Sequence record: MF327009
Reading direction: 5' to 3' (one strand)
DNA: 64,000 nucleotides
From: Shigella phage Sf25
Shown here: positions 1-64,000 of the stretch, piece by piece
How positions within the stretch are numbered: position 1 is the first letter of the stretch
How the letters are laid out: every line of letters begins with the position of its first letter
The notes under the pieces: model-generated
What the model was told of the DNA's origin: nothing
Database searches by the model: none
The model's input: the letters and a program-made list of their open reading frames with translations, nothing else
Program-made: the position numbers and the translations under genes

Positions 1-332
1 CATGTAGCAACCCATGTATCAAGGCTTGGATCTGAAATTAATGACATAAGTACAGCAGACGGTGCACGACCCTGAATGCTATCCAAAAGTGATTGATACT
101 TCAGGTTATTAGTAAAAATATCTTGCTGATATTGAGGAAGCTTGTTAAATTGTGCAGCATCCATCATCAAGTTTACTTCTTCAGGACGCCAGAAAAATGA
201 CAATTGCTTTTCGGTTAAATCTTCAAAAACTTTATGGCGTTGAATATCATAACGCGCAATACCAAGACCTGAACCGAAGAACATAGGTTCTTTTAAAACA
301 TCAACTGGATTTGTATTAAAAACTGTGCTCAT
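1..332 (-). CDS. nrdB: Ribonucleotide reductase small subunit NrdB, N-terminal fragment (continues beyond window start)
   Basis: Minus-strand ATG at 330-332; hand translation MSTVFNTNPVDVLKEPMFFGSGLGIARYDIQRHKVFE...; lies immediately downstream of nrdA as in T-even phages. Confidence 0.8.
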   Translation of the reverse strand, partial: MSTVFNTNPVDVLKEPMFFGSGLGIARYDIQRHKVFEDLTEKQLSFFWRPEEVNLMMDAAQFNKLPQYQQDIFTNNLKYQSLLDSIQGRAPSAVLMSLISDPSLDTWVAT

Positions 333-383
333 AAATTTTCCGCTTAGTTAATAGATAGTGACTCGTCCGTGAGTCAAATTATA

Positions 384-2897
384 TCATAATTTACAGGATG
401 AACAATCTTCAGCTTTTGGAGTTTCTATTTCATAATCATCAGTACCAGAACCGTCACGGGTATTATGATAATAGAAATTTTTTCCGCCAAAATACCAAAA
501 ATATAAAAGGTCATCAATCATTATTGACATTGGAACCTTTCCTTTTGGAAAAATCTGCGGGTCATAATATGTATTAGCTGAAGCTGATTGACATACCCAT
601 TTCAGCATAATAGCTACTTGCGTAAGATAAGGTTTATTGCCTTTCTTAGCTAATTTCCACGTATAATCATAGAGGTCTATGTTATGCTCAATATTGGGCA
701 CGACTTGATTAAAGGAACCCTCTTTTGATTCTTTAACAGAGACTGGTCCACGTGGAGGCTCGATACCGTTTGTACTGTTAGAAACTTGGGAAGATGACTC
801 ACATGGCATAAGTGCTGATAATGTGCTATTACGGATGCCAAAGAGCTTAAGGTCTTCCCGCAGCGACGACCAGTCACAAACGTATTTTGGAGCTGCGATT
901 TGGTCAATCTTTTTATTGTACCAGTCGATAGGTAATTCGCCTCGAGACCAACGAGTGTCTGAATAATATTCGCAAGGTCCTTTTTCTTTGGCGAGCTTAA
1001 TGGATGCTTTAATGAGTCCATACTGTAATCTCTCAAATAGTTCATGTGTTAAATCGTTAGCATCTTCATAAGAAGCAAAATTACTTGCCAGCCAAGCTGC
1101 ATAGTTAGTAACACCTACACCAAGATTTCGACGCTTTTTAGCTTTTTCTGCTTCAGGAACTGGATATCCTTGGTAATCCAAAAGATTATCAAGAGCACGA
1201 ACTTGGACTTCTGCCAATTCATTAATTTTATCTTGGTCTTGCCAATCAAAGTTATCTAACACAAATGCAGATAACGTACACAATCCAATTTCAGCATCAG
1301 GACTATTCACATCATTTGTTGGAATAGCAATTTCACAGCACAAGTTGCTCTGACGAATAGGTGCCTTTTCACGAATAAACGGAGTATAGTTATTCGTATT
1401 ATCTATGAACTGTACATAAATCCTTGCTGTTCCTGAGCGTTCAGTCATGAGCAATTCAAATAGTTCACGGGCTTTAATACGCTTTTTACGAATATTAGGG
1501 TCTTTTTCTGCTGCTTCGTATAATTCACGGAAACGGTCTTGGTCTTTAAAATAAGAATAATAAAGCTCGCCACCCATTTCATGCGGACTGAACAAAGTAA
1601 TGTAATCGTTCTTTCCGAATCGTTCCATCATCAAATCATTCAGCTGAACACCATAATCCATATGACGGATACGGTTTTCTTCTACACCTTTGTTATTTTT
1701 CAAAACGAGAAGATTTTCAACTTCCAAATGCCAAATAGGATAATAAGCAGTAGCAGCGCCGCCACGAATTCCACCCTGTGAGCATGATTTAACAGCAGTC
1801 TGAAAATGTTTCCAAAAAGGAATAACACCAGTATGGCGTACTTCACCTGTGCCAATCTTAGAACCTTCGGCACGAATCATACCAACGTTAATACCAATTC
1901 CATAATCCATATGACGGATACGGTTTTCTTCTACACCTTTGTTATTTTTCAAAACGAGAAGATTTTCAACTTCCAAATGCCAAATAGGATAATAAGCAGT
2001 AGCAGCGCCGCCACGAATTCCACCCTGTGAGCATGATTTAACAGCAGTCTGAAAATGTTTCCAAAAAGGAATAACACCAGTATGGCGTACTTCACCTGTG
2101 CCAATCTTAGAACCTTCGGCACGAATCATACCAACGTTAATACCAATTCCAGCGCGTTTGGAGATATATTCAACAATTGAAGCAGAAGCCTTATTGATAG
2201 ACTTTAATGAATCACCTGCTTCAATAACAACGCATGAACTAAACTGCCGAGTTGGAGTACGGCAACCAGCCATAATAGGAGTTGGCAGTGAAATCTGTCG
2301 AGTAGATACTGCTTCATAAAAACGGATAACGTGTTTTAATCTATCAACAGGTTCATCTTGATGCAATGCCATTCCAATAGTCATAAATGCAAACTGTGGA
2401 GTTTCATAAATTTGACCAGTGGTTTTATCTTTAACTAGATATTTTTCTTTTAATTGCATCGCCCCGGAATAAGTAAATTCCATATCCCGCTCGTGCTTAA
2501 TTTTTGATTCTAAAAATGTAATTTCTTCGGCAGAATATTTTGACAACAATTCAGGGTCATATTTACCTTCATTTACACAGTAAGAAATGTGGTCAATAAA
2601 TGAACGTGGTTCATACTGCCCATAAACATGCTTACGAAGAGCGAACATTAAACAGCGTGCAGCTACATATTGATAATCAGGCTCTTCAACTGAAATAGAA
2701 TTCGCAGCAGCCTTAATTACAATGGTTTGAATGTCATCAGTTGTCATTCCATCACGGAGATATGATTTAATATTTTCATATAATTCATAAGGATCTACAG
2801 ATGTTCCTTCAGCTGCCCAAGATAAAACTTTAATAATTTTTTGCGGGTCAAAGCTCTGAGAAACACCACTACTTTTGATAACATTAATTAATTGCAT
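384..2897 (-). CDS. nrdA: Aerobic ribonucleotide reductase large subunit NrdA; 837 aa including an 83-aa in-frame internal tandem duplication
   Basis: ORF track 837 aa; class I RNR alpha sequence; peptide GIGINVGMIRAEGSKIGTGEVRHTGVIPFWKHF...ENRIRHMDY occurs twice in tandem. Confidence 0.9.
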   Translation of the reverse strand: MQLINVIKSSGVSQSFDPQKIIKVLSWAAEGTSVDPYELYENIKSYLRDGMTTDDIQTIVIKAAANSISVEEPDYQYVAARCLMFALRKHVYGQYEPRSFIDHISYCVNEGKYDPELLSKYSAEEITFLESKIKHERDMEFTYSGAMQLKEKYLVKDKTTGQIYETPQFAFMTIGMALHQDEPVDRLKHVIRFYEAVSTRQISLPTPIMAGCRTPTRQFSSCVVIEAGDSLKSINKASASIVEYISKRAGIGINVGMIRAEGSKIGTGEVRHTGVIPFWKHFQTAVKSCSQGGIRGGAATAYYPIWHLEVENLLVLKNNKGVEENRIRHMDYGIGINVGMIRAEGSKIGTGEVRHTGVIPFWKHFQTAVKSCSQGGIRGGAATAYYPIWHLEVENLLVLKNNKGVEENRIRHMDYGVQLNDLMMERFGKNDYITLFSPHEMGGELYYSYFKDQDRFRELYEAAEKDPNIRKKRIKARELFELLMTERSGTARIYVQFIDNTNNYTPFIREKAPIRQSNLCCEIAIPTNDVNSPDAEIGLCTLSAFVLDNFDWQDQDKINELAEVQVRALDNLLDYQGYPVPEAEKAKKRRNLGVGVTNYAAWLASNFASYEDANDLTHELFERLQYGLIKASIKLAKEKGPCEYYSDTRWSRGELPIDWYNKKIDQIAAPKYVCDWSSLREDLKLFGIRNSTLSALMPCESSSQVSNSTNGIEPPRGPVSVKESKEGSFNQVVPNIEHNIDLYDYTWKLAKKGNKPYLTQVAIMLKWVCQSASANTYYDPQIFPKGKVPMSIMIDDLLYFWYFGGKNFYYHNTRDGSGTDDYEIETPKAEDCSSCKL
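1651..2148. repeat. Exact direct tandem duplication, 2 x 249 bp, inside nrdA (boundaries ambiguous by about 3 nt)
   Basis: Sequence beginning cataatccatatgacggatacggttttcttc recurs at 1652 and 1901 with no mismatch seen by eye. Confidence 0.9.
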
Positions 2898-2915
2898 AAG
2901 TCCTCAACTTGAAAA

Positions 2916-3271
2916 TCGTCTTTAAACAATCGGTTAACTATATGAGCTATTATATCACCATGACACGGCTTTGGTTTACATGTGCATCCTAGCCTCATTC
3001 CACGTAAAGGCTCTAAATGTGCTTTAGTTATTTCTCCGGATTTAATTCGACGTATAAAATCTTTTTTGAATAATTCAATGGCAGCCTCCCGGCTCGTCTT
3101 TAAACAATCGGTTAACTATATGAGCTATTATATCACCATGACACGGCTTTGGTTTACATGTGCATCCTAGCCTCATTCCACGTAAAGGCTCTAAATGTGC
3201 TTTAGTTATTTCTCCGGATTTAATTCGACGTATAAAATCTTTTTTGAATAATTCAATGGCAGCCTCCCGGC
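2916..3271. repeat. Exact direct tandem duplication, 2 x 178 bp, spanning the 3' end of a small ORF just upstream of the nrdA start
   Basis: cgtctttaaacaatcggttaactatatgagc... recurs at 2917 and 3095. Confidence 0.9.
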
Positions 3272-3392
3272 TGCCAGCATCTTTACCGACGTAATTTCCC
3301 CAAAATGTACCACGGTGAATATTAACATCAAAGTCGGATTTATATTTATTCACTACCCGGCATAGACGGCCCGCGCGGTTGTAGGTGTTCAT
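3075..3392 (-). CDS. Hypothetical protein (Cys/His-containing); C-terminus altered by the 178-bp duplication
   Basis: ORF track 105 aa; in the duplicated copy the frame ends ...[11 protein letters not shown], while a single-copy reading would give ...RLFKDDFQVEDLCN overlapping the nrdA ATG. Confidence 0.5.
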
Positions 3393-3609
3393 ATTGTTCT
3401 TCCGTTAAAACAGTAATATCGTAGTAACAGTCAGAAGAAGTTTTAACTGTGGAAATTTTATTATCAAAATACTCACGAGTCATTTTATGAGTATAGTATT
3501 TTTTACCATAAATGGTAATAGGCTGTTCTGGTCCTGGAACTTCTAACTCGCTTGGGTTAGGAAGTGTAAAAAGAACGGCACCAGAAGTATCTTTAAATCG
3601 TAAAATCAT
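3346..3609 (-). CDS. Hypothetical protein
   Basis: ORF track 87 aa; stop overlaps neighbouring ORF; start overlaps td stop (ATGA-type coupling). Confidence 0.5.
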
Positions 3610-4466
3610 ATTGCCATTTTCCCTTTAATTGCTGGATGCGATTCATAATTTTCAAGGATAAAATCTTTCGGTTTCATGTATTCAGTTAACCAGTAAAGCT
3701 GTGTTTCGGTGTCACAATTTCCAAACTCTATAGGCCAATCAATTTTAAGTTCACACAGTTCTTTAGGCTCACGACGTAAAATTTCTTTACATTGCTCAGT
3801 ATGATTCATATAGATGTGAGTATTACCACCAGAAAATATCAAATCTCCTGGGATAAGATTACACATCTTAGCCACAATATGCGTCAAGGCAGCGTACGAG
3901 GCAATGTTGAATGGCAAGCCCAAGAAAACATCTACACTTCTTTGGTACCATTGTAAATCAAGATAACCATTACGCACATTAAACTGATAGAACATATGAC
4001 AGGGCGGTAATGCCATTTGATTGATTTCAGCTGGATTCCATGCTGAAACGATTTGACGTCGATCAGTTGGTAATTTTTTAATACGATCAATAGTTTCAAC
4101 TAATTGATCCACACCACCGAAATCACGCCATTGTTTACCGTATATAGGACCAAGTTCACCACTATGATATCCTAGGTCTTTAGCTTGGTTTTCATAATTG
4201 TCATCCCAGATAGTTTTACCTTGAATAAGACTACCGTGAGTAAGAAGACGTAAATCATTAACATTGGTAGAACCGGAAATAAACCATAAAAGCTCAGCAA
4301 TGCATGCATTCCAGGCGAGCTTCTTAGTTGTTACTGCAGGAAAACCTTTGGTTAAATCCCATCGTAATTTAGTACCGAACAAAGCAATTGTTCCTGTGCC
4401 CGTTCGGTCATCGGTTTCATAGCCATTTTCAAAAATGTCTTTAATTAAATCTTGGTATTGTTTCAT
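3606..4466 (-). CDS. td: Thymidylate synthase, uninterrupted (no group I intron)
   Basis: 286 aa; ThyA motifs including the PPCH catalytic-Cys region; contiguous ORF. Confidence 0.93.
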
Positions 4467-4511
4467 TTAGTACCTTATATAAATTATAATACATTTTATG
4501 AAGCTAAATAA

Positions 4512-4859
4512 TCAATACGGTTTAGCATCAAATTTTCTCTCAATTTCAGGTGTGAAATATAATTCTTTACCGCGTTTGGAAAAGCGACCAATAATATGAT
4601 AATTATTCTCATCAAACGTGATATTACCAATATCCATAGCTTTCAACCAAATATCGATATTTCTATCCAGCTTTATATCAAAATTCCAATACGGAGAACT
4701 ATTACCGAAAATACTACAAGCGGATTCAGTGAAACAGCTACTATAAATCTTGTCTTTAGGAACTACTAATTGATAGACACCTTTAATAAACTGAGGACCT
4801 TGCCATTTTGGCTGTTTCTCGTCTTTTTCTAACAGAATAGGGTAATAATTAAAATTCAT
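4512..4859 (-). CDS. Hypothetical protein located between frd and td
   Basis: ORF track 115 aa; no recognisable domain. Confidence 0.5.
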   Translation of the reverse strand: MNFNYYPILLEKDEKQPKWQGPQFIKGVYQLVVPKDKIYSSCFTESACSIFGNSSPYWNFDIKLDRNIDIWLKAMDIGNITFDENNYHIIGRFSKRGKELYFTPEIERKFDAKPY

Positions 4860-4878
4860 ATTTCCGCCACGCGTTATT

Positions 4879-5705
<827 letters not shown>

Positions 5706-5716
5706 ATTATCTCCTA

Positions 5717-6049
5717 TTAAAAAGGATCAGGAACATATCCGCTAGCTTTAATCATTTTAATTAACGTTAACATTCCTTTGTTAACTGCTCGGGAGATTTC
5801 ATCAAAAACTTCATCACTAAAAAGTTCTAACACGCCCTTCTGAACTTTTAATTTACAGCCAACAATTTCTTCATCGCCTATAGTAAATTCATTACCACCA
5901 ATTCCACCGAAAAACTTAATTACACCAGTTAACTGTCTTCCACGAGAATATGGGTCGTGTGATAAAGTAATATGAGTCACCCCGGGTACAGTTTTAAATT
6001 GGCAGCGAATATTTACTTGTGAAATTCCAGTTACATGAATGTCAGACAT
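5717..6049 (-). CDS. Hypothetical protein
   Basis: ORF track 110 aa. Confidence 0.5.
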   Translation of the reverse strand: MSDIHVTGISQVNIRCQFKTVPGVTHITLSHDPYSRGRQLTGVIKFFGGIGGNEFTIGDEEIVGCKLKVQKGVLELFSDEVFDEISRAVNKGMLTLIKMIKASGYVPDPF

Positions 6050-6059
6050 AATATTTTCC

Positions 6060-6302
6060 TCAAATAGACTTTTTCACAATTTTCCAATCAGCTTTAAACT
6101 GATCGACGTCAGAGTGATAAATCCAGAATCCTGCGCTTTCACCGTCTTCATAAAGCGGACACCCATCACATTCATCTTCCCATCCCATGCCACGTAAAAG
6201 GTGTTCAGCTTTTTCAACAAGTTCAGAATCTTTACCGATGATATTAAAATACCATTTACCTCTAACTTCTGAATCTTTGATGCTCTGGCGTTGTAATCTC
6301 AT
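6060..6302 (-). CDS. Hypothetical protein
   Basis: ORF track 80 aa. Confidence 0.5.
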   Translation of the reverse strand: MRLQRQSIKDSEVRGKWYFNIIGKDSELVEKAEHLLRGMGWEDECDGCPLYEDGESAGFWIYHSDVDQFKADWKIVKKSI

Positions 6303-6412
6303 TTTATTCTCCTTAGCAAGCTTTAATCAAAAGATATAAACAGACCAACATAACTGCTGCCATAATATAAGGTGCGAACATTTTCTTTTCTCCATTAGTT
6401 TTGATAGGGTAA

Positions 6413-6441
6413 TAGTATCACACTACTACCCTTCTGTAAAC
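6413..6441 (-). promoter_or_regulatory. Putative sigma70-type early promoter (GTTTACA -35 / TACTAT -10, 17-bp spacer)
   Basis: Reverse complement reads GTTTACA...TACTAT upstream of ORF 6060..6302. Confidence 0.35.
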
Positions 6442-6887
6442 TACTTTTTGAAAGTTTTTCGCAAAAGTTCAATGATTTCATCTACATTGTTTTCGTCAAC
6501 AATGCAGTGAATTTTTGTTACGCCAGAAACCTTGTCTATGACTTCATCTACATTGTTTTCGTCAACAATGCAGTGAATTTTTGTTACGCCAGAAACCTTG
6601 TCTTTGACTTCATCTTCTTCAGAAGTCGGTTCTTTATACTCACGAAAACAATGAAATTCATCTTCGCAAATTTCTAAAAGTCTATCTTTGAGGTAAAAAT
6701 GCTTTCCATTTGCGCATTCAATGTGTTTTACTGCTTTATATCCATTAGCGACGGAAACTTCTTTAACTTCAAACCATCCGCCATTATCTCGAATAGCTTT
6801 AACGATTGATGAATTAGAACGTGGGCTATAATTAATAAATGTATCAATAAGTCTTGGAACAAGTTCATACTTTTTGCCAATATACAT
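6441..6887 (-). CDS. Hypothetical protein carrying an in-frame 22-aa tandem repeat
   Basis: ORF track 148 aa; DKVSGVTKIHCIVDENNVDE repeated. Confidence 0.55.
   Translation of the reverse strand: MYIGKKYELVPRLIDTFINYSPRSNSSIVKAIRDNGGWFEVKEVSVANGYKAVKHIECANGKHFYLKDRLLEICEDEFHCFREYKEPTSEEDEVKDKVSGVTKIHCIVDENNVDEVIDKVSGVTKIHCIVDENNVDEIIELLRKTFKK
6477..6608. repeat. Near-exact direct tandem duplication, 2 x 66 bp
   Basis: ttcatctacattgttttcgtcaacaatgcagtgaatttttgttacgccagaaaccttgtct occurs at 6477 and 6543. Confidence 0.85.
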
Positions 6888-6930
6888 TACGTTTCCTCAT
6901 TTTGATAGGGGCTTGATAGCCCCTTGATAA

Positions 6931-7158
6931 TTATTGTTCAATCAGTCCCATGTAAAATTCTGCGTCTTCGGCATCCATGCCATCACAATATTCATTAGCC
7001 ATAAAGCGGGTGAGGTCTTCAAGAGGACCTTCAACAACAATTTGAATACTCCAAAATTTAGAATCTTGCACACTTGTGATACTAAGTTCAGGATAACGAT
7101 TACGAATAATCTCTTCAATATATTCAAAATCAACAATGTCAATATCAACTTTAGCCAT
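6931..7158 (-). CDS. Hypothetical acidic protein
   Basis: Probable start MAKVDIDIV (75 aa) with RBS AAAGAGGAAAA; the longer ORF-track start lies inside the upstream promoter. Confidence 0.5.
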
Positions 7159-7201
7159 ATTATTTTCCTCTTTAATCATCAGCAGTATTGCCGATAGTTG
7201 T

Positions 7202-7231
7202 ATAGTACCATGGAAGGACAAGGATGTAAAC
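7202..7231 (-). promoter_or_regulatory. Putative early promoter (GTTTAC-N18-TACTAT) with A/T-rich upstream element
   Basis: Reverse complement GTTTACATCCTTGTCCTTCCATGGTACTAT; upstream AAAAATTTTTTTCAC. Confidence 0.5.
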
Positions 7232-7249
7232 CGTTTTGTGAAAAAAATT

Positions 7250-7281
7250 TTTGAAATAAAAAGGGGACCTCTAGGGTCCCC
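7250..7281 (-). terminator. Intrinsic terminator downstream of gene 32
   Basis: Minus-strand GGGGACC-loop-GGTCCCC hairpin followed by TTTTTTATTTC. Confidence 0.7.
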
Positions 7282-7303
7282 AATTAATTAGTAATATAAT
7301 CTA

Positions 7304-8212
7304 TTAAAGGTCATTCAAAAGGTCATCCAGGTCCGTGTCATCAGCACTAGATGAACTGCCAGAGCTTGAGCTCATAAAATCATCTTCAGTTTTTGTATTG
7401 AAGTCATCAACATTGAATGCATCCAAATCATCAGCAACTTTATCAGCTTTCTTAGCGGCAGTTGCTGCGGCACCGCCCATCACAGCAGTTCCCATAACTT
7501 GACCGAATTTAGTGCTCAGTTCTTCAAACGATTTGAATTTATCTTTAGAAGTCATTTCAGAAAGGTCAACCATTTGTTCGAACAGTTCTTTCTGGAAAGA
7601 TTCATCATCAATGTTTGGAATCGCAGATTGATTCAGGAATTTAGATTCATCGTAGTTACTAAATCCAGAAACCTGTTTAACTTTCAGTACAAAGTTAGCA
7701 CCTTCCCACGGACAAGTTACATCAACCGGAGTTTCACCCATTTCAACATCAACCGCAATCATCGCGTTGATTTTATCCCAGATTTTCTTACCGAAACGAT
7801 ATTTAAATACTTTACCTTCATTTTCTGGAGCAGCTGGGTCTTTTACAACAAGAATATTAGCCCAGTAAGAAGTTTTACGTTTAACAAGACTGTACTCTTT
7901 ATTGTCAGTGTTATACAGATCATTTTTACTAATGTATTGACATACTGGGCAAGAATCGTAATCACCGTGGGTAGATGAACAATTTTCGATATACCATTTA
8001 CCATTTTTCTTGAAACCGTGATTTACAAGAATTGCGAATGGTGCTTGTTCATCATTTTTAGACGGAAGAAAACGAATTACTGCTTGACCGTTACCCGCAT
8101 TGTCGAGTTTCAGTTTCCACTCGCCTTTATCTTCAGAAGAAAAACCACCTTTATTTCCAGCCAGTTTAGCCATTTGTGCAGCGAGTTCAGCAGTAGATTT
8201 ACGTTTAAACAT
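7304..8212 (-). CDS. 32: Single-stranded DNA-binding protein gp32
   Basis: 302 aa; gp32 sequence with Zn-binding Cys/His and acidic C-terminal tail. Confidence 0.93.
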
Positions 8213-8310
8213 TTTTATTTCCTTTTTAATTTAATTAACAGTTGGTGCTATGACGATGTATGACCTCATAGCTGGTCAGTGAGATAATTATAATCTATTT
8301 ATAATAAGCA
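8213..8310 (-). promoter_or_regulatory. Gene 32 5' control region: A/U-rich leader (candidate autoregulatory operator) plus overlapping late (TATAAATA, 8296-8303) and MotA-box-like middle promoter elements
   Basis: Minus strand reads TTGCTTATTATAAATAGATTATAAT ... AATTAAATTAAAAAGGAAATAAAAATG. Confidence 0.5.
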
Positions 8311-8311
8311 A

Positions 8312-9136
8312 TTAATACTTGCAAGATTTCACAGTTTCAATAAAAACTTTTTTAGCTTCCTGTGAATCAATATTTAAAATTTTTCTATAAGCCTTTAACT
8401 TTATAGAATAATTATTCCAAACTAAATTATCAGTTTGTTGATCATGTTTATCAATTATATTTAAAAACGAATCAAGCAAGATAAACGTCTCAAACGAAAT
8501 TATGTTCGATTGCAGAAGTTTAAAAATATAACTTGACTGAACTTTTGGATTATACTCAAAAATTTCTTTAAAAGCAGAAACTTCAACTTTTTTACTAAAA
8601 TAATAAATGTTGCGAATATCTTCTTCAAACTTAAATTTAATTTGCTTTAAGCGTCCGATATATTCACGATAAAACACAAGTGCATCAGCGTCAGAGATGT
8701 CACCAATCCAAGCATCTTGGTTAGCAACCAAATTGCTTATAAAGATTAAAGCAAGTTCCTTTAATTTATATTTTTCTGATAACTTCTGGAAAAAATACTT
8801 ATCCCTTCGATTAGTTTTTTCACAACGAACAACAGAAGGACGTAAAAGATTTTCGTCGATAGCTTCTGACTGAATTTTTTCAATTATACCCGAAGGAATA
8901 AATTTAGCAAATTGAGTTTCAGGAATAGAATTTTCTTCTAAGAACGCTGTTGTAGCTTCAAGATAACTCATTCCAAACTCTTCTACCATTTTTTCAATAA
9001 TAAATCCATTTTCTTGGCGGTCAAGAAGCTTTGCTATTTCATCCTTTTCTTTCTTAATTGAAAGTTCTTTTTCTGAAAGACCGGTCTCATCGACCGGACG
9101 AATATCATTTAGAGAAAACTGTGTCATAAAGTTCAA
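8312..9136 (-). CDS. Apparent in-frame fusion ORF: acidic N-terminal part (gp33-like late transcription factor) joined to basic C-terminal part (gp59-like helicase loader)
   Basis: 274 aa; junction near 8806-8812 (...RCEKTN/RRDKYFFQ...); only one ORF between dsbA and gene 32 where T4 has two genes. Confidence 0.55.
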   Translation of the reverse strand: MNFMTQFSLNDIRPVDETGLSEKELSIKKEKDEIAKLLDRQENGFIIEKMVEEFGMSYLEATTAFLEENSIPETQFAKFIPSGIIEKIQSEAIDENLLRPSVVRCEKTNRRDKYFFQKLSEKYKLKELALIFISNLVANQDAWIGDISDADALVFYREYIGRLKQIKFKFEEDIRNIYYFSKKVEVSAFKEIFEYNPKVQSSYIFKLLQSNIISFETFILLDSFLNIIDKHDQQTDNLVWNNYSIKLKAYRKILNIDSQEAKKVFIETVKSCKY

Positions 9137-9374
9137 CTACCTCTTCAGTTTCAGCTTCAAACACATCACGGTTATCTTTATGATACAAAGCTAACAGACG
9201 ATTAAACATCTTACCATCAACGCCAAGTTCATCTTTGGCACGAATTCGAATATCTTTAATCAATTCATTATAACCAGAAATTTTCAGTTTATGATCAGAT
9301 GCTTCTTTAATAAATTTAGCTAAGTCTTCGCCATGGATAGCTTCATCAAATTCAACCATTTCTTTTTTAGCCAT
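9105..9374 (-). CDS. dsbA: dsDNA-binding protein DsbA (late transcription enhancer)
   Basis: 89 aa; position between rnh and gene 33. Confidence 0.75.
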   Translation of the reverse strand: MAKKEMVEFDEAIHGEDLAKFIKEASDHKLKISGYNELIKDIRIRAKDELGVDGKMFNRLLALYHKDNRDVFEAETEEVVELYDTVFSK

Positions 9375-9382
9375 TATTCACC

Positions 9383-10300
9383 TCAAAATTCATTAATGCT
9401 ATTAGTTAATTTAGAAAGACCCGCTTTTACAAAATATGAATAAATTTTGCCACGCGGTGGTAATTTATATGAATTATAGTAATTCACAATGTTTGAAGCA
9501 ATATTATCAGGAATATAATCAAAATCAATTAGAACTAAATTTTCTTTATAACGATTATATTCAGATTCAGTGAGAAGCACCTTAGCTTGCTCACGGTCAT
9601 TAGCAATAGCTTCAACAATAGAGGTTTTCATTGAAGGAGTTCGTTCACCTTCAACTCTAGTAAACCAAAAGTCAGACCGTACTTTAACTGAAGCAACGTT
9701 ATCCTTTTTGTCACCTTTAAGGATTTTAGTCATACAGTCAATTTCAGCAGAACCGCTTTTAATTTTAACCCATTTCTTGTGCATCGGTGACCATTGCTTA
9801 ACATTTGGGTATTTATGAAGTTGAGTAAAGTCACCATCCGATGAAATGATTAAAATCTTGTGTCCTTCTAAAGAGAACTTTTTAACAAGAACAGCAATAT
9901 GGTCATCTGCTTCATACTTATCAATATCCATAACAATGTATGGCATATAAGCTTTCAATTCATCTATAACTTTATGACTGGATTCAAAATAACCTTCCCA
10001 GTCCCAAGTAGATTCTTCTCGTGCTTTTCCACGGTTTTTCTTATAATAATAAGCAAAATCACGACGCCAATATCCAGATTTCGCGTTATCAATACACAAT
10101 ACAATTTTAGTGTATCCAAGAGCTTTTGCTTTTTTGACATTAAACTTAATTGAGTTCAATATCAAATGACGAACCATTGATAAATTAATTTTTTCTTTAT
10201 CTGGAAAGTTTACCAAAGCAGTTGAAAGCGCAATTTGACTAAAGTCAATTAAGCAGATTCCTTCTTTGTAATCTTCATCCAGCATCATTTCTAAATCCAT
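9383..10300 (-). CDS. rnh: RNase H (5'-3' exonuclease / flap endonuclease)
   Basis: FEN-family sequence; probable start MDLEMML at 10300 (305 aa) with GAGG RBS. Confidence 0.9.
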   Translation of the reverse strand: MDLEMMLDEDYKEGICLIDFSQIALSTALVNFPDKEKINLSMVRHLILNSIKFNVKKAKALGYTKIVLCIDNAKSGYWRRDFAYYYKKNRGKAREESTWDWEGYFESSHKVIDELKAYMPYIVMDIDKYEADDHIAVLVKKFSLEGHKILIISSDGDFTQLHKYPNVKQWSPMHKKWVKIKSGSAEIDCMTKILKGDKKDNVASVKVRSDFWFTRVEGERTPSMKTSIVEAIANDREQAKVLLTESEYNRYKENLVLIDFDYIPDNIASNIVNYYNSYKLPPRGKIYSYFVKAGLSKLTNSINEF

Positions 10301-10329
10301 ATGAACCTCGTTCAATTAGTGAGATTTCT

Positions 10330-10359
10330 ATTATATACCATCCGAATCTTAAAGTAAAC
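10330..10359 (-). promoter_or_regulatory. Putative early promoter for rnh (GTTTAC-N18-TATAAT)
   Basis: Reverse complement GTTTACTTTAAGATTCGGATGGTATATAAT. Confidence 0.5.
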
Positions 10360-10362
10360 AAG

Positions 10363-10370
10363 TATAAATA
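10363..10370 (+). promoter_or_regulatory. Late promoter TATAAATA for gene 34
   Basis: Exact TATAAATA about 35 nt upstream of the gene 34 ATG. Confidence 0.65.
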
Positions 10371-10404
10371 CTTATTATTGAAAACACAATAGGAGCCCGG
10401 GAGA

Positions 10405-13400
10405 ATGGCCGAGATTAAAAGAAAGTTCAGAGCAGAAGATGGTCTGGACGCAGGTGGTGATAAAATAATCAACGTAGCTTTAGCTGATCGTACCGTAGGA
10501 ACTGACGGTGTTAACGTTGATTACTTAATTCAAGAAAACACAGTTCAACAATATGATCCAACTCGTGGATATTTAAAAGATTTTGTAATCATTTATGATA
10601 ACCGCTTTTGGGCTGCTATAAATGATATTCCAAAACCGGCAGGAGCTTTTAATAGCGGACGCTGGAGAGCATTACGTACCGATGCTAACTGGATTACAGT
10701 CTCATCTGGTTCATATCAATTAAAATCTGGTGAAGCTATTTCGGTTAACACTGCAGCTGGTAATGATATTACATTTACTTTACCATCTACTCCAATTGAC
10801 GGTGATACTATCGTTCTCCAAGATATTGGAGGAAAACCTGGAGTTAACCAAGTTTTAATTGTAGCTCCAGTACAAAGTATTGTAAACTTTAGAGGTGAAC
10901 AGGTACGTTCAGTACTAATGACTCATCCAAAGTCACAGCTAGTTTTAATTTTTAGTAATCGTCTGTGGCAAATGTATGTTGCTGATTATAGTAGAGAAGC
11001 TATAGTTGTAACACCAGCAAGTCTCTATCAGGCGCAATCTAATGATTTTATCGTACGTAGATTTACTTCTGCTGCACCAATTAATGTTAAACTTCCAAGA
11101 TTTGCTAATCATGGCGATATTATTAATTTCGTTGATTTAGATAAACTGAATCCACTTTATCATACAATTGTTACTACATACGATGAAACGACTTCAGTAC
11201 AAGAAGTTGGAACTCATTCCATTGAAGGCCGTACATCGATTGACGGTTTCTTGATGTTTGATGATAATGAGAAATTGTGGAGATTGTTTGACGGGGATAG
11301 TAAAGCACGTTTACGTATCATAACGACTAATTCAAATATTCGTCCAAACGAAGAAGTTATGGTATTTGGTGCAAATAACGGAACAACTCAAACGATTGAG
11401 CTTCAGCTTCCAACTAATATTTCTGTTGGTGATACTGTTAAAATTTCCATGAATTACATGAGAAAAGGACAAACAGTTAAAATCAAAGCTGCAGGTGAAG
11501 ATAAAATTGCTTCTTCAGTTCAATTGCTGCAATTCCCAAAACGTTCAGAATATCCGCCTGAAGCTGAGTGGGTTACAGTTCAAGAATTAGTTTTTAACGG
11601 TGAAACTAATTATGTTCCAGTTTTACAGCTTGCTTATATAGAAGATTCTGATGGAAAATACTGGGTTGTACAGCAAAATGTTCCAACCGTAGAAAGAGTA
11701 GATTCTTTAAATGATTCTACTAGAGCAAGATTAGGCGTGATTGCTTTAGCTACACAAGCGCAAGCTAATGTCGATTTAGAAAATTCTCCGCAAAAAGAAT
11801 TAGCAATTACTCCAGAAACATTAGCTAACCGTACTGCTACAGAAACTCGTAGAGGTATCGCAAGAATAGCAACTACTGCTCAAGTGAATCAGAACACCAC
11901 ATTCTCTTTTGCTGATGATATTATCATTACTCCTAAAAAGCTGAATGAAAGAACTGCTACAGAAACTCGTAGAGGTGTTGCTGAAATTGCTACGCAACAG
12001 GAAACTAATGCAGGTACTGATGATACTACAATCATCACTCCTAAAAAGCTTCAAGCTCGACAAGGTTCTGAATCATTATCAGGTATTGTAACCTTTGTAT
12101 CTACCGCGGGAGCTACTCCAGCTTCTAGTCGTGAATTAAATGGTACAAACGTTTATAATAAAAACACTAATAATTTAGTTGTTTCGCCTAAAGCTCTAGA
12201 TCAGTATAAAGCTACTCCAACGCAGCAAGGTGCAGTAATTTTAGCAGTTGAAAGTGAAGTAATTGCTGGACAGAGCCAAGAAGGATGGGCAAATGCGGTT
12301 GTAACGCCAGAAACGTTACATAAAAAGACATCAACTGATGGAAGAATTGGATTAATTGAAATTGCTACACAGTCTGAAGTTAATACAGGAACTGATTATA
12401 CTCGTGCAGTCACTCCTAAAACTTTAAATGATCGTAAAGCAACTGAAAGTTTAAGTGGTATAGCAGAAATAGCAACACAAGTTGAATTCGACGCAGGCGT
12501 CGACGATACTCGTATCTCTACACCATTAAAAATTAAAACCAGATTTAATAGTACTGATCGTACTTCTGTTGTTGCTCTATCTGGATTAGTTGAATCAGGA
12601 ACTCTCTGGGACCATTATACCCTTAATATTCTTGAAGCAAATGAGACACAGCGTGGTACACTTCGTGTGGCTACACAAGTTGAAGCTGCTGCAGGAACAT
12701 TAGATAATGTTTTAATAACTCCTAAAAAGCTTTTAGGTACTAAATCTACCGAATCGCAGGAAGGTGTTATTAAAGTTGCAACACAAACTGAAACTGTTGC
12801 TGGTACATCATCTAATACTGCTGTATCTCCAAAGAATTTAAAATGGATCGTGCAGAGCGAACCTACTTGGGCAGCTACAACGGCTATAAGAGGATTTGTT
12901 AAAACTTCTTCTGGTTCTATTACTTTCGTTGGTAATGATACTGTTGGTTCAACACAACCTTTAGAATCATATGAAAAAAATAGCTATGCTATATCTCCAT
13001 ATGAATTAAACAGAGTATTAGCTAACTATTTACCATTAAAAGCCAAAGCAGTTGATAGTAATTTACTCGATGGTCTAGATTCACTCCAGTTCATTCGTAG
13101 GGACATCGCCCAGACAGTTAATGGATCACTAACCTTAACGCAACAAACGAATCTGAGTGCCCCTCTTGTATCATCTAGTACTGCTACGTTTGGTGGATCA
13201 GTTTCTGCTAATAGTACATTGACTATTTCTAACACAGGAACAGCTACTCGACTGATTTTTGAAAAAGGACCTCAGACTGGAACAAATCCGGCTCAAACGA
13301 TGACTATCAGAGTTTGGGGAAATGAGTTTGGAGGTGGTTCTGATACATCACGTTCAACTGTATTTGAAGTTGGTGATGAAACGTCTAATCACTTCTATTC

Positions 13401-14274
13401 GCAACGTAATAAAGCTGGTAATATTGTTTTCAGTATTAATGGTACTGTAATGCCAATAAATGTGAATGCTTCGGGTTCATTGAATGCTAATGGTGTTGCA
13501 ACATTTGGTAGTTCTGTTACTGCTAATGGTGAATTCATCAGTAAATCAGCAAATGCTTTTAGAGCAATAAATGGTGATTACGGATTCTTCATTCGTAATG
13601 ATGGTGGAAACACCTATTTCATGTTAACTGCTTCTGGTGATCAAACTGGTGGATTTAATGGATTAAGACCTTTAGCAATAAACAATACATCAGGTCAAGT
13701 TACAATCGGTGAAGGATTAATTGCAGCAAAAGGTGTTACGATAAATTCTGGTGGTTTGACTGTTAACTCGAGAATTCGTTCTCAAGGTTCTAAAACTGCT
13801 GATTTATATACTCGTGCTCCTACTGCTGATACAGTCGGATTCTGGTCAATTGACATTAATGATTCAGCTACATACAACCAATTCCCTGGTTATTTTAAAA
13901 TGGTTGAAAAAACTAATGAAGTGACTGGGCTTCCATACTTAGAACGTGGTGAAGAAGTTAAATCTCCTGGTACTTTGACTCAGTTTGGTAATACTCTTGA
14001 TTCACTTTACCAAGATTGGATTACTTATCCAATAACTCCTGAAGCACGTACAACCCGTTGGACACGTACTTGGCAGAAGAATAAAAATTCATGGTCAAGT
14101 TTTGTCCAAGTATTTGATGGTGGAAACCCTCCTCAACCTTCTGATATTGGTGCTTTACCTTCTGATAATGCAATAATCGGAAACTTGACAATAAGAGATT
14201 TCTTAAGGATTGGTAACGTCCGCATTATTCCAGATCCTGTGACTAAATCAGTTAAATTCGAGTGGATTGAATAA
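10405..14274 (+). CDS. 34: Long tail fibre proximal subunit gp34
   Basis: 1289 aa; internal imperfect TATETRRG repeats typical of the fibre shaft. Confidence 0.93.
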   Translation: MAEIKRKFRAEDGLDAGGDKIINVALADRTVGTDGVNVDYLIQENTVQQYDPTRGYLKDFVIIYDNRFWAAINDIPKPAGAFNSGRWRALRTDANWITVSSGSYQLKSGEAISVNTAAGNDITFTLPSTPIDGDTIVLQDIGGKPGVNQVLIVAPVQSIVNFRGEQVRSVLMTHPKSQLVLIFSNRLWQMYVADYSREAIVVTPASLYQAQSNDFIVRRFTSAAPINVKLPRFANHGDIINFVDLDKLNPLYHTIVTTYDETTSVQEVGTHSIEGRTSIDGFLMFDDNEKLWRLFDGDSKARLRIITTNSNIRPNEEVMVFGANNGTTQTIELQLPTNISVGDTVKISMNYMRKGQTVKIKAAGEDKIASSVQLLQFPKRSEYPPEAEWVTVQELVFNGETNYVPVLQLAYIEDSDGKYWVVQQNVPTVERVDSLNDSTRARLGVIALATQAQANVDLENSPQKELAITPETLANRTATETRRGIARIATTAQVNQNTTFSFADDIIITPKKLNERTATETRRGVAEIATQQETNAGTDDTTIITPKKLQARQGSESLSGIVTFVSTAGATPASSRELNGTNVYNKNTNNLVVSPKALDQYKATPTQQGAVILAVESEVIAGQSQEGWANAVVTPETLHKKTSTDGRIGLIEIATQSEVNTGTDYTRAVTPKTLNDRKATESLSGIAEIATQVEFDAGVDDTRISTPLKIKTRFNSTDRTSVVALSGLVESGTLWDHYTLNILEANETQRGTLRVATQVEAAAGTLDNVLITPKKLLGTKSTESQEGVIKVATQTETVAGTSSNTAVSPKNLKWIVQSEPTWAATTAIRGFVKTSSGSITFVGNDTVGSTQPLESYEKNSYAISPYELNRVLANYLPLKAKAVDSNLLDGLDSLQFIRRDIAQTVNGSLTLTQQTNLSAPLVSSSTATFGGSVSANSTLTISNTGTATRLIFEKGPQTGTNPAQTMTIRVWGNEFGGGSDTSRSTVFEVGDETSNHFYSQRNKAGNIVFSINGTVMPINVNASGSLNANGVATFGSSVTANGEFISKSANAFRAINGDYGFFIRNDGGNTYFMLTASGDQTGGFNGLRPLAINNTSGQVTIGEGLIAAKGVTINSGGLTVNSRIRSQGSKTADLYTRAPTADTVGFWSIDINDSATYNQFPGYFKMVEKTNEVTGLPYLERGEEVKSPGTLTQFGNTLDSLYQDWITYPITPEARTTRWTRTWQKNKNSWSSFVQVFDGGNPPQPSDIGALPSDNAIIGNLTIRDFLRIGNVRIIPDPVTKSVKFEWIE

Positions 14275-14282
14275 GAGGTATT

Positions 14283-15398
14283 ATGGAAAAATTTATGGCA
14301 GAGTTTGGACAAGGATATGTCCAAACTCCATTTTTATCGGAAAGCAATTCAGTAAGATATAAAATAAGTATAGCGGGTTCTTGCCCGCTTTCTACTGCAG
14401 GGCCTTATGTTAAATTTCAAGATAATCCTATTGGAAGTCAAACATTTAATGCAGGTCTTCATTTGAGAGTTTTTGATCCTACATCAGGGGCGTTAGTCGA
14501 TAGTAAATCATATGCATTTTCATCATCTAACGATACGACATCAGCTGCTTTTATTGATTTTATGAATTCAATTTCATCTAATAGAATAGTTGCTATATTA
14601 ACAAGTGGAAAAGTTAATTTCCCTCCTGAAGTAGTTTCTTGGTTAAGAACAGCAGGAACATCTGCTTTTCCATCTGATGCTATATTATCTAGATTTGATG
14701 TTTCATACGCAGCTTTTTACACTTCAGTAAAACGGGCAATCGCGTTAGAACACGTTAAATTAAGTAATAGAAAAAGCACAGATGATTATCAAACTATACT
14801 AGATGTAGTATTTGATAGCATAGAAGATGTTGGAGCAACAGGTTTTCCAAAAAGAACTTATGAAAGCGTTGAACAATTTATGTCAGCAGTTGGTGGAACA
14901 AATAATGAAATAGCGCGTTTACCTACTTCAGCCGCAATAAGTAAACTTTCTGACTACAATTTAATTCCTGGCGATGTTCTTTATCTTAAAGCACAGTTAT
15001 ATGCTGACGCAGATTTATTAGCATTAGGAACTACTAATATTTCAATTCGTTTTTATAACTCATCAAACGGATATATTTCTTCAACCCAAGCTGAATTTAC
15101 AGGACAGGCTGGATCTTGGGAATTAAAAGAGGATTATGTGGTTGTTCCAGAAAATGCAGTTGGATTTACGATATATGCACAGAGAACTGCTCAAGCAGGA
15201 CAAGGCGGCATGCGAAATTTAAGCTTTTCTGAAGTATCAAGAAATGGTGGAATTTCAAAACCCGCCGAGTTTGGTGTTAATGGTATTAGAGTTAATTATG
15301 TCTGTGAATCTGCTTCACCTCCTGATATAATGGTACTTCCAACACAATCGTCTACAAATACTGGAAAAGTTTTTGGACAAGAATTTAGAGAAGTTTAA
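14283..15398 (+). CDS. 35: Long tail fibre hinge (knee) protein gp35
   Basis: 371 aa; position and size. Confidence 0.85.
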   Translation: MEKFMAEFGQGYVQTPFLSESNSVRYKISIAGSCPLSTAGPYVKFQDNPIGSQTFNAGLHLRVFDPTSGALVDSKSYAFSSSNDTTSAAFIDFMNSISSNRIVAILTSGKVNFPPEVVSWLRTAGTSAFPSDAILSRFDVSYAAFYTSVKRAIALEHVKLSNRKSTDDYQTILDVVFDSIEDVGATGFPKRTYESVEQFMSAVGGTNNEIARLPTSAAISKLSDYNLIPGDVLYLKAQLYADADLLALGTTNISIRFYNSSNGYISSTQAEFTGQAGSWELKEDYVVVPENAVGFTIYAQRTAQAGQGGMRNLSFSEVSRNGGISKPAEFGVNGIRVNYVCESASPPDIMVLPTQSSTNTGKVFGQEFREV

Positions 15399-15403
15399 AC
15401 TGA

Positions 15404-15430
15404 GGGAGCCTTCGGGTTCCCTTTTTCTTT
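15404..15430 (+). terminator. Intrinsic terminator or processing hairpin with UUCG tetraloop between 35 and 36
   Basis: GGGAGCC-TTCG-GGTTCCC followed by TTTTTCTTT. Confidence 0.6.
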
Positions 15431-15437
15431 ATAAATA
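15430..15437 (+). promoter_or_regulatory. Late promoter TATAAATA for gene 36
   Basis: Exact TATAAATA 24 nt upstream of the gene 36 ATG. Confidence 0.65.
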
Positions 15438-15460
15438 CTATTAAAATAAAGGGGCATACA

Positions 15461-16126
15461 ATGGCTGATTTAAAAGTAGGTTCAACAACTGGAGGCTCTG
15501 TCATTTGGCATCAAGGAAATTTTCCATTGAATCCAGCCGGTGACGATGTACTCTATAAATCATTTAAAATATATACAGAATATAATAAACCACAAGCAGC
15601 TGATAACGATTTCGTTTCTAAAGCTAATGGTGGTACTTACGCTTCAAAGGTAACATTTAACGGTGGCGTGCAAATACCATATGCTATAAACAATACAAAC
15701 CAAAGCGGTATTTTTCCTGGTAATGGTGATGCTGCTACTTTTGCTACAGCAAATATTGATATTGTTTCATGGTATGGCATTGGTTTTAAATCATCACAAG
15801 GATCTGCAGGTAGAACTGTAGTAATTAATGCACGTAATGGCGATATTAGCACAAAAGGCGTTGTATCTGCTTCAGGACAAGTAAGAAGCGATATGACTGC
15901 TCCAGTTGCAGCAAATGATCTCACAAGAAAAGATTATGTTGATGGAGCAATAAATATTGTTACGGATAACGCAAATTCACGTGTATTGCGTAGAGGCGAT
16001 ACTATGACTGGAAATTTAACAGCTCCAAACTTTTTCTCACAGAATCCAGCGTCTCAACCTTCACATGTTCCACGATTTGATCAAATTGTTATTAAGGATT
16101 CTGTTCAAGATTTCGGCTATTATTAA
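15461..16126 (+). CDS. 36: Long tail fibre distal connector gp36
   Basis: 221 aa. Confidence 0.88.
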   Translation: MADLKVGSTTGGSVIWHQGNFPLNPAGDDVLYKSFKIYTEYNKPQAADNDFVSKANGGTYASKVTFNGGVQIPYAINNTNQSGIFPGNGDAATFATANIDIVSWYGIGFKSSQGSAGRTVVINARNGDISTKGVVSASGQVRSDMTAPVAANDLTRKDYVDGAINIVTDNANSRVLRRGDTMTGNLTAPNFFSQNPASQPSHVPRFDQIVIKDSVQDFGYY

Positions 16127-16134
16127 GAGGACTT

Positions 16135-19100
16135 ATGGCTACTTTAAAACAAATACAATTTAAAAGAAGCAAAACTGCAGGTCAACGTCCTGCTGCTTCA
16201 GTATTAGCCGAAGGTGAATTGGCTATAAACTTAAAAGACCGTACTCTTTTTACTAAAGATGACTCGGGAAATATTATTGATTTAAGCATTTCTGCCGGTG
16301 GTAACATTAGTGGAAATATCACTCAAAATGGTGATTATTTACAAAACGGCACGTATAATCTTAATGGAAATCAGTTTGTTTATGCAGGAAAGTATATTGA
16401 ATTCTTGCCAAAAACTGCTGGAAATGGTGCTTGGGCAAATCAGCACACAAATAAAGCTCCAATTTTCACCGATTTGAGTTCAACTACTTCAACTTCTGAA
16501 TATCATCCGCTAATTAAACAACGTTATAAAGATGGAACGTTTTCATTAGGGACTTTAGTTTCTGAAGGCTCAATGAAGATACACTATATCGATGAAACTG
16601 GCACTTCAAAATATTGGACTTTCCGACGTGATGGTGGTTTTGTTGTTGATAGTGGTAGTTTAACTGTTACTGCTGGAAACATATCTGCTTCAGGCAATAT
16701 TAATTCGGCATCAGGGGTTGTTTCAGCTCCTCAAATTAATACAAAAACCATTGTTTTAGATACAAAAGCATTTGGACAATATGATTCGCAGTCATTAGTT
16801 CAGTATGTTTATCCTGGCACTGGCGAAACAAACGGTATAAACTATCTTCGTAAAGTTCGCGCAAAATCAGGTGGTACAATTTATCATGAAATAGCTTCAG
16901 CTCAAAGTGGAAAAAGCGATGAAATTTCGTGGTGGACTGGAAATACAGCCGTTAATAAACAAATGGGTCTTCGTAATGATGGTGCAATGGTATTACGTCG
17001 TTCACTTGCTATTGGCACAATTACTACAGATGAAAACGTAAATAACTATGGATCTGCTGGAGCAATGGGAGAAAAATACATTGTTCTTGGAGATGCGTCA
17101 ACTGGACTAGCTTATAAAAAGACAGGAGTTTATGACTTAGTTGGTAGTGGTTTATCTGTTGCTTCTATCACTCCCGACAGTTTTCGTAGTACCCGTAAAG
17201 CAATTTTTGGACGTTCTGAAGACCAAGGCGGTACATGGCTTCTTCCTGGTCAAAACGCTGCTCTTCTTTCAGTTCGTACAGATATTGATCAAAATAATAA
17301 CGGTGATGGTCAAACTCATATTGGATATAATAGTAACAGCAAGTTTTATCATTATTTTAGAGGCAGAGGCCGAATGGCTGTTGGAATGGCTGAAGGTCTT
17401 ATTGTTGAGCCTGGAATTTTAGATATTAAAACTGGTTCAAATACTGTTTCTATTAGAGCTGATGGCGGAATTTCATCTACTCAGCGTCTTTCATTGCAGA
17501 ATGGTATATTTTTATCTTCTGACGGAAATAACAACGGTATATCGTTTAAAGCTTCTAGCAGTATAGATGGAACTAAAACTCTTAATTGGGATGCTGGTAC
17601 TCGTGCAGGTCAAAACAAAAATACAGTAATTTTAAAAGCATGGGGAAATTCATTTAATACAAGTGGTGGAACTGATAGACATACTGTATTTGAAGTTTCT
17701 GATTCGCAAGGATACTACTTTTATGCTCAACGTACTACCCCTGCATCCGGTCAAACAGTAGGTCCTATTAATTTTAAATTTAATGGTACTGTAGAAACCG
17801 GTCATATCAATGGATTAGGTAATATTACTTTATCTGGGGCAGTTATAGCAGATTCTGCTAATATTAAAGGACCGCTAAAAATATCTAATGCTAATACAGC
17901 TGATGCTTTTAGAATATGGAACGCTGAATATGGAGCCATTTTCCGTCGTTCAGAAACATCATTGCATATTATTCCTACACTTAAAGATGCAGGGGAAAAT
18001 GGTGGAATAAGTAATCTTCGCCCATTAAGTATTGATCTTTCAAACGGATTTGTGCAAATGCATCATTCTCTTTCTGTGGGGAATACAGTAAGAACGAATG
18101 GATTGTTTGCTGTGGATACTTCAGCTGCTCTTGTTGCAATTAACAGATGTTCCTATTGTGAAACAAAGATACGTTCAAGGGAATAGCACCTATTCATTAG
18201 GTACTTTAATTAATGGTGGTGATTTCCGTTTACATTACCATGAAGGCGGTGACAGTTCTTCAACAGGTGCAGTTATAAAAGATATTTCCTGGGAATTTAA
18301 ACGTAATGGTGATTTCTATTCGCCAGGTCGTTTACGTACAGGAAATATCTATATTGGAACTGATGGTAATATCACGGGTGGTTCTGGTAACTTTGCTAAC
18401 TTGAATACAACTTTAAACCGTAAAGTTAATTCTGGTTTTATTACTTATGGAGCAACTGCAGGTTGGTACAAGTTTGCAACAGTAACAATGCCTCAAGCTA
18501 CATCAACCGTTTCAATTACAGTCACTGGCGGAAATGGATTTAATTCTGGATCATTTAATCAGTGTGCAATTTCTGAAATTGTTCTTCGTACAGGAAACAA
18601 TAATCCTCTGGTGATACATATGACATTTATGTTAATATGGGAACATATGCTAATCAGTTGATATTTAACTATAGTTCTGTTGATAATGCCACAGTTCAAA
18701 TTATTGGCGCATTCAGTTCAGCTCAAAATCCTGTTGATGCATTGCCAGAAACATATGTTAAAGGTCAGGTAGCAGATGTATTGACTAACTTAGTTGATTC
18801 TGGAAAAACGAAGCGTTTTGTTGCTGAATCTGAAATAGCTATTAATAATCAAACTGGATTACGTATTACGAGTAATGGTGATAAATCTGGTTCAAATTCA
18901 GTATTATTCAGAAATGATGGATCAGCGTTTTATATTCTTTTAACAGATAAAAACGCAGCAGATGGAAATACGACTGCCACAGAAGGAGATTGGAATGGTA
19001 AACGTCCTTTCCAAATTAATATGACTTCTGGTGAAGTAACATTCGGAAATAATATTAATATTTCTGGAAACGGAAGCATTACTTGGACAAAAGCCGGAGC

Positions 19101-19770
19101 AAACCCTAGAAATATGAGAATATTTCATGCAGGTGATGCTTCTCGTGGTAACCGTATTGAAATCGCAGATGATACTAATTATATTGCTTACTTTGAAAAA
19201 ACTCCAGGTGGAGCTAACCGCTTTGTAGTTAATGGTGCTACTGTAGCTGGTGTTAATCAAATGAATTCATTTGGTATTAACATCAATAACGCGCTTGGTG
19301 GAAATAGTATAGCATTTGGTGATAATGACACGGGTATTAAGCAAAACGGCGATGGATTATTAGACATTTATGCGAATGGTGTGCAAACGTTCCGTTTCCA
19401 AAACGGTGATTTGTACTCATATAAAAATATAAATGCCCCAAACGTTTATATTCGTTCTGATATTCGCTTAAAATCTAATTTCAAACCTATCGAAAATGCA
19501 CTTGATAAAGTTGAAAAACTCAATGGTGTCATTTATGATAAAGCTGAATATATCGGTGGAGAGGCAATTGAAACTGAAGCGGGTATTGTGGCTCAAACGT
19601 TACAAGACGTTTTACCAGAAGCCGTCCGTGAAACAGAAGACAGCAAGGGTAATAAAATACTCACTGTTTCTTCTCAAGCCCAGATTGCTCTTCTGGTTGA
19701 AGCTGTGAAAACGCTTTCTTCTCGTGTAAAAGAACTTGAATCTAAACTTCTTGAATCTAAACTTATGTAA
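16135..19770 (+). pseudogene. 37: Long tail fibre distal subunit gp37 (T2-type with C-terminal intramolecular chaperone domain), interrupted by two frame changes (frame 1, +1, frame 1)
   Basis: Three ORF-track pieces 16135..18186, 18098..18661, 18637..19770, each with fibre-like sequence; C-terminus ...IRSDIRLKSNFKPIENALDKVEKLNGVIYDK. Confidence 0.6.
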
Positions 19771-19773
19771 AAG

Positions 19774-19791
19774 AGGGCTTCGGCCCTCTAA
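19774..19791 (+). other. UUCG-tetraloop RNA hairpin between genes 37 and 38
   Basis: AGAGGGC-TTCG-GCCCTCT, followed by AAGGA RBS. Confidence 0.5.
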
Positions 19792-19800
19792 GGATTTTTA

Positions 19801-20498
19801 ATGGCAATTGTAGGTGTTCCTGGCTGGATTGGTGAATCTGCCGTGAATGAAACAGGACAGCGTTGGATGGATGCTGCAATGAGAGCAGTCCGTGTTTCAG
19901 TTCCCGGTTGGATGAGCTCAATGGCCGGACAATCTAAAGAAGTATATTATAGCATTGGTGCTAGTAATTCTTATAATAAAGATACATTAATAAACTGAAT
20001 GCATACGTGACACTTAATATCAATTCAGGCGTGCATGTTTGGGGCCGTGGCGGGAATGGCGGAAATAACTCTGCCGGTGGAGCAGGAGGAACTGCAATAA
20101 ATAATGGAATTGGAACTAGATTGCGTATTAACAACAATGGTGTTATCGCAGGAGGCGGTGGCGGCGGTGGAGGCGGATATTATTCTCCTTTTTCACAAAT
20201 GAAATTGACTTTTGGCGGTGGCGGCGGTCGTCCATTTGGTGCTGCTGGCGGGTCTGCTAATATGGAACAGGGCGCTACTGCTGGTACTATTTCTGCACCT
20301 GGTAAAGGGTCTGTCAATGGTATCTATAATGGCGGGAATGGCGGTGATGCTGGTGCCGCAGGTGGTAAATGTAATATTCGTGGGCAAGGATCAGAATATA
20401 ACGGCGGTGCGGCCGGTAAAGCTGTTACTGGTAATGCTCCAACTTGGACTAAGGTTGGTACAATATATGGCCCTCTGATATTCTATTTGGTGTTCTAG
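19801..20498 (+). pseudogene. 38: Receptor-recognising adhesin gp38 (T2-type, glycine-rich motifs), split into two reading frames
   Basis: N-terminal 65-aa ORF (MAIVGVPGWIG...) ends at a stop at 19996-19998; the glycine-rich part (GGGGGGGGYY...) follows in another frame from 20007. Confidence 0.55.
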
Positions 20499-20503
20499 AT
20501 CGC

Positions 20504-21100
20504 TTGTTCAAAGATAACGCTACCGGGAAAGTTCTTGCTTCCCGGGTAGCTGTCGTAATTCTTTTATTTATGATGGCGATTGTTTGGTATAGGGGAGATA
20601 GTTTCTTTGAGTACTATAAGCAATCAAAGTATGAAACATACAGTGAAATTATTGAAAAGGAAAGAAATGCACGCTTTGAATCTGTCGCCCTGGAACAACT
20701 CCAGATAGTTCATATATCATCTGAGGCAGACTTTAGTGCGGTGTATTCTTTCCGCCCTAAAAACTTAAACTATTTTGTTGATATTATAGCATACGAAGGA
20801 AGATTACCTTCAACAATAACTGAAAAATCACTTGGAGGATATCCTGTTGATAAAACTATGGATGAATATATAGTTCATTTAAATGGACGTCATTATTATT
20901 CTGACTCAAAATTTGCTTTTTTACCAACTAAAAAGCCTACTCCCGAAATAAACTACATGTACAGTTGTCCATATTTTAATTTGGATAATATCTATGCTGG
21001 AACGATAACCATGTACTGGTATAGAAATGATCATATAAGTAATGACCGCCTTGAATCAATATGTGCTCAGGCGGCCAGAATATTAGGAAGGGCTAAATAA
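20504..21100 (+). CDS. t: Holin T, lacking the conserved N-terminal residues
   Basis: 198 aa from an internal Met (MFKDNATGKVLASRVAVVILLF...); SDILFGVLDRL is encoded upstream in frame but has no start codon and is preceded by an in-frame TAA. Confidence 0.8.
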   Translation: MFKDNATGKVLASRVAVVILLFMMAIVWYRGDSFFEYYKQSKYETYSEIIEKERNARFESVALEQLQIVHISSEADFSAVYSFRPKNLNYFVDIIAYEGRLPSTITEKSLGGYPVDKTMDEYIVHLNGRHYYSDSKFAFLPTKKPTPEINYMYSCPYFNLDNIYAGTITMYWYRNDHISNDRLESICAQAARILGRAK

Positions 21101-21373
21101 TTATTTGTTTGTATACATCTCTAGATATCGATATACACCCTCAAAACCCTCGTTGAATTCGTCGATGAGGGTTTTCTTATCTTCTTGAGTTAATTCAGAA
21201 ACAATTTTACGGAATGAATTCTGATTTAATTTTCTACCTTCATGCGTTACTCCAATCTCATTCAAAAATGCAATAAAATTAGCACGATTTTCAACAATAT
21301 CTTCTCTGGAAAATTTAATCAAAATAGACGCAACAGTAATAATTTCACGAACTGTATCAATGTTTTTATTCAT
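21101..21373 (-). CDS. asiA: Anti-sigma70 factor AsiA
   Basis: 90 aa MNKNIDTVREIITVASILIKFSRED... Confidence 0.9.
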   Translation of the reverse strand: MNKNIDTVREIITVASILIKFSREDIVENRANFIAFLNEIGVTHEGRKLNQNSFRKIVSELTQEDKKTLIDEFNEGFEGVYRYLEMYTNK

Positions 21374-21534
21374 TAACTATACCACTCAATTAGTTGACTT
21401 TGTTATAATATCATCAGACGCTTGATTTGTAAACTGGTCTGTGTTATTTTCTTCAAAAATTTTTTCTACGAATTCCTTGAACGACTCGCGTTCCTGAGCT
21501 ACATTATGCTCGATTACCTTTTCAAGATTATGAC

Positions 21535-21813
21535 TCATTCGAAATAATCTTCAATTTCGTAATCATGGACGTAAATCATTATAGTTTTTAATACATCATC
21601 AATACTTTTTCCTGGAGCTGGAATTACGTAAAAATATCCTGCTTTTGAGAGGTCTTTATAAGTTCCAATCAAGAAATCATTATTCTCAAGATGTAGTTCT
21701 TCAACTAATTCATTAACAATTGAGTGGTATAAATTTGGTAGAAACTTATATAGCTTTTCTAGAATATCAATTTTGATTGTATATTGAACCACGGACTGAG
21801 AATCAATAATCAT
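21535..21813 (-). CDS. arn: Putative anti-restriction protein Arn
   Basis: 92 aa; position between asiA and motA. Confidence 0.5.
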   Translation of the reverse strand: MIIDSQSVVQYTIKIDILEKLYKFLPNLYHSIVNELVEELHLENNDFLIGTYKDLSKAGYFYVIPAPGKSIDDVLKTIMIYVHDYEIEDYFE

Positions 21814-21896
21814 AGACCTTCCCCTTATGTTTCTGTTTGCGATTAGATTCTTTAAACGCTTTCTTCTTATCTTTATGAACAGAAGCTTTATTAAAA

Positions 21897-22115
21897 TTAT
21901 GTTTTGCGACTAAATTGTTCATAGTGCTGAATTACCTCTCTTAAACATTTGCATGTGAATGAAAACTTTTTAGCTACACCACATTCAAATATATGTTCTC
22001 TTAAATCGCGTGTATCGGTATATCCCATCTCAACAATAAAGTGCCTTATCAGATTTTTATCTTTATCATTCAGAGAGTTAAAATAATCAGATTTTGAATT
22101 AATTTCCCTGGCCAA
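21897..22115 (-). CDS. Hypothetical protein
   Basis: ORF track 72 aa. Confidence 0.45.
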   Translation of the reverse strand: MAREINSKSDYFNSLNDKDKNLIRHFIVEMGYTDTRDLREHIFECGVAKKFSFTCKCLREVIQHYEQFSRKT

Positions 22116-22395
22116 ATTGAATCACCTTCAGTTGACGTTTTAATTCTTTTATCATTTCTTCGTTCATCGCAATATAAAGATCGCGTAAAGCAGGTTTTAG
22201 CATGTCATTTATTATAGAACTAAATGGACACACATAATCTTTTCCTACAAGCTTTTTGGTGAATTCCATATCACAGAACTTAAATCCCGGCTCATTGGCA
22301 TAAATTCCCCAATTAGTTGACATCATTTTATTAGCATATTCCAGTGCCTGGATTTGATTCATAATTCCATCAATTTGAAACTTTTTAATATTCAT
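22099..22395 (-). CDS. Hypothetical protein
   Basis: ORF track 98 aa. Confidence 0.5.
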   Translation of the reverse strand: MNIKKFQIDGIMNQIQALEYANKMMSTNWGIYANEPGFKFCDMEFTKKLVGKDYVCPFSSIINDMLKPALRDLYIAMNEEMIKELKRQLKVIQFGQGN

Positions 22396-22856
22396 TAGTA
22401 AAGGTCCTCAGAGTAAAGTTCTTTTTCACTACCACCACGTTCAATACGTACTTGTCCAGCGTAAGTTGCAATAATCATTGCTTCTTCACGTGTCCAATAA
22501 TTACTATATTGGTCAATAAACCCTTGGTCATCATCACAAACTTGTTGAGTAACTAATTGAGGTTTAACTACATCTAAAACTTCTGCCATATCTTTAGAAT
22601 AATGACGAGCACCTGGAATAATAAGAGTTCGTCCATCTTTTAATTTAAAACGGTTGGCTGCACAGACAATTCGTCGTTGATACTTTTGGTTTTCATCCCA
22701 ATATGCAGGCTGCCAACAGATTTCAGGAACTTCTTTCAGAATATCTTCTTCTGTGCATTTATAACCATGCGCTTTAAATTTTTCAACAAGACTTTCTGGA
22801 GTTTCACGAGATAAAGGAACATTCAGCATTTTTAAACGATTAATAAATGGGTTCAT
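22395..22856 (-). CDS. Hypothetical protein
   Basis: ORF track 153 aa. Confidence 0.5.
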
Positions 22857-23182
22857 TTAAACCATCCTTTAATACGTTGCCACAAAGTTTTCTGCTGAGC
22901 TTTGTTAACACCAATTGAACGAATAACCGGTTGAGATTCCTGGAATTCTTTATAATCGGCAAGGTAAATTTCGTAAGCTGCATCCGTAAATGAACTTATC
23001 GCTGCCATAAAATTATTGCGAATACCTACTGGAGCATCTTTACTTTCACGAATAATCATGTATTTACCAGTCTTAATCTTTACGATAGTTCCAAGATAAG
23101 CTCCGTGGTACCAAATATCCCAACCCTCTTGAGTAGGTTCTGCGCAACGACGAAGTTCATTAACAATTTCTAACTTGTTCAT
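22853..23182 (-). CDS. Hypothetical protein
   Basis: ORF track 109 aa. Confidence 0.5.
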
Positions 23183-23192
23183 TATTTATTCC

Positions 23193-23828
23193 TCACAGTT
23201 CAGATGCTACAGTGATTACAGCTTCAATGTTTTCTGCCGAGCGTTTAATGTCAAGATACACATTACCGTTTTTAGCGATTTTACATGACATTCCGATGTC
23301 AGTAAATTTCTGAATATGATGTTCCATCATTTTGTATCCAAAAATTCGCATGTTTCCATTGTTGTTAATTTCAAAATTGCGAATTCCGTGAGTGCGTTTT
23401 TCTAAAATAGCGAGATAGTTACTGCGATAAGTTTCAACCTTTTTAAGAACAAATCCATTTTCATCTAAAAGTTTTAACATGAGGTCTTTATCTTCTTCCA
23501 TATCGGAAGTAATCTCGCGAGCTTTACGAGTTGCTCGTTTTTTCAGTAGTTCCGGAGCATTTTCTTGTGCGTATAAAGTTGCTGCATTTGAAATAATATC
23601 CTGAGCTTCACCAGTAATGATTAATCCATCACCAGATTTCTCCACCAGGCCTTTTTTAATCAATACCCCAATATTACTATTAACTACTGCGTTACCTAAA
23701 TCTGGATGCACCTCACGAACTTCTGCGGCTGTAATGAAATCTTTCTTAGCAATAGTAATTAAAATCGCAGCTGTTTTTTCATTCAGAACATCGTTAGAAG
23801 CTTTGATGATGTAAGTTACTTTAGACAT
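23193..23828 (-). CDS. motA: Middle transcription activator MotA
   Basis: 211 aa MSKVTYIIKASNDVLNEKTAAILITIAKKDF... Confidence 0.9.
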   Translation of the reverse strand: MSKVTYIIKASNDVLNEKTAAILITIAKKDFITAAEVREVHPDLGNAVVNSNIGVLIKKGLVEKSGDGLIITGEAQDIISNAATLYAQENAPELLKKRATRKAREITSDMEEDKDLMLKLLDENGFVLKKVETYRSNYLAILEKRTHGIRNFEINNNGNMRIFGYKMMEHHIQKFTDIGMSCKIAKNGNVYLDIKRSAENIEAVITVASEL

Positions 23829-23869
23829 TTTCTAATCTCCGTAATTCTGTATCAGTAGTTGATAGTTGT

Positions 23870-23899
23870 ATAGTACCACAGTATGCTTTGGTTGTAAAC
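23870..23899 (-). promoter_or_regulatory. Putative early promoter for motA (GTTTAC-N18-TACTAT)
   Basis: Reverse complement GTTTACAACCAAAGCATACTGTGGTACTAT with A/T-rich upstream tract. Confidence 0.5.
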
Positions 23900-23919
23900 C
23901 GTTTTGTGAAAAAATTTTT

Positions 23920-23950
23920 GAAATAAAAAAGGGAGAGCCGAGGCTCTCCC
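23920..23950 (-). terminator. Intrinsic terminator
   Basis: Minus-strand GGGAGAGC-loop-GCTCTCCC hairpin followed by TTTTTTATTTC. Confidence 0.65.
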
Positions 23951-23955
23951 TAAAA

Positions 23956-24105
23956 TTACTGCTCAAACACGATAACTATCATGATAACACGTTGAATTCC
24001 GAACGCAAGAAGACCTCCTGCTACGGCTGGAACAACACCTAAACCAGCCAGTAAAATGCTACCGGATACTAATGCAGCGCTTGTAATACCTATGAATGGA
24101 CTCAT
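23956..24105 (-). CDS. Small hydrophobic membrane peptide (49 aa), translationally coupled to gene 52
   Basis: Hand translation MSPFIGITSAALVSGSILLAGLGVVPAVAGGLLAFGIQRVIMIVIVFEQ; its ATG overlaps the gene 52 stop (ATGA). Confidence 0.5.
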   Translation of the reverse strand: MSPFIGITSAALVSGSILLAGLGVVPAVAGGLLAFGIQRVIMIVIVFEQ

Positions 24106-25430
24106 TTGATTTCCTCTAAATCTTTGGTGTATTCTGTAACTACATCAGTAGTTTTCCAATATTCGTTTTCTTCTTTTTTAGCTTTAGCTTCTTCAGCAAG
24201 TTTCTTTGCTTCATCAGAAGTCATATGAAAAATATTCATACCAACTAGTTTATCAACATAAGAAGAATACATATCAATTTTAGAAAGTTCTTCTGTCAGT
24301 TCTTTACGAGTTTTACCTTGTACAACAATTTCACCTGAAATTACTTTCTTAATGAAATGTGCCTTGGCAAAGGCTAAACGAAATGCTGATTCAGTTTCTT
24401 TGATTTTGTTATCAATTCGTTTTTGGACATAAGTTTTACGAATTTCAACAAAGTCTTTAATTAAATCGACTACGTTATCGTAAACTTGTAGTTTTCCTTT
24501 CTCATTAATAACCGTAATATTCTGAGAACGACGCTCAATCAACCCGAAGTCTTTCATAATTTTTGCATGGCGTTCTTCTTCATTATCGCTCAAAGAATAT
24601 TCTTTACGGAATTTAACTTTAAAGCCAAAACCATGCTCACCACAAGCATCATCCCATGTAATGAAGCCTTTATCTTCAAGTGGGTCTAAGATTTTACTCA
24701 CATAAGTTTCACGATCATACTTATACGGAATCTCAGTGATATGCATTTGAGTTCGTGAAGTAAACTTATATGTTCCACGAATTTCATATTGCCCATCAAT
24801 TTCAACGACTTCACCACGAAATTCTGGGAATTCTACCTTCGGTTTAGTTACTTTCTTTCCTTGAAGAGCTTGTAGTACAGCTTTCTTGACAGAAGAAACG
24901 CTATGAGGAAGAATGTAAGTTGCATAACCAGTTGCAATACCGGAAACGCCATTAAGAAGAACAGTAGGAATAATAGGCAAATAGAAAGCAGGCGGAATGT
25001 GTTCTTTATCTTGATGTACCGGAGCATATTCAGTATCTTTATATACGTTATAGAAATTTTTACTTACACGAGCAAAAATATAACGACTTGCTGCTGCTTT
25101 TTGGACGGTACGAGAACCAAAGTTTCCTTGACCATCTAACAGAGGAAAGTTATTATTCCAAGTATTAGCCATCAAAGCACCTGCGTCTTGTGCAGAGTTT
25201 TCACCATGATGATATCCAAGGTCTGCTACACCACCTGCAATAGAAGCGAGTTTGTGAAACTTATCTTTATTTCCTCGTGCCAAATCAAGAGCTCGAGAAA
25301 TAACAAATCGTTGAACTGGCTTAAATCCATCAATCATATTTGGGATAGCACGATTTTCAACCGTGTACATAGCATAAGCCAATGCTTCATTATCAATGAT
25401 ACTTTTTAAATCGCGATTATTCAGTTGCAT
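24102..25430 (-). CDS. 52: DNA topoisomerase II medium subunit gp52 (GyrA-like)
   Basis: 442 aa; breakage-reunion domain sequence. Confidence 0.92.
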   Translation of the reverse strand: MQLNNRDLKSIIDNEALAYAMYTVENRAIPNMIDGFKPVQRFVISRALDLARGNKDKFHKLASIAGGVADLGYHHGENSAQDAGALMANTWNNNFPLLDGQGNFGSRTVQKAAASRYIFARVSKNFYNVYKDTEYAPVHQDKEHIPPAFYLPIIPTVLLNGVSGIATGYATYILPHSVSSVKKAVLQALQGKKVTKPKVEFPEFRGEVVEIDGQYEIRGTYKFTSRTQMHITEIPYKYDRETYVSKILDPLEDKGFITWDDACGEHGFGFKVKFRKEYSLSDNEEERHAKIMKDFGLIERRSQNITVINEKGKLQVYDNVVDLIKDFVEIRKTYVQKRIDNKIKETESAFRLAFAKAHFIKKVISGEIVVQGKTRKELTEELSKIDMYSSYVDKLVGMNIFHMTSDEAKKLAEEAKAKKEENEYWKTTDVVTEYTKDLEEIK

Positions 25431-25434
25431 AAAT

Positions 25435-25575
25435 TTACCATACTAGTGAATGTAGTGCCATAATAACATCAGAAATGAAAAGCACGACTTGAATTAATCC
25501 GAACATTACTCCATAATATAGTGCTACCAATAAAGTAGCAAGGGCTAATGAATAGCCCAAGATTTTCTTAATCAT
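25435..25575 (-). CDS. Small hydrophobic membrane peptide (46 aa) immediately upstream of gene 52
   Basis: Hand translation MIKKILGYSLALATLLVALYYGVMFGLIQVVLFISDVIMALHSLVW. Confidence 0.4.
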   Translation of the reverse strand: MIKKILGYSLALATLLVALYYGVMFGLIQVVLFISDVIMALHSLVW

Positions 25576-25679
25576 TAGTAGATAACAACACAAATGTTAA
25601 ATATGCACACATACCCTGGGCTAAAGCTTGAAATTATTACGATAGAACTGCATCACATGTTCGTTATGGAAATTACTCA

Positions 25680-26138
25680 TTAATATGCCTGCAAAACAAA
25701 TTTAAAGTTATCAGCCAACATACGGTTCATTTCTTCAAGTGTTTGATACTCAGAATGATGATTACGAGTAAACGCTAAAGCTAACTGTCCTTTTCCAAAT
25801 CCCGTCGTCAGAGGTTTCATCTTAGAAGCAGGCAGATAAAATACTGTGTATACCATATTGTTATTTGCAATAGTACGTGCAAGCTGAGACCGACGTTGAC
25901 GAATATGACTTAGAACTGCACTGAATCCTTGCTTAGAACGCTGATTACCTACATAAAATCGTGCAGACACACATGGATTACTAAATGGACGACCATCTAA
26001 TTTACTTACTAAAAAGTAAAATCCAGGTTTAGATAAAATATCTTTATGCGGAGTTCCCAAAAACCACTCACCACCCTTGATTGTACCAATAACAGTTGCG
26101 CCTGCATTATTCAGATCAGTAACAGTCATATATTTCAT
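25680..26138 (-). CDS. ndd: Nucleoid disruption protein Ndd
   Basis: Start [13 protein letters not shown] with GAGGA RBS; about 152 aa. Confidence 0.8.
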
Positions 26139-26198
26139 ATTAATTTCCTCTAAATTATTTTCTACTCCAAGGCCGCATGAATACACGCGGCCATTAAA

Positions 26199-26414
26199 TT
26201 AATCGTCGCAGTCGACGCTCAATTCCCAAAACTCTTCTACGGTATAAGTTTCAGTATCATTTTCAATACAAAAACGTTCATTACTGTTATTTGCTAAAGT
26301 AGCATTAACTGTCGGTTTCTCGCTAGTGCTCTTAAGAGGTGAAATGCGAATTAACTGATCACCGTTATCTAAACAGAAAATTTCACCAACTTTTACATCT
26401 TTAAAACTTTTCAT
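26199..26414 (-). CDS. Hypothetical protein
   Basis: ORF track 71 aa. Confidence 0.45.
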   Translation of the reverse strand: MKSFKDVKVGEIFCLDNGDQLIRISPLKSTSEKPTVNATLANNSNERFCIENDTETYTVEEFWELSVDCDD

Positions 26415-26529
26415 AATTCACCTCAAGGAGTATAAAATCCAAATGCAGTTGTTGACCATCCCATCCAATATGGAAAATTTGCACCAATGTAAAACATAAG
26501 AATATAAAACCAAATGTTTAGTAAATTCA

Positions 26530-26718
26530 TTATTTTACACCATTCCAAATTGTTTCAACTACAGATTTTAAGCCATTTTGATGAATGTCCATTCCGACTA
26601 CCGCCATCAAATAGATTCCAACTACGTTTAACATATCAATCATTAAAACGATTGGGAATATACTCAAAACTACTAGTATTATAACTACATTCCATATAGC
26701 TTTAATAATCTTTTTCAT
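26530..26718 (-). CDS. Small membrane protein
   Basis: Start MKKIIKAIWNVVIILVVLSIFPIVL with GGAGG RBS; 62 aa. Confidence 0.5.
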   Translation of the reverse strand: MKKIIKAIWNVVIILVVLSIFPIVLMIDMLNVVGIYLMAVVGMDIHQNGLKSVVETIWNGVK

Positions 26719-26746
26719 TTTCTGTTCCTCCGTAGTTGATAGGGTA

Positions 26747-26776
26747 ATAATACCACAGAGGAACAGTCTTGTAAAC
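26747..26776 (-). promoter_or_regulatory. Putative early promoter (GTTTAC-N18-TATTAT)
   Basis: Reverse complement GTTTACAAGACTGTTCCTCTGTGGTATTAT. Confidence 0.45.
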
Positions 26777-26961
26777 AACTTTTTTAAAAATATTCGTAAT
26801 AAATGTGAATACCAACTACTACTGCTGAAACTTGCACAACCCACCACGCACAAGCAATAAGCACAGAATTCAAAATTTTCATAATAACCTCATCACAAAA
26901 GTAAATGTTAAACAAATTAATGGAATACTAATTAACCAAACGAAACACCACCATAATGAAC

Positions 26962-27225
26962 TCATAGTTCAATCTCAGCGATTTCCAAGTGTTTTTGTTT
27001 TATTGCCTTTTTAACACAATCATGGACTAAATATGACCATGAATCATTATATTCTCCATTAACTAATCGTTGGAGATCTTCACGTGATGATAAGTAAGGT
27101 TGATCTGATTCCCATTTTGATAAAAATACTGCAGTAAAAATATCTCCTTCATCTGTAGTTGAAGTCGTAAATGCAATAAATTCACCGGTAATTTTATGTT
27201 TAGCGTAATAAAATTTAAATTTCAT
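26962..27225 (-). CDS. Hypothetical protein
   Basis: ORF track 87 aa; GGAGGAG RBS. Confidence 0.5.
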   Translation of the reverse strand: MKFKFYYAKHKITGEFIAFTTSTTDEGDIFTAVFLSKWESDQPYLSSREDLQRLVNGEYNDSWSYLVHDCVKKAIKQKHLEIAEIEL

Positions 27226-27251
27226 TTTCCGCTCCTCCGTAGTTGATAGTT

Positions 27252-27281
27252 ATATAGTACCACGGTCCTTGTGGTATGTAA
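27252..27281 (-). promoter_or_regulatory. Putative early promoter (GTTTAC-N18-TACTAT)
   Basis: Reverse complement GTTTACATACCACAAGGACCGTGGTACTAT. Confidence 0.45.
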
Positions 27282-27299
27282 ACCGTTTTGTGAAAATTT

Positions 27300-27857
27300 T
27301 TAAATGGAAAGATACCATCCGTTGTAGTTGCTTTTTCTTACAACCTTACGAAGGTCTTCTCTATCACCGATGAACTTCGGAGTGTACTGGATGACACCTG
27401 GGTGAATTTCTTTAGTGTTGAATATAATTATACAGTCAGCGACCTGATGATTCAGAATGGGCCCTAGATTTATTCCAGAACCATATGGATACTCTCCGCT
27501 GCATCCTGTTGTTACAGAAATCCAACGTGAGTCAGTTTGATGTGTCTTAACTTCTACACGAAGCCCGCAGTATCTTGGATGCGCCAATACATCCCATGCG
27601 TATGTATACGGGTCATTAACATCCTCTTGGCCTTTGTTAACATATCCGCTTAGCCAATCTGCTACAAAAAACTCTGCGTACACCGCGATACGACATCTTT
27701 CAATAACTTCTGCTTTATCCTGATTTGGATTTTGTTTTAAAGAGTATCTTGCTGTATCAGCAATTTTGACCTTCATTTCACTAGTCAAGTCATTGTTCGA
27801 TAGGGTAAATGTCGGAATCTGAAATAGTCTCTGTAAACCCGGATTCGTTTTCTGCAT
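27300..27857 (-). CDS. denB: Endonuclease IV DenB
   Basis: 185 aa MQKTNPGLQRLFQIPTFTLSNNDL... Confidence 0.8.
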   Translation of the reverse strand: MQKTNPGLQRLFQIPTFTLSNNDLTSEMKVKIADTARYSLKQNPNQDKAEVIERCRIAVYAEFFVADWLSGYVNKGQEDVNDPYTYAWDVLAHPRYCGLRVEVKTHQTDSRWISVTTGCSGEYPYGSGINLGPILNHQVADCIIIFNTKEIHPGVIQYTPKFIGDREDLRKVVRKSNYNGWYLSI

Positions 27858-28119
27858 TTAGACTTTCCTTTTTACCGCTGAGATAAGCGTTATACACTTT
27901 AAGAGTACCGTAGTAAATTCGGTCATTTTCATCTAAAGACACACGGTCAAGTTCATCAAGTTCCTTTTTATCCATGACTATAACATCATTGCAATAAAGA
28001 AACCCAAGTTTTTCGTGACCAAACTCAAATTTATTACAGTACACAATATTAGCGTGATGATTTCCGTGCAGTTTAATCTCTTTTATGTCGGAATCACCGA
28101 TATTCATACAATAAATCAT
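27790..28119 (-). CDS. Hypothetical protein (overlaps denB start by about 68 nt)
   Basis: ORF track 109 aa. Confidence 0.45.
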   Translation of the reverse strand: MIYCMNIGDSDIKEIKLHGNHHANIVYCNKFEFGHEKLGFLYCNDVIVMDKKELDELDRVSLDENDRIYYGTLKVYNAYLSGKKESLNAENESGFTETISDSDIYPIEQ

Positions 28120-28144
28120 AATTTTTCCTTAAAACAAAAGGGCC
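28120..28144 (-). terminator. Intrinsic terminator with UUCG tetraloop
   Basis: Minus strand AAGGGC-UUCG-GCCCTT followed by TTTTGTTTT. Confidence 0.65.
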
Positions 28145-28157
28145 GAAGCCCTTTATT

Positions 28158-28352
28158 TTACTTGAATTGTGCAATTCTTTTCTCTAGACATTCAGCATAA
28201 GATTTCATTGAGATGAACTGTGAAAGCAGCAGTTCTTGCTCAACTGCACTAACCGTTAGAAACTTTGTGCTTTCTAAAAATTTGCTCAGTGCATTAATTT
28301 TGAGCATTAATTGATCGTATTCTTCTTTTACTCGTGCTTGATAACCTAACAT
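28158..28352 (-). CDS. Hypothetical protein
   Basis: ORF track 64 aa; AAGGAAA RBS. Confidence 0.5.
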   Translation of the reverse strand: MLGYQARVKEEYDQLMLKINALSKFLESTKFLTVSAVEQELLLSQFISMKSYAECLEKRIAQFK

Positions 28353-28380
28353 AATTTTCCTTAGTTAAGGGCCGAAGCCC

Positions 28381-29319
28381 TTATTTAAATTGCTCAGTAA
28401 CGTCTTCAACTACTTCGTATTGGCAAGTACGCATTTTAGCATCGTTGTAATCAATCGGAATTGATACTACATCACGCGGATGTACTTTAACTTTTACAAC
28501 TCGGCTAGTTGAACTACCAAAGTGACGAATATAAGATTTAGAACACACATGCAGACCACGAGAACAAGTTTGTGTATCATCGTCGTTCACACGAGTACGT
28601 GGCATTTTAACTACTTTACCAGGACTGTTATCAAAGGTATTTGAGTGACAATCAAAGTAATTGCTACGAACTACTTTCCAAGCATAGAAGTAACCATCTT
28701 CTGTAATTTCAATATCGTTTGCTACCAAGAAATCAAAGAGTCGAGATACCGCTTTTTGGCTTGGGTTTTCCAGCAGATTTTCCAAGAACGGAAAATAAAA
28801 TTCAAAGTTTTCACCTTTTTCCATCGAATCGAGAATACGATCAACTAAACCAGACCGTAATTCGATATTTTGATAGAACAAGCTTCCGCCTTCAATTCGA
28901 ACATCGCCGGAAATATATTTTTCAACAGCGCGACGAACATTAATTTTTTGTGCAGCTTCTTCCAGCTTATCCGCTACAAGCAGATTAAGAATTTCCTGGA
29001 AGTTTGAATGAGTATTAGGTGTTGCGTTATAAGTTACACCGTCGACAGTAATTGAAATGAATTTTTTAGATGCATTCCAAATAATGTCAGATTTAGCAAC
29101 TGGAGCAATAACTGCATCGCTATTAACTTTAACTGTAATATCACCGCTAATAGTAACTTTAGGGCGTTTAGCTTCTTCAGCATTTTTCAAAACACGACGG
29201 ATTGTATCAACCGATACATCCTTCCAATAAGCCAATTCCTGTTGGGTGTAATTACCGCTTGAATACAGTTTAACAATTTCAGCTTGTTCGTTTTTGGTCA
29301 GGCATTTAATATTGTACAT
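28381..29319 (-). CDS. rIIB: rIIB protein
   Basis: 312 aa MYNIKCLTKNEQAEIVKLYSSGNYTQQELAYWKDV... Confidence 0.92.
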   Translation of the reverse strand: MYNIKCLTKNEQAEIVKLYSSGNYTQQELAYWKDVSVDTIRRVLKNAEEAKRPKVTISGDITVKVNSDAVIAPVAKSDIIWNASKKFISITVDGVTYNATPNTHSNFQEILNLLVADKLEEAAQKINVRRAVEKYISGDVRIEGGSLFYQNIELRSGLVDRILDSMEKGENFEFYFPFLENLLENPSQKAVSRLFDFLVANDIEITEDGYFYAWKVVRSNYFDCHSNTFDNSPGKVVKMPRTRVNDDDTQTCSRGLHVCSKSYIRHFGSSTSRVVKVKVHPRDVVSIPIDYNDAKMRTCQYEVVEDVTEQFK

Positions 29320-29330
29320 AATTTTCCTTA

Positions 29331-31757
29331 TTAGGCCGCAAGGGCCTTCATAGTTTTAGCGATTTGAGAAACTTCATCATCACTTAAAGAGTTGCGATAA
29401 CCGATGAAGTCGGAAACAATACGGAATTTCTTGGTAAACTCAGCAACCATTTTATCACTGTTTTTTGAAGCATTATTTGATAATACATCAAAAAGATTAG
29501 TTACTGTCCAGATGTCATGACCGATGGTACCTTTTCCACCGTTGAAATATACGCCCCGCAATGAACTAACTATATTAGCGAGTCGTGTATATTCTTCAGA
29601 AACTTCATCTGTACTGAAGTACTTCATCATAAAATCTAGTTCAGGATACTTGATAATTTTATCAATATATCGTTGAGCTGAACTTGAATAACCTACGTAC
29701 TTATCATAATCTACATCATCAAAAGCATCTACATATAAATCACGCAGAGTTTCAAAAATACATTGGCACTGACCGAGTTCTTTTACCTTTTTCTGCAAAA
29801 GCGGACGAATAACATAAAATTCATTAATGCCAATAAGATTAGCCATACGAATCAAAATATTCATAGATGGATGACAAAGAGATGTAGTACCATCCATAGA
29901 GAAAATATCAGAACGATGCATATACGCTACATAACCAGTAATTTCATCTGCTTCTGATGTGAGCGTAAACAGTTCCTCTTTTTCCCATCGCCCATCTTTA
30001 ATTTCAAACTTAAATGCTGTAGCAGCTTTAGGACGAGGAGCTTTACTTTTAACTACCTTTGGAATATAGCTTTTAACTAAAGCTTCAATTTCTGACAAAT
30101 AATGAATGTTAACTTCATCACTTTCAAACATCGCCATAATATCAGGAAGTAAATCAATCTGCGATTCTACTTCTGGATTAATAAACAGAAGACGCTCATT
30201 GTGATGAATATTCAAAGTGTTATTAAATTCACTATCATCTAACGCATGTGCTAATCCACGAACAATATTAACACGATTTTTAATATTATCAATAACGATA
30301 TTAATTTTTGTTGTATTAATACCAAACAGACGATAACTTGATGCAACGGCTGAAGTTTCATGACTTTGCTTAATGCGTTTCAGTCGAGGGTCAAGATTTA
30401 CTTCATACACAACTCCTGCATTGCATAACTTACTGTCAGGTTCAAACATGCTCTGCATCTTTTTATATGACAGATTTTTAGTCGTGAATTTGACTGAATT
30501 ACTAATCATATAATCTCGAGCAGAATATCCCATCTTCATCAATTCACGATATGTGTGACGAGGAGATGTAGATTCTTTAAATCGTTTTACATCTTCATTG
30601 AATGCCTTCTCACTAAGCTCTTTAACACGCTCAATAATATTTTTACGAGTACGATCATCTAGTGAAAGAGCTTCGCGTGATGGAGCAATATCAAGTGAAC
30701 CCATTGGAAACTTAATGTAATTCACTTCATTGCGAATGCTTAGCCAGTTACGGTCTCTAATAACACCATCGATAGGATAAACAATACCGCCATAGATAGC
30801 ATATAATCCACCACGATCAGGCCAGTATCTTTCTGGATTTACACCATAATAATCATCAAAATCAGGAAAATAATCAATTTCAATAATATTTTTACGAGTA
30901 CGATCATCTAGTGAAAGAGCTTCGCGTGATGGAGCAATATCAAGTGAACCCATTGGAAACTTAATGTAATTCACTTCATTGCGAATGCTTAGCCAGTTAC
31001 GGTCTCTAATAACACCATCGATAGGATAAACAATACCGCCATAGATAGCATATAATCCACCACGATCAGGCCAGTATCTTTCTGGATTTACACCATAATA
31101 ATCATCAAAATCAGGAAAATAATCAATTTCGCGGTCAAGACCATTAATGATAGCCAAATCTTTGAACGGTCGCATGATATAAGAAACTTCATAAGCAAAG
31201 TTTCTAAAGTCTTTTTCTTCAACTGGAACTACGATTTCAATACCAGTTTTATCATCTGGACCCATTTCTTTTACGAATGTAGGTTTAATCTGTGGGCCAT
31301 CACCATCCATGTAAGCTACATAACCACGAATTTCACCTTTATGATACGAAGTAATACTAAACGTATCAGTATAACTAAACGGAGATTTAGAACCTAAACC
31401 AAATCCGCCAATAAAGTCATTAGATTCAGCCTTAGATGAACTGAAGTATGAATTATACAGCCCAGGAGAATTATCATCACCCTGAATATCAAAATCACTC
31501 ATACCCGGACCAAAATCTCGACAAACAAATCGTGGATCTAATCGTCCTGGAACTTGAATGATAAATTTTTCAGGATTTCCATTAAGTGCATGAGCATCAA
31601 TCATGTTAGTAATCAATTCACGGACTACTGCGCGAATCTTGTTTGTATACAAATCAGATGACAGAATTTTAAATACTTTAGGATTTGCTGCGATGCTAAA
31701 TGCTTTTGATTTAGAACCATTGCCAAGAATTGTTTCTTTTTCAGTGGTGATAATCAT
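29331..31757 (-). CDS. rIIA: rIIA protein; 808 aa including an 83-aa in-frame tandem duplication
   Basis: N-terminal GHKL-like ATPase sequence; peptide [25 protein letters not shown]...RTRKNII occurs twice. Confidence 0.9.
30632..31129. repeat. Exact direct tandem duplication, 2 x 249 bp, inside rIIA
   Basis: caataatatttttacgagtacgatcatctagtgaaagagc... begins at 30632 and 30881. Confidence 0.9.
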
Positions 31758-31767
31758 AATTTCCTCA

Positions 31768-31971
31768 TTAATTCATATTACGCTTAATAACTTCAGCAAC
31801 TTCTAGTAGTTCATCTTTAGTTGCAGTGTCGGATTGAATTTTATCTCTAATATCTTTAAAGCGGTTTTTAAATTCTTCGGCTTCTCCCATATCGAAAAAG
31901 CGTTGAATGATTCTATATTCTCGATGAACTGCTTTATCAAAAAGTTCTAAATTTACTTTATATGATTTCAT
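31768..31971 (-). CDS. Hypothetical protein
   Basis: ORF track 67 aa; GAGGA RBS. Confidence 0.5.
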
Positions 31972-31996
31972 TTCAATATCCTCATTTGCCCAATTA

Positions 31997-32026
31997 ATTA
32001 TACCACATCCTTGTGGTAAAGTAAAC
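31997..32026 (-). promoter_or_regulatory. Putative early promoter (GTTTAC-N18-TATAAT) overlapping the 3' end of gene 39
   Basis: Reverse complement GTTTACTTTACCACAAGGATGTGGTATAAT. Confidence 0.5.
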
Positions 32027-33846
32027 TACTGGCTCATCCATTCTTTACGAAGGTCAGCATTATCTCCCATGAGCATTTCAAAAAGCTCTTTCCAGTTCTC
32101 AGGAAGTTTAACAACATCATATACTGGGTTTTGAATCATCTCACGATATTCAGATTTTTCCAAAGAGCCAAGTCCCTTAATATAACGGATGCTATGTTTA
32201 GGTAGAGCATCTTTGGCACTCTCATATTCAGCAACTGTATAAAACCATTCTTGTTTTTTACCGACCTGAGCGATGATTACAGGAGTTTTGACGAAGCGAA
32301 TTCTTCCTTGTTCAAACAGTTCTGGCCAATTACTAAAAAATCCGAGCAGAGAAGGATAAATGCTTCCTAGACCATCATGGTCAGCGTCAGTCATAATGGC
32401 AATATTATGATAATTTAAGTTTTCAGCCTTTTCACCAAGAACTAATCCAGTGATTGCGCAAATATCAAACAGTTCTTTATTTTTAAGCATATCAGCATAT
32501 GACATACCCCAACTGTTGAGAACTTTACCACGTAATGGATAACCACCATGAAGTTCTTTATCACGAACATCAATAAGATATCCGATAGCAGAATCACCCT
32601 CAGTCAAGAAAAGAGTCGTGTCAGCATCTTTACCACAAAGATTCGCTTTAATATGTTTATGAACCTTAGCTTTAGAAGCCTTTTTAGCTGCTTTAGTTTC
32701 TGCTGCTTTTTCTGCCGCCAATTTACGAGCCAAGGCAGCTTCAATAATTGGCATTAAAATTGCTTCATTATTTAAAATAGCACGTGAAATCTTTTTAGCA
32801 TCAAGCTGAATATGACTACGGATTTCACCAAATGGAGAAGTCAGACGCTCTTTAGTTTGAGAATCAAATCGCATGTTTTTCATATCGCGAACAAACATAA
32901 CGATAGTCAAACATTCTTTAACACGTGCTTTAGTTACGTCAATTTTAAATTTACGTTTGATTTGTGGAATAAGGTCTTCACAAATATCATCCATAACACA
33001 GTCAATATGATGACCACCATTCTTAGTATGAATGTTATTGACGTATGTTAATTGACGAAAACCATCCGGTGAACGACCAACCGCAATAGAACAATTTTCT
33101 TGTTCTTGAACAATAGCATGTTCATCATATTGGCGTGCATATTTCTTAAAATTGCCCTGAACCTTTTTACCATTAAAGGTAAATTGAATATCAGGATAAA
33201 CAACAGCAAGTGTCTGGAGACGATCTAATGTAATGTCAAGATAAACTTGGGACAGCTCATTAGTTTCAAATGACATAAAATCAGGAATGAAAGTAACACG
33301 AGTTCCTTTCCATTTTCCAGGAATATCTTCCCATGATTTATTTTCCATGCCATTTGAACAACGAACTACAATATTATTTTGACCGTCGCCAGTTTCACCG
33401 ACAAACATAACAGAAAAAATGTTAGTTAAACTAGAGCCAACACCGTTCATACCGCCAGTGACGCGTTCTTTATCATCGCCGAAGTTACCACCTGCTTTTG
33501 GAATAGTCCAGGCGGCAACAGGACCAGGAATTTCTTCACCAGTAGGTGTTTTAACCATCGCTTGTGGAATACCACGACCGTTATCTTCAACTGTTACTTG
33601 ATTGTTTTTAATAGTAACGTTAATTTTATTTGCGAATTTAAACTTAGTACGAATACCTTCATCTACTGAGTTATCGATAATTTCATCAATAAGCTTAACA
33701 AGACCAGGTACATACTGAACACTTTCCCATTTACCAAACAGAAAGCGCTCATGCATTTCATTAGCTGAAGAGCCAATGTACATGCCGCTACGCTTTTTGA
33801 TATGTTCAATATCGCTCAGAATTTTAATTTCATTCTTAATCATCAC
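32026..33846 (-). CDS. 39: DNA topoisomerase II large subunit gp39 (GyrB-like ATPase), unsplit form that includes the gp60-equivalent C-terminal region
   Basis: 606 aa; GHKL motif IIDNSVDEGIRT; C-terminus ...MTDADHDGLGSIYPSLLGFFSNWPELF... contiguous. Confidence 0.9.
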   Translation of the reverse strand: MMIKNEIKILSDIEHIKKRSGMYIGSSANEMHERFLFGKWESVQYVPGLVKLIDEIIDNSVDEGIRTKFKFANKINVTIKNNQVTVEDNGRGIPQAMVKTPTGEEIPGPVAAWTIPKAGGNFGDDKERVTGGMNGVGSSLTNIFSVMFVGETGDGQNNIVVRCSNGMENKSWEDIPGKWKGTRVTFIPDFMSFETNELSQVYLDITLDRLQTLAVVYPDIQFTFNGKKVQGNFKKYARQYDEHAIVQEQENCSIAVGRSPDGFRQLTYVNNIHTKNGGHHIDCVMDDICEDLIPQIKRKFKIDVTKARVKECLTIVMFVRDMKNMRFDSQTKERLTSPFGEIRSHIQLDAKKISRAILNNEAILMPIIEAALARKLAAEKAAETKAAKKASKAKVHKHIKANLCGKDADTTLFLTEGDSAIGYLIDVRDKELHGGYPLRGKVLNSWGMSYADMLKNKELFDICAITGLVLGEKAENLNYHNIAIMTDADHDGLGSIYPSLLGFFSNWPELFEQGRIRFVKTPVIIAQVGKKQEWFYTVAEYESAKDALPKHSIRYIKGLGSLEKSEYREMIQNPVYDVVKLPENWKELFEMLMGDNADLRKEWMSQ

Positions 33847-33870
33847 TTATCCTCGTTTGGTTTCGGGAAT

Positions 33871-33895
33871 ATTATACTCCGGTAATCATAAAGCT
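33871..33895 (-). promoter_or_regulatory. Candidate MotA-dependent middle promoter for gene 39
   Basis: Minus strand AGCTTTA - 12 nt - TATAAT; weak call. Confidence 0.3.
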
Positions 33896-33912
33896 AAAGG
33901 CCCGAAGGCCTT

Positions 33913-34182
33913 TTATTTAAAACGAATAGTTGAATCCTTAAAGAACAGCCCAGAACATACTGTTCCTTCTACTTTCTGCCCGGTAGGTCCAATAGCACGA
34001 AATCCAGTGTGTTGGAAATCATTTTCAGAGCAACCGAACCAATTGTATCCAGTGATTTCAATATTAGTAAAACCACTTGATGATAAAATTTTAGTTGCAT
34101 TATCAGCATCAGTACATCCTACTAAAGATACTGCTAATACTAATGCTGCGATAGAACGATTAATATATTTCATAATTTTCAC
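33913..34182 (-). CDS. Putative lipoprotein
   Basis: 89 aa; N-terminal signal sequence with lipobox LVGC (MKIMKYINRSIAALVLAVSLVGCTD). Confidence 0.55.
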   Translation of the reverse strand: MKIMKYINRSIAALVLAVSLVGCTDADNATKILSSSGFTNIEITGYNWFGCSENDFQHTGFRAIGPTGQKVEGTVCSGLFFKDSTIRFK

Positions 34183-34550
34183 TTAAATTTAATGGCTTGA
34201 AGAAGACTAATAATTCTCAAACGGCTTCTTTCATCTTTAACTGTAAAAGAAAGAGGGTCGCCAGATTTCATGGTAATAGTGCATTCAAAATCAAAATCTT
34301 CTGTGACTTCTTCGAAGAAGTCAAATTCTTCATCATAAATTAGAACACTACTTTGCAGACTGTGAAGAGTTTTTCCAGCATTTCCAGATGCTGTACCAAT
34401 CATTGTAACATTATGACCTTTCATATCTTCAACGATAAATTCACTAGTCAATATTACAGCATTAATAGAACTATTCCTATTACTAGCAGAAAGTAGAAAT
34501 TTCTGTTCTTCACCTTCGCGAATACGATATTTCTTACCCATTTTAAACAT
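34179..34550 (-). CDS. Hypothetical protein
   Basis: ORF track 123 aa. Confidence 0.5.
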   Translation of the reverse strand: MFKMGKKYRIREGEEQKFLLSASNRNSSINAVILTSEFIVEDMKGHNVTMIGTASGNAGKTLHSLQSSVLIYDEEFDFFEEVTEDFDFECTITMKSGDPLSFTVKDERSRLRIISLLQAIKFK

Positions 34551-34552
34551 AA

Positions 34553-34729
34553 TTATCCCTTAAGTAAGTCGTAAAATCCGCCATTCACATGCTTAGGAGC
34601 AGAAGGCCGACGAGTAGACAAACGATGACATTTAGGGCAAACATCATTTTCTCGTTCAGAAATCTTTTTAATTTTTTCATATTCATGCCCGCAATCTTCG
34701 GATTGGCATTTATAATCATACATCGGCAT
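34553..34729 (-). CDS. Small zinc-ribbon protein (CxxC...CxxC), 58 aa
   Basis: Hand translation MPMYDYKCQSEDCGHEYEKIKKISERENDVCPKCHRLSTRRPSAPKHVNGGFYDLLKG; AAGGA RBS; below the ORF-track length cutoff. Confidence 0.5.
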   Translation of the reverse strand: MPMYDYKCQSEDCGHEYEKIKKISERENDVCPKCHRLSTRRPSAPKHVNGGFYDLLKG

Positions 34730-34731
34730 AA

Positions 34732-35145
34732 TTATTCCTTAAAATGTGCTTTCAGCATTTGATACAAGGACCATGCCTGTTCATTACTTTCAATAGTAAC
34801 TTTCATTATCGGGAATTCTGTAAAATCTTCTATCTGTTCCTGCTCTTCCTGCTCTTCGGCTGCCTGGTATGGATTTTCCACTTCATCAAAGAACTCAGCT
34901 TCGCTCGTTGAAAGCCAGATAAAATCTTCATCCAAAATATCTTTACCAGAAGATAATGCCAATTTTCCACTAGATGTCACAAGTTTAGTAGGACGACCAA
35001 GATAGTCAATATCTGTAACTCTAAAAGGTTCCATACCAAGACGTCGTGCATAAATTCCGTTTTCAGTATGGTCCTTGATAAAATCTTCTTGAGCTTGTTT
35101 ATTTTTAAATTGATACCATTTATTAACTTCAAATTTAATAGCCAT
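34732..35145 (-). CDS. Hypothetical acidic protein
   Basis: ORF track 137 aa. Confidence 0.5.
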
Positions 35146-35393
35146 TAATAAATTTCCTTCCAGTAAGTTGTACCGTCTTCAGTGATTTCGCGAAATACAC
35201 CGTAAATTGGTTGTTTATCACCGACTTTTTCATACACATAAACCGAAGTCAAGTGAGTGAACTTGTTGGTATGCTCTTTTTGAACTACTACCAAATTTGG
35301 GTCGAATAATACATCTTCAAATTCGTCATTAGTGCAATTCTGAACAATTTTACGTTTCATTACAATTTCCTCATTAATTGAACAGCGGAGCAA
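35145..35393 (-). CDS. Hypothetical protein
   Basis: ORF track 82 aa. Confidence 0.5.
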
Positions 35394-35643
35394 TACGTTT
35401 CAGAAGAGTAGCAGCACCTTTAGCGAATTTTACATCATGGAAAACGGTTTCTTCTTCTGTAACAACTCGAGCTTTAATATTTTCACAATCAAAGTGTTTG
35501 CGAACAATCTTCAAAAGCTGTAATAAATCTTTACATTCAGCAATATCAATAACATATCCACGGGAATCTTCCATTATCGCACGATAACCGTAAGCCATAC
35601 CATAATCGTTGAAAGATTGCTCGATGATAATTAAATTTTCCAT
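35374..35643 (-). CDS. Hypothetical protein
   Basis: Probable start MENLIIIEQ with GGAG RBS; 89 aa. Confidence 0.5.
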   Translation of the reverse strand: MENLIIIEQSFNDYGMAYGYRAIMEDSRGYVIDIAECKDLLQLLKIVRKHFDCENIKARVVTEEETVFHDVKFAKGAATLLKRIAPLFN

Positions 35644-35666
35644 TTTATTCTCCAAGTTTTTCTGTA

Positions 35667-35709
35667 TCAGTAGTTGATATTGATATAGTACCATAATCAA
35701 CTACTGATG
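35667..35709. repeat. Perfect 13-bp inverted repeat (ATCAGTAGTTGAT / ATCAACTACTGAT) with 17-bp spacer, bracketing a promoter-like -10 element
   Basis: Arms at 35667-35679 and 35697-35709 are exact reverse complements. Confidence 0.7.
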
Positions 35710-35747
35710 TATATAGTTTTATGAAAAATTTTAAACTTTATGCAAAT

Positions 35748-36167
35748 TTATGCTAAAGCTGCTTCGCACCATTTTTTAATTTGGAATTCAGGAACTACCA
35801 TGAACTGGCCTGCAAAAACAATATTGTAGAGCTTGACACCATCTTCTACCCAACGGTCAGAAATAAAACCAGCGACTTGATTCGTTGTCCATGGAGTTCC
35901 ATCTGTTGCTGCCGCAATTGTGAATTTATGGTCTTTTACAACTAAAACTGAAGAACAAAGTTTCCATTTAAATGCGCTTTCTTCTGGCTCAATGAATTGG
36001 CTTGAGACGTAACCAATGTTACCATCGGCGTCACGAACTTTAACCTCGTTACGACCAAAAACTGGATCACTTACAGAAAGAACTTCAACCAGCTTTCCTG
36101 CAACTTTAGAACGAGAAGCAACGGATACATATACGTAATCACCAATAGAGAGATTTACAATATTCAT
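35748..36167 (-). CDS. Hypothetical protein, member 1 of a tandem paralogous triplet
   Basis: 139 aa; C-terminal motif GFISDRWVEDGVKLYNIVFAGQFMVVPE shared with the next two ORFs. Confidence 0.55.
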   Translation of the reverse strand: MNIVNLSIGDYVYVSVASRSKVAGKLVEVLSVSDPVFGRNEVKVRDADGNIGYVSSQFIEPEESAFKWKLCSSVLVVKDHKFTIAAATDGTPWTTNQVAGFISDRWVEDGVKLYNIVFAGQFMVVPEFQIKKWCEAALA

Positions 36168-36176
36168 AATAATTCC

Positions 36177-36650
36177 TTAAGCTTTACGAGGAGAAACATA
36201 ACGAGTGATTTCAGATTCTTCAACAACTCGGAAGTCACCTAAAAATACAATATTGTATAGCTTTTTACCGTCTTCAATCCATTGGTCTGTGATGAAGCCA
36301 CACATCCTATCAGTTTTACTTGGACCAGCGAAATCATCAATATAATCAAATTCTTCATCAGTTACAAATTCAACGCCTTTACACAACGCCCATTTAAATT
36401 GTGCATTAGACTCAGTGGATTCAACTTCTTCAACAGAAGCAAAATGAGCGCTAACATGAGTTTCCAAAAATTTAGGACTTACGTAAGCGTACTGAGTTTC
36501 AGTTTTTCCAGAACTAGGAATGATTCGAACTTTAACTTCTTTAACACGACCAGTACCATTAGTACGAAGTCCTACCACTTCAACTAGACGACCTGCAGCT
36601 TTAGAACGAGATGCAGACGATACACGCTTAATTTCACCAATAGTAATCAT
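36177..36650 (-). CDS. Hypothetical protein, member 2 of the paralogous triplet
   Basis: Probable start MITIGEIKRV (157 aa); C-terminal GFITDQWIEDGKKLYNIVFLGDFRVVEE. Confidence 0.55.
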   Translation of the reverse strand: MITIGEIKRVSSASRSKAAGRLVEVVGLRTNGTGRVKEVKVRIIPSSGKTETQYAYVSPKFLETHVSAHFASVEEVESTESNAQFKWALCKGVEFVTDEEFDYIDDFAGPSKTDRMCGFITDQWIEDGKKLYNIVFLGDFRVVEESEITRYVSPRKA

Positions 36651-36693
36651 AATTTTTCTCTCTTTGTTGTTAAGATTTATACTCCACAGGACC

Positions 36694-36723
36694 ATTATAC
36701 TCTGGTCCCAAGAGTTTGTAAAC
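36694..36723 (-). promoter_or_regulatory. Putative early promoter (GTTTAC-N18-TATAAT)
   Basis: Reverse complement GTTTACAAACTCTTGGGACCAGAGTATAAT. Confidence 0.45.
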
Positions 36724-37223
36724 TAGTTTACATGAACATTAATCATTGCGCTGCGAGGAACTACGGAATACTCTCCAGCATGAACTACGTTCAGAAGTTC
36801 AACACCATTTTCAATCCATTGGTCAGTTACCCATCCATTTACTGGACCAGCGAATGGGCGTCGAATTGAAACATATTTACACAGCAGATCTGTAGGATCT
36901 GGAATTTTTTCAACTGGTGTTACATACATAGAAACTAAATCCATATCAATATGGGATTTTTCCTGTTCTTCTTTTTCAATTTCTGTCAATAAATTAAAAT
37001 CTTCTTCATAGATGATTAATGATGATACCTTTCCATAATAGTTTCTAATTTCCATGTACATCATACCAATGAGAATTCCATTATTAACACTAATAACAGT
37101 AAAAGGATATCCGCCAGTTGTACTAAGAAGTTCCCAAAACTTGCTATCAGTCGTATTCGACGTTGTCTGGAAATCAATTTCAGACGGTTTTTTCATTTGA
37201 TACGCAGCATTAATTTTAATCAT
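36723..37223 (-). CDS. Hypothetical protein, member 3 of the paralogous triplet
   Basis: 166 aa; C-terminal GWVTDQWIENGVELLNVVHAGEYSVVPR. Confidence 0.55.
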   Translation of the reverse strand: MIKINAAYQMKKPSEIDFQTTSNTTDSKFWELLSTTGGYPFTVISVNNGILIGMMYMEIRNYYGKVSSLIIYEEDFNLLTEIEKEEQEKSHIDMDLVSMYVTPVEKIPDPTDLLCKYVSIRRPFAGPVNGWVTDQWIENGVELLNVVHAGEYSVVPRSAMINVHVN

Positions 37224-37232
37224 ATTTTTCCC

Positions 37233-37736
37233 TTAATCTAAGGTAATAAAGCCTTTTAATTCGGCATGGGATTTACGGAACATTACTTGATGCCCACCAA
37301 TGATAACTTTATCTTCAGGAACTTCATATATAGCGAGATAAAATCCTTTAGAAGATAATTCTTCACGCTCTTCTCGTGTGAACCATCTCATCATATCATA
37401 TTCACTAGCAAAAGCAAAATGATAAAGAGCTATAAACCATCCTGGAATATAGTGATCTACGCCTACATATTCTTCTTTCTCAAAATTAGTATTAATTGCT
37501 ATATTAGCATTTTTAACTAATAATTTGTCTTCACGCGGAACAGGAATTCTTTTATTATCATTACTATGGTGCATAAAATTAGGCCTGTCATAACCTACAC
37601 GTAATAACCACTCTTCACTCCATGAATCTATTATACTCCTGTACGGAGTTATTTGAACACAAAGATCTCGACGTATTGTTATAGCATCTTCATAATTAAG
37701 AATACTAAATGATGATTCAACACGATAAATTTTCAT
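37233..37736 (-). CDS. Hypothetical protein
   Basis: Probable start MKIYRVESS with GAGGA RBS; 167 aa. Confidence 0.5.
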   Translation of the reverse strand: MKIYRVESSFSILNYEDAITIRRDLCVQITPYRSIIDSWSEEWLLRVGYDRPNFMHHSNDNKRIPVPREDKLLVKNANIAINTNFEKEEYVGVDHYIPGWFIALYHFAFASEYDMMRWFTREEREELSSKGFYLAIYEVPEDKVIIGGHQVMFRKSHAELKGFITLD

Positions 37737-37763
37737 TTTATTATCCTCAGTAGCTATGGTGTT

Positions 37764-37793
37764 ATAATACCACAACTAACCGAGGAAGTAAAC
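37764..37793 (-). promoter_or_regulatory. Putative early promoter (GTTTAC-N18-TATTAT)
   Basis: Reverse complement GTTTACTTCCTCGGTTAGTTGTGGTATTAT. Confidence 0.45.
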
Positions 37794-37799
37794 AACTTT

Positions 37800-38483
37800 T
37801 TATCGTTTAGTTGGAAGAGATAGAGGATCGCATTCTTCCTCTGATGGAGCGTCTTCTAGACCCATAGCATAGCGCAAAGCATACTTCATCATCAGGATGT
37901 CTTTCGCACAGTCATGAATAGAATCATGTGCAACGAATCCATCTAAAGTTCCCTTTGGAAGAGGACACGTGGTCATATCACGAACAAGCAGAAGTGCTTC
38001 AATTCTAGTACGAATGTCGCGTTGATTCCAGAATTTACAAGGTTCTAACTTAAATGTATCAAGTTCATTTTCAGAAACACCGTTGAAGCGCTGAATATCA
38101 CGAATAAGATCAACTAAAATTGGAAAATCAAATGACATTCCACGACACCAACCCTGAGATTTCCAAGGATCGATATTATGTGCATTGATGTAATCATTGA
38201 ATTTTGCAATACCATCAACGGTGCTTACATCTTCATCTGATGGTGCAATATTTTTTCTAGCTTCAGGCGATTGATTTTTCCACCATTCAATAGTGCTTTT
38301 AGTAAAAAGACGGTGTCCTTTTTGACTTTTTAAGTCAAATTTAATTTTAATGCCACGTGAAACTAGTTCATCGAATGTTTCAACAACTTCCGGGTTAGGG
38401 TCAAAAGCAATTACAGCCAAATCAATAACAGCTGCTTTTTCACCACTTCCCATCGTTTCAAAATCTATAATAAAATCAAACAT
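37800..38483 (-). CDS. dexA: Exonuclease A (DnaQ-like 3'-5' exonuclease)
   Basis: 227 aa MFDFIIDFETMGSGEKAAVIDLAVIAF... (DEDD exonuclease motif). Confidence 0.85.
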   Translation of the reverse strand: MFDFIIDFETMGSGEKAAVIDLAVIAFDPNPEVVETFDELVSRGIKIKFDLKSQKGHRLFTKSTIEWWKNQSPEARKNIAPSDEDVSTVDGIAKFNDYINAHNIDPWKSQGWCRGMSFDFPILVDLIRDIQRFNGVSENELDTFKLEPCKFWNQRDIRTRIEALLLVRDMTTCPLPKGTLDGFVAHDSIHDCAKDILMMKYALRYAMGLEDAPSEEECDPLSLPTKR

Positions 38484-38758
38484 TAAATTTTCCTCGCTAA
38501 ATCGCGAATTTGACCTACAGTATAATCTTGGATATAAACTTTATTAATAGGCTCATCAATAAATTTTGCCATAGATTCAATATCTTTTTGTATCTCTTCA
38601 AGACTGTATACTATCTTTGAAGCTTTTTCGCGAATAGTAACATTATCAGGTCCTGGATTTTCTTGAATGACAGCTTTAACATTTGCCATAAGAGATTTAA
38701 ATTGGTACAAACTTAATTCAATCATTAATAACCGCCTTATAAAGATGGCTAATTTCAC
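38483..38758 (-). CDS. Hypothetical protein (weak paralog of the next ORF)
   Basis: 91 aa; motif LEEIQKDIES...DYTVGQI. Confidence 0.45.
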   Translation of the reverse strand: MKLAIFIRRLLMIELSLYQFKSLMANVKAVIQENPGPDNVTIREKASKIVYSLEEIQKDIESMAKFIDEPINKVYIQDYTVGQIRDLARKI

Positions 38759-38978
38759 CTAAAACATAATCACTGATTGTAACAGTTTTCACTTCGCCAC
38801 AAAAGAATTCTAACGCAATTAAATCTCGTTCAATTTCTTCTAATTGAAGCATTAACTTGCCTGATTCAATTTTCACGTTTTTGCGATTTTTACTATAAGC
38901 TAATTCATAAATTTCACTTACTTTATCTTGAAGAAGATAAAATTGATCTTTAGTTATTTCCACGAATAGCTTCCTCAA
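38718..38978 (-). CDS. Hypothetical protein
   Basis: 86 aa; motif LEEIERDLIA...DYVLGEI. Confidence 0.45.
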   Translation of the reverse strand: MRKLFVEITKDQFYLLQDKVSEIYELAYSKNRKNVKIESGKLMLQLEEIERDLIALEFFCGEVKTVTISDYVLGEISHLYKAVIND

Positions 38979-39210
38979 ATTTGATTAGTAATTTACAGAT
39001 ACTTTCATCTAATGAAATCGACGTATCCGTATTACTATGATAAGACTGTTTTTCAATTCGTTTAATTGCAAGTATAGTATCACTTATAAGATTAAGCTTA
39101 TAAAGGAGCTCAGCTCCTGTTACCATAACATCGAGATTATCTTGCTTATCGGTGTGCATCTTTATACCATCGATTAAGCGATTTAAATATTTTAAATTGA
39201 TGTTAATCAT
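38950..39210 (-). CDS. Hypothetical protein
   Basis: ORF track 86 aa. Confidence 0.45.
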   Translation of the reverse strand: MININLKYLNRLIDGIKMHTDKQDNLDVMVTGAELLYKLNLISDTILAIKRIEKQSYHSNTDTSISLDESICKLLIKFEEAIRGNN

Positions 39211-39216
39211 ATATCC

Positions 39217-40536
39217 TCACACATAAAATACATCATAACGACCACGAGTTACACCAACATAAAGAAGCTGCTGAGCTAGTTCAGCGTCTGCATAATGAAT
39301 GCAAGGCGTATAAATGAAAGCACGATCTACAGACATACCCTGAGCTTTATGAAATGTTGATGCAGGAAGTGCTTTCACTTTACTAAACTGTGATTTAGCA
39401 TCCCAAAAATCGCTCCAAGGTGCTTTTCCGCCTTTGTTCCAATTTTTATAAGTTTCTGCTGTTTTACCTAAAAATAGGTTAAACTTATACAATTCTTCAT
39501 CAGATGAAATTATTTTAATCTTTTCACGATAATATTCATCATCACCATAAGTTTCTACTGTTAAATCCCAATGACGAATTAGATATTCTCCAGGAACACC
39601 ACGAGCTTTAACAAACGTTGATGTATACTCTGCTTCTATAATACGAACTAACTGTCCATTGTTAAAAATAATTTCTGATACCGGTTTTCCGTCAATTTTA
39701 TATGTTTTAATTAACGGTTCTTGCATTACAATAATTTCACCAACAATAAAATCTTTATCAGTTTCAAAAATCTTTTTACGAATAATGCTATTTAACTTGT
39801 CAACGGATTTATTCGTAAATGCCATTACGCGATTTTCAAACAAATCATCTAGTGATTTAACGATTGAAAAATAATTTACCATAAAATCACGTAAAGCGGT
39901 ATCACCTGTAAATCCGCGTACTCCATGACCATCAATGATTTTATCATAAATCCATTTGCCATTACGAACATCAGTAGCTACATCAATAATAGGAGCATTA
40001 CTACGTTTAACTTCAGTAAGTTCACATTGATAAAAATCTTTATGCGTAAAGAATGGACTGATATAAGCAGTATTTTCTCCTGGATCAACAGGCCTAATTT
40101 GCTTATTATCGCCTATTCCAATTATAGTACACCACGGTGGGATAGTTGAAAGCAAAATTTTGAAGAGCTTTCTATCATACATTGATACTTCGTCACAGAT
40201 TAAAACTCGACATTTAGCTAAATCTGGTACTTCTTTTTGTTCAAAAAGAACGTTTTCTTCATACGTAACTGGGTTAATTTTAAGAATACTGTGAATAGTA
40301 CTCGCTTCTTTCCCTGACAGTTTTGAAAGAATCTTTTTAGCTGCATGAGTAGGAGCTGCTAAAATAATACCAGTTTCGCCTGTAGATATTAAAGCTTCAA
40401 TGATGAATTTTGTAAGAGTAGTCTTACCAGTACCAGCAGGTCCATTAATAGTTACATGATGTTTCTTTTCTTTAATAGCCCTCATAACGATGTTAAAGGC
40501 ATTTTTCTGGCCTTCTGTCAAATCATCAAATGTCAT
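39217..40536 (-). CDS. dda: DNA helicase Dda (SF1B)
   Basis: 439 aa; Walker A GPAGTGKTT. Confidence 0.92.
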   Translation of the reverse strand: MTFDDLTEGQKNAFNIVMRAIKEKKHHVTINGPAGTGKTTLTKFIIEALISTGETGIILAAPTHAAKKILSKLSGKEASTIHSILKINPVTYEENVLFEQKEVPDLAKCRVLICDEVSMYDRKLFKILLSTIPPWCTIIGIGDNKQIRPVDPGENTAYISPFFTHKDFYQCELTEVKRSNAPIIDVATDVRNGKWIYDKIIDGHGVRGFTGDTALRDFMVNYFSIVKSLDDLFENRVMAFTNKSVDKLNSIIRKKIFETDKDFIVGEIIVMQEPLIKTYKIDGKPVSEIIFNNGQLVRIIEAEYTSTFVKARGVPGEYLIRHWDLTVETYGDDEYYREKIKIISSDEELYKFNLFLGKTAETYKNWNKGGKAPWSDFWDAKSQFSKVKALPASTFHKAQGMSVDRAFIYTPCIHYADAELAQQLLYVGVTRGRYDVFYV

Positions 40537-40844
40537 CGGAAAGTCCCTGCAATTGGAATACTAACAATACGCCCAGTATCTAAAATTCGCTGATATAATC
40601 TTTGTGTGTCTACGTCAGGCTTAACATGTTTAACTTCTATTTTATTAAACCAAAACTTGCGTGGAGTCTCAACTAGTCTTGGAATTCCCATACCTAAAGC
40701 TAGTTTATATTGGTCTTTGAGAGTAGTAAAAACTCTATCAGCAATCTCTCTTTCAAAAAACACAGCAGGACGATGTTCATCAAGTGGAACTGGCGCCGTA
40801 AATCCGTCTTTGTCTCGGTAAACTATCGCATATACATAAACCAT
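40533..40844 (-). CDS. Hypothetical protein
   Basis: ORF track 103 aa; ATGA-type overlap with dda. Confidence 0.5.
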   Translation of the reverse strand: MVYVYAIVYRDKDGFTAPVPLDEHRPAVFFEREIADRVFTTLKDQYKLALGMGIPRLVETPRKFWFNKIEVKHVKPDVDTQRLYQRILDTGRIVSIPIAGTFR

Positions 40845-40845
40845 A

Positions 40846-41592
40846 TTATCCTCGGATAAGTTTAAAAATTGAACAATTTAGCGGGTATCCTCTTTTCAGT
40901 TTAAGTTTATCAATAAAAGACAAGTTTTGATACCGCTCTACACCTTGAATAATTTTATCACACATATCATATTGCATTTCTGCTTCTGACAACTTTTTCA
41001 CAATTTTCCAATCCGAGCCTTTAAGAAGAACGTTCAGTTTAACAACTTCTGCGCCTTCTGCTATGCGAGAACCATCAATACGAGCTTTAAGTGCTATAAT
41101 CCTTAGCTTAATGTCAGAGGTCTGTTTTGATTTAGAAAGCTGAGAAATGTGTTCAATTCGATTTTCACGCTTTTTCTGTATAGCTTTAATTTGATTATAA
41201 GTCTTTTTGATTTTAGCCCATTTCTTTTCATCTAAATTTAGTTTATGAACTTTTTTCGCAGATGAACGACCAATTCGCAAAGCAAATAAATCCCGTTTTT
41301 CAATCAACTCTTCTAAAGTATAATCAGAACGAAATGTATTATACTTTTTCTTAACAGGGATAACATTTCCTTTAATATATCCAATGTCATTATTAAAACG
41401 TTCTAATGATAATTTCTCTCCTTCAATACGATTATCAAAAGGTTCTCCTGAATAGGCACAAACTTTTTGATCTAAAATGTTCTTAATGTAATTGAAGTCT
41501 AAGTTAAAATCTTTAGAACGTCTTTTTGCAGATGCCTGAGTGTGCTCTAAACGACGTTTAATTTTACGAATTTGGTTATTAGACAGTTTCAT
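40846..41592 (-). CDS. Hypothetical basic protein, possibly Srd
   Basis: 248 aa; position between dda and modA/modB. Confidence 0.5.
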   Translation of the reverse strand: MKLSNNQIRKIKRRLEHTQASAKRRSKDFNLDFNYIKNILDQKVCAYSGEPFDNRIEGEKLSLERFNNDIGYIKGNVIPVKKKYNTFRSDYTLEELIEKRDLFALRIGRSSAKKVHKLNLDEKKWAKIKKTYNQIKAIQKKRENRIEHISQLSKSKQTSDIKLRIIALKARIDGSRIAEGAEVVKLNVLLKGSDWKIVKKLSEAEMQYDMCDKIIQGVERYQNLSFIDKLKLKRGYPLNCSIFKLIRG

Positions 41593-41630
41593 ATTTTTCT
41601 CACATCTTACGGACGATTTAATACTTTATT

Positions 41631-41660
41631 ACTATAACATTTTTACTTCAGATTGTAAAC
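41631..41660 (-). promoter_or_regulatory. Putative early promoter (GTTTAC-N18-TATAGT)
   Basis: Reverse complement GTTTACAATCTGAAGTAAAAATGTTATAGT. Confidence 0.45.
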
Positions 41661-41716
41661 AACTTTATGCAAAATGCTTTAAAACTTTCATGGTATAATG
41701 AATCTAAGTCCTTCCA

Positions 41717-42163
41717 TTATAGATTAAATCCTTCAAAATCAAGAGTATAGATAGTATATGTTGAATACTTTTTGTACTCATATCTATCTGCAATTCTAAA
41801 TACACTTCCAGCTGGTATCATTACTTCTTGTTCATCTGAAACTAATTCCATATTACGATAACGATGACTATCCGGAAACTTAAAGTTTGGATTGTATTCT
41901 TTACAGCGTAGAGCTTTTATAGCATACTCCTGGAAATTGAATACCATAGGAGCTTTGAATTCAAAAATAACTTGTGTGTTATACTCTAAAATTTCATTTA
42001 ACCAAGTATGGTCATCTGGTTTATTAGTAATACAATGAATTAAAAGTTCAATTTCAGATAAATTAAACCCTTCAGAAAGTAATTCTTCACGAATAGAAGC
42101 ACGCACCGATGCATCCATTGATTTTATTTTAAAATCTTTTAGTTGCATTACTGAGTATTTCAT
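41717..42163 (-). CDS. modA: ADP-ribosyltransferase paralog (ModA-like), shorter than expected
   Basis: 148 aa; catalytic E-x-E region SDEQEVMIPAG paralogous to the upstream ORF; start overlaps the modB stop (ATGA). Confidence 0.5.
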   Translation of the reverse strand: MKYSVMQLKDFKIKSMDASVRASIREELLSEGFNLSEIELLIHCITNKPDDHTWLNEILEYNTQVIFEFKAPMVFNFQEYAIKALRCKEYNPNFKFPDSHRYRNMELVSDEQEVMIPAGSVFRIADRYEYKKYSTYTIYTLDFEGFNL

Positions 42164-42783
42164 TCAACTACCTCAATATCATAAACTTTAAATGTTCCAA
42201 ATGAATCGTGTAATTTTTCTTTTGAAATAGAAGTTATTCTATACTTTCCAATTGGAATCATCCATTCTTGTTCACGCACAATCATCATTAAGTTATCAGT
42301 ACGCTCTGAATCTAGCCCATCAGTATCTTCATACGTGTACTTAAACTCAGTATTAGGAGAAGAAAGTATAATATCGCTGATATGGTCAGAATAATTAAAA
42401 GCTTTATCAGTTTTTAAGCGAAATATTATTTCAGTGAAATACTCAACATAAGAAAAACCACATGCTGTGTGCAAACTAGTAGTAAATGAATCTACCCTAT
42501 TCGTTGAAAACACTTCTCCAACTTGTAAATCTTTAATGAGTTCTTTTGTCGATTTTGATATACCACGATATAACTGATAAGGTGATTTAGTTAAATGCTT
42601 TTTAACGATTTTATTCAACTGCCGATGAAGAGCTTCATTCTTTTTAGCTTCCATACATTGCCAAAGAACAGACTGCTCAAAGTCAGTAAATTTTTCACAG
42701 ACTTTTTTATACATATCATATTGAAAATCGACACTTTCAGCTTTTATAGATAACTGTTCAACATCTGCAAGATTAATAATCAT
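42160..42783 (-). CDS. modB: ADP-ribosyltransferase ModB
   Basis: 207 aa; YRG...STN...EQEWMIP motif arrangement. Confidence 0.7.
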   Translation of the reverse strand: MIINLADVEQLSIKAESVDFQYDMYKKVCEKFTDFEQSVLWQCMEAKKNEALHRQLNKIVKKHLTKSPYQLYRGISKSTKELIKDLQVGEVFSTNRVDSFTTSLHTACGFSYVEYFTEIIFRLKTDKAFNYSDHISDIILSSPNTEFKYTYEDTDGLDSERTDNLMMIVREQEWMIPIGKYRITSISKEKLHDSFGTFKVYDIEVVE

Positions 42784-42809
42784 GATAGCCTCCGTATACT
42801 TCAGAAGCT

Positions 42810-42839
42810 ATCATATCATCGTTAGAAAGGAAAGTAAAC
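42810..42839 (-). promoter_or_regulatory. Putative early promoter for modB (GTTTAC-N18-TATGAT); part of it is re-created in the adjacent duplication
   Basis: Reverse complement GTTTACTTTCCTTTCTAACGATGATATGAT, then GGAGG RBS. Confidence 0.5.
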
Positions 42840-43228
42840 AACTTTTTGAATTATTTTGCCCAGGGAGCCCAAGGCGGAGGGTCAAGATGGTATGAAGCTA
42901 GTTCTTCTAGAAGAGCATCTGGGGCTTCAATTCCATAATTCTGTAATACTATACGGTACTCTTTCTTATAATCACTAGAATCATTCTGGTTATTCGTAGA
43001 ATGATTATCTTCTAACATTCATATCATCGTTAGAAAGGAAAGTAAACAACTTTTTGAATTATTTTGCCCAGGGAGCCCAAGGCGGAGGGTCAAGATGGTA
43101 TGAAGCTAGTTCTTCTAGAAGAGCATCTGGGGCTTCAATTCCATAATTCTGTAATACTATACGGTACTCTTTCTTATAATCACTAGAATCATTCTGGTTA
43201 TTCGTAGAATGATTATCTTCTAACATCT
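42813..43228. repeat. Exact direct tandem duplication, 2 x 208 bp, covering a promoter/intergenic region and most of a small ORF
   Basis: atatcatcgttagaaaggaaagtaaacaactttttgaattattttgcccagggagccc... begins at 42813 and 43021. Confidence 0.9.
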
Positions 43229-43241
43229 CAAATAAATCCAT
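43059..43241 (-). CDS. Hypothetical small acidic protein
   Basis: ORF track 60 aa; intact copy lies in the second repeat unit. Confidence 0.45.
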   Translation of the reverse strand: MDLFEMLEDNHSTNNQNDSSDYKKEYRIVLQNYGIEAPDALLEELASYHLDPPPWAPWAK

Positions 43242-43249
43242 ATTAATTC

Positions 43250-43732
43250 CTAGCGATAAAAACCAAATTGACGATTAGCTTCAATAATCTTTCTTTCTTC
43301 TTCGGACATTCTCCAGCGTAGTCCAACATCAAAATGAGCCCAGACCATCTTAACAAATGCATTTATATCTTTAATATCTTCAATAATGAATGTTTTACTT
43401 TTAGAAGGTTGACCTGCTAAATTAAGTGCTAATTTAACTTTATCGTCTTCAAACAGGGCAAAAAGACCATATTCATGAGCTCTTTTATAGCCTTTAATAG
43501 TTAAAGCTTCAGAAGAAGAAAACGGTGAATCAGTATTCTGTAAAATATCTTCAGTATGCTTTATAATTAGAATAACATTTTCTGGATATTTTCTTTCTTT
43601 TATATCTTTAATTAAAATATCCGGATTTTCTGCTAAAGGAATAATTAATGAGCACTTTTTATCAAGTGTATTTACCGATTTACCTTCTTTAGACATAAAT
43701 TCTATTGAATAATGTTTTGCTACTTCAATCAT
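43250..43732 (-). CDS. Hypothetical protein
   Basis: ORF track 160 aa. Confidence 0.5.
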
Positions 43733-43885
43733 GTGATTTCCTCTTGCCTACTAATGGGCCGTCAGGAATTTTGTTTTCCTGGATATATTTCTCATTTTCT
43801 TCCATCATTTTACTGCCAATTTTAAGAAGCAAATCCAATGCTTCATTTGCTTTAGCCTTGGCCTCTTCTAGCGTCATATCTCTGT

Positions 43886-44089
43886 TCACGATTTATCCCC
43901 ATAGATGTCTCTCATCAATTTAAGCGCTGAGCGTTCTAATTTCTTTTCTTTCTCAACGCTAATCATTGATTTCATCCATTCTTCTGATTCGTTCTGCATT
44001 TCTTTATTTGCTTGTTCAACCCAACCATCATCAATGTACATTGAGTTTGGTCTATTGAACCATTCAAACATTTTCTTCAGAACTTTCAT
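43886..44089 (-). CDS. Hypothetical protein
   Basis: ORF track 67 aa. Confidence 0.4.
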
Positions 44090-44549
44090 TTGTTTTACCT
44101 AAAACAACAGTAGGAGCATCATCAAATTCATGAATTTTTAGCAAATTTGGATGTAAACTATTCCATACAGAAGAAATAAAGTATGATAAAGCATCTTCAC
44201 TCACAATTATAAATTTATTTCCTTTATCTATTTTCCAACTATATACTGAATCATACGAATAGAAAGATAAAGGTTTATCATTATAATGTTCTGTGCTAAC
44301 ATTAATGTATTCAGATTTAGTAAATGCTTCAATTGCTCTAAACGGAATATTTGGTACAGTTTCAATAATACCAATCTTTTTAAGTTTTATTTCAGCATCT
44401 TCTGGAACTGGCATTGAAACAAAATTTTCTACGAGATACATTGGGTCACAATAACCCTTATCAATCATTACTGCTACGGTAATTGGAACGTCTTTAGCAA
44501 ACGACATGCTATTACTGCTAATATACATTTCAAACAAAATCGCTTCCAT
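44064..44549 (-). CDS. Hypothetical protein
   Basis: Probable start MEAILFEMY with GAGGA RBS; 161 aa. Confidence 0.5.
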
Positions 44550-44557
44550 ATTTTTCC

Positions 44558-44899
44558 TCAATCGCAAGATGTAGATGAACAACTAGAATCGCAAGAACTT
44601 CCACACGAATCGCCCGTCCATACATGAACAGGAACATTAGTGTCATATGAATCAGAACTAGACTGTGTATTCTGCGTATTAGATGATGTAGTAGGTGTTG
44701 ACCAGCGCCAAGGATTTTTATAATATTCTTGGGCTTCTTCATAAGTCATAGTAACTGCTTCTACTGTTCCATCTCCCATATAAACATATTCAACTACAGT
44801 TAAAGGAAGGTAGTCATTTGAAATAGGAACTACACCTTCCCCAGGAGTCGTAGAGAAAAAATCCGTAAAGAAACTTTTAAACCAATTAAAGATAAACAT
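44558..44899 (-). CDS. Hypothetical protein with Ser/Cys-rich C-terminus
   Basis: 113 aa ending ...[18 protein letters not shown]. Confidence 0.45.
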
Positions 44900-45105
44900 T
44901 ACAAAAAGCCTCTTTTGAATTCAACTTGTTTATCGCCATAATCATATCGAATCTCTGCATTAAATTCAACAGAACCATCTGCGTACATCATAAATGAATG
45001 CACAACAACTTCTGTGGACCATGGCTGTAGTTCATATTTCTTCATTACATGTCGTGAAATGATAATATCTAAATCTTCATTTGGTTTAATCCAGCGATTT
45101 AACAT
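44899..45105 (-). CDS. Hypothetical protein
   Basis: ORF track 68 aa; GGAG RBS. Confidence 0.5.
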   Translation of the reverse strand: MLNRWIKPNEDLDIIISRHVMKKYELQPWSTEVVVHSFMMYADGSVEFNAEIRYDYGDKQVEFKRGFL

Positions 45106-45131
45106 AGTGCTCTCCTCTATAAGATAATTCT

Positions 45132-45161
45132 ATTATACCATACTCATTTTGGAAAGTAAAC
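45132..45161 (-). promoter_or_regulatory. Putative early promoter (GTTTAC-N18-TATAAT)
   Basis: Reverse complement GTTTACTTTCCAAAATGAGTATGGTATAAT. Confidence 0.5.
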
Positions 45162-45170
45162 CATTTAAAT

Positions 45171-45198
45171 GAAAAAAGGACTCCCGAAGGAGTCCTTG
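45171..45198 (-). terminator. Intrinsic terminator with UUCG tetraloop downstream of soc
   Basis: Minus strand AAGGACTCC-UUCG-GGAGTCCTT followed by TTTTTT. Confidence 0.7.
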
Positions 45199-45201
45199 AA
45201 T

Positions 45202-45447
45202 TTATTCACCAGTTACTTTCCACAAATCTTCATTTGCAGCAATCCATTCAGTACGTTGATTTTCTTCATATACTGTAGAATATGCTGCTTTTTCTGAAGG
45301 GAATATCTGGTAATGAGCGCCAGAAATTTTATGAACGTCAGAATAAAGAGGGAAAGCTACAGAAATTTCCTTTCCTTCAATTTTCTTATTTCCATCTAAT
45401 TTTTGCTCAAATGTTTTAATATTAACATAACCGCGAGTACTAGCCAT
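45202..45447 (-). CDS. soc: Small outer capsid protein Soc
   Basis: 81 aa MASTRGYVNIKTFEQKLDGNKKIEGKEISVAFPLY... Confidence 0.9.
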   Translation of the reverse strand: MASTRGYVNIKTFEQKLDGNKKIEGKEISVAFPLYSDVHKISGAHYQIFPSEKAAYSTVYEENQRTEWIAANEDLWKVTGE

Positions 45448-45467
45448 GTAATTCTCCTTTTATTTAA

Positions 45468-45475
45468 ATTACATG
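45468..45475 (-). promoter_or_regulatory. Late promoter TATAAATA for soc
   Basis: Minus-strand TATAAATA about 20 nt upstream of the soc ATG. Confidence 0.6.
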
Positions 45476-45530
45476 ATTATTTATAATAAATTCTCGCGGC
45501 TTTTAAGTCGTCGTTTATTTAAATGAGCTA

Positions 45531-46293
45531 TTAATAGCCTCGATCTTGACGAGCGAAGTTTTCAGCATTTTTCAGATAATAAAGTTTAAAGATTTCCTCA
45601 GCTGACATTCCAAGAGCAATGAATTTATTCATGAAAAAGTGAAATTGGTCAATCAGTTCAAATTTAATTTCAAGCTGATCTTCAGGAGATAAGTCTTGAA
45701 TTTTCTTGGATTGCATTTCAGAATAACGTTTCTTCCAAGGTTTCCATACAGCAGAAGCTTCTTTTTCACCATTACTCATACCACCAAGAGAAGTATATAG
45801 CTCGCGAGTTTCATCTGCGATATAATCGTCTTGGTTTCGCAACCAAGCAAGAACTTCTCCTGCAGTTTCAAGTGAATCAGGATGACGATTTGTTTCTGGT
45901 TTATCATTAGCCAAACGAATCTGTAAATGCCGCTGCATGTCAAATTTTCTTGGATTGCATTTCAGAATAACGTTTCTTCCAAGGTTTCCATACAGCAGAA
46001 GCTTCTTTTTCACCATTACTCATACCACCAAGAGAAGTATATAGCTCGCGAGTTTCATCTGCGATATAATCGTCTTGGTTTCGCAACCAAGCAAGAACTT
46101 CTCCTGCAGTTTCAAGTGAATCAGGATGACGATTTGTTTCTGGTTTATCATTAGCCAAACGAATCTGTAAATGCCGCTGCATGTCAAGCATAACCTGCAA
46201 TGGGTCAATACTGTGCATAATATACTCAGCATATGCACGATTTGCTTTATCAACACCTTCGATCAAATGAGCACATTCATTAAAGTGAGCCAT
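45531..46293 (-). pseudogene. 56: dCTPase/dUTPase gp56 (MazG-like) disrupted by a frameshifting 244-bp tandem duplication
   Basis: N-terminal frame MAHFNECAHLIEGVDK... (AAGGAAA RBS) terminates at the repeat junction near 45940; C-terminal part ...ALGMSAEEIFKLYYLKNAENFARQDRGY is in another frame. Confidence 0.6.
45700..46187. repeat. Exact direct tandem duplication, 2 x 244 bp (not a multiple of 3), inside gene 56
   Basis: attttcttggattgcatttcagaataacgtttcttcc... begins at 45700 and 45944. Confidence 0.9.
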
Positions 46294-46353
46294 TATTTTT
46301 CCTTTCAATTCATTAATAAGTTAAATAATTATATCATTTGAGTATGTAAGCAA

Positions 46354-47693
<1,340 letters not shown>

Positions 47694-47718
47694 TATATCA
47701 TCCTCAGCAATTTGTTTT

Positions 47719-47748
47719 ATAATACCATAACAAGCTGAGAAAGTAAAC
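47719..47748 (-). promoter_or_regulatory. Putative early promoter (GTTTAC-N18-TATTAT)
   Basis: Reverse complement TTGTTTACTTTCTCAGCTTGTTATGGTATTAT. Confidence 0.5.
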
Positions 47749-47786
47749 AAATTTATGATAAATATTAATTTAAAGGAGGACGACGC

Positions 47787-47987
47787 ATGGTACAAAAATT
47801 AATGGCACTTGTTAATGCCATCAAAGGTAATAAAAAACGTATAGCTTTTACTATTTCTGCTATGGTAGGAATTTTACTCTGGAACTTTATTTTATCACCT
47901 GTTGCAATTGCACATGGTATTAATATTCCAGTAGTTACTCTTGATACATTCGTAGATTTAGCATTTGCTTTAGTTGGGTTAATTTAA
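47787..47987 (+). CDS. Small hydrophobic membrane protein encoded on the plus strand
   Basis: 66 aa; strong RBS AAGGAGGA 7 nt upstream of the ATG; two predicted TM segments. Confidence 0.5.
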   Translation: MVQKLMALVNAIKGNKKRIAFTISAMVGILLWNFILSPVAIAHGINIPVVTLDTFVDLAFALVGLI

Positions 47988-49012
47988 ATCTTAGCATATT
48001 TAGATAACCTCATTTTAGCCATCAACCCCTGGGCAATATTATTTTTCATATATTCCATAATTTGTTCAGGGGTTGCACCTTCCTTTCTAATCATATCATT
48101 AACATCTTTTGATTTCCAGGGAGATTTATCCCAAAACATAACTCTTTCTCCTGCATCAACTAATTTAGTCATTCGTTTGATAGTGTCAGGGTGACGAGGT
48201 TCATTATCTAAAACCCACACTCGTCTATCTTTAAATGGAACAACTTCTAGGTCTAATTGACCACCCGTAATAGCTATACCATTTTCAATAAAAAGTGAAT
48301 CTATAGGTCCTTCTAGAACATATACATCACCATCTTTAACTCGTTCAACACCGTAAATTTTTGTTGCCTCAGGATAAGCTTTGATGGTGATATACTTTTG
48401 TGGAGCATCTTTCTTTAATGCACGACCTTGAAAAGACTCAGCTTTTCCGTTAGCATTATAAATTGGAATAACAAGACGAGGCTCAGAAATTTCCTTTTTG
48501 TATGTTCCCGGTGCTATGCTATTAACTAATTTAGGCCATTCGGTTGTAAACCAAAGATATTTCCATTTATCCTTTGGAATACAACGAGCTTTTACATATT
48601 TTATAATTGGATGGTCTTCCGCCAGTTTATCTAATCTAACGCATGACGGAAGAGATTTAATTATTTTCTTCTCAGGCTGTTTAGGAAGTTCTTTAGGTTT
48701 TTCTACTGGACGACTTTTACCTTTTTCTTTTCTTATTTCAAAGATATACTCACGATATAAATCAGGTTCAAACTCCTTTAAATATATTCCGATTGGTGCA
48801 TGATAGTTACAGTTATAACAATGAATATTTCCTTCATTATTATCACCATAATACCATCCACGGGCTTTATTTTGGTCGGTTTTTGAATCTCCACAAACAG
48901 GGCATCTAAACCGCAACTTAAAGGTTGAACTATTATTTACTTGTGTAAATTTAGGTAAATGAGCTAATGCACGGTATGCAAACTCATTATCAATCCAAGG
49001 TATTGATGACAT
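47984..49012 (-). CDS. 61: DNA primase gp61
   Basis: 342 aa; zinc-ribbon CPVCGDSK...CYNC and TOPRIM region. Confidence 0.92.
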   Translation of the reverse strand: MSSIPWIDNEFAYRALAHLPKFTQVNNSSTFKLRFRCPVCGDSKTDQNKARGWYYGDNNEGNIHCYNCNYHAPIGIYLKEFEPDLYREYIFEIRKEKGKSRPVEKPKELPKQPEKKIIKSLPSCVRLDKLAEDHPIIKYVKARCIPKDKWKYLWFTTEWPKLVNSIAPGTYKKEISEPRLVIPIYNANGKAESFQGRALKKDAPQKYITIKAYPEATKIYGVERVKDGDVYVLEGPIDSLFIENGIAITGGQLDLEVVPFKDRRVWVLDNEPRHPDTIKRMTKLVDAGERVMFWDKSPWKSKDVNDMIRKEGATPEQIMEYMKNNIAQGLMAKMRLSKYAKI

Positions 49013-49180
49013 TTTTACTCTTCTTTTTCTTTAGATTCCTCTTTCTTCTTTTTAGGAATCTGTTCAGGACCTTTATTTACTACAGCACCTGACGTTGTTC
49101 CAGTAGAGATATTTTCAGGATTACCACCTGAATCTCCAGCGACCATATCTTCTTTAATAAATTCTTTATATGTTTTCATA

Positions 49181-49807
49181 TTAACCTCTATTCATAAAAG
49201 CATTAAAAATTTGGTCATCAATAGAAACATTTACTTTAGACTGTTTTTCTGATGGTAATTCATATCCACATATCACAATTTTATGATCAATATCAAAATA
49301 CACAGAAGCAATATGATTAATGATATTTTCAGTGAAGTCTAAATCGACATCAATATCTTTTTGACCAAAGCCCAAAGGATAAATAATGCGAGTAATTCGA
49401 TTATCTTTAACAAAGATTCCACCGACATACTCTGTACTGCGTTTAAAGTCTACACGCCGACGAAATGAAAAATATTCAGGCTCTTTATGAGCTCGGCTCA
49501 TAGGACACAACGAATAACTAGAATAAGAGATGTCAAATCCTACGCCTTCAATATGAGCCAAAGTGTCATGATTAAACCAATTATAATCGTACGCCAAATC
49601 CATTAGATTATAATATGTAAAAGGCACCGGATTAACATCATTAGTCACAAGCATGTAATTAGCAACTGCTATAATTTCATTGTTTTTAACGAATACAAAC
49701 CGTGATTGATGCGAATGACCTGGACCCGCGTTTTCACGATTAATGATATAACACTGGGCACCTTTATATTTGTATGTATCTTTGCACTTGTGCATTTGAT
49801 AGAGCAT
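49181..49807 (-). CDS. Hypothetical protein
   Basis: ORF track 208 aa. Confidence 0.5.
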   Translation of the reverse strand: MLYQMHKCKDTYKYKGAQCYIINRENAGPGHSHQSRFVFVKNNEIIAVANYMLVTNDVNPVPFTYYNLMDLAYDYNWFNHDTLAHIEGVGFDISYSSYSLCPMSRAHKEPEYFSFRRRVDFKRSTEYVGGIFVKDNRITRIIYPLGFGQKDIDVDLDFTENIINHIASVYFDIDHKIVICGYELPSEKQSKVNVSIDDQIFNAFMNRG

Positions 49808-50100
49808 TATTCACCTACCACTTCAGCGATGATATTTTTGTTATTAAAGTTTTTATCGCAATACAGAACATAATTATACTGCATTACACCACCAGACTTA
49901 AGCTGTTTTTGCACTTCAGCTTTCATTTCAGGACGATCGCGCTCAACAATATTCATAATATCCGCTTCAATTTGAGTTTCAACCTCAGTCTGATCAGCAG
50001 TCATAGACCATTCGCACAAATCTTTATCATAACCTGCCATAGCAGGCTGAGCAGCACAAGAAGCTAAAGCAAAAATTGTAGCAAAGATAAATTTTTTCAT
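49807..50100 (-). CDS. sp: Secreted/periplasmic protein, probable spackle-like superinfection exclusion factor
   Basis: 97 aa; signal peptide MKKFIFATIFALASCAAQPAMA; GAGGAG RBS. Confidence 0.55.
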   Translation of the reverse strand: MKKFIFATIFALASCAAQPAMAGYDKDLCEWSMTADQTEVETQIEADIMNIVERDRPEMKAEVQKQLKSGGVMQYNYVLYCDKNFNNKNIIAEVVGE

Positions 50101-50128
50101 GATAATCTCCTCAGTAGTTTATGTTTAT

Positions 50129-50158
50129 ATAGTATCTCAATTTCCAACAAAAGTAAAC
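50129..50158 (-). promoter_or_regulatory. Putative early promoter (GTTTAC-N18-TACTAT)
   Basis: Reverse complement GTTTACTTTTGTTGGAAATTGAGATACTAT. Confidence 0.5.
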
Positions 50159-50160
50159 AG

Positions 50161-50460
50161 TTATTTTAAAACTTCTGTGTAATCACATGTTACAAACTGT
50201 TTCTCTAGCTTGACGATTTTACGAAAGTATCTTTTACATTGACGAATCTGTCGCTTAGTAGGGCGCACAGCAAACTTAATAAATTCCACTCGACCAAATG
50301 GAGGGCTTTCTTCTGATGGAATATCTAACACCAATTCCCATGTATCTGCAATAAGTGCTTTGAATTGAGTATTTTTCCTAACGTTATACGGAGTAGGTTT
50401 AAATAAAACAATATGCATATTATCCTCGGCAATCCACTTCACATACTTTCTTGTCATCAA
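50161..50460 (-). CDS. Hypothetical basic protein
   Basis: ORF track 99 aa. Confidence 0.5.
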   Translation of the reverse strand: MMTRKYVKWIAEDNMHIVLFKPTPYNVRKNTQFKALIADTWELVLDIPSEESPPFGRVEFIKFAVRPTKRQIRQCKRYFRKIVKLEKQFVTCDYTEVLK

Positions 50461-50602
50461 TGAAAGCTTTAACTAATGCTTTATTAACTTCAGCATACTG
50501 AGTAGTAGCCCATTGAACGTCATCTTTCATCATTGTGGTTTCTTTAGTAAACATGCTTTCATTCTTAAACCACCCCATAAAAACTACCTTTACCAATTCC
50601 AT
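50420..50602 (-). CDS. Hypothetical protein
   Basis: ORF track 60 aa; GAGGAG RBS. Confidence 0.45.
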   Translation of the reverse strand: MELVKVVFMGWFKNESMFTKETTMMKDDVQWATTQYAEVNKALVKAFIDDKKVCEVDCRG

Positions 50603-50631
50603 AACAATCTCCTCATTTAACCAACAAGATT

Positions 50632-50661
50632 ACTATACCATAGTCTTGTCAGCTTGTAAAC
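50632..50661 (-). promoter_or_regulatory. Putative early promoter (GTTTAC-N18-TATAGT) overlapping the gene 41 stop
   Basis: Reverse complement GTTTACAAGCTGACAAGACTATGGTATAGT. Confidence 0.45.
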
Positions 50662-52088
50662 TAAAATTTTAATTCATTTGCCAAAGCATCTAACTGAGCT
50701 CGAGTAGATTCATTTCTTTGATAGCGATTCTGCTCAGCCTGAATCTGTTGTGAACCTGCTACTTCGTTCACTTCAGTTGGAGTAGAATCTTGTTCAATTT
50801 CTACCCATTTCTGATTTCCTTTTTGAACACCCATCAAAAACTTATTCCATTTATTCTTATCGCCATATCGTGATTTGATTTGCTTAATGAGTTGTTGTTC
50901 AGCAGCTGCTAGCTCCTCGGTTTCAATGACCGCAAGCATAAAATCAGCTGTTGCTGGAAGACCAGCAGATTCTGCAATATCGCTCATGTTAACATCGGAA
51001 GAGTCCCAAGCTTGTTTACCAACCTGCGCTGCGGTCCAAAGAACAGTTTCGGTTTCAACAGCAAGAGCACGCAATTCCTCTGCAATAGCTTTAACAGTTG
51101 TGTAACTATTTTCTGAATAAACTCTAATGCGGCAAGATTTACAAATACCTAGATAGTCGACAATAATGATTGTTGGAACAAAATTCTTCTTGAGCTTCAA
51201 TTCATTCAAGAGAGACCTGAATGTATTAGCGTCTGCTCCACCAGTAGGATATTGCTTAACGATTAAACGACCGAGAGTAGATTTCTCACGCCATTTTTCC
51301 ATTTTTCCTTTATATTCGGCGTAAGAAATATGTCCATCATCAATATCGTCAAGAGAAACATCGAGCATGTTAGCATCAATACGTTTAGCACAGACTTCTT
51401 CTGCCATTTCCATGGAGATATAAAGAACGTTATGACCAAGCTGCAAATAATCTGCTGCTAATGAGCAAAGTCCTAATGATTTACCAACGTTAACGCCAGC
51501 CATTAAAACGTTCAGTGTTCCTGTTTCAGCTCCGCCTTTTGTAATTTTATTCAAAATACGAAGTTTAAATGGAACCTTACGAGCTTTATTCATATAAGAT
51601 AGCCAGCGTGCTTCGTAGTCATCCATCCAATCATGACCAACGTAGCTATCAAATGAAATTGATAATGCTTGGCGCATGATGTCAGGAATAGCACCTACAT
51701 CTGGCATTTTCTTATTTCGTTTTTCCGGAGGAAGCTCAGCATTAGTTTGAATTTCGATTATTTTAGACGTAGCATTAAACATCGCCCTTTGCTGAACATA
51801 TTTTTCTGTTTCTTTTACTAACCAACTATGGTCTTCCGGAGAATCAGCTAGTTTTGAAATAAGTGTTTTTACACCAGAATATTCTGTTTCAGTAAATGAA
51901 CTATTTTCTAATGCAACATTTAACGCATTAATAGATGGAACGCTATGATACTCATTAACATGAGATTTAATTAATTTGAATGTATTTTTAGCTGGACCAC
52001 TTTCAAAATATTCTGAATCCATATATGGCCAAACTTTTGAAAAATAAGCTTGATCAAATATGAGATGAGAAAGAATAATTTCTACCAC
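50661..52088 (-). CDS. 41: Replicative DNA helicase gp41 (DnaB-like)
   Basis: 475 aa; Walker A GVNVGKS. Confidence 0.92.
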   Translation of the reverse strand: MVEIILSHLIFDQAYFSKVWPYMDSEYFESGPAKNTFKLIKSHVNEYHSVPSINALNVALENSSFTETEYSGVKTLISKLADSPEDHSWLVKETEKYVQQRAMFNATSKIIEIQTNAELPPEKRNKKMPDVGAIPDIMRQALSISFDSYVGHDWMDDYEARWLSYMNKARKVPFKLRILNKITKGGAETGTLNVLMAGVNVGKSLGLCSLAADYLQLGHNVLYISMEMAEEVCAKRIDANMLDVSLDDIDDGHISYAEYKGKMEKWREKSTLGRLIVKQYPTGGADANTFRSLLNELKLKKNFVPTIIIVDYLGICKSCRIRVYSENSYTTVKAIAEELRALAVETETVLWTAAQVGKQAWDSSDVNMSDIAESAGLPATADFMLAVIETEELAAAEQQLIKQIKSRYGDKNKWNKFLMGVQKGNQKWVEIEQDSTPTEVNEVAGSQQIQAEQNRYQRNESTRAQLDALANELKF

Positions 52089-52097
52089 ACTTACTCC

Positions 52098-52436
52098 TTA
52101 AAAGAATTTAAATTTTTTCTTTGACCTTTTATTAAATGCATCTTGCAGTTGCATTGTAATACATTTTTCTACATGAGGAGCTAACTCAGCTTTTCTTTCT
52201 TGGTCAAGAACAGCAAAGTCCATTACAACCTTTCCATCAACCCAATCCAGTTTAGTTACATACACTATATGTGTAGAACCATCTTCTAGTTTAATGACAA
52301 TCTCCTGGATAACATTTTCCATAGCGGATTTAATTATCTTAAGAGACTCATTAAAAAGACGTTCTTTTCTTTCTTTTTCCCCCTCCGAAGAGGGGGATTC
52401 ATCGATAATTTCTAAATCTAAATCATCTTTACTCAT
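52098..52436 (-). CDS. 40: Hypothetical acidic protein at the gene 40 position
   Basis: Probable start MSKDDLDLEII with GGAAGAA RBS; position between 41 and uvsX. Confidence 0.5.
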   Translation of the reverse strand: MSKDDLDLEIIDESPSSEGEKERKERLFNESLKIIKSAMENVIQEIVIKLEDGSTHIVYVTKLDWVDGKVVMDFAVLDQERKAELAPHVEKCITMQLQDAFNKRSKKKFKFF

Positions 52437-53610
52437 TAAATTCTTCCATATCACTTAACTGCTCGAGGTCAGTTTCTAAATCAGCTGCTGATTTACTTTT
52501 ACTTTCTGGAGATTTAAATTTTTCAACCTTTGAGTTAATCAATTCATCAACTTCAGCTTCAACAATTTCATTACTATCAATAGCACCTAACTGATAAGCA
52601 CGTTTAATAGCATCTCGGAATGGCTGATGCTTAAATAAAGGACCCCAGAATGTAGTGCAGTTGGTATCTTTTGCACGCCAAGATTTTTCTTCGCGAATCA
52701 TCTCACCGGTTTCTTCGTCAAGAAATTCACGAGCATACCAGCCATTTTTAGGTTTTACCACAAATCCTAATTCAAGAGCCATATCTAACAATCCAGAATA
52801 AGGATCGATGCCACCGTCAAATTTAACATCAATAAAGAATTTACTTTTTTCTTTAACGGTACGAGATTTTTCTACATTTAGAACAAATTGATACCCCTGA
52901 AGATCAGAACCATCTTTAATCTGGCGCTTACCGATAATGAATACAGTATCAGCCGAATACATTACGCCTGTACCACCTGTCATCACGGTTTTACTAAACA
53001 TTTCAATTGTTTCAATTGTATGGTTAACCGCAACACATGGAATATTTTTAATGCTAAAGTAAGGAGTAACAATACGGAATAATGACTTCAGTGATTTAGC
53101 ACGAGTCATATCTGCCACAGATTTTTCATTCAAGGCATCTTCAGTTTCTTTCTTAGAAGCCATATTACCGATTGAGTCGATGAATACAATAACTTTTTCA
53201 CCGCGCTCAATAGCTTCAAGCTGATTCACCATATCAATTTTTAGCTGTTCAACTGACTGAATCGGCGTATGAATTACTCGTTCTGGGTCAACCCCCATGG
53301 ATCGCAAATAAGCTGGAGTAATACCAAATTCGCTATCATAGAATAGACAAACCGCGTCAGGATATTTGTTCAAATATGCCGCAACCATAGTCAAAGACAT
53401 ATTTGATTTAAAGTGTTTAGAAGGCCCTGCGAAAATAGTTAAACCAGACTGCATACCGCCATCAATCGCACCAGAAATAGCAATATTAAGCATTGGAATT
53501 TTTGTACGAATTACATCCTTTTCATTAAAGAATTTAGATGTAGTCAGTTCAGCAGTCATTTTAGAAGTGGAAGCTTTAATCAAACGGGATTTTAAATCTG
53601 CAATAGACAT
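52429..53610 (-). CDS. uvsX: Recombinase UvsX (RecA-like)
   Basis: 393 aa; RecA-fold sequence with Walker A GPSKHFKS. Confidence 0.92.
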   Translation of the reverse strand: MSIADLKSRLIKASTSKMTAELTTSKFFNEKDVIRTKIPMLNIAISGAIDGGMQSGLTIFAGPSKHFKSNMSLTMVAAYLNKYPDAVCLFYDSEFGITPAYLRSMGVDPERVIHTPIQSVEQLKIDMVNQLEAIERGEKVIVFIDSIGNMASKKETEDALNEKSVADMTRAKSLKSLFRIVTPYFSIKNIPCVAVNHTIETIEMFSKTVMTGGTGVMYSADTVFIIGKRQIKDGSDLQGYQFVLNVEKSRTVKEKSKFFIDVKFDGGIDPYSGLLDMALELGFVVKPKNGWYAREFLDEETGEMIREEKSWRAKDTNCTTFWGPLFKHQPFRDAIKRAYQLGAIDSNEIVEAEVDELINSKVEKFKSPESKSKSAADLETDLEQLSDMEEFNE

Positions 53611-53687
53611 TCATTTTTTCCATAGGCATCATTATATTTTCCTCACTGGTTAAAGATAGAGTAATTATAACACAATAAATTTAGGCA

Positions 53688-54536
53688 TTAATCAACTGCT
53701 ATTGGATGAATAGCATTAAACTTATGAAATGCTTCTGATTTTTCTTTACGTGAAACGCACATGCGAAGAACCTTTAATGGTTCGTCTTCTTCACCCAACG
53801 ATTTTCGTTTTTCAATATTAGAAGTTTTCCAACGAGCTTGCTCTGGAAACTCTCTATTGATTTGCTCAAGCGCTCTATTATGTTTAGAATTACTACGAAT
53901 TGAACTGCACCCGCCAGGAGCTTGTGCTTTTCCAGATACAACCAGATATTTGAACAAGGCCAAATGCGGATAACCTTGATTAATTAAATTGAGAAATGCA
54001 TACATATCTTCGCACAAATCAATTTTTCCATACCCAATTTGTTCTGTCGTAAGTTTTCCAAGGTCATACCATGTATTCGTGAATCCATATGAATTTTCAC
54101 GATAATTACCCCAAGATGAAGTAATTTTAAAAATTGGTAGGCGAGCATGACCATGATAATACCCGCAATCCATGGCATCCTCAACGTATTGAATCAATTC
54201 ATAGAACTGTTCACGGGTTAATTGATTGACTTTATCTACACAACGACGGTCATCTCTTTTTCGCATTGAACTCATACGAATAGTAGTATCATCGTCAATC
54301 ATCCAGATTCGTTGACCTGCATACATATCAGTAATTGCTTTACGAGTACCGGCAATTCCGTTTACATCATCAGGAATAGTTATAATTTTAGCTCTAGACC
54401 CATAAGCGTCATAATAAGCTTTTTCTTCATGTTCACGCACTACAATATGGGGTTCATAATCAGTCGGAAACATATCAAGGGCAGAAACTGCCCCGACACG
54501 CTGATAACTTGGAATTACGAATTGAATCATTTCCAC
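53688..54536 (-). CDS. Putative GT-A-fold glycosyltransferase at the beta-gt locus (T2/T6-type beta-alpha-glucosyltransferase-like)
   Basis: 282 aa; DxD-type motif IDDDTT; position between uvsX and gene 42. Confidence 0.55.
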   Translation of the reverse strand: MEMIQFVIPSYQRVGAVSALDMFPTDYEPHIVVREHEEKAYYDAYGSRAKIITIPDDVNGIAGTRKAITDMYAGQRIWMIDDDTTIRMSSMRKRDDRRCVDKVNQLTREQFYELIQYVEDAMDCGYYHGHARLPIFKITSSWGNYRENSYGFTNTWYDLGKLTTEQIGYGKIDLCEDMYAFLNLINQGYPHLALFKYLVVSGKAQAPGGCSSIRSNSKHNRALEQINREFPEQARWKTSNIEKRKSLGEEDEPLKVLRMCVSRKEKSEAFHKFNAIHPIAVD

Positions 54537-55381
54537 TCACCGTTATAATCTTTTTTCACAATATGAGTTTCGCCAGTATTCCACCAATGATCAACCAAGT
54601 AAAAATGACGAGAATATACATGAAGACTTCCAACATTCCATATAATAGAACCTGCTTTATACTGACGAGTTGAATCGCCGGCATTCAAATCAGATACTAA
54701 TTTATCTAATACGTATTTTTGCCATGCATAATCATTACGGAATCCGAAGACCACGTCATTTGAGCGCATGCTTACTACTGCATTGACTTTCTTATCACGA
54801 ATCAGGTACTGTACTGTATTAGTACACATGAAATCTGACATACCATCTTTATTGTAGTCAAATTGCATGGATGGACGAGTCATGCTTACTACTGCATTGA
54901 CTTTCTTATCACGAATCAGGTACTGTACTGTATTAGTACACATGAAATCTGACATACCATCTTTATTGTAGTCAAATTGCATGGATGGACGAGTATAAAT
55001 CATGATACCACGTCGAGAATCAGGATTTTGACCAAGTTCAGCTAAACACATATCATACTGGGCATAGTTATCTTCTGACCAAATAGCCCAACCATAATTC
55101 GAGTTAATTTCGCCTTTAGAAGATGCTACCTGCTGCCAAATCTTTGGTGTTTCGCCTGGAATATCTTTGACAAACAGACTTTGAGACTTGTACCATTCAA
55201 GTTCACGCTGAATGTATTCATCATTAAGAGCGCCAAAAATAAAGGGTTCATCTGCTACAAATGATGCGCCAATAATTTCAATAGTTTTAACACCGGTTTT
55301 ATCAACTACGAAATCTTTTTCTTTTAATGCAAGCCCCAAATGAAGACGGATTTCTTCAACTGTCATAAAGTCACTAATCAT
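54527..55381 (-). CDS. 42: dCMP hydroxymethylase gp42; 284 aa including a 38-aa in-frame tandem duplication
   Basis: ThyA-like fold sequence; peptide TRPSMQFDYNKDGMSDFMCTNTVQYLIRDKKVNAVVSM occurs twice. Confidence 0.9.
   Translation of the reverse strand: MISDFMTVEEIRLHLGLALKEKDFVVDKTGVKTIEIIGASFVADEPFIFGALNDEYIQRELEWYKSQSLFVKDIPGETPKIWQQVASSKGEINSNYGWAIWSEDNYAQYDMCLAELGQNPDSRRGIMIYTRPSMQFDYNKDGMSDFMCTNTVQYLIRDKKVNAVVSMTRPSMQFDYNKDGMSDFMCTNTVQYLIRDKKVNAVVSMRSNDVVFGFRNDYAWQKYVLDKLVSDLNAGDSTRQYKAGSIIWNVGSLHVYSRHFYLVDHWWNTGETHIVKKDYNGEWK
54767..54994. repeat. Exact direct tandem duplication, 2 x 114 bp, inside gene 42
   Basis: catgcttactactgcattgactttcttatcacgaatcagg... begins at 54767 and 54881. 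Confidence 0.9.
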
Positions 55382-55388
55382 TTAAACC

Positions 55389-55538
55389 TCAATTGATACA
55401 TTCATATTTAACTTGTAACAGTAATAAGCTCCAACCTAAAATAATAGTCGGAATCATAAGAGGAACCGTTACACTATAGTATATACTTATTATAATCATC
55501 AAGATTAAAAGCAACACTGTTATAATTTTGCTTTTCAT
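55389..55538 (-). CDS. Small hydrophobic membrane peptide (49 aa)
   Basis: Hand translation MKSKIITVLLLILMIIISIYYSVTVPLMIPTIILGWSLLLLQVKYECIN; ATG overlaps the imm stop (ATGA). Confidence 0.45.
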   Translation of the reverse strand: MKSKIITVLLLILMIIISIYYSVTVPLMIPTIILGWSLLLLQVKYECIN

Positions 55539-55786
55539 TCTTTCTCTCTGATGATAATTACCTGATTTGGCTGTGCAGACTTTTTAGTTTCACCAGCAAT
55601 TGACCAAATAAATGTAATAAACCAACCAATAATTGACCAGTTAAACAGTAAAGATGTGAAAAAGATTCCTACTGTCGATTTTGACCCACGCATCAAGGCG
55701 ATAAACCATGGAAGCATGTATATAATAATAGCCAACACACCTGAAACTAAAACCATAAAAATTGAACCTGCTACTAAAGTTTCCAT
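55535..55786 (-). CDS. imm: Immunity to superinfection membrane protein Imm
   Basis: 83 aa; two hydrophobic segments. Confidence 0.75.
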   Translation of the reverse strand: METLVAGSIFMVLVSGVLAIIIYMLPWFIALMRGSKSTVGIFFTSLLFNWSIIGWFITFIWSIAGETKKSAQPNQVIIIREKE

Positions 55787-55793
55787 GTTTTCC

Positions 55794-56174
55794 TCACTTA
55801 GTCAAATTTTTTACGCATGAATTATAAGAATTCACTACATACTCCATCGGAGCATTTTTACCAGTACGCCATTGGTAATTATTAGCCCAATTAGCCCAAA
55901 GCTCGGCGCAGTAGTTTTCAATTTTTTCTTCGCGTGTAATTACATCAGAATTACGATATGCTTGAGCAGATTCATTTGGACGAATAGCTTCGTCAAAATT
56001 CGCCTGCATTTGTTCTACTGTTTGCTTTGGAGCTTCTTTATAACACTTGACATTAGGATTATAAAATTTGCTTGAACAGTTTACAATTTTTCCTACATCA
56101 GACTGATTTATTACCGGTCCTTGAGCTACACAACCAGTAAGACCTAATGCAATAACCAAAATAGCGATTTTCAT
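55794..56174 (-). CDS. Putative lipoprotein
   Basis: 126 aa; signal sequence with lipobox LTGC (MKIAILVIALGLTGCVAQ). Confidence 0.55.
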   Translation of the reverse strand: MKIAILVIALGLTGCVAQGPVINQSDVGKIVNCSSKFYNPNVKCYKEAPKQTVEQMQANFDEAIRPNESAQAYRNSDVITREEKIENYCAELWANWANNYQWRTGKNAPMEYVVNSYNSCVKNLTK

Positions 56175-56184
56175 AATAATTTCC

Positions 56185-56433
56185 TCAAATGCAAGTAGTA
56201 ATTACTCCAGTAGTGCTTATGCAGGTATTACCCATTTGCACACCTAAAGATCCATTTGTATTCACATGAAGATTATCATCAATTTTAACTGATATTTTAC
56301 CATTAGTGTGAATAACGGTGCTAGATTCAATCACAGGTTGAGTATCATTTTCAACACTAACAAATGGAACTGCTGCTAATGCAACTAAACAAACTGCTAA
56401 GCATCCCATAACAATTTTCATTTTATTCTCCAA
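56185..56433 (-). CDS. Small secreted or membrane protein
   Basis: 82 aa; hydrophobic N-terminus MKIVMGCLAVCLVALAAVPFVSV. Confidence 0.5.
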   Translation of the reverse strand: MENKMKIVMGCLAVCLVALAAVPFVSVENDTQPVIESSTVIHTNGKISVKIDDNLHVNTNGSLGVQMGNTCISTTGVITTCI

Positions 56434-56455
56434 ATCCGTATTAGTTGATAGTTGT

Positions 56456-56485
56456 ATAGTACCATGGAAGAACAGTCTTGTAAAC
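56456..56485 (-). promoter_or_regulatory. Putative early promoter (GTTTAC-N18-TACTAT)
   Basis: Reverse complement GTTTACAAGACTGTTCTTCCATGGTACTAT. Confidence 0.5.
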
Positions 56486-56564
56486 AGTTTTGTGAAAATT
56501 TTTTAGGGAATTCTAAAGGTCCAGAATCATCTGTTTTTCATAAGTATAGATTTATATTACTTGT

Positions 56565-56589
56565 ATGAAAAAGGGACCCGGAGGTCCCT
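56565..56589 (-). terminator. Intrinsic terminator downstream of gene 43
   Basis: Minus strand GGGACC-UCCG-GGTCCC followed by TTTTTCATAC. Confidence 0.7.
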
Positions 56590-56601
56590 AGATTTATTCT
56601 A

Positions 56602-59445
56602 TCAGCCAAACAGGAAGTCTAACGAAGCTTTTTCTTCATAGTCCATACCAGCCGATTCACACATGCCTGCAAGCGGTTTAACAAACGATTTTTGGAACAA
56701 AGTTGAGTAGTCAATCCAAGACAGTACGTCAGAACGAATTTCTTTTGGAAGTTCTGTACCCGACGGCCAAGCAATGCATTTGTCACCAAATGGATTTCCT
56801 TCACGCAATGGAAGAACCATTACTTTATTTCCATCCAAAATTGGAGCTACACCTAAACCGCTAACAGCTCGACGATAAGTTAGCACACCACGAATATGGA
56901 ACGGACATTTAAATCCTGGCCAACCTTTATCATCATATTTCGCTATATCGTTCGCAGTTTTTACTTCAGCAATAACTTTATAGTCAAGTTGACGATATTC
57001 TTTCTCGAAGTTCTTGTAATATTCTTGGACAGACTCTTCACCTTCCTGAAGAATACGACGAATACTTTCTTCGAGAGCTTCTTGGACCGCTTTAGGCGTT
57101 GAACTCTGCTGAGTTTCCATACCCATGATTTTTAGATGCGGTTCAGCAAATCGCTTATCTTCCATATCATATACGTTCAGAGCATAACGCTTTTTCGCTT
57201 TCCAAAATCCGCCAACGCCCTTTGAACCAAGTGGAGGGCAAGAAATAGCTTCACGGTCCATATGCATCAGATGCTCGCGGTTATTCATATAATCACATAA
57301 CTCACGATATGCAACATCAATCATAGGTTCCATCTTTTTCTTACCGAACTGATTCATGAATTCAACTAAATCGTTCTGCTCTTTGAATCGGTCAAGACCA
57401 ACTTTTTCAATAACTTTATCTACACAAACATATACCGAATCAGTATCACCTGCTGCAATGAAATCTTCGCCATTAGTTCCGCATACTTTATTCAGATATT
57501 CATTAATTTTACGAGCAATCCACTGAATACCAACTTGGCCGAAAATTGTGATAGCAGTAGCATTTCGCAAATCATAGTAACGGAAATGAATATTACCAAG
57601 AGCACCATAAAGACTGTTAATAAGAATTTTACGGTTCAGCTGATTTGTGTTAGCAAGTGTAGCTGCTTTTTCACACTCTTCGATCAAACTATTAAGAACA
57701 GATTCGGTGTAATTCGATAGTTCATTTAAGAAATCATCACTGAACTTAACATATCGTTCAACTTCTGGTTTAGTTGAGCAAGACCCTGCGCCTTTCATAA
57801 TAATCTTTTTAATAGCTTCGGCATTCATTTCTTCAGCGAACATTTTCTTTTTCCAATCTTTACGCTGGAAAAATACTTTAGCGATTTCCTTTGGAATGAT
57901 ACCTTCTTGATGCTTATCATACATCCATCCATTCGGAGAACAAGAATATTCATCACTCGGTTTAGGAGCTGTTCCTGCGATATATTCATGAATTGGATGA
58001 ACTTTAAACTGACCACGAATAGTCTCAGGACTAATGTTAACCTGACGAATAATGCTCGGATACAGAGACGTCAAGTCAAAACTCATAATATATCGACGAG
58101 CAATTGGTTTAGGTTCAAACACAAATGCACCCGGAAAACTCTGTTTAACGTGCGAACCTTGTTGAGGAATAACCTTATGTTCACCTTTCAATGAGTTAAA
58201 AATAATAGCATCCCAAGTTTTAATAGGACTCATTACACCGGAAAAAGGCATTTTAGCGTAATAAGACATACTTAAAACTAGATCGATAAACCCGCGAATT
58301 TTATCAATTGCTTGAACTGATTCTACGTCAATGATGTTATAACTAATGTATCGTTGATGATTAGTCTCACGAAGTTTATTAATAGGACCGTCGTATGGTA
58401 ATTTACCTTTTTTGGTTTCATGTTGAGCAACTGATTCCAAAGAGAATGACGGCAAATTAGTAAAAGCGAATTTCTTGTACAAATCTAAATAATCAAGAAT
58501 AGATACGCCATCAATAGAATAAATTTCTTTGCTGCCGTACATATTTTGAATTAGTTTGGATTTTACCCGACCGATTGGAGAGAAACGTTTCATACTGCGT
58601 TCGCCTAGAATCATTTTAACACGATTCATGATATATGGAACGTCAAACCCCTCAATATTCCAACCGGTAAAAATAGCAGGTCGTTTCTGTTCCCAGAGAT
58701 TGATATATTCCATGAGCATATCACGCTCATTATCGAATGGCATATAAATTACTCGGTCAAGAATTTCTTGAGGAACTTCATCACCACCTTCACAGTCAAG
58801 CTTAGCAGCTAACTTTGCATCCCATTTTGATACTGAACCGTACATTGAATTCAAAAGGTCGAAAACATAAAAACGATCGTCAATTGAATCGTAATGAGTG
58901 ATAGCATCAATTTCATATTCAGCTTTCATTGGGTCAGGAAATTTATCACCAGTAACCTCAATGTCACAGTTAGCTACACGAACACCGTACATTGAATTCA
59001 AAAGGTCGAAAACATAAAAACGATCGTCAATTGAATCGTAATGAGTGATAGCATCAATTTCATATTCAGCTTTCATTGGGTCAGGAAATTTATCACCAGT
59101 AACCTCAATGTCACAGTTAGCTACACGAACAAATTTTCGGTCATAAACAATTTCTGAACCATATGTATCACTGATATAAGCGAGTTTAAAATCGTTCATA
59201 CCGAGAGCTTCGAGACCGATGTCTTCCATTCGCTTCATCCAATCTCGAGCATCTTTCATTGATGGAAATTTTTGAGGAGCGCAGTTTTTACCATAGATGT
59301 CTTTGTACTTTGACTCTTCCTTACAATGCCTAAACATAGTTGGAAGATATTCTACTTCACGAGTACGTTCCTTTCCATTTTCATCAATATAACGTTCAAC
59401 AATATTATTTCCGACTGTTTCAATAGAGATATAAAATTCTTTCAT
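56602..59445 (-). CDS. 43: DNA polymerase gp43 (family B); 947 aa including a 49-aa in-frame tandem duplication in the N-terminal/exonuclease region
   Basis: Pol B motifs (DxxSLYPS-like FDLTSLYPSII, YGDTDS-like GDTDSVY); peptide VRVANCDIEVTGDKFPDPMKAEYEIDAITHYDSIDDRFYVFDLLNSMYG occurs twice. Confidence 0.92.
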   Translation of the reverse strand: MKEFYISIETVGNNIVERYIDENGKERTREVEYLPTMFRHCKEESKYKDIYGKNCAPQKFPSMKDARDWMKRMEDIGLEALGMNDFKLAYISDTYGSEIVYDRKFVRVANCDIEVTGDKFPDPMKAEYEIDAITHYDSIDDRFYVFDLLNSMYGVRVANCDIEVTGDKFPDPMKAEYEIDAITHYDSIDDRFYVFDLLNSMYGSVSKWDAKLAAKLDCEGGDEVPQEILDRVIYMPFDNERDMLMEYINLWEQKRPAIFTGWNIEGFDVPYIMNRVKMILGERSMKRFSPIGRVKSKLIQNMYGSKEIYSIDGVSILDYLDLYKKFAFTNLPSFSLESVAQHETKKGKLPYDGPINKLRETNHQRYISYNIIDVESVQAIDKIRGFIDLVLSMSYYAKMPFSGVMSPIKTWDAIIFNSLKGEHKVIPQQGSHVKQSFPGAFVFEPKPIARRYIMSFDLTSLYPSIIRQVNISPETIRGQFKVHPIHEYIAGTAPKPSDEYSCSPNGWMYDKHQEGIIPKEIAKVFFQRKDWKKKMFAEEMNAEAIKKIIMKGAGSCSTKPEVERYVKFSDDFLNELSNYTESVLNSLIEECEKAATLANTNQLNRKILINSLYGALGNIHFRYYDLRNATAITIFGQVGIQWIARKINEYLNKVCGTNGEDFIAAGDTDSVYVCVDKVIEKVGLDRFKEQNDLVEFMNQFGKKKMEPMIDVAYRELCDYMNNREHLMHMDREAISCPPLGSKGVGGFWKAKKRYALNVYDMEDKRFAEPHLKIMGMETQQSSTPKAVQEALEESIRRILQEGEESVQEYYKNFEKEYRQLDYKVIAEVKTANDIAKYDDKGWPGFKCPFHIRGVLTYRRAVSGLGVAPILDGNKVMVLPLREGNPFGDKCIAWPSGTELPKEIRSDVLSWIDYSTLFQKSFVKPLAGMCESAGMDYEEKASLDFLFG
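58837..59130. repeat. Exact direct tandem duplication, 2 x 147 bp, inside gene 43
   Basis: accgtacattgaattcaaaaggtcgaaaacataaaaacgatcg... begins at 58837 and 58984. Confidence 0.9.
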
Positions 59446-59500
59446 AGATATTCCTTAGTTTATAGCCCGAGTTATTAGGCTCTTGATATATTATACTCCA
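59446..59500 (-). promoter_or_regulatory. Gene 43 5' control region: candidate autogenous translational operator hairpin next to the Shine-Dalgarno, plus a -10 TATAAT element
   Basis: Minus strand GGAGTATAATATATCAAGAGCCTAATAACTCGGGCTATAAACTAAGGAATATCTATG. Confidence 0.45.
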
Positions 59501-59523
59501 AATAAGGGGCCGAAGCCCCTTGC

Positions 59524-59787
59524 TTAAATTAGTACTATTTGTCGGTGAAAAATTGTCATTCCATCTGCATTAATTGACTTAACGACTGCAGTAAAGTGTT
59601 TTTGTTCTGGATGAATTAATTTTTGAAATTCTACCTGAAATTTTAGTTGAAGGTTTTCTGGTAAATCAAAAAGTGTTTCTGTTGCAGAAAGATTATATTT
59701 TTCTTTAAGAGACGTCATGTATTCTTGTGGAGTTATAGCAGTCATATTAATTACCAATCGTATATTTAGGAACGAGTTTCCATTCAT
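59524..59787 (-). CDS. Hypothetical protein
   Basis: ORF track 87 aa; overlaps regA 3' end. Confidence 0.4.
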   Translation of the reverse strand: MNGNSFLNIRLVINMTAITPQEYMTSLKEKYNLSATETLFDLPENLQLKFQVEFQKLIHPEQKHFTAVVKSINADGMTIFHRQIVLI

Positions 59788-60115
59788 GTTTTTGTTTAAA
59801 AGAAATAACTCGGAAGTTATTAGTTAAATCTTTCATAAAAGTTCTTTGACCAGGAACGATTTCAATCAATCCCCAATCTTCTAACAACCATGCAATCGAA
59901 TCACGACGAACTTCATCTTCTTCTGCCATTTCAACTTGACGACCATCCATACGAAGCATTTCTTTAAAATGAACGATATAGTATAGTCCTTTTTTCTGAA
60001 GAATATGACAGGACTGATACAGAACTTTATCTTTATTATTAGCAATTCCCATACGAGTCAAAGTTTCTTTTACTTTCAGAAAATCTTCAGGTTTTTTAAG
60101 AGTAATTTCAATCAT
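59747..60115 (-). CDS. regA: Translational repressor RegA
   Basis: 122 aa MIEITLKKPEDFLKVKETLTRMGIANNKDK... Confidence 0.9.
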   Translation of the reverse strand: MIEITLKKPEDFLKVKETLTRMGIANNKDKVLYQSCHILQKKGLYYIVHFKEMLRMDGRQVEMAEEDEVRRDSIAWLLEDWGLIEIVPGQRTFMKDLTNNFRVISFKQKHEWKLVPKYTIGN

Positions 60116-60116
60116 T

Positions 60117-60541
60117 TTACCATTCCAATGCTAGTTTTTTGAGTTGTTTCTGTTCTTTTACGTTCTTAGTCACTTCTTTCAAAAAATCATATCTTCGACC
60201 AGTTTTGCCCATTTACCATATCTTTTACCACGAGGAACTGCAGCCATCAGATAATTAAAATGAGCTTCATCACTTAAGCCTGATCCAATTAAATTCATAG
60301 CATATACAGCTGGCATGCACTCTGGAAATTGTGATAATGCATTTTCAACCATGAATTTTGAATAATCTTTTTGAGCAATAGAGCATTTAGTTTTATTATT
60401 AATAGCTCCAATTATTTCAAAAAATTCATTTTCAGCTTTTTCTTTAAAAGAATCAGCAGCAGATTGGACAGCTGTCCAATCTTTTGAATACCAAGCAACT
60501 TGATGCTCGTTTAATTGAATATCATCTTCAAATAAGCTCAT
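60117..60541 (-). pseudogene. 62: Clamp loader small subunit gp62, disrupted by an internal frameshifting lesion
   Basis: N-terminal frame [22 protein letters not shown]... stops at 60179 (...KLVEDMIF*); downstream, out of frame, [23 protein letters not shown] ends at the regA start. Confidence 0.55.
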
Positions 60542-60542
60542 A

Positions 60543-61502
60543 TCACTTCCACTGCATTTCACATGCTAATTGAATGAAAAGATAAGCTAAATGTAATTCA
60601 GTGTTAGCTGCAATACCATGATACTGATTATTTTCACCAACAATTTCGTACATACGAATAATACTTTGCGGAGTTACACGTGAATAGATTTCTTCGGCAA
60701 GTTTACCCACGAACCACGAATAATCAGCTGCATATTTTGGTGCTAAAGCTCTGAGTTGTTTAACATCTTTATTTTTGAGAGACTCAAGAACATCATCAAT
60801 AGCACCACGATCGTTAGTAACCAGTGATAAAATACCAGCATCCAAAACACCTTTAGATGAATAACTATCGAGCTCACCAATAGTTTTACGAAAATCAGGA
60901 AAATTCTTTTTAACCAAAGCTGCTACAACTTTCATATCAGCTATAGCAATTCCTTCATGCTTGCAGATTTCAGTCAATCGACGAATCATCTGCTTCATCA
61001 TTTCAATTTTATCTTCATCGGTCGGTTGACCGAATGTAATAACTCGGCAGCGTGACTGGAGAGGTTTAATAATACCATCAATATTGTTAGCAGTAATAAT
61101 AATACTACAGTTTGAACTATAAGCTTCCATAAAGGAACGAAGATGTCGCTGAGACTCTGCTAACCCTGAGCGGTCAAATTCATCAATAACGATTACTTTT
61201 TGACGACCATCAAATGAAGCGGCGCTGGCAAAATTAGTCAAAGGACCACGAACGAAATCAATTTTACAATCTGACCCATTCACAAACATCATATCAGCAT
61301 TTACATCATGACACAATGCTTTCGCTACAGTTGTTTTACCTGTTCCTGGAGAAGGAGAATGAAGAATAATATGTGGAATTTTACCTTTACTTGTAATAGA
61401 TTTAAAGGTTTCTTTATCAAAGGCGGGAAGAATACATTCATCGATAGTAGATGGACGATATTTCTGTTCAAGAATGTGTTCTTTTTCATTTACGGTAATC
61501 AT
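60543..61502 (-). CDS. 44: Clamp loader large subunit gp44 (AAA+)
   Basis: Probable start MITVNEKEH (319 aa); Walker [11 protein letters not shown]. Confidence 0.92.
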
Positions 61503-61553
61503 AATTTCCTCATACAAGTTTTAGTGTAAATTATAAAGGGCCGAAGCCCTCTA

Positions 61554-62240
61554 TTAAAAATCGTGGGTAGAATCAGCTTCAAGAGCTACTACATAATTCG
61601 CATGTTCACCTTCAAATTTAGCAGCGCCTTGTTTACCTTTTGCCCAAAGCAGAAGTTTATAATTTCCTGGTTGCATTTTCATATTTGCCATATTGATAAT
61701 GAAATTAAATGTATTTTCACCATCATAATCACCAAGAGTCAAAGAATATTTAACACGGGTAAGAGCAGAATCTTCTACTTTATTAAAACCGTTAATTACG
61801 ATTTTACCTTCTTTTACCGTGATAGCAATTGTATCAATTTGCAGACCACGAGATACACGCAACAGCTGTTGAAGGTCTTCAGCTTTAATTTCAGTAACAA
61901 CAGATGCTACCGGGAATGGAATTGGTTTATTAGGAGCAACTACTGTACTCGGATCGGCTGCTGGCCAAAAAATTGTTGAACGAGCATCAGCAATTTTAAT
62001 ATTTCCATCTTCTGACTGGGAAATTTCTGCATCATCATTAACTAGAGACAGAATACCGAGAAAACCGTTCAAATCGTAAATTGCTACATCAAAATCAATA
62101 ACGTCAGAAATATTTGCTTCCGCATAAGTTGTACCATTAACTGCGCGAGTCATAATAAATTGACCGGATTTAAGCATAATACCGGAGTTAATAGTAGCGA
62201 AATTTTTAAGCAGAGCAGTAGTATCTTTAGACAGTTTCAT
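61554..62240 (-). CDS. 45: Sliding clamp gp45
   Basis: 228 aa MKLSKDTTALLKNFATINSGIMLKSGQFIMTRAVNG... Confidence 0.92.
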   Translation of the reverse strand: MKLSKDTTALLKNFATINSGIMLKSGQFIMTRAVNGTTYAEANISDVIDFDVAIYDLNGFLGILSLVNDDAEISQSEDGNIKIADARSTIFWPAADPSTVVAPNKPIPFPVASVVTEIKAEDLQQLLRVSRGLQIDTIAITVKEGKIVINGFNKVEDSALTRVKYSLTLGDYDGENTFNFIINMANMKMQPGNYKLLLWAKGKQGAAKFEGEHANYVVALEADSTHDF

Positions 62241-62295
62241 GTAATTTCCTTCAATTCAAATGAGATTTAATTTTATAACTAATTTAATAAAGCAA

Positions 62296-62685
62296 TTAAC
62301 GATTAAAATCAGCCGCAATTGTTTCAGCAACAATTTGAGCAGCAACAATTAGGCGTTCATCTGCATTACCGCAATATTCATCTTCTAAACGTTCACCGCA
62401 TGAAGTCATAATAAATTTAGCACCGGCGTTTAGGGATTCTGCAGTATGTTTGCGCATTAGTTCAATCCATTTATTACTTACTTCACGATCGATAGCTTCA
62501 TAATACGCATGACGAGCAGGTGCAGATTTAATTTTGTTCTGAATAACTTCCATTGCGTTATCAGAAAGAGACAAAACCCATGCGCGACGAATTTTATTTT
62601 GGTTTTGCGGATTTGAGTCAGAACGCACGTGTTTTGGCTGAATATCTTTTACATCAACAGTATAATTCACAGTAATTTTAGTCAT
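62296..62685 (-). CDS. rpbA: RNA polymerase-binding protein RpbA
   Basis: 129 aa; position between 45 and 46. Confidence 0.7.
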
Positions 62686-62694
62686 AATACACCT

Positions 62695-62883
62695 TTAGTC
62701 ATAATAATCAGTAACAGTCCAAGCTTCATTTCTATTGGACATTATTTTTGTATATTCTGCTTTAAATGCATTCCTAAGCATAGATTCAGTAACTATATGC
62801 TCTTCATTAGAAAAATTATTTCTCAGAATATATCGTTTTATTTCAGGAAAAGTTAATAGATGCTGTCCAGTTGAATATTCCAT
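62695..62883 (-). CDS. Hypothetical protein
   Basis: ORF track 62 aa. Confidence 0.45.
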   Translation of the reverse strand: MEYSTGQHLLTFPEIKRYILRNNFSNEEHIVTESMLRNAFKAEYTKIMSNRNEAWTVTDYYD

Positions 62884-62938
62884 GTTTTTCCTCCATAGAG
62901 ATTATACTCTAATAAATTAAAGCATAATCTCTTATAAA

Positions 62939-64000
62939 TTAAACCATTACAGTAAATCGACCAACTTTCTTCATTTGAAGATGCTGACCATATTCTTGCG
63001 GGTCATGGTCTTTATGCGAAATTATAAAAACATTAGTGTTTTTCATTGAATTTATAATATTAGCTACACCTTTAATACCTTCGGCATCAAATGACCCATC
63101 AAACACTTCATCGAGTATTAACGTACTAATACTAACACCAGATACAATAGAAGCAATATCACGCCAAGTAAATAAAAGAGCAATATCAATTCGTGCTTTT
63201 TCACCTTCACTAAATGAAGCATAACTAAAATCTTCACGACCACGGGATTTAATTGTCTCATTAAATTCTTCATCTAATGTAAACACATAATCCGCTTCCA
63301 TTATTTTAAGATAATGGTTAATCTGCTTATTAAATAATGGAACGTACTTTTTAATAATAGCACCTTTAATACCAGAATCTTTGAGCATATCAGTCAAAAT
63401 TCCTCGGTGGTATTTTTCCATTACTAAATTAGTTTTTGTCTTAACAATTTTATCAAGTTCTTCTTGAAGCAGTGCTATTTCATCAGCATGGTCAATAAAC
63501 TCAGAAGATGCTTTTTCTATAGCTGCTTTAACTTTTTTAGCTTTATCTACCGTCGTGATTAGAGATTGCTTTTTATTGCGAATATCATTTGCCAACGACT
63601 GCTGAGTTTTAATATTATCTCGGTATTCATCAACAAGAACTTTTAAATTATCACGGTGTGTTGAAAGCTGTTCAAACGAATGCGTACATTCAGAAACTTT
63701 ATCTTTAATTTTAGAAACAACTTTATCACCGGAACTTAATTGTGACAAACAGGTTGGACATAATCCACCTTCGTGATACATATTAATGACTTTATTATAC
63801 GAGTCAATTTTTGATTTAATTAAAACTGCTTCTTGACCGATTTTATTAAATGCATCAGTCGGGTCTTCATCCAAAACAATATTAACTAATCTTTCGTTAG
63901 CTTCTTCTATTTCCGATTTTAGCGTTCTAGCTTCTTTTGCCAAATCATCATACATATTTTGTAGACGTGTAAGGTTGTCACCCGTTAATTTTTTCTGGCG
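62939..64000 (-). CDS. 46: Recombination endonuclease subunit gp46 (SbcC/Rad50-like), C-terminal part; gene continues beyond window end
   Basis: ABC-ATPase signature and Walker B region (LILDEVFDGSFD); coiled-coil with CxxC zinc hook (CPTC); reading frame stays open to position 64000. Confidence 0.88.
   Translation of the reverse strand, partial: RQKKLTGDNLTRLQNMYDDLAKEARTLKSEIEEANERLVNIVLDEDPTDAFNKIGQEAVLIKSKIDSYNKVINMYHEGGLCPTCLSQLSSGDKVVSKIKDKVSECTHSFEQLSTHRDNLKVLVDEYRDNIKTQQSLANDIRNKKQSLITTVDKAKKVKAAIEKASSEFIDHADEIALLQEELDKIVKTKTNLVMEKYHRGILTDMLKDSGIKGAIIKKYVPLFNKQINHYLKIMEADYVFTLDEEFNETIKSRGREDFSYASFSEGEKARIDIALLFTWRDIASIVSGVSISTLILDEVFDGSFDAEGIKGVANIINSMKNTNVFIISHKDHDPQEYGQHLQMKKVGRFTVMV

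What the first reader, a model, noticed from the sequence alone, without database searches (positions are those of the whole stretch)
19985..20015. Gene 38 adhesin split between its N-terminal domain and glycine-rich region
A 65-aa N-terminal ORF ends at a stop at 19996-19998; the glycine-rich receptor-recognition part resumes at 20007 in a different frame behind a GTG. This is consistent with an internal out-of-frame deletion of about 50 codons relative to T2-type gp38 (my recollection).
Basis: partly seen in the sequence, partly recalled or inferred. Interest (0 to 1): 0.55.

Follow-up and report, generated by a model that had tools for sequence, protein, structure and literature searches.

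The report
Broken gp38 gene in corrupted sequence
The tail-fibre adhesin gene of this T4-like phage really is split by a 103-base out-of-frame deletion, but this is one of at least 17 randomly placed deletions and tandem duplications (seven of them perfect copies) that break essential genes across the window, so it is most likely damage to the sequence record, not biology.

Summary
A 65-aa ORF (19801-19998) carries the gp38 N-terminal attachment domain. The glycine-rich part resumes at 19998 in another frame, with its first start-like codon at GTG 20007. Intact relatives (JK1 99.5% identical, Sf24, ten contigs from other assemblies) show a blunt 103-nt deletion at 19997|19998. That is 34 codons plus 1 nt, not about 50 codons, and it removes residues 66-100 of a 261-aa gp38.

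A second 72-nt deletion at 20470 removes the gp38 stop, the ribosome-binding site and the first 9 codons of holin t. Gene 37 carries two more frameshifting deletions (173 and 70 nt). The whole window holds 17 such lesions, each 66-249 nt: 8 tandem duplications (7 perfect) and 9 blunt deletions.

The lesions are uniformly spaced, are not enriched for multiples of 3, and damage gp43, gp42, gp56, gp62, gp59, gp37, gp38 and t. Untouched genes are 99.9-100% identical in protein to Sf24. No public collection searched contains the junction.

The split is therefore best read as selection-free corruption of the record (assembly, editing or simulation), not a two-part adhesin. Read support would settle it. 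Interest is low.

The parts
19801..19998 (+). gp38 5' fragment: a 65-aa ORF encoding the N-terminal attachment domain (three conserved Trp in GWIG, RWMD, GWMS) and ending at TGA 19996-19998, a stop created by the frameshift.
   Evidence: Pfam Gp38_N E 3e-19. Identical to Sf24 and 2 mismatches to JK1 over this stretch.
19997..19998 (.). Junction of the 103-nt deletion (AAACTG|AATGCA). It is blunt, with no microhomology at the join, and removes gp38 residues 66-100.
   Evidence: Alignment A1; junction printout. All best phage records span 204 nt for the 101-nt junction query, in 2 pieces.
19998..20498 (+). Remainder of gp38 (rest of the beta-helix plus the glycine-rich polyglycine-II sandwich and hypervariable loops) in a shifted frame. 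The mechanical ORF starts at GTG 20007 with no Shine-Dalgarno sequence upstream. Its last 9 codons (PLIFYLVF*) are holin sequence read out of frame.
   Evidence: Pfam GP38 E 3e-42. 99.6% nucleotide identity to JK1.
20470..20471 (.). Junction of a 72-nt deletion (1-nt ambiguity). It removes the gp38 codons GSRV plus the stop, the intergenic AAGGAGG ribosome-binding site and codons 1-9 of holin t.
   Evidence: the Sf24 holin aligns from residue 10.
20471..21100 (+). Holin t lacking its start codon, ribosome-binding site and first 9 residues. The remaining 209 residues are 100% identical to the Sf24 holin.
   Evidence: tblastn; ORF list.
16135..19770 (+). Gene 37 (distal long tail fibre, the partner that gp38 caps), broken into three ORFs by a 173-nt deletion at 18146|18147 and a 70-nt deletion at 18607|18608.

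Best explanation
The window is a segment of a Tequatrovirus (T4-like) genome, colinear with Shigella phage Sf24, whose sequence record has been structurally corrupted. Seventeen short (66-249 nt) lesions are scattered through it: nine blunt-ended deletions and eight tandem duplications, seven of them 100% identical. The gp38 split is one of these deletions. It is 103 nt long, shifts the frame after codon 65 and creates a TGA stop. A second 72-nt deletion destroys the 3' end of gp38 and the 5' end of holin t. The lesions look position-blind and selection-blind, as expected from an assembly, polishing or concatenation fault, manual editing, or in-silico structural-variant simulation. They do not look like events in a replicating phage. 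Shown here: the lesions, their uniqueness to this window, and their incompatibility with viability. Inferred: that they arose in the record and not in a DNA molecule.
For: (1) The deletion is exact and unique. JK1, Sf24 and ten independent contigs that encode an identical gp36 all have intact 261-264-aa gp38, 218-aa holin and 1221-1303-aa gp37. None of the top-ranked matches among 50,697 phage records has the junction in one piece. The 29-mer junction is absent from the viral, metagenome and genome contig collections. The 163-aa product is not on record.

(2) The lesion type is window-wide. There are seven perfect tandem duplications of 114-249 nt. Blunt deletions of 70-173 nt have 0-1 nt of microhomology at all eight printed junctions. 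They are confirmed against several relatives.

(3) Essential genes are hit. gp56 and gp62 are frameshifted, gp59 lacks residues 1-52, gp43 polymerase carries a 49-aa internal duplication and gp42 a 38-aa one.

(4) Base-level quality is otherwise excellent. gp41, UvsX and gp44 are 100% identical in protein to Sf24 and gp34 is 99.9% identical.

(5) Lesion positions fit a uniform distribution (KS p=0.63, gap CV 0.93). Only 7 of 17 sizes are multiples of 3 (p=0.33 against 1/3). The cluster of four lesions in g37-g38-t is not significant (P=0.25).

(6) The lesion-bearing gp43 and gp42 products are not on record in any indexed assembly.
Against: No reads are available, so the lesions cannot be shown to be absent from real DNA. 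The exact parent genome was not found in any collection, so no lesion-free copy of the same strain could be produced. The specific fault is not identified: no common assembler error I know of gives blunt deletions and perfect tandem duplications limited to about 66-249 nt. The repeated sizes (249 twice, 173 twice) are unexplained. One duplication (6469-6600) is only 97% identical and was checked against Sf24 only, so it may be natural.
Confidence: 0.85

Rival explanations
1. The deletions and duplications exist in a real DNA molecule: a non-viable or defective T4-like genome (for example from a heavily mutagenised or hyper-recombinogenic lineage, or an amplification chimera) that was faithfully sequenced. 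On this reading gp38 is a genuine pseudogene.
For: The junctions are clean and the flanks are of high quality. Illegitimate recombination in T4 can produce both deletions and tandem duplications (general knowledge, not tested here). Nothing in the sequence alone proves an in-silico origin.
Against: A genome with frameshifted gp56 and gp62, truncated gp59, and broken gp37, gp38 and t cannot replicate, make tail fibres or lyse, so it could not be propagated to sequencing depth. The untouched genes show no accompanying point-mutation decay (100% protein identity). Microhomology is 0-1 nt at all eight printed junctions. Positions are uniform and there is no bias toward multiples of 3.
Confidence: 0.11
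2. A functional two-part adhesin. The 65-aa attachment domain and the glycine-rich receptor-binding part would be made as separate polypeptides, or joined by programmed frameshifting or re-initiation at GTG 20007.
For: The 65-aa ORF keeps a complete Gp38_N attachment domain with its own ribosome-binding site. The downstream part keeps all the glycine-rich motifs.
Against: No relative has this organisation. All have one ORF containing the extra 103 nt. There is no Shine-Dalgarno sequence before GTG 20007, and I saw no X XXY YYZ slippery heptamer at the TGA by eye. The 34 missing residues align to S16 gp38 (6F45) residues ~66-100, just after the N-terminal helical bundle, so they probably belong to the central beta-helix (position inferred; PMC6851490). 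The gp38 C-terminus and stop are also deleted, and its partner gp37 is frameshifted twice.
Confidence: 0.01
3. A reference-guided consensus or contig-concatenation artefact specific to hypervariable tail-fibre regions. Divergent segments received no coverage and were dropped, and overlapping contig ends were not trimmed.
For: Four lesions fall within 2.3 kb of g37-g38-t, the most variable region. The perfect duplications could be untrimmed contig overlaps. The gp38 body is JK1-like while its flanks are Sf24-like.
Against: The clustering is not significant (P=0.25). Deletions also fall in genes that are 100% conserved (gp62, gp59/gp33, modA), where coverage drop-out is not expected. In g37 the divergent patch (18175-18358) does not coincide with the junctions, and the sequence next to both junctions is identical to Sf24. 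The gaps never exceed 173 nt. This is a sub-case of the best explanation and is not independent of it.
Confidence: 0.03

Closest known systems
T2/S16-type gp38 tail-fibre adhesin, e.g. Escherichia phage JK1 QXN68337.1 (261 aa); solved structure Salmonella phage S16 gp38, PDB 6F45
   Same: The gene sits in the same position between g37 and t. Nucleotide identity to JK1 is 99.5% over the retained parts. It has the same Gp38_N attachment domain and the same GP38 glycine-rich/hypervariable region. The intact relative aligns end to end with 6F45 chain D (E 3e-49).
   Different: The window copy lacks residues 66-100, which probably form the start of the central beta-helix, judged by alignment to 6F45 and the domain description in PMC6851490 and PMC12032242. 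It is frameshifted there, and it also lacks its last 4 codons and its stop.
Shigella phage Sf24 (MF327008), the closest overall genome
   Same: It is colinear over the whole window. Many blocks are 99.2-99.9% identical, and several proteins are identical.
   Different: Sf24 has none of the 17 lesions. Natural differences also exist: segG is present, small ORFs are present or absent, and the gp38 body is only 92% identical.
Natural modular shuffling of gp38 and g37 (recombination at glycine-rich motifs)
   Same: The window's parent is a natural mosaic, with a JK1/slur-type gp38 body in an Sf24-like backbone and a unique divergent patch in g37 at 18175-18358.
   Different: Modular shuffling keeps the reading frame and the domain complement. 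The lesion here is blunt, out of frame, lies outside the glycine-rich motifs and is unique to this window.

Membership tests
T2/S16-type gp38 adhesin (Pfam PF21721 + PF05268) | N-terminal attachment domain (helical bundle with three conserved Trp) | tested here: met
   Gp38_N matches residues 1-42 of the 65-aa ORF, E 3e-19. W9, W22 and W37 are visible in the translation.
T2/S16-type gp38 adhesin (Pfam PF21721 + PF05268) | Glycine-rich motifs alternating with hypervariable segments (polyglycine-II sandwich) | tested here: met
   GP38 profile positions 59-216 of 218 are matched by the 163-aa ORF, E 3e-42. The aligned region of the intact relative matches 6F45.
T2/S16-type gp38 adhesin (Pfam PF21721 + PF05268) | A single continuous ORF of about 250-265 aa, with a complete central beta-helix joining the two ends | tested here: not met
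   103 nt (residues 66-100) are missing, with a frameshift and a TGA stop. The C-terminal 4 codons and the stop are also deleted.
T2/S16-type gp38 adhesin (Pfam PF21721 + PF05268) | Located immediately downstream of an intact g37, whose tip it caps, and upstream of t | tested here: inconclusive
   The gene order g37-g38-t is kept. However, g37 carries two frameshifting deletions and t lacks its 5' end.
Programmed frameshift or naturally split gene | The split is conserved in related genomes | tested here: not met
   None of the top-ranked phage records carries the junction, and neither do 10 contigs from other assemblies. The junction 29-mer is absent from three contig collections.
Programmed frameshift or naturally split gene | A slippery site, or a ribosome-binding site for the downstream part | tested here: not met
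   The 25 nt upstream of GTG 20007 are ATACATTAATAAACTGAATGCATAC, with no GGAG-like motif. I saw no X XXY YYZ heptamer at the stop by eye.
Natural indel polymorphism of T-even genomes | Shared with at least some relatives, and frame-preserving inside genes | tested here: not met
   The lesion is unique to the window and 103 nt is not a multiple of 3. By contrast, genuine polymorphisms in the window (335 nt at 45499, 162 nt at 25680, the 15-nt repeat at the g37 3' end) are shared with some relatives.

The most novel reading that the evidence does not exclude
The lesions are real and record a T4-like genome caught in a hyper-rearranged, non-propagating state. It could be the product of a catastrophic template-switching or end-joining episode, or a defective genome complemented by a co-infecting helper. 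On that reading the gp38, g37 and t lesions would be part of a genome-wide burst of blunt 66-249-nt deletions and tandem duplications.
Probability: 0.05. Interest if true: 0.6.

Novelty: not a real feature. Interest (0 to 1): 0.05.

Why it matters
If the split were biological, it would remove host recognition from a T2-type phage and might suggest a modular two-piece adhesin. It does not appear to be biological. The practical value is as a warning: this window cannot be used for gene-level inference. Any split gene, extended gene or internal repeat found in it should first be checked against the 17 lesion coordinates. These include a DNA polymerase with a 49-aa repeat, an rIIA and an NrdA each with an 83-aa repeat, and frameshifted gp56 and gp62.

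Tried and rejected
(1) I searched for the junction in public data. A 29-mer spanning 19997|19998 gave no hit in viral contigs, metagenome contigs or genome contigs. A 101-nt junction query against 50,697 phage records gave only two-piece matches spanning 204 nt among the top-ranked records.

(2) I ran exact-product look-ups. The 163-aa ORF is not on record. The 65-aa ORF is found on two short contigs, but both simply end inside gp38 (…ATAAATT at the contig end). This is a selection effect of searching for an exact 65-aa product, so I rejected it as evidence for a natural short gene or for an assembly breakpoint.

(3) I hunted for the lesion-free parent. Strain-specific patterns (the g37 3' 15-nt repeat and the g37 divergent patch) gave no hits. 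Contigs encoding an identical gp36 or Dda are only 92-97% identical in nucleotide sequence. No parent was found.

(4) I considered a chimera of contigs from different strains. I rejected it as a general explanation because the sequence next to the g37 junctions is identical to Sf24 and the divergent patch lies inside the block, away from the junctions.

(5) I considered coverage drop-out in hypervariable regions. I rejected it because deletions also hit fully conserved genes, because drop-out does not explain the perfect duplications, and because the clustering is not significant.

(6) I considered programmed frameshifting or re-initiation and rejected it.

(7) Several Sf24-relative gaps first counted as lesions turned out to be natural polymorphisms shared with other phages: 335 nt at 45499, about 174 nt at 44620, 162 nt at 25680, the 264-nt repeat copy at 27977-28240, and the absence of segG.

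Full report
WHAT IS THERE

The window is a segment of a T4-like (Tequatrovirus) genome. It is colinear with Shigella phage Sf24 from nrdA through genes 34-38, t, rIIA/B and gp43 to gp46.

ATG 19801 opens a 65-aa ORF that ends at TGA 19996-19998. A 163-aa ORF in another frame starts at GTG 20007 and ends at 20498. Pfam assigns the first ORF to the gp38 N-terminal attachment domain (PF21721, E 3e-19). It assigns the second to the body of the GP38 adhesin family (PF05268, E 3e-42, profile positions 59-216 of 218).

WHAT HAPPENED TO THE GENE

The retained parts are 99.5% identical to gp38 of Escherichia phage JK1, which has a single 261-aa ORF. A three-way alignment with JK1 and Sf24 shows two gaps in the window.

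- The first gap is 103 nt, between AAACTG (ending at 19997) and AATGCA (starting at 19998). It equals 34 codons plus one base, so the frame shifts and a TGA follows at once. Homology resumes at 19998 (N-A-Y-V-T-L-N-I-N-S-G), three codons before the GTG. The join is blunt.
- The second gap is 72 nt, at 20470. It removes the last four gp38 codons (GSRV), the stop, the intergenic AAGGAGG ribosome-binding site and the first nine codons of holin t. As a result, the 163-aa ORF ends in nine codons of holin sequence read out of frame. The holin aligns only from residue 10, at 100% identity.

The intact JK1 protein aligns end to end with the S16 gp38 crystal structure 6F45. The published description gives an N-terminal three-helix bundle with three Trp, a short linker, a central beta-helix, and a polyglycine-II sandwich built from loop extensions of that helix (PMC6851490; PMC12032242). 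On that basis the missing residues 66-100 probably form the start of the central beta-helix. This last step is inferred from the alignment and not measured.

There is no Shine-Dalgarno sequence before GTG 20007. I saw no slippery heptamer at the stop when reading the sequence.

The size ("about 50 codons") is too large, and the second lesion was missed.

IS THE ORGANISATION SHARED?

It is not shared with any relative examined.

- All of the best matches among 50,697 phage records span 204 nt for a 101-nt junction query, in two pieces.
- Ten contigs from independent assemblies that encode an identical gp36 all carry a 261-264-aa gp38, a 218-aa holin and a 1221-1303-aa gp37.
- The junction 29-mer is absent from the viral, metagenome and genome contig collections.
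- The 163-aa product is not on record.
- The 65-aa product is on record only as gene calls cut off by contig ends. This follows from searching for an exact 65-aa sequence, and I give it no weight.

THE DECISIVE CONTEXT

Gene 37, immediately upstream, is broken into three ORFs by a 173-nt deletion at 18146|18147 and a 70-nt deletion at 18607|18608. Both are confirmed against Sf24, PinkRuby, teqsoen and others.

Comparing the whole window with Sf24 and scanning for repeats shows the pattern is window-wide.

- Seven tandem duplications are 100% identical: 249 nt at 1900, 178 nt at 3094, 249 nt at 30880, 208 nt at 43019, 244 nt at 45943, 114 nt at 54881 and 147 nt at 58984.
- One further duplication, 66 nt at 6535, is 97% identical.
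- Nine deletions are present: 173 nt at 8810, 173 nt at 18147, 70 nt at 18608, 103 nt at 19998, 72 nt at 20470, about 136 nt at 25631, 130 nt at 26625, 156 nt at 41991 and 139 nt at 60191. The eight junctions I printed all have 0-1 nt of microhomology.

I separated these lesions from genuine polymorphisms by checking other relatives. The 335-nt, roughly 174-nt and 162-nt gaps, the one-copy 264-nt repeat and the absence of segG are shared with other phages and are natural. The 15-nt LESKL repeat at the g37 3' end is shared with two contigs.

CONSEQUENCES FOR THE PROTEINS

- gp56 (dCTPase) is frameshifted by the 244-nt duplication.
- gp62 (clamp loader) is frameshifted by the 139-nt deletion.
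- gp59 lacks residues 1-52, and gp33 lacks its last residues.
- NrdA.1 is frameshifted.
- DNA polymerase gp43 carries a 49-aa internal duplication and gp42 a 38-aa one.
- rIIA and NrdA each carry an 83-aa duplication.
- ModA lacks 52 residues.
- The untouched genes are pristine: gp41, UvsX and gp44 are 100% identical in protein to Sf24, and gp34 is 99.9% identical.

A phage with this genome could not replicate its DNA, build long tail fibres or lyse its host. There is also no sign of the point-mutation decay that would accompany long-term loss of function.

STATISTICS

- The 17 lesion positions fit a uniform distribution (KS p=0.63; gap coefficient of variation 0.93).
- Only 7 of 17 sizes are multiples of three (p=0.33 against the 1/3 expected without selection).
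- Finding four lesions within the 2.4 kb of g37-g38-t is not unusual (P=0.25).
- Sizes are confined to 66-249 nt for both deletions and duplications.
- The lesion-bearing gp43 and gp42 products are not on record in the indexed assemblies.

INTERPRETATION

The gp38 split is one draw from a process that was blind to position and to selection, and that cut out or duplicated short segments across this sequence. The most likely origin is corruption of the record: an assembly, polishing or concatenation fault, editing, or simulated structural variants. I put this at about 0.85.

A faithfully sequenced but non-viable DNA molecule cannot be excluded without reads (about 0.11). A functional two-part adhesin is effectively excluded (about 0.01).

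Two specific artefact models were tested and do not explain the pattern on their own. The first is coverage drop-out in hypervariable regions. The second is untrimmed joins between contigs from different strains. Against both, deletions also fall in fully conserved genes. In addition, the divergent patch in g37 does not coincide with the junctions.

I could not find the lesion-free parent strain. The repeated sizes (249 twice, 173 twice) remain unexplained.

VERDICT

It is not a biological feature worth pursuing, and interest is low. The useful outcome is the list of lesion coordinates, which should be consulted before interpreting anything else in this window.

Noticed in passing
window 1651-2148, 2916-3271, 30631-31128, 42811-43226, 45699-46186, 54767-54994, 58837-59130: Seven 100%-identical tandem duplications (249, 178, 249, 208, 244, 114 and 147 nt). 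They lie inside nrdA, nrdA.1, rIIA, the modA.2 region, gp56, gp42 and DNA polymerase gp43. They are absent from Sf24 and, where checked, from six other relatives.
   Followed up: yes
window 8809|8810, 25630|25631, 26625|26626, 41990|41991, 60190|60191: Blunt deletions of 173, about 136, 130, 156 and 139 nt relative to the relatives checked. They hit gp59/gp33, ac, the ndd.2a/ndd.4 small ORFs, modA and gp62.
   Followed up: yes
window 18146|18147 and 18607|18608: Gene 37 carries two frameshifting deletions (173 and 70 nt). Together they total 243 nt, so the third ORF returns to the original frame.
   Followed up: yes
window 6469-6600: A 66-nt tandem duplication in frd.2 with 2 mismatches between the copies (97%). 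It was compared only with Sf24, so it could be natural or another lesion.
   Followed up: partly
window 18175-18358: A divergent patch inside g37, with 54 mismatches to Sf24 across the 461-nt block, almost all of them in this stretch. No close match was found in the phage, viral-contig or metagenome collections. It is probably a genuine, strain-specific receptor-region mosaic of the parent phage.
   Followed up: partly
window 19998-20470 versus flanks: The gp38 body is 99.6% identical to JK1/slur-type phages but only about 92% identical to Sf24, whereas the flanking g37 3' end and t are Sf24-like. This is a natural adhesin module swap in the parent.
   Followed up: partly
window 19738-19767: A 15-nt tandem repeat (cttgaatctaaactt twice, encoding LESKL-LESKL) at the g37 3' end. 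It is absent from Sf24 and JK1 but appears to be present in two contigs from other assemblies (L010, L013), judging from their alignment gap counts, so it is probably natural.
   Followed up: yes
window 8276-8310; 25680; 44620-44633; 45499; 27977-28240: Differences from Sf24 that are natural polymorphisms and not lesions. They are the absence of the segG homing endonuclease, the presence or absence of small ORFs (162, about 174 and 335 nt), and one copy instead of two of a 264-nt repeat (the Sf24 gp121/gp122 paralogues). Several are shared with other phages.
   Followed up: partly
lesion sizes, whole window: All 17 lesion sizes fall within 66-249 nt, and two sizes recur (249 nt twice, 173 nt twice). 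This suggests a bounded generating process, but I could not identify it.
   Followed up: no

Follow-up and report, generated by a model that had tools for sequence, protein, structure and literature searches.

Loss of the holin gene t start through a 72-bp deletion at the gene 38/t junction of a T-even phage sequence, one of 17 private events of probable non-biological origin

The window analyzed here (the whole 64,000-nucleotide stretch of the Shigella phage Sf25 record) is part of a Tequatrovirus (T-even) genome whose gene 38 is of the T2 type. The interval flagged in the initial annotation lies in the late tail-fibre/lysis region, in which genes 34, 35, 36, 37, 38 and t follow in that order and are succeeded by asiA on the opposite strand. 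The order 37, 38, t and oppositely oriented asiA is also that of the T2-type Tequatroviruses JK1 (Escherichia phage, MZ436830), teqsoen (Escherichia phage, MN895436) and Sf24 (Shigella phage, MF327008), which share with the window flanks of 99–100% identity and the combination of an adhesin gp38 (PF21721 plus PF05268) with a Phage_holin_T gene. The references, but not the window, contain a 261-aa gp38 ending in GTIYGSRV, a 32-bp spacer with the motif AAGGAGG and a 218-aa T protein starting MAAPRISFS. The features of the locus are as follows.

19801..19998, + strand: N-terminal fragment of gene 38, 65 aa, frame 1, with the Gp38_N domain (PF21721; tblastn, query residues 1-65 at 100%)
19997..19998, + strand: junction of a separate, frameshifting 103-bp deletion that takes out codons ~66-100, without microhomology (alignment)
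19998..20498, + strand: C-terminal part of gene 38, frame 3, with the glycine-rich receptor-binding domain (PF05268; tblastn, query residues 101-261)
20450..20452, + strand: TAA closing the t frame upstream of the t remnant (sequence, translation)
20467..20478, + strand: fortuitous mini-ORF ATG GCC CTC TGA, made by the join and lying in a third frame, different from those of t and of the local gene 38 part (read from the sequence)
20469..20470, + strand: junction of the 72-bp deletion (alignment; breakpoints computed exactly)
20471..21100, + strand: t remnant, codons 10-218 plus stop, without start codon or ribosome-binding site (tblastn, Pfam)
20504..20506, + strand: TTG, the Leu21 codon of normal T and the first canonical start in the t frame (sequence)

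The 209 codons of the t remnant encode a protein 100% identical to residues 10-218 of the JK1 holin (tblastn), and the translation of 20453-21097 matches Phage_holin_T (PF11031) over profile positions 5-233 of 233 with E = 4.7e-114 and 380 bits (curated cut-off, 22.2 bits). The intact JK1 holin has 218 aa and begins MAAPRISFSPSDILFGVLDRLFKDN. The t frame of the window (frame 2) reads as a stop, CSNLD, a second stop and then GWYNIWPSDILFGVLDRLFKDNATG, with no ATG, GTG or TTG between the TAA at 20450-20452 and the TTG at 20504-20506; the first real ATG of the frame lies further in, at the LLFMMAIVW stretch. The initial annotation was thus right that t lacks its conserved start and that no start codon follows the in-frame TAA ahead of the shortened product; the lengths it compared (198 aa against 218 aa) also hold, but the residue from which it counted the shorter product is not the first Met but Leu21, encoded by the TTG. 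The ORF from this codon (20504..21100) specifies 198 aa without the first 20 residues, and no Shine-Dalgarno sequence is apparent upstream of it on reading the sequence. A complete t ORF of ~218 aa with its own start and Shine-Dalgarno sequence is hence absent just 3' of gene 38 in the window. The cytoplasmic amphipathic helix at the N-terminus is likewise incomplete: coding for residues 1-9 is gone, and no canonical start is placed so that residues 10-20 would be translated. A T variant without its first 22 residues forms no holes, and the amphipathic helix is the site of the inactivating changes at D19, L21 and F22, with an R34 substitution also among the mutants (PMC12162936). The best product available to the window, lacking residues 1-20 of this helix, would therefore be nearly equivalent to the inactive variant that lacks 22 (PMC12162936). 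The T4 t mutants are single engineered or selected lesions in an otherwise intact context, whereas the window has also lost the translation signals and carries 16 further lesions.

The missing t start is accounted for by a clean 72-bp deletion at 20469/20470. Aligning the window with the 38-t junctions of JK1, teqsoen and Sf24, the check proposed in the initial annotation, gives a clean 72-bp gap at exactly this position, with 100% identical flanks; as judged from this alignment with three references, the gap is no chance feature. The missing bases correspond to positions 3794-3865 of JK1 (L001; GTTCAAGAGTATAATTTTTGAATAAATATCCTTAAAAGGAGGGTCTATGGCAGCACCTAGAATATCATTTTC in the reference) and comprise gene 38 codons 258-261 and stop, the 32-bp spacer, in which the ribosome-binding site AAGGAGG lies, and the first nine t codons, including the ATG; this is precisely the loss that had been proposed, from the end of gene 38 into the beginning of t. 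The two breakpoints share 1 nt (G). Gene 38 is affected at both of its deletions. Its frame does end in the flagged interval, as previously described, at the TAG at 20496-20498, which closes a frame-3 ORF of 163 aa (20007..20498) with an aberrant tail, GTIYGPLIFYLVF followed by the stop: the last residues are GPLIFYLVF, in which PLIFYLVF replaces the C-terminal SRV of the normal GTIYGSRV. A second break, overlooked in the initial annotation, lies ~470 bp upstream of the 72-bp junction, where the N-terminal fragment stops at a TGA made by the 103-bp deletion. Gp38_N and GP38 consequently do not lie in one continuous ORF of ~261 aa but in frames 1 and 3, parted by this deletion. The 163-aa gp38 fragment and the 198-aa T product are both absent from a public gene collection, and the gp34 of the window is likewise absent from it in an exact-protein look-up.

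The sequence around these lesions is otherwise ordinary. Across 1.3 kb around 38-t, identity is 99.7% to Escherichia phage JK1, the best among the matches listed, and 99.3–99.6% to slur phages, teqsoen and others among the same matches. In all of the best 40 of the 56 records that cover at least 80% of this query, the alignment comes only in three pieces, with 1505 bases spanned on the side of the record and 1331 on that of the window. The backbone as a whole is a natural mosaic, 99.7% identical to JK1 in 38-t and 99.7–99.9% identical to Sf24 elsewhere, and identity to Sf24 falls to 89–93% in the region of genes 37-38. The public Logan contig SRR22078124_1716 (L012; 17.8 kb) encodes a gp35 protein identical to that of the window and has genes 59, 33, 37, 38 and t all intact; it was ruled out as a copy of the same backbone, its DNA being only ~96% identical.

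To compare the junctions with public sequence, 40-mers centered on the suspect joins (20 nt on each side) were used as queries, for which a 28-nt megablast word matches only the same join. As a control, a 40-mer from within t gave matches in 487 records. The 40-mers of 14 junctions, including 20469/20470 and 19997/19998, matched none of 50,697 phage records, and the junctions of the seven perfect tandem duplications described below occur in none of these records. The same join recurring in independent genomes, as expected of a natural polymorphism, was found for none of the 14. An exact 23-mer across 20469/20470 is present in no contig of IMG/VR, the JGI metagenomes or the GTDB genomes; its intact counterpart occurs in seven IMG/VR contigs. 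The k-mers ACAATATATGGCCCTCTGATATT and ATCATTTTCGCCCTCTGATATT distinguish the deleted from the intact form of this junction. All 11 references inspected (three GenBank phages, seven IMG/VR contigs and one Logan contig) carry the intact junction and are nearly invariant from the gene 38 terminus through the spacer into the start of t (AAGGAGGGTnTATGGCAGCACCTAGAATATCATTTTCG). T2-type references sharing the junction of the window, which the initial annotation had named as the finding that would speak against a deletion, are therefore not seen in any of these sets, and the sequence comparisons indicate that the 72-bp deletion is not a natural variant.

The deletion is one of 17 private events in the window, nine deletions (70–173 bp) and eight tandem duplications (66–249 bp). 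The deletions were found by BLAST of the window against Sf24, teqsoen, FJ1 and a Logan contig, and the duplications by self-BLAST.

8809/8810: deletion of 173 bp, removing the gp59 start and codons 1-52 and the last six codons and stop of gp33
18146/18147: deletion of 173 bp in gene 37
18606/18607: deletion of 70 bp in gene 37
19997/19998: deletion of 103 bp in gene 38
20469/20470: deletion of 72 bp, gene 38 end and t start
25630/25631: deletion of 134 bp in ac
~26625: deletion of ~130 bp in ndd.2a/ndd.4
41990/41991: in-frame deletion of 156 bp in modA
60190/60191: frameshifting deletion of 139 bp in the clamp-loader gene 62
1651-2151: tandem duplication of 249 bp in nrdA, second copy from 1900, copies 100% identical
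2916-3272: tandem duplication of 178 bp in nrdA.1, second copy from 3094, copies 100% identical
6469-6600: tandem duplication of 66 bp in frd.2, second copy from 6535, one mismatch
30631-31130: tandem duplication of 249 bp in rIIA, second copy from 30880, copies 100% identical
42811-43226: tandem duplication of 208 bp in modA.2, second copy from 43019, copies 100% identical
45699-46187: tandem duplication of 244 bp in gene 56, second copy from 45943, copies 100% identical
54767-54994: tandem duplication of 114 bp in gene 42, second copy from 54881, copies 100% identical
58837-59131: tandem duplication of 147 bp in gene 43, second copy from 58984, copies 100% identical

Natural differences from Sf24 were kept out of this count, as were divergent replacement segments. 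The 335-bp difference at 45498/45499 (Sf24 gp155/156) was dropped as a private deletion because the segment is also absent in other phage records, and its junction 40-mer matched such records, marking it as a natural polymorphism; the 166-bp Sf24 gp113 segment (25676/25677) was dropped in the same way, being also absent in teqsoen and PE37. The segG homing endonuclease of Sf24 is absent at 8275-8311, a natural presence/absence polymorphism, and the Sf24 gp121/gp122 paralogue pair is represented by a single copy at 27977-28240, also a natural polymorphism. Deleted segments relocated within the window were looked for, and none was found. The tail-fibre region holds four of the 17 events within 2.3 kb, which could hint at something local, although the clustering is not significant by a rough calculation.

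The breakpoints bear little relation to sequence homology. Exact computation for six of the deletions gives a microhomology of 0 or 1 nt, inspection by eye gives ~1 nt for two others, and the seven perfect duplications show 0–3 nt; the ac deletion, which has a mismatch at its junction, was left out of the scoring. The mean over the scored events is an estimated ~0.7 nt, the level of random breakpoints in AT-rich DNA. Breakpoints that ignore homology speak against an origin by slippage during replication or by recombination. In T4, the classical deletions terminate in short direct repeats. Spontaneous T4 deletions and duplications, such as the classical rII deletions, resemble the events described here in size (tens to hundreds of bp) and in the tandem arrangement of duplicate copies, but differ in that the microhomology in the window is at random level, with the 66-bp duplication as the sole exception. 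This duplication, in frd.2, is bordered by TTCATCT repeats and, alone among the events, resembles natural slippage; its junction had no one-piece match among the phage records listed.

The consequences for coding capacity were mapped by tblastn with reference proteins. Frame changes or truncations affect gp59, gp33, gp37 (twice; frames 1, 2, 1), gp38 (frames 1, 3), t, ac, gp56, gp62 and nrdA.1; nrdA, rIIA, gp42 and gp43 carry in-frame internal duplications, and modA an in-frame deletion. The neighbours gp34, 35, 36, 41, 44, 45, 61, uvsX, asiA and rIIB are intact, at 99.7–100% identity. Gene 37, encoding the distal tail fibre (16135-19770), is split by its two private deletions into three ORFs of 683, 187 and 377 aa, and the sequence is intact at both deletion sites in Sf24, PinkRuby, teqsoen and FJ1. 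A joint rescue of gene 37 by the two deletions was considered and rejected: together they remove 173 + 70 = 243 bp and restore the distal frame, but the 460 bp between them are genuine gp37 read out of frame. The tail lost by gp33, the late-transcription co-activator, is its sliding-clamp-binding end. With gene 38 frameshifted and gene 37 frameshifted twice, the phage would therefore not adsorb to a host. In T4 genetics, 33, 37, 38, t, 42, 43, 56 and 62 are needed for plaque formation. Taken at face value, the genome would be without a functional holin, adhesin, distal tail fibre, dCTPase and clamp loader and without an intact gp33, and on this reading of its genes it could not form plaques.

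Because the loss of the t start is one of 17 abrupt private events, its reading shifts from an interesting mutation to a probable artefact. The 72-bp deletion would then be one of a set of lesions, placed without regard to sequence or gene borders, on an ordinary and well-conserved Tequatrovirus backbone, and the cause may be that the sequence was corrupted or edited, for instance through chimeric joining, errors in post-processing or intentional changes made in silico. From the deletion, its uniqueness, the 16 other events and the genes that they break, all of which are directly observed, we infer that the deletion and its companions very probably have a non-biological cause, a sequence-level artefact or edit; the grounds are that the genome as it stands would not propagate, that its backbone is otherwise undecayed, that the tested junctions are absent from public sequence and that the breakpoints lack homology.

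Genuine mutations in an existing but defective T-even genome, for instance one from a stock that had been heavily mutagenized or damaged, a single non-viable molecule sampled from a population, or a genome maintained by co-infecting helper phage, would be consistent with the cleanness of the lesions and the natural mosaicism of the backbone, as well as with the slippage-like appearance of the frd.2 duplication at its repeats, and T-even phages recombine and complement one another at high multiplicity. Such an origin would however need 17 independent events in 64 kb with no other decay, amid neighbours that match working phages at 99.7–100%, and the simultaneous loss of at least seven growth functions (33, 37, 38, t, 56, 62 and the start of 59); with microhomology only at random level, and with the 14 junctions absent from the phage records and the 38/t junction also from the three contig collections, we regard it as unlikely. 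In a more specific form, in which the window faithfully represents an existing T-even genome with many deletions and duplications that is kept by co-infecting relatives and whose breakpoints were made by homology-independent end-joining, it becomes very unlikely indeed; end-joining of this kind is not known to act in T4-type phages.

An ordinary assembly error, in which repeats were collapsed or expanded or the path through the hypervariable 37-38 region switched wrongly from one to another of several T-even strains present together, would fit the mosaic nature of genes 37 and 38, the four deletions that cluster there, and the size of the events, all of which are at most ~250 bp and thus about the length of a short read. 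The 0–3 nt shared at the junctions argue against mis-assembly of the de Bruijn or overlap type, since assemblers join through shared k-mers or overlaps, and most of the events lie in single-copy conserved genes (43, 42, 56, 62, nrdA and rIIA), which offer no repeat to collapse, so that we consider an error of this type highly improbable. Finally, a viable natural variant, making an N-terminally shortened holin by initiation at TTG 20504 (198 aa) or at a non-canonical start codon and lysing normally or with altered timing, is hardly conceivable: the remaining 209 t codons do match a functional holin perfectly, PF11031 is matched end to end and an in-frame TTG is present, but the Shine-Dalgarno sequence is deleted with none apparent ahead of the TTG, D19, L21 and F22 fall in the lost or shortened helix and T that lacks residues 1-22 fails to form holes (PMC12162936), the 38/t junction occurs in no relative among the phage records or the three contig collections, and broken genes 38 and 37 would preclude adsorption anyway.

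The biological significance of the t start loss is minimal. Even if real, the deletion would only describe a dead phage, unable to lyse or adsorb, in which a much-studied gene has been knocked out, and it would bring no new biology. The artefact reading carries over to the other anomalies of the window (the split genes 37 and 38; the duplicated DNA polymerase, dCTPase, rIIA and nrdA segments; the truncated gp62, gp59 and gp33), which would belong to the same class and should not be treated as pseudogenization, programmed frameshifting or domain duplication.

The regulatory signals of the region were also inspected. The deleted spacer contains, in the references, a candidate T4 late promoter 19 nt 5' of the t ATG (AATAAATA, 7/8 to TATAAATA), for which no claim is made, such matches being at chance level (20 one-mismatch matches to TATAAATA found, 22 expected). 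Over the whole window, the TATAAATA motif occurs less often than in shuffled sequence (4 occurrences, 10.5 expected). Perfect boxes stand at 10363-10370 (+), ~35 nt 5' of gene 34, and at 15430-15437 (+), ~24 nt 5' of gene 36. Terminator-like hairpins are present at 19772-19789 (+), immediately 3' of gene 37 (AGAGGGCTTCGGCCCTCT with a T run behind it), and at 21143-21175 (+), between the convergent genes t and asiA.

What the first reader, a model, noticed from the sequence alone, without database searches (positions are those of the whole stretch)
30632..31129. 249-bp in-frame tandem duplication inside rIIA
Adds 83 residues ([22 protein letters not shown]...RTRKNII repeated), giving 808 aa versus the 725 aa I recall for rIIA.
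Basis: seen in the sequence. Interest (0 to 1): 0.5.

Follow-up and report, generated by a model that had tools for sequence, protein, structure and literature searches.

The report
rIIA duplication is a sequence artefact
The 249-bp in-frame repeat inside the phage gene rIIA is really in the sequence, but it is one of about seventeen small, homology-free duplications and deletions that break essential genes across this T4-like window, so it is almost certainly an artefact of how the sequence was built, not a new rIIA variant.

Summary
Observation confirmed: 30631-30879 and 30880-31128 are 100% identical head-to-tail copies inside rIIA (29331-31757, minus strand). The ORF is 808 aa, against 725 aa in T4 and in every relative checked. 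Residues 210-292 are repeated as 293-375.

Interpretation: the description is correct, but a biological reading is not supported.
- The window is a Tequatrovirus, 94-99.9% identical to Shigella phage Sf24.
- It holds six more perfect tandem duplications (249, 178, 208, 244, 114, 147 bp) and at least six to ten clean deletions (about 70-173 bp, one about 333 bp) that are absent from all relatives compared.
- These events frameshift gp56, gp62, gp37 and gp38, remove the holin start, and fuse a gp33 that has lost its C-terminal residues to an N-terminally truncated gp59.
- Every gene not touched by an event is full length.
- Junctions have 0-3 bp of microhomology, which is the random level. Real T4 duplications use about 2-10 bp.
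- One imperfect 66-bp duplication in frd.2 does show a homology-mediated signature and serves as an internal control.
- No public DNA or protein carries the rIIA junction.

Verdict: most likely a sequence-construction artefact, either pieces joined without merging overlaps or bridging gaps, or in-silico edits. Low interest. Junction-spanning reads or PCR would settle it.

The parts
29331..31757 (-). rIIA ORF as given (808 aa); 725 aa after removing one repeat copy
   Evidence: the ORF listing; PHROG 612 RIIA E=1.4e-277; synteny rIIB - rIIA - rIIA.1 - gp39 as in Sf24, T4, GiZh and FriedrichMiescher
30631..30879 (-). copy 1 of the 249-bp unit (protein residues 293-375)
30880..31128 (-). copy 2 of the 249-bp unit (protein residues 210-292); novel junction at 30879|30880, 2 bp microhomology
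   Evidence: junction absent from the public collections searched
1651..2148 (-). perfect 249-bp x2 tandem duplication in nrdA (in frame, +83 aa; 837 vs 754 aa)
2916..3271 (-). perfect 178-bp x2 tandem duplication in nrdA.1 (frameshift)
42811..43226 (-). perfect 208-bp x2 tandem duplication covering modA.2 and adjacent intergenic DNA
45699..46186 (-). perfect 244-bp x2 tandem duplication in gene 56 (dCTPase); frameshift splits it into aa 1-117 and aa 36-172
54767..54994 (-). perfect 114-bp x2 tandem duplication in gene 42 (dCMP hydroxymethylase), in frame, +38 aa
58837..59130 (-). perfect 147-bp x2 tandem duplication in gene 43 (DNA polymerase), in frame, +49 aa
8809..8810 (-). junction of a 173-bp deletion seen against all four relatives; removes gp59 aa 1-52 and the last 3 aa and stop of gp33, and fuses the two ORFs
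   Evidence: no phage record among the top hits spans it in one piece
18146..20470 (+). cluster of deletions (-173 at 18146, -70 at 18607, -104 at 20000, -72 at 20470) that split gp37 into three frames and gp38 into two, and remove the holin t start (aa 1-9)
   Evidence: -71/-72 at 20470 also seen against L002, L007 and L010
25630..25633 (-). junction of a deletion of about 134 bp that removes most of the ac gene region
26624..26625 (-). junction of a 129-bp deletion in the ndd.2a/ndd.4 region, seen against the four full-length relatives and all ten rIIB-bearing contigs (L001-L010)
41990..41991 (-). junction of a 156-bp in-frame deletion inside modA (148 vs 200 aa)
45498..45499 (-). junction of a deletion of about 333 bp between soc and gene 56 (may be natural variation)
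60190..60191 (-). junction of a 139-bp out-of-frame deletion in gene 62 (clamp loader): aa 1-117, then aa 165-187 in another frame
   Evidence: no phage record among the top hits spans it in one piece
6469..6615 (-). contrast case: imperfect 66-bp x2.2 duplication in frd.2 with a hybrid junction element between 15-bp direct repeats; looks like a genuine homology-mediated event

Best explanation
The rIIA repeat is not a property of a working phage gene. It is one member of a set of about seventeen small structural errors scattered roughly every 4 kb over an otherwise intact, high-quality T4-like (Tequatrovirus) genome segment. The set comprises seven perfect head-to-tail duplications of 114-249 bp and six to ten clean deletions of about 70-173 bp (one of about 333 bp).

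The most likely origin is the way the sequence was put together. Adjacent pieces such as contigs or amplicons were joined end to end. Where they overlapped, the overlap was kept twice, giving a perfect tandem duplication. Where they left a short gap, the gap was closed up, giving a clean deletion. Equivalent edits made in silico would look the same, and these tools cannot tell the two apart.

Shown directly: the events exist, they are specific to this window, they lack junction homology, and they break essential genes. Inferred: the joining mechanism. If the ORF were translated as written, RIIA would carry an 83-residue insertion after residue 292. There is no reason to think any phage makes this protein.
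For: (1) The rIIA event is not unique. There are seven 100%-identical two-copy tandem arrays in 64 kb, and two of them are exactly 249 bp, the largest size seen.
(2) Against four full-length relatives (Sf24, T4, GiZh, FriedrichMiescher) each duplication, and deletions of 173, about 134, 129, 156, about 333 and 139 bp, show the same window breakpoint and essentially the same size, so the window is the odd one out. Seventeen further contigs covering rIIA, the two partial metagenome loci L011/L012 among them, all have a single copy.
(3) Gene damage is incompatible with a viable phage. gp56 and gp62 are frameshifted. gp37 is in three frames and gp38 in two. The holin lacks its start. gp33 has lost its C-terminal residues and is fused to a gp59 lacking aa 1-52. 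DNA polymerase and dCMP hydroxymethylase carry insertions of 49 and 38 aa. Genes the events do not touch are full length, and divergence from relatives is natural: all 63 differences in gp39 are synonymous.
(4) Junction microhomology is 0-3 bp (mean 1.4, against 0.8 for random placement, p=0.09). Homology within +-15 bp of the breakpoints is 5-12 matches out of 30, against a random 8.2+-2.5. Real T4 duplications and deletions form at short homologies, typically 6-10 bp and 2-10 bp in rII studies (PMC9391042).
(5) Internal control: the one imperfect duplication (66 bp, frd.2) does have a 12/15 direct repeat at its ends and a hybrid junction, so genuine events are recognisable here and look different.
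(6) No public sequence holds the rIIA junction. The exact 808-aa product is not on record. The junction 41-mer is absent from the viral contigs. The top-ranked of the 496 matching phage records (the 8 listed) align across it in two pieces. The 120 best of 1564 protein hits are all 725 aa.
(7) False duplications at gaps and contig joins are a documented class of assembly error (PMC9516828).
Against: The source record and its reads could not be found, so the artefact is inferred, not observed. rIIA is dispensable in hosts without Rex (PMC11879866), and this particular duplication is in frame, so taken alone it would be biologically tolerable. Assemblers that join by overlap would leave junction homology, so the joining step must have been overlap-blind (scaffolding, N-stripping or manual concatenation) or in silico; that part is speculative. 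The duplicated units are only weakly enriched in conserved sequence (combined p=0.009, driven by two units; the rIIA unit is ordinary). Both rIIA copies carry the same mosaic boundary, so there is no sign that they come from two different strains or contigs.
Confidence: 0.85

Rival explanations
1. Only the rIIA duplication is a genuine, recent in-frame tandem duplication in a viable phage, giving an 808-aa RIIA, and the other events are unrelated errors.
For: It is in frame. rIIA is non-essential without Rex (PMC11879866). T4 does form tandem duplications at rII (Kumagai 1993, as cited in PMC9391042). The window also holds one natural-looking duplication, in frd.2.
Against: It has exactly the signature of the artefact class: 100% identity, 2 bp microhomology, 9/30 flanking matches, and the same 249-bp size as the nrdA event. 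Among the listed best of 496 matching phage records and the 120 best of 1564 protein hits, none has it. From general knowledge, a perfect 249-bp direct repeat should be lost quickly to T4's very active homologous recombination unless it is selected.
Confidence: 0.05
2. All the events are real and sit on a real but defective DNA molecule. Examples would be a genome kept going by complementation at high multiplicity, or a damaged replication intermediate rearranged by homology-independent joining such as topoisomerase-mediated illegitimate recombination.
For: Duplicated bases (1455) and deleted bases (about 1483) nearly balance, which recalls headful-packaging compensation (PMC9391042). The junctions lack homology, as end-joining would predict.
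Against: About 17 events in 64 kb with no accompanying point damage, since untouched genes are intact. Several essential genes are broken at once. The sizes are confined to about 66-249 bp with two at the maximum, which looks technical. T4's terminal redundancy of several kb makes an exact 1.4-kb compensation unnecessary (general knowledge).
Confidence: 0.05
3. Chimeric co-assembly of two or more related T4-like strains: contigs from different strains were joined in shared conserved stretches, and the overlaps were duplicated.
For: BLAST blocks against Sf24 alternate between about 99.8% and 95-97% identity, and some block ends fall at events. Two duplicated units are unusually conserved.
Against: The fine mismatch profile shows that several events (8809, 60190) lie inside uniformly near-identical stretches, and that identity change-points are offset from the junctions. 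Both rIIA copies contain the same internal mosaic boundary and the same four differences from GiZh, so they are copies of one sequence and not of two strains. This is a sub-case of the artefact explanation and is not needed to explain the data.
Confidence: 0.05

Closest known systems
T4 RIIA (rIIA 'lysis inhibitor', Rex counter-defence protein; PHROG 612)
   Same: Full-length homology (E=1.4e-277). After removing one copy it is 725 aa and 2 aa from the closest public proteins. It has the same neighbours as in T4 and its relatives: rIIB, rIIA.1 and topoisomerase gp39.
   Different: As written it is 808 aa, with residues 210-292 repeated. None of the best-matching public homologues listed has this.
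Homology-mediated tandem duplications and segmental amplifications in T4 (rII duplications, Kumagai et al. 1993; dmd-tifA amplification, Srikant et al. 2022, PMC9391042)
   Same: Head-to-tail direct duplication in a T-even genome, with deletions elsewhere in the same genome.
   Different: The known events use 2-10 bp (typically 6-10 bp) of junction homology, are selected, and delete only non-essential DNA, in blocks of 0.7-6 kb. Here junction homology is at the random level, the events are 66-249 bp, and essential genes are hit. Only the 66-bp frd.2 duplication fits this class.
False duplications and false deletions at contig joins or gaps in genome assemblies (e.g. PMC9516828)
   Same: Perfectly identical adjacent copies, many per sequence, accompanied by missing segments, on an otherwise accurate sequence, with an apparent size cap of 249 bp.
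   Different: No gap characters (N) are present, and no read depth is available to show the expected lack of support. An overlap-blind joining step has to be assumed.

Membership tests
RIIA protein family (T4 rIIA) | Sequence homology over the whole length to RIIA profiles and proteins | tested here: met
   phrog_612 E=1.4e-277; 1564 hits at E<=1e-30, best 1788 bits; the collapsed protein is 2 aa from P0001-P0004
RIIA protein family (T4 rIIA) | Conserved genomic position between rIIB and rIIA.1/gp39 | tested here: met
RIIA protein family (T4 rIIA) | Canonical single-copy architecture (725 aa in Tequatrovirus) | tested here: not met
   808 aa as given; the RIIA profile is matched in two stretches, the best covering residues 1-293 on profile positions 1-291; all 120 best homologues are 725 aa
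RIIA protein family (T4 rIIA) | Function: allows growth on Rex-carrying (lambda-lysogenic) hosts | not testable with these tools
   Needs plating on E. coli K-12(lambda); background in PMC11879866 and PMC9391042
Genuine T4 homology-mediated tandem duplication | Head-to-tail direct repeat with one novel junction | tested here: met
Genuine T4 homology-mediated tandem duplication | Short homology (2-10 bp, typically 6-10 bp) at the ancestral breakpoints, one copy retained at the junction | tested here: not met
   2 bp at rIIA and 0-3 bp at all perfect arrays, equal to random expectation; 9/30 flanking matches against a random 8.2+-2.5; standard taken from PMC9391042
Genuine T4 homology-mediated tandem duplication | Carried by a viable genome (essential genes intact) | tested here: not met
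   gp56, gp62, gp37, gp38, t and gp33/gp59 are disrupted by sister events in the same window
Genuine T4 homology-mediated tandem duplication | Supported by reads or molecules spanning the junction | not testable with these tools
   No reads available; junction absent from the public collections searched
Assembly or concatenation artefact (false duplication at a join) | Copies exactly identical, multiple events per sequence, accompanied by missing segments | tested here: met
   seven arrays at 100% identity and six to ten clean deletions, all window-specific
Assembly or concatenation artefact (false duplication at a join) | Events indifferent to reading frame and gene essentiality | tested here: met
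   three of the seven perfect arrays and several deletions are out of frame, including in essential genes
Assembly or concatenation artefact (false duplication at a join) | Size bounded by a technical limit (read length or overlap length) | tested here: inconclusive
   the maximum of 249 bp is reached twice, and all events but one are <=249 bp; the sequencing method is unknown
Assembly or concatenation artefact (false duplication at a join) | No read support or abnormal depth at the junction | not testable with these tools
   source record and reads not found

The most novel reading that the evidence does not exclude
The window is a faithful read of a real DNA molecule: a T4-like genome riddled with homology-independent duplications and deletions of 70-250 bp, including the rIIA one. 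That would point to an undescribed, highly active end-joining or template-switching process, or to a defective-genome population kept going by complementation, in T-even phages.
Probability: 0.04. Interest if true: 0.65.

Novelty: not a real feature. Interest (0 to 1): 0.08.

Why it matters
Taken at face value, the window would suggest a new RIIA architecture in one of the most studied genes in genetics, plus insertions in DNA polymerase, ribonucleotide reductase and dCMP hydroxymethylase. Showing that these belong to one class of homology-free, essential-gene-breaking events prevents false gene-gain and domain-duplication calls. It also flags the whole window, and probably its source record, as structurally unreliable. 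Any other finding from this window that rests on a tandem repeat, an odd ORF length or a truncated gene should be checked against the event list given here. The one natural-looking event, the 66-bp in-frame duplication in frd.2, is the only rearrangement in the window that may deserve biological attention.

Tried and rejected
1. Finding the source record. None of these was the source. The exact 808-aa product is not on record. The junction 41-mer and a private 44-mer are absent from the viral contigs, and the 44-mer from the genome contigs. Two metagenome contigs hold the 44-mer but are only about 96% identical and single copy. There was no match in the E. coli genomes. The exact gp39 occurs only on OL615012.1, which is 94% identical. 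Contigs carrying P0019, P0001 and P0004 are 96-98% relatives.

2. Artificial recoding of the window. Rejected: differences from relatives are overwhelmingly at third codon positions, with amino-acid changes in rIIA but none in gp39, as under natural purifying selection.

3. Chimeric multi-strain contigs as the cause. BLAST block identities first suggested it. The fine mismatch profile and the shared mosaic boundary in both rIIA copies weakened it.

4. Selection for reading frame. Nine of about 19 event sizes are multiples of 3, against about 6 expected. This is not significant, and out-of-frame events hit essential genes.

5. Structure prediction to place the breakpoints in the RIIA fold. The available homologues are 99-100% identical, and the AlphaFold2 model has mean pLDDT 32 and is unusable. 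There is no solved structure. Pfam gives only a sub-threshold GHKL ATPase hit at residues 43-143.

6. Inversions or dispersed copies. None found.

7. The 58 extra bases at 36914-36971 are unique sequence in a naturally variable region, not a duplication.

8. Kumagai 1993 and the Miller 2003 T4 review are not held in the library.

Full report
OBSERVATION. The repeat is real and exact. Tandem Repeats Finder reports one array at 30631-31130 with period 249, 2.0 copies, 100% matches and no indels. The repeat finder gives 30631-30879 and 30880-31128 at 100% identity. The array lies inside a minus-strand ORF, 29331..31757, of 808 aa. In the protein, the 83-residue unit [13 protein letters not shown]...RTRKNII occupies residues 210-292 and again 293-375. 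T4 rIIA is 725 aa (12..2189). Removing one copy gives a 725-aa protein only 2 residues away from the closest public RIIA proteins. The PHROG RIIA profile matches in two stretches (best: residues 1-293 on profile positions 1-291), consistent with the repeated segment being matched twice.

WHAT THE WINDOW IS. It is a Tequatrovirus (T4-like) segment running from nrdA through the tail-fibre genes, rIIB/rIIA, topoisomerase, dda, modA/B, 56, 61, 41, uvsX, 42, 43, 62, 44 and 45 into gene 46. It is collinear with Shigella phage Sf24, at 94-99.9% identity depending on the stretch. Its divergence from relatives is natural. In gp39 all 63 nucleotide differences from OL615012.1 are synonymous, while rIIA shows 5-12 amino-acid changes against most relatives compared. 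The exact source was not found in any collection.

THE KEY FINDING: THE rIIA REPEAT IS NOT ALONE. A whole-window repeat scan shows seven perfect two-copy tandem arrays:
- 1651-2148, 249 bp, in nrdA
- 2916-3271, 178 bp, in nrdA.1
- 30631-31128, 249 bp, in rIIA
- 42811-43226, 208 bp, in modA.2
- 45699-46186, 244 bp, in gene 56
- 54767-54994, 114 bp, in gene 42
- 58837-59130, 147 bp, in gene 43
There is also one imperfect 66-bp array in frd.2.

I compared the window with four full-length relatives: Sf24, T4, GiZh and FriedrichMiescher. Every one of these duplications appears with the same breakpoint against all four (size identical in all but one comparison, 244 vs 241 bp against T4 at gene 56), so the window is the odd one out. 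The same comparison shows clean deletions specific to the window:
- 173 bp at 8809|8810
- about 134 bp at 25630
- 129 bp at 26625
- 156 bp at 41990|41991
- about 333 bp at 45499
- 139 bp at 60190|60191
Against the relatives that can be aligned there, it also shows 173, 70, 104 and 72 bp missing in gp37, gp38 and t. There are no inversions and no inverted repeats.

CONSEQUENCES FOR GENES (tblastn with the Sf24 proteins).
- gp56 (dCTPase) is split by a frameshift into residues 1-117 and 36-172.
- gp62 (clamp loader) runs through residues 1-117 and then 165-187 in another frame.
- gp33 has lost its last three residues and is fused to a gp59 lacking residues 1-52.
- The holin t lacks residues 1-9, including its start.
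- gp37 lies in three frames and gp38 in two.
- ac is reduced to 20 residues.
- modA has lost 52 residues.
- nrdA, gp42 and gp43 carry in-frame insertions of 83, 38 and 49 residues.
By established T4 genetics (general knowledge; the CRISPRi-ART study refers to 50 established essential T4 genes, PMC11879866), genes 33, 37, 38, 42, 43, 56 and 62 are essential and t is needed for lysis. Every gene the events do not touch is full length. The sequence is therefore high quality apart from these events, and a genome carrying them all could not form plaques.

MECHANISTIC SIGNATURE. Real T4 duplications and deletions arise by recombination between short homologies. These are typically 6-10 bp, or 2-10 bp in rII studies, and one copy of the homology remains at the junction (PMC9391042, citing Kumagai 1993). 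Here junction microhomology is 0-3 bp, with 2 bp at rIIA. The mean is 1.4 bp against 0.8 bp for simulated random placement (p=0.09), and the chance of reaching 6 bp at random is 0.003. In-register matches within +-15 bp of the two ancestral breakpoints are 5-10 out of 30 for the seven perfect arrays and 6-12 out of 30 for the deletions, against a random 8.2+-2.5.

The frd.2 array is different. In single-copy relatives its unit is flanked by TCAATGATTTCATCT and TCTTTGACTTCATCT (12 of 15 identical), and the window's junction element is the hybrid TCTATGACTTCATCT. That is what a genuine event looks like. The window thus contains its own positive control, and the rIIA repeat does not resemble it.

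IS THERE ANY PRECEDENT? No.
- The top-ranked of the 496 matching phage records (the 8 listed) align across the rIIA junction in two pieces.
- About 490 records carry a rIIA match covering most of the query; all 40 listed have a 2178-bp rIIA.
- The 120 best of 1564 protein hits in the 5.8-billion-protein collection are all 725 aa.
- All 17 fetched contigs covering rIIA, two of them only partly, and all four full-length relatives are single copy.
- The deletion junctions in gp33/gp59 and in gp62 also have no precedent among the top hits.

WHICH KIND OF ARTEFACT? I first suspected a chimeric multi-strain assembly, because BLAST blocks against Sf24 alternate between about 99.8% and 95-97% identity. 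A 250-bp-resolution mismatch profile shows that several events sit inside uniformly near-identical stretches and that the change-points are offset from the junctions. At rIIA, a tract 100% identical to GiZh and to a Logan contig ends at gene nucleotide 830, inside the repeated unit, and both copies carry the same four downstream differences. The two copies are therefore copies of one sequence, not of two strains. The units are only weakly enriched in conserved sequence (combined p=0.009, driven by two units; the rIIA unit is ordinary).

What remains is overlap-blind joining of adjacent pieces, where overlaps are kept twice and small gaps are closed up, or equivalent in-silico edits. The sizes are confined to about 66-249 bp, with the maximum reached twice, which fits a technical bound such as read length minus one. 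Duplicated bases (1455) and deleted bases (about 1483) nearly balance; I cannot explain this and it may be chance. False duplications at gaps and joins are a documented class of assembly error (PMC9516828).

RIVALS.
(a) Only the rIIA event is real. This is possible in principle, because rIIA is dispensable without Rex (PMC11879866) and the event is in frame. But it shares every feature of the artefact class, including the exact 249-bp size of the nrdA event.
(b) All the events are real, on a defective molecule. About 17 homology-free events with no point damage and a narrow size range make this unlikely.
(c) Strain chimerism. This is weakened as described above and is in any case a form of artefact.

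WHAT LED NOWHERE. The structure prediction of RIIA was unusable (mean pLDDT 32), because all available homologues are 99-100% identical. There is no solved structure. Pfam gives only a sub-threshold GHKL-ATPase hit at residues 43-143. I therefore cannot say whether residues 210-292 form a structural unit.

VERDICT. As biology it is most likely not a real feature (confidence about 0.85). Interest is low. The practical value is a warning: the whole window is structurally unreliable, and other oddities in it should be checked against the event list. Junction-spanning reads or a single PCR across 30500-31300 would settle the matter.

Noticed in passing
window 6469-6615 (frd.2 ORF 6441-6887, minus strand): Imperfect 66-bp x2.2 in-frame tandem duplication (148 aa against 126 aa in Sf24). 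In single-copy relatives the unit is flanked by a 12/15 imperfect direct repeat, and the junction element here is a hybrid of the two, which is the signature of a genuine homology-mediated event. None of the top-matching phage records has it. frd.2 was the only gene of unknown function scored 'Fit' in a T4 CRISPRi-ART screen (PMC11879866).
   Followed up: partly
window 1651-2148, 2916-3271, 42811-43226, 45699-46186, 54767-54994, 58837-59130: Six further perfect two-copy tandem duplications (249, 178, 208, 244, 114, 147 bp) in nrdA, nrdA.1, modA.2, gene 56, gene 42 and gene 43. They belong to the same class as the rIIA event and are absent from all four full-length relatives.
   Followed up: yes
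window 8809|8810, 18146-20470, 25630, 26625, 41990|41991, 45498, 60190|60191: Clean, homology-free deletions of about 70-173 bp (one of about 333 bp) specific to this window. They disrupt gp33/gp59, gp37, gp38, holin t, ac, ndd.2a/ndd.4, modA and gp62.
   Followed up: yes
whole window: Duplicated bases (1455) and deleted bases (about 1483) nearly cancel, and two duplications share the maximum size of exactly 249 bp. Both facts hint at a technical process, but neither is explained.
   Followed up: no
window about 30930-31950: A tract of about 1 kb (the 5' part of rIIA plus rIIA.1) is 100% identical to phage GiZh and to Logan contig SRR10176819_14817, while the flanks differ by 2-5%. This is a natural mosaic patch. 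Its boundary, at rIIA nt 830/831, lies inside the duplicated unit and is the same in both copies.
   Followed up: yes
window 32026-33846 (gp39), 3606-4466 (td), 8276-8310: The topoisomerase large subunit is one unsplit 606-aa ORF, with no gene 60 split and no mobA insert. td is 286 aa with no intron, and there is no segG between genes 32 and 59. This is ordinary variation among T4-like phages. The gp39 protein is identical to that of OL615012.1 even though 63 nucleotides differ, all synonymously.
   Followed up: partly
window 7184, 23852, 26729, 27236, 35667, 47701, 50111, 56438 (about 66 nt each): A dispersed family of eight intergenic repeats at 61-80% identity, with conserved TGTAAAC and TATAGTACCA-type boxes. 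They look like T4 early-promoter elements read on the opposite strand.
   Followed up: no
window 11806-12476 (gene 34): Three 68-nt direct repeats at 69-72% identity inside the proximal tail-fibre gene. These are natural internal repeats of gp34.
   Followed up: no
window 36914-36971: 58 bp of unique sequence absent from T4, GiZh, FriedrichMiescher and several contigs, in the variable motB.1/motB.2 region. It is not a duplication and is probably natural variation.
   Followed up: partly

Follow-up and report, generated by a model that had tools for sequence, protein, structure and literature searches.

Bacteriophage T4 is known to form tandem duplications readily, and its genuine duplications, amplifications and deletions arise by recombination at 2-10 bp of microhomology, typically 6-10 bp (Srikant et al. 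2022, PMC9391042). The window described here, by which we mean the whole 64-kb stretch of DNA that was analysed, carries a 208-bp tandem repeat just upstream of modB. This repeat resembles the dmd-tifA amplification of that study, and the rII and gene 16-18 duplications cited there, in being a head-to-tail direct repeat and in lying in an early, largely non-essential region, with modB ~3 kb from gene 56. The window was not found to include the dmd-tifA locus itself, whose position is beyond gene 61. The T4 events span whole genes, were selected and leave the genome viable, whereas the junction at the modB locus has 0 bp of microhomology and cuts both an open reading frame (ORF) and a -10 hexamer, and its companion events wreck essential genes.

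Errors in assembly or finishing also produce false duplications and collapsed gaps, and false duplications where contigs end form an established class of such errors (Ko et al. 2022, Genome Biol, PMC9516828). The events in the window share with them identical adjacent copies, several events per assembly, false gene gains or broken genes, and absence from independent assemblies of relatives. In vertebrates, most cases derive from haplotypes and have gaps between the copies, whereas the copies in the window abut directly, are 66-249 bp long and occur together with clean deletions; their cause we infer from that context.

A third described system concerns what the repeat contains. T4 early 'uber' promoters combine UP, -35, TGn and -10 elements (Hinton 2010, PMC2988021), and the native modB promoter at 42839-42810 is built in the same way, with GTTTAC, TG and TATGAT, and is kept in T4 and its relatives. 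The copy of this promoter at the duplication junction, in contrast, differs in the last base of the -10 hexamer alone and reads TATGAA.

The window belongs to a Tequatrovirus, a T4-like phage, and is otherwise ordinary. Approximately 500 Tequatrovirus records match the 2-kb region around the duplication at 95-99% identity, the closest over 24 kb being Shigella phage Sf24 (96.9%); none of the records is identical to the window. Gene names were assigned by comparison with the T4 record AF158101, phage Lutter and Sf24. All genes of the locus lie on the minus strand:

41592-40846, minus strand: srd
42163-41717, minus strand: modA, 148 amino acids
42783-42160, minus strand: modB, encoding an ADP-ribosyltransferase of 207 amino acids, intact, with the Shine-Dalgarno (SD) sequence GGAGG at 42793-42789
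43241-43059, minus strand: modA.2, encoding a hypothetical protein of 60 amino acids, intact and 100% identical in amino acid sequence to Sf24 ModA.2
43732-43250, minus strand: modA.3, 160 amino acids, Pfam T4_MRH

ModA.3 matches Pfam PF24070, the T4 MRH-like family (E = 3.5e-37), and is therefore a paralogue of Mrh; modA.3 lies two genes from mrh. A Pfam scan of ModA.2, ModB and the shortened ModA matched no family. Elsewhere, the window differs from Sf24 at ~8275-8311, ~27977-28240 and ~45499, where the differences are larger and resemble ordinary mosaicism. The homing endonuclease gene segG is absent between genes 32 and 59, the Sf24 paralogues gp121 and gp122 are represented by one copy rather than two, and Sf24 gp155 and gp156 are missing between soc and gene 56.

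Tandem Repeats Finder reports 2.0 perfect copies with a period of 208 bp at 42811-43226, with 100% identity and zero indels, and a second repeat program divides this tract into 42811-43018 and 43019-43226. The periodic tract is exactly 416 nt long. Position 42810 differs from 43018 and position 43227 differs from 43019, and the junction therefore has 0 nt of microhomology. Chance cannot account for a perfect tandem repeat of 208 nt. Read on the minus strand, the unit starts at the ATG of modA.2 codon 6 and ends with the fifth base of the modB promoter -10 hexamer, and comprises modA.2 codons 6-60 with the stop codon, an A/T-rich intergenic tract, GTTTAC, the spacer, TG and TATGA. The parts of the repeat are as follows:

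43019-43226, minus strand: upstream copy in the sense of transcription, with modA.2 codons 6-60 and stop codon followed by a partial modB promoter
42811-43018, minus strand: downstream copy, with a 55-codon modA.2 fragment followed by the -35 box, TG and five -10 bases of the native modB promoter
43018-42851, minus strand: ORF of the modA.2 fragment, starting at Met6
43018/43019: junction, on the plus strand ...TCTTCTAACAT followed directly by TCATATCATCGTT..., 0 nt of microhomology

The sequence spanning the junction is TCTTCTAACATTCATATCATCGTT. The first-pass annotation had placed a 208-bp tandem duplication at 42813-43228; both repeat programs recover the repeat, while its coordinates were 2 nt off. 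Its description of the unit as holding the -35 box GTTTAC and most of a 60-codon ORF is borne out by the minus-strand reading, in which GTTTAC is accompanied by TGn and five of the six -10 bases, and 55 of the 60 modA.2 codons are present. The leader and ribosome-binding site of modB, which it had also assigned to the unit, are not part of it: the unit stops within the -10 hexamer at 42811, and GGAGG (42793-42789) lies outside in single copy. The extra modA.2 fragment has 55 codons and no recognisable ribosome-binding site. Since modA.2, the native modB promoter and modB are all unbroken, the duplication is harmless on paper, which accounts for its plausibility to the first-pass annotation.

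The two promoter-like sequences at the locus can be compared directly:

42810-42839, minus strand: native modB early promoter, intact and next to modB, with GTTTAC at 42839-42834, an 18-nt spacer, TG at 42818-42817 and TATGAT at 42815-42810
43018-43047, minus strand: junction pseudo-promoter, with GTTTAC at 43047-43042, the same spacer and TG, and TATGAA at 43023-43018

The native promoter coincides with a 'promoter' feature annotated between modA.2 and modB in phage Lutter, and it is the only minus-strand call made by a consensus scan of the modA.2-modB intergenic region (42838-42810). It occurs once and nearly unchanged in T4, Lutter, Sf24 and six metagenomic loci representing five distinct contigs. 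At the junction, the -35 box and TGn are spaced as in the native promoter (18 nt), and, as had been noted earlier, GTTTAC is regenerated with an altered -10 hexamer: the unit stops at the fifth -10 base, so the hexamer reads TATGAA rather than TATGAT. The T at position 6 (the -7 T) is thus missing, and the consensus scan makes no call there. The further suggestion that the second copy potentially adds a transcription start, made with the reservation 'if the duplication is real', is unsupported, given that TATGAA goes uncalled, that the leader and ribosome-binding site lie outside the unit, and that the duplication belongs to a set of about 14 events. Two of the three elements -35, TGn and -10 can suffice for a sigma-70 promoter (PMC2988021), so some residual activity of the TATGAA copy is possible in principle. 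Membership of a set of ~14 events that are blind to reading frame and wreck essential genes nevertheless makes a real duplication adding a transcription start very unlikely, and the junction copy of the promoter is probably absent from the phage itself.

A strong hairpin is predicted on the minus strand at 42820-42775 (-20.8 kcal/mol, z = -5.05), in which the region overlapping the -10 hexamer pairs with the SD sequence and AUG of modB. Because most of the 5' arm precedes the expected start, the structure would form, and mask modB translation, only in transcripts reading through from modA.3 and modA.2. Natural variation among relatives, G to A on the 5' side and C to U on the 3' side, preserves pairing as A-U or G-U. 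The arrangement resembles that known in T4 for gene e and soc.

The modB repeat has companions throughout the window. Running Tandem Repeats Finder over its full length identified seven perfect 2.0-copy arrays of 114-249 bp and one 66-bp array:

1651-2151, minus strand: 249 bp twice in nrdA, adding 83 amino acids in frame
2916-3272, minus strand: 178 bp twice, frameshifting nrdA.1
6472-6615: 66 bp, 2.2 copies at 97% identity, in frame within frd.2
30631-31130, minus strand: 249 bp twice in rIIA, adding 83 amino acids in frame
42811-43226, minus strand: 208 bp twice, at modA.2 and the modB promoter
45699-46187, minus strand: 244 bp twice in gene 56 (dCTPase), a frameshift after which the ORF beginning MAHF ends at 117 of 172 amino acids
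54767-54994, minus strand: 114 bp twice in gene 42 (dCMP hydroxymethylase), adding 38 amino acids in frame
58837-59131, minus strand: 147 bp twice in gene 43 (DNA polymerase), adding 49 amino acids in frame

Of the eight duplications, seven fall in coding sequence; of the seven perfect periods, three are not divisible by three. In an alignment of the window to Sf24, the Sf24 coordinates of the matching segments overlap at each duplication. No period is longer than 249 bp, and three of the eight lie at 244-249 bp, a ceiling that hints at a read length of ~250 nt. In relatives, the frd.2 repeat is represented by one unit between imperfect direct repeats of 12-14 nt (ATGAYTTCATCTAC); the 66-bp array may belong to the same set of artefacts or may be a genuine repeat-mediated duplication.

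Alignment to Sf24 also revealed at least six clean deletions of 72-173 bp with sharp junctions, seven being listed here:

8809/8810, minus strand: 173-bp deletion removing gp59 residues 1-52 and gp33 residues 110-112 with the stop codon
18146/18147: 173-bp deletion in gp37
~19997-20002: ~103-bp deletion in gp38
20470/20471, plus strand: 72-bp deletion from the end of gp38 across the intergenic region into holin t, which loses its start codon with the first 9 residues
26625/26626: 130-bp deletion in ndd.2a/ndd.4
41990/41991, minus strand: 156-bp in-frame deletion in modA, removing 52 codons (148 amino acids versus 200), 820 bp from the duplication
60190/60191, minus strand: 139-bp deletion frameshifting gene 62 (clamp loader), with residues 118-164 lost

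Three of these, the 173-bp deletion in gp37 and the ~103-bp deletion in gp38, both in hypervariable regions, and the ndd.2a/ndd.4 deletion, in a small and less conserved accessory gene, could be natural alleles.

The effects on genes were determined by collapsing the repeats and by tblastn with Sf24 proteins. Around the lesions, amino acid identity to Sf24 is 98-100%, so the events are lesions rather than diverged alleles. T4 genes 43, 62, 42 and 56 are essential, and holin t is required for lysis. Real T4 duplications are found in viable genomes; here, by contrast, gp56 and gp62 are frameshifted, with the dCTPase coding sequence of gp56 split over two frames, gp59 and the holin have no start, and gp43 and gp42 carry insertions. 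A phage bearing the sequence of the window could not propagate. The 208-bp duplication at the modB locus is the sole event that breaks no gene and, taken alone, would for that reason be compatible with a viable phage.

In coordinate order, the junctions of the seven perfect duplications have 3, 1, 2, 0, 1, 0 and 1 nt of homology. As a null model, 20,000 random duplications were simulated in the repeat-collapsed window, in which homology averaged 0.76 nt, with P(0) = 0.53 and P(6 or more) = 0.003. The seven junctions of the window average 1.14 nt, which is at chance level (P of a mean at least so high = 0.20). The events thus resemble random breakpoints, unlike the T4 recombination events at 2-10 bp of homology (PMC9391042). 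Microhomology-mediated slippage or recombination is rejected as the origin of the 208-bp repeat on account of the 0 nt at its junction and the chance level of the whole set.

Junction-centred queries of 160-251 bp were compared with 50,697 phage records, covering the 208-bp duplication, the modA deletion, the gp56, 66-bp and gp43 duplications and the gp62 deletion. None of the queried junctions had a contiguous match in those records; the best records match each as two pieces, and their span corresponds to the single-copy or undeleted state. The junction of the 208-bp duplication is absent from ~500-520 Tequatrovirus relatives, all of which are single-copy at this site, and a natural mosaic allele is therefore rejected. 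Likewise, the modA and gp62 deletion junctions and the extra 66-bp unit are absent from ~500 phage records. Exact matching of a 24-mer that spans the 208-bp junction gave no hits in IMG/VR, JGI metagenome contigs or GTDB genome contigs. A window-specific modB 38-mer, which has no match in the genome contigs, was found at two IMG/VR and four metagenome loci. These represent five distinct contigs, 96-97% identical to the window, as one 49,529-bp contig occurs in two collections (loci L005 and L007). All five contigs are single-copy at the duplication site and have a full-length modA.

From this context we infer that the 208-bp duplication is very probably a non-biological defect of the sequence as written. 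As one of ~14 clean small duplications and deletions that break essential genes, it is almost certainly a construction error. Exact, abutting two-copy arrays recur, clean deletions accompany them, and both disregard reading frame and essentiality. Most likely, contigs or reads would have been joined end to end in reference order with their ends unreconciled: an overlap left unmerged would give an exact two-copy tandem duplication, while an uncovered gap closed without Ns would give a clean deletion. Perfect overlaps of 100-249 bp normally do not survive unmerged in modern assemblers, so such joining would need an unusual or manual finishing step. Random in silico edits to a real genome would look identical and, judged from the letters alone, could not be told apart from joining errors.

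The alternative that survives best, improbable as we consider it, is that the duplication at the modB locus is genuine and arose freshly in the phage stock, the other events in the window being artefacts. It would add a truncated copy of modA.2 and a weakened -35/TGn copy of the promoter 208 bp upstream. In its favour, this is the only event that leaves genes unbroken, tandem duplication occurs readily in T4 (PMC9391042), and the 100% identity of the copies is as expected of a recent event. On the other hand, the repeat shares its signature (2.0 copies, size class, 0 nt of microhomology) with events that destroy genes, a clean 156-bp deletion lies just 820 bp away in modA, and the junction is found in none of ~520 relatives or the three contig collections, while real T4 duplications have 2-10 bp of microhomology (PMC9391042). 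We give correspondingly little credence to its biological corollary, namely a recent microhomology-free duplication in which the weakened promoter copy and an N-terminally truncated modA.2 paralogue slightly alter ModB and ModA expression.

It is highly improbable that all the events are real and reside on one defective, non-propagating genome, either a damaged molecule from a metagenome or a mutagenised stock sustained by a helper. Consistent with such a genome, the sequence outside the events is normal and intact, with gp44 and holin residues 10-218 being 100% identical to Sf24. However, ~14 independent lesions in 64 kb with no point damage and with chance-level junctions match no known biological pattern, gp56, gp62, gp59 and the holin start would all have to be complemented simultaneously, and the 208-bp junction, the one searched for in the metagenome collections, has no second instance there. 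Scarcely credible is a real and adaptive duplication whose extra promoter copy raises or retimes modB and modA transcription: although the junction copy retains the A/T-rich upstream region, GTTTAC, the 18-nt spacer, TG and TATGA, and sigma-70 promoters with two of three elements can work (PMC2988021), it has lost the last -10 T and fails the requirement of the scan, modB is already driven by a strong and intact native promoter lying 208 bp downstream, RNA started at the upstream copy would include the 5' arm of the hairpin in which the SD sequence and AUG of modB are sequestered, and the evidence indicates that the duplication itself is unreal.

With a construction artefact as the preferred reading, the value of the 208-bp duplication lies in quality control rather than biology, and the window is unsuited to mining for structural novelties. 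The apparent states of gp56, gp62, gp59/gp33, the holin and modA, together with the insertions in gp43, gp42, nrdA and rIIA, should be regarded as suspect until checked against reads, and any other tandem duplication, truncated gene, gene fusion or apparent pseudogene in the window is equally suspect. Should the duplication be real after all, it would represent a minor change, probably neutral, to an early and non-essential region in a T4-like phage.

Follow-up and report, generated by a model that had tools for sequence, protein, structure and literature searches.

A frame-breaking 244-bp tandem duplication in the dCTPase gene 56 of a T4-like phage sequence and its probable origin in badly joined pieces

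The dCTPase gene of a T4-like phage is interrupted, in the sequence analysed here, by a tandem duplication that destroys its reading frame, which raises the question of whether this lesion is a mutation carried by a phage or a product of the way in which the sequence was put together. The window, that is, the whole 64,000-nucleotide stretch of Shigella phage Sf25 (sequence record MF327009) that was analysed, carries the gene on the minus strand at 45531-46293. A sequence-only reading of this DNA had placed a 244-bp duplication at 45700-46187 and had concluded that the lesion should be lethal unless it is artefactual.

TRF reports a 244-nt unit at 45699-46187, in 2.0 copies and with 100% matches (score 978), and direct string comparison finds the two copies to be identical, so that the repeat itself stands and only the proposed start, 45700, is one base off. 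Chance cannot account for a perfect repeat of 244 nt in a sequence of 64 kb. The gene-proximal copy (45943-46186, minus strand) comprises nucleotides 108-351 of the gene, which correspond to codons 37-117 plus 1 nt, and to its right lies a block that is near-identical to Shigella phage Sf24. The gene-distal copy (45699-45942, minus strand) is continued on its left by a block diverged from Sf24. One extra matching base, the 'a' at 46187, extends beyond the copies and leaves a 1 nt ambiguity in the position of the joint.

The frameshift is inherent in the duplication because 244 = 3x81+1, and the earlier statement that the length of the unit is not divisible by three therefore holds. The gene starts with the ATG at 46293-46291, in a frame that begins MAHFNECAHLIEGVDK, and is read for 117 codons up to the novel joint ATT/TGA (45940-45945, minus strand; break between 45942 and 45943, with 1 nt of microhomology), where a stop codon formed by the opening bases of the second copy comes directly after Ile117; this TGA, at 45942-45940, consists of the first three bases past the joint. 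The result is a truncated N-terminal dCTPase ORF (45940-46293, minus strand) of 117 aa, MAHFNEC...SKKI, plus the stop. The remainder of the protein, D37...Y172, can be read only in the +1 frame, in which the ATG of Met38 (45938-45936) starts 1 nt past the junction TGA and opens a C-terminal part of 135 aa (45531-45938, minus strand) that ends at the natural stop (45533-45531); the mechanically called ORF at 45531-46016 places 25 out-of-frame residues ahead of D37. Both the halt of the N-terminal frame at the joint and the shift of the C-terminal part into another frame had been anticipated by the sequence-only reading. As given, gene 56 has no single ORF of ~171 aa, and it becomes whole only once one copy is taken out, which yields an uninterrupted ORF of 519 nt and 172 aa, equal in length to the Sf24 gene.

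Aligned to a reference gene 56, this collapsed 172-aa ORF is a full-length homologue of T4 gp56 (70% identity over residues 1-172, E 6e-88), and it is 99-100% identical, where aligned, to gp157 of Sf24. The gene-56 protein also matches PHROG 173, 'nucleoside triphosphate pyrophosphohydrolase' (2.7e-44). The Pfam family dUTPase_2 (PF08761) scores 21.6 bits with the full protein, against a cut-off of 22.9, with only the last 28 residues aligned, and 24.3 bits with the C-terminal fragment, where the match is confined to the same last 28 residues; a PDB sequence search with the protein returns no relative. Gene 56 is located between soc (45202-45447) and dam (46354-47133), and the order soc - 56 - dam - 61 is common to Sf24, T4 and the dam-bearing related contigs, some contigs being without dam. 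Judging by homology and gene order, the underlying gene is an ordinary, well-conserved member of the gp56 family of all-alpha NTP pyrophosphohydrolases and encodes a predicted dCTPase/dUTPase. The earlier designation as the dCTPase gene 56 thus holds in the sense of an orthologue in a T4-like phage, and not in the sense of T4's own gene.

The surroundings of the gene offer some further observations. The gap between soc and gene 56 (45448-45530) is empty in the window; T4 has the homing endonuclease segF at this place and Sf24 has two small ORFs. At 8275-8311, the window is without the SegG homing endonuclease that Sf24 has between genes 32 and 59. According to the T4 annotation (NC_000866.4, position 16763), the replication origin oriA falls within gene 56, at its 5' end; in the window, the duplicated codons 37-117 are downstream of the equivalent position and do not include it.

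The duplicated arrangement has no counterpart among relatives. An 80-mer across the gene-56 junction has no match in 50,697 phage records (INPHARED) when the E-value is limited so strictly that the match must be contiguous; as a control at the same threshold, a natural 80-mer of the same gene, taken where the repeat ends on the right, matches 141 records. Both halves of this junction sequence find matches in 167 phage records, and in all 30 of those listed they occur as two pieces spanning ~245 bp, the single-copy layout. Searches of IMG/VR, JGI metagenome contigs and GTDB genomes with a joint-spanning 36-mer give no match, and neither of the truncated products, N-terminal or C-terminal, is on record by exact sequence look-up. 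An intact gene 56 of 171/172 aa is present in 10 contigs that encode an identical Dam and 9 that encode an identical Dda, as well as in Sf24 and T4, and the DNA of these identical-Dam/Dda contigs aligns to the window as a single-copy gene 56.

The sequence-only reading had treated the gene-56 lesion as a lone event. This view does not survive a survey of the whole 64 kb, which contains six more perfect duplications and ten deletions, and this recurrence along the window is what settles the gene-56 question. The six further tandem duplications, detected by window-wide TRF, are all perfect two-copy repeats with units of 114-249 bp; self-BLAST agrees on the tandem duplications of the window, and the microhomology at their joints is 0-3 nt. 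The affected genes, named through alignment to Sf24, are all on the minus strand. A 249-bp unit in nrdA (1651-2151) introduces an in-frame insertion of 83 codons, and a 178-bp unit in nrdA.1 (2916-3272) causes a frameshift. Another 249-bp unit, in rIIA (30631-31130), leaves an ORF of 808 aa vs 725 aa, and a 208-bp unit covers modA.2 together with the adjacent spacer (42811-43226). In two replication genes the units are smaller: 114 bp in gene 42, encoding dCMP hydroxymethylase (54767-54994), and 147 bp in gene 43, encoding the DNA polymerase (58837-59131), with insertions of 38 and 49 codons, respectively.

The ten deletions, found by alignment, are clean losses of 70-173 bp relative to Sf24. 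At 8809/8810, 173 bp are missing, with the loss of residues 1-52 of gp59, including the start codon, and of the last residues of gp33. Gene 37 (plus strand) has two joints, the first with 173 bp missing (18146/18147) and the second with 70 bp missing (18607/18608); the segment between them (18146-18608) is 88% identical to Sf24 and is read in a different frame, and gp37 is broken into ORFs of 683, 187 and 377 aa. Further along the plus strand, the absence of ~105 bp at ~20000 shifts the frame of gp38 (ORFs of 65 + 163 aa), and the absence of 72 bp at 20470/20471 removes the end of gene 38 together with residues 1-9 of holin t and its start codon. The remaining five are on the minus strand: 134 bp at 25630/25631, affecting the N-terminus of ac; 166 bp at 25680/25681; 130 bp at 26625/26626, in ndd.2a/ndd.4; 156 bp of modA at 41990/41991, a stretch that is present in all 17 of the fetched relatives that span the site; and 139 bp of the clamp loader gene 62 at 60190/60191, where the frameshift leaves ORFs of 127 + 31 aa. 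At the eight deletion joints that were measured, each flank agrees with Sf24 at 42-50 of its 50 bases, and the microhomology is 0-4 nt, which is about the level expected by chance. The 50,697 phage records contain neither any of the seven duplication joints nor any of the six deletion joints that were tested. Events of this kind are rare in the controls, with one duplication or deletion in 69 kb of Sf24 and none in six related 21-kb loci. A search of the alignment gaps relative to Sf24 for small inversions revealed none, the gaps being ordinary variable modules.

The window is also a mosaic. Its nearest genome, Sf24, is ~97% identical to it over 24 kb, and the window consists of alternating blocks with ~99.9% and ~95-97% identity to Sf24. 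The blocks that are nearly free of differences span 8810-18146, 18608-~19500, 20471-25630, ~46110-54000 and 60191-64000, and the remaining blocks differ from Sf24 by 3-5%. Seven or eight of the joints sit exactly at jumps in the density of Sf24 mismatches. From left to right, the mismatches go from 17/565 to 0/600 across 8809, from 1/600 to 51/600 across 18146, from 51/600 to 1/600 across 18607, from 34/596 to 1/600 across 20470 and from 2/600 to 25/555 across 25630. At gene 56, there are 19 mismatches in 600 positions on the left, 2 in the 244 of the unit and 0 in 600 on the right, and the nearest left-side differences are 6 and 15 nt outside the edge of the unit. The two mismatches within the unit show that the 'Sf24-like' source is not Sf24 itself.

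More generally, the seven duplicated units hold 13 differences from Sf24, as opposed to 47.7±15 in random placements of same-sized stretches within the diverged blocks (P≈0.0015). The diverged component of the mosaic has no close known relative: for a 10.7-kb diverged block, no sequence of the phage collection exceeds ~95% identity, and a window-private 40-mer matches one IMG/VR contig that is only ~95% identical. Because the diverged blocks lack a relative above ~95% in this collection, one source of the mosaic would appear to be a novel lineage with no known record. The block boundaries are near 8809, 18146, 18607, 20470, 25630, 46110, ~54000 and 60190, and most of them fall on lesions; the boundary near 54000 is lesion-free.

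Outside these lesions, the window is of excellent quality at the level of single bases. Some 75 other genes are intact, mostly with 90-100% amino-acid identity, and there are no point frameshifts. The dda gene (39217-40536, minus strand) encodes a protein identical at 439/439 residues to that of 10 public contigs, from which it differs at 69-80 DNA positions, nearly all of them synonymous third positions, and the relatives with an identical Dda differ among themselves at 10-63 synonymous sites. This pattern points to very strong purifying selection. The possibility that the window had been synonymously recoded, considered given the combination of 100% identity in Dda protein with ~94% in DNA, was rejected, as the relatives show a like pattern. 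Because ~75 other genes are intact and Dda shows strong selection, the damage is neither evolutionary decay nor the outcome of noisy sequencing.

The window also contains one duplication of a different character. The frd.2 gene (ORF 6441-6887, minus strand) harbors a 66-bp imperfect tandem repeat at 6469-6615 that is in frame and adds 22 codons, with the ORF remaining open over 148 aa. The two copies differ by 3 mismatches, and a 15-nt imperfect direct repeat, already present in Sf24, flanks the duplication, the joint being a hybrid of the two repeats. The duplication has no match in other phage records, and exact look-ups of two lineage-specific proteins of the window, the 148-aa frd.2 product and that of a 166-aa ORF, return nothing. 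The frd.2 repeat looks like a genuine natural duplication.

Taken together, these observations favor, with a probability of about 0.9, the reading that the 244-bp duplication is an artefact of assembly joins, chimeric or mis-joined, and not a mutation of a viable phage, although we infer this status and do not observe it directly. Both halves of the verdict of the sequence-only reading, lethal unless artefactual, hold up, and the 7 duplications and 10 deletions favor the artefact branch. The window would be a patchwork drawn from at least two T4-like sources, one ~99.9% Sf24-like and the other a novel lineage at ~95-97%. Where neighboring pieces overlap and are pasted end to end, the stretch that they share would appear twice, as a perfect tandem duplication, and where a small gap separates neighboring pieces, a clean deletion would result. 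In gene 56, the diverged source would contribute a piece ending at 45942, and an Sf24-like piece would begin at 45943, the two having 244 identical bases in common, and piece ends would generally favor stretches common to both strains. If pieces of two phages were stitched in this way, joints at source switches and duplicated units in conserved stretches are to be expected.

Three features typical of join artefacts are indeed present. The defects recur regardless of essentiality or frame, with at least 10 important genes broken; the copies are identical and the joint is absent from the independent genomes searched; and seven or eight joints, including that of gene 56, fall at changes of source. 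Some of the evidence does not fit the simplest versions of this scheme. The overlaps vary between 114 and 249 bp and do not follow a fixed k, which argues against a plain de Bruijn join, and some duplications (nrdA, rIIA) lie inside diverged blocks with no obvious switch relative to Sf24. The procedure might have been, for example, the ordering of mixed-strain contigs along a reference followed by concatenation, reference patching or construction in silico; some software or manual step behind the pasting is implied, and the exact pipeline is a guess. In simulations, misassemblies that are difficult to recognise are reported to arise when closely related phages are mixed (PMC4893331).

The lesions of the window cannot coexist in a living phage because gp43, gp42, gp56, gp62, gp59/gp33, gp37, gp38, holin t, NrdA and rIIA are all disrupted. 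Together, the 17 lesions would leave a phage unable to replicate its DNA, assemble its tail fibres or lyse its host.

Three other explanations deserve consideration. Duplications and deletions of about 50-250 bp might have been placed at random in a genome that is real in other respects, whether simulated in silico or caused by a non-specific bug in software, with no joining of sources. Such a process would sit well with the confinement of all 17 events to 70-249 bp, with the perfect copies and chance-level junction microhomology, and with the similar totals of duplicated and deleted sequence (~1389 vs ~1318 bp); it is nonetheless improbable, as it leaves unexplained why seven or eight joints coincide to the base with switches between ~99.9% and ~96% identity to Sf24 and why the duplicated units are so poor in Sf24 differences. 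Less probable still is a real gene-56 duplication in a defective sub-population that was complemented in a mixed or high-multiplicity infection and caught by the consensus. Any such event would have to be very recent, given that the copies are 100% identical, and T4-type phages do make tandem duplications, of which the 66-bp frd.2 repeat is a natural-looking case within the window. However, the hallmarks of natural slippage or recombination are not found at gene 56, where the microhomology is 1 nt, in contrast to the 15-nt imperfect direct repeat that flanks the frd.2 duplication, and where the repeat is out of frame while denB is intact (162/162 aa). Moreover, the gene-56 joint is in no other genome of the collections searched, and the 16 other lesions in the 64 kb must either reside in the same genome or be given separate explanations. 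According to T4 genetics, a phage without gene 56 sustains stable DNA synthesis only if denB has been lost as well, and dC-phage must further lack alc to form plaques (PMC1635256). The window encodes an intact DenB with the same sequence as in Sf24, so that a genuine gene-56 null would be lethal.

The third explanation, which we consider hardly credible, is that the duplication is real and tolerated, the predicted dCTPase being rescued by re-initiation or by a +1 shift. In the former case, translation would stop at AUU-UGA and restart at the AUG 1 nt downstream, so that fragments 1-117 and 38-172 would assemble; in the latter case, a +1 shift at AUU UGA C would generate a 253-aa protein with residues 37-117 duplicated. 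The joint lends itself to such proposals, since the coding strand reads ATT TGA C ATG, with the in-frame Met38 one base past the stop. UGA-C is a weak stop context, and the site bears a superficial likeness to the CUU UGA C of prfB. The prfB-type +1 site consists of CUU UGA C with a Shine-Dalgarno-like element 3 nt upstream, whereas the window has AUU UGA C after CAAGAAA, so that only the UGA-C context fits; no Shine-Dalgarno-like element precedes the site, the sequence there being CAAGAAAAUU, and a slip from AUU to UUU re-pairs poorly. Nor does anything support activity of a split or internally duplicated gp56. The arrangement is found in no relative, and rescue of gene 56 leaves the other 16 lesions unexplained.

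Comparison with known systems points in the same direction as the preferred reading of badly joined pieces. Artefacts of contig joining, circularisation or patching share with the gene-56 repeat the two identical head-to-tail copies without a flanking direct repeat, the lack of a counterpart in relatives and the breakage of an ORF without regard to frame. They differ in that such artefacts are usually a single repeat of fixed k at contig ends, whereas the window has seven repeats of variable length (114-249 bp) and, beyond the usual artefact, ten small deletions and switches between two sources. A possible parallel is found in the record of Sf24 itself (MF327008.1, 92090-92619, by denB), which contains a perfect 265-bp two-copy tandem repeat annotated as the paralogues gp121/gp122. 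It is the only such event in the 69 kb of that record that were compared and involves small ORFs with no assigned function, and the window is single-copy there; the repeat could be an untrimmed assembly overlap in the record.

The natural-looking frd.2 duplication resembles that of gene 56 in being head-to-tail within a coding region, but it is in frame, keeps its ORF open, is bounded by direct repeats and has copies that differ at 3 positions, none of which applies to the gene-56 repeat. The genetic precedents are the T4 gene 56 nulls (amE51) and dC-substituted T4 (42-, 56-, denB-, alc-), and the window likewise has no intact gene 56 and carries a lesion in gene 42. Viable 56-minus phages need the loss of denB and alc (PMC1635256), whereas the window has an intact DenB, the same as that of Sf24, and unlike dC-phage it has broken gp43, gp62, gp59, gp37, gp38 and t. 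A dC-phage genotype (42-, 56-) was accordingly rejected as an account of the window, given the intact denB and the many unrelated essential genes that are broken.

If the lesion were real, it would describe a T4-like phage that lacks a normal dCTPase and yet has endonuclease IV, contradicting the classical genetics of hydroxymethylcytosine DNA; if rescue also operated, a single tandem duplication would have naturally split an essential nucleotide-pool enzyme, the product being a dCTPase in two pieces that overlap by 80 residues or an internally duplicated dCTPase. Under the preferred reading, that of badly joined pieces, the biological weight of the gene-56 duplication is small and its practical worth is that of a quality flag. 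As it stands, the 64-kb sequence is unfit for inferring gene content, for calling pseudogenes or for claims on structural variants. At least 17 joints in the window are open to doubt, and two related phages have probably been combined in it as a chimera.
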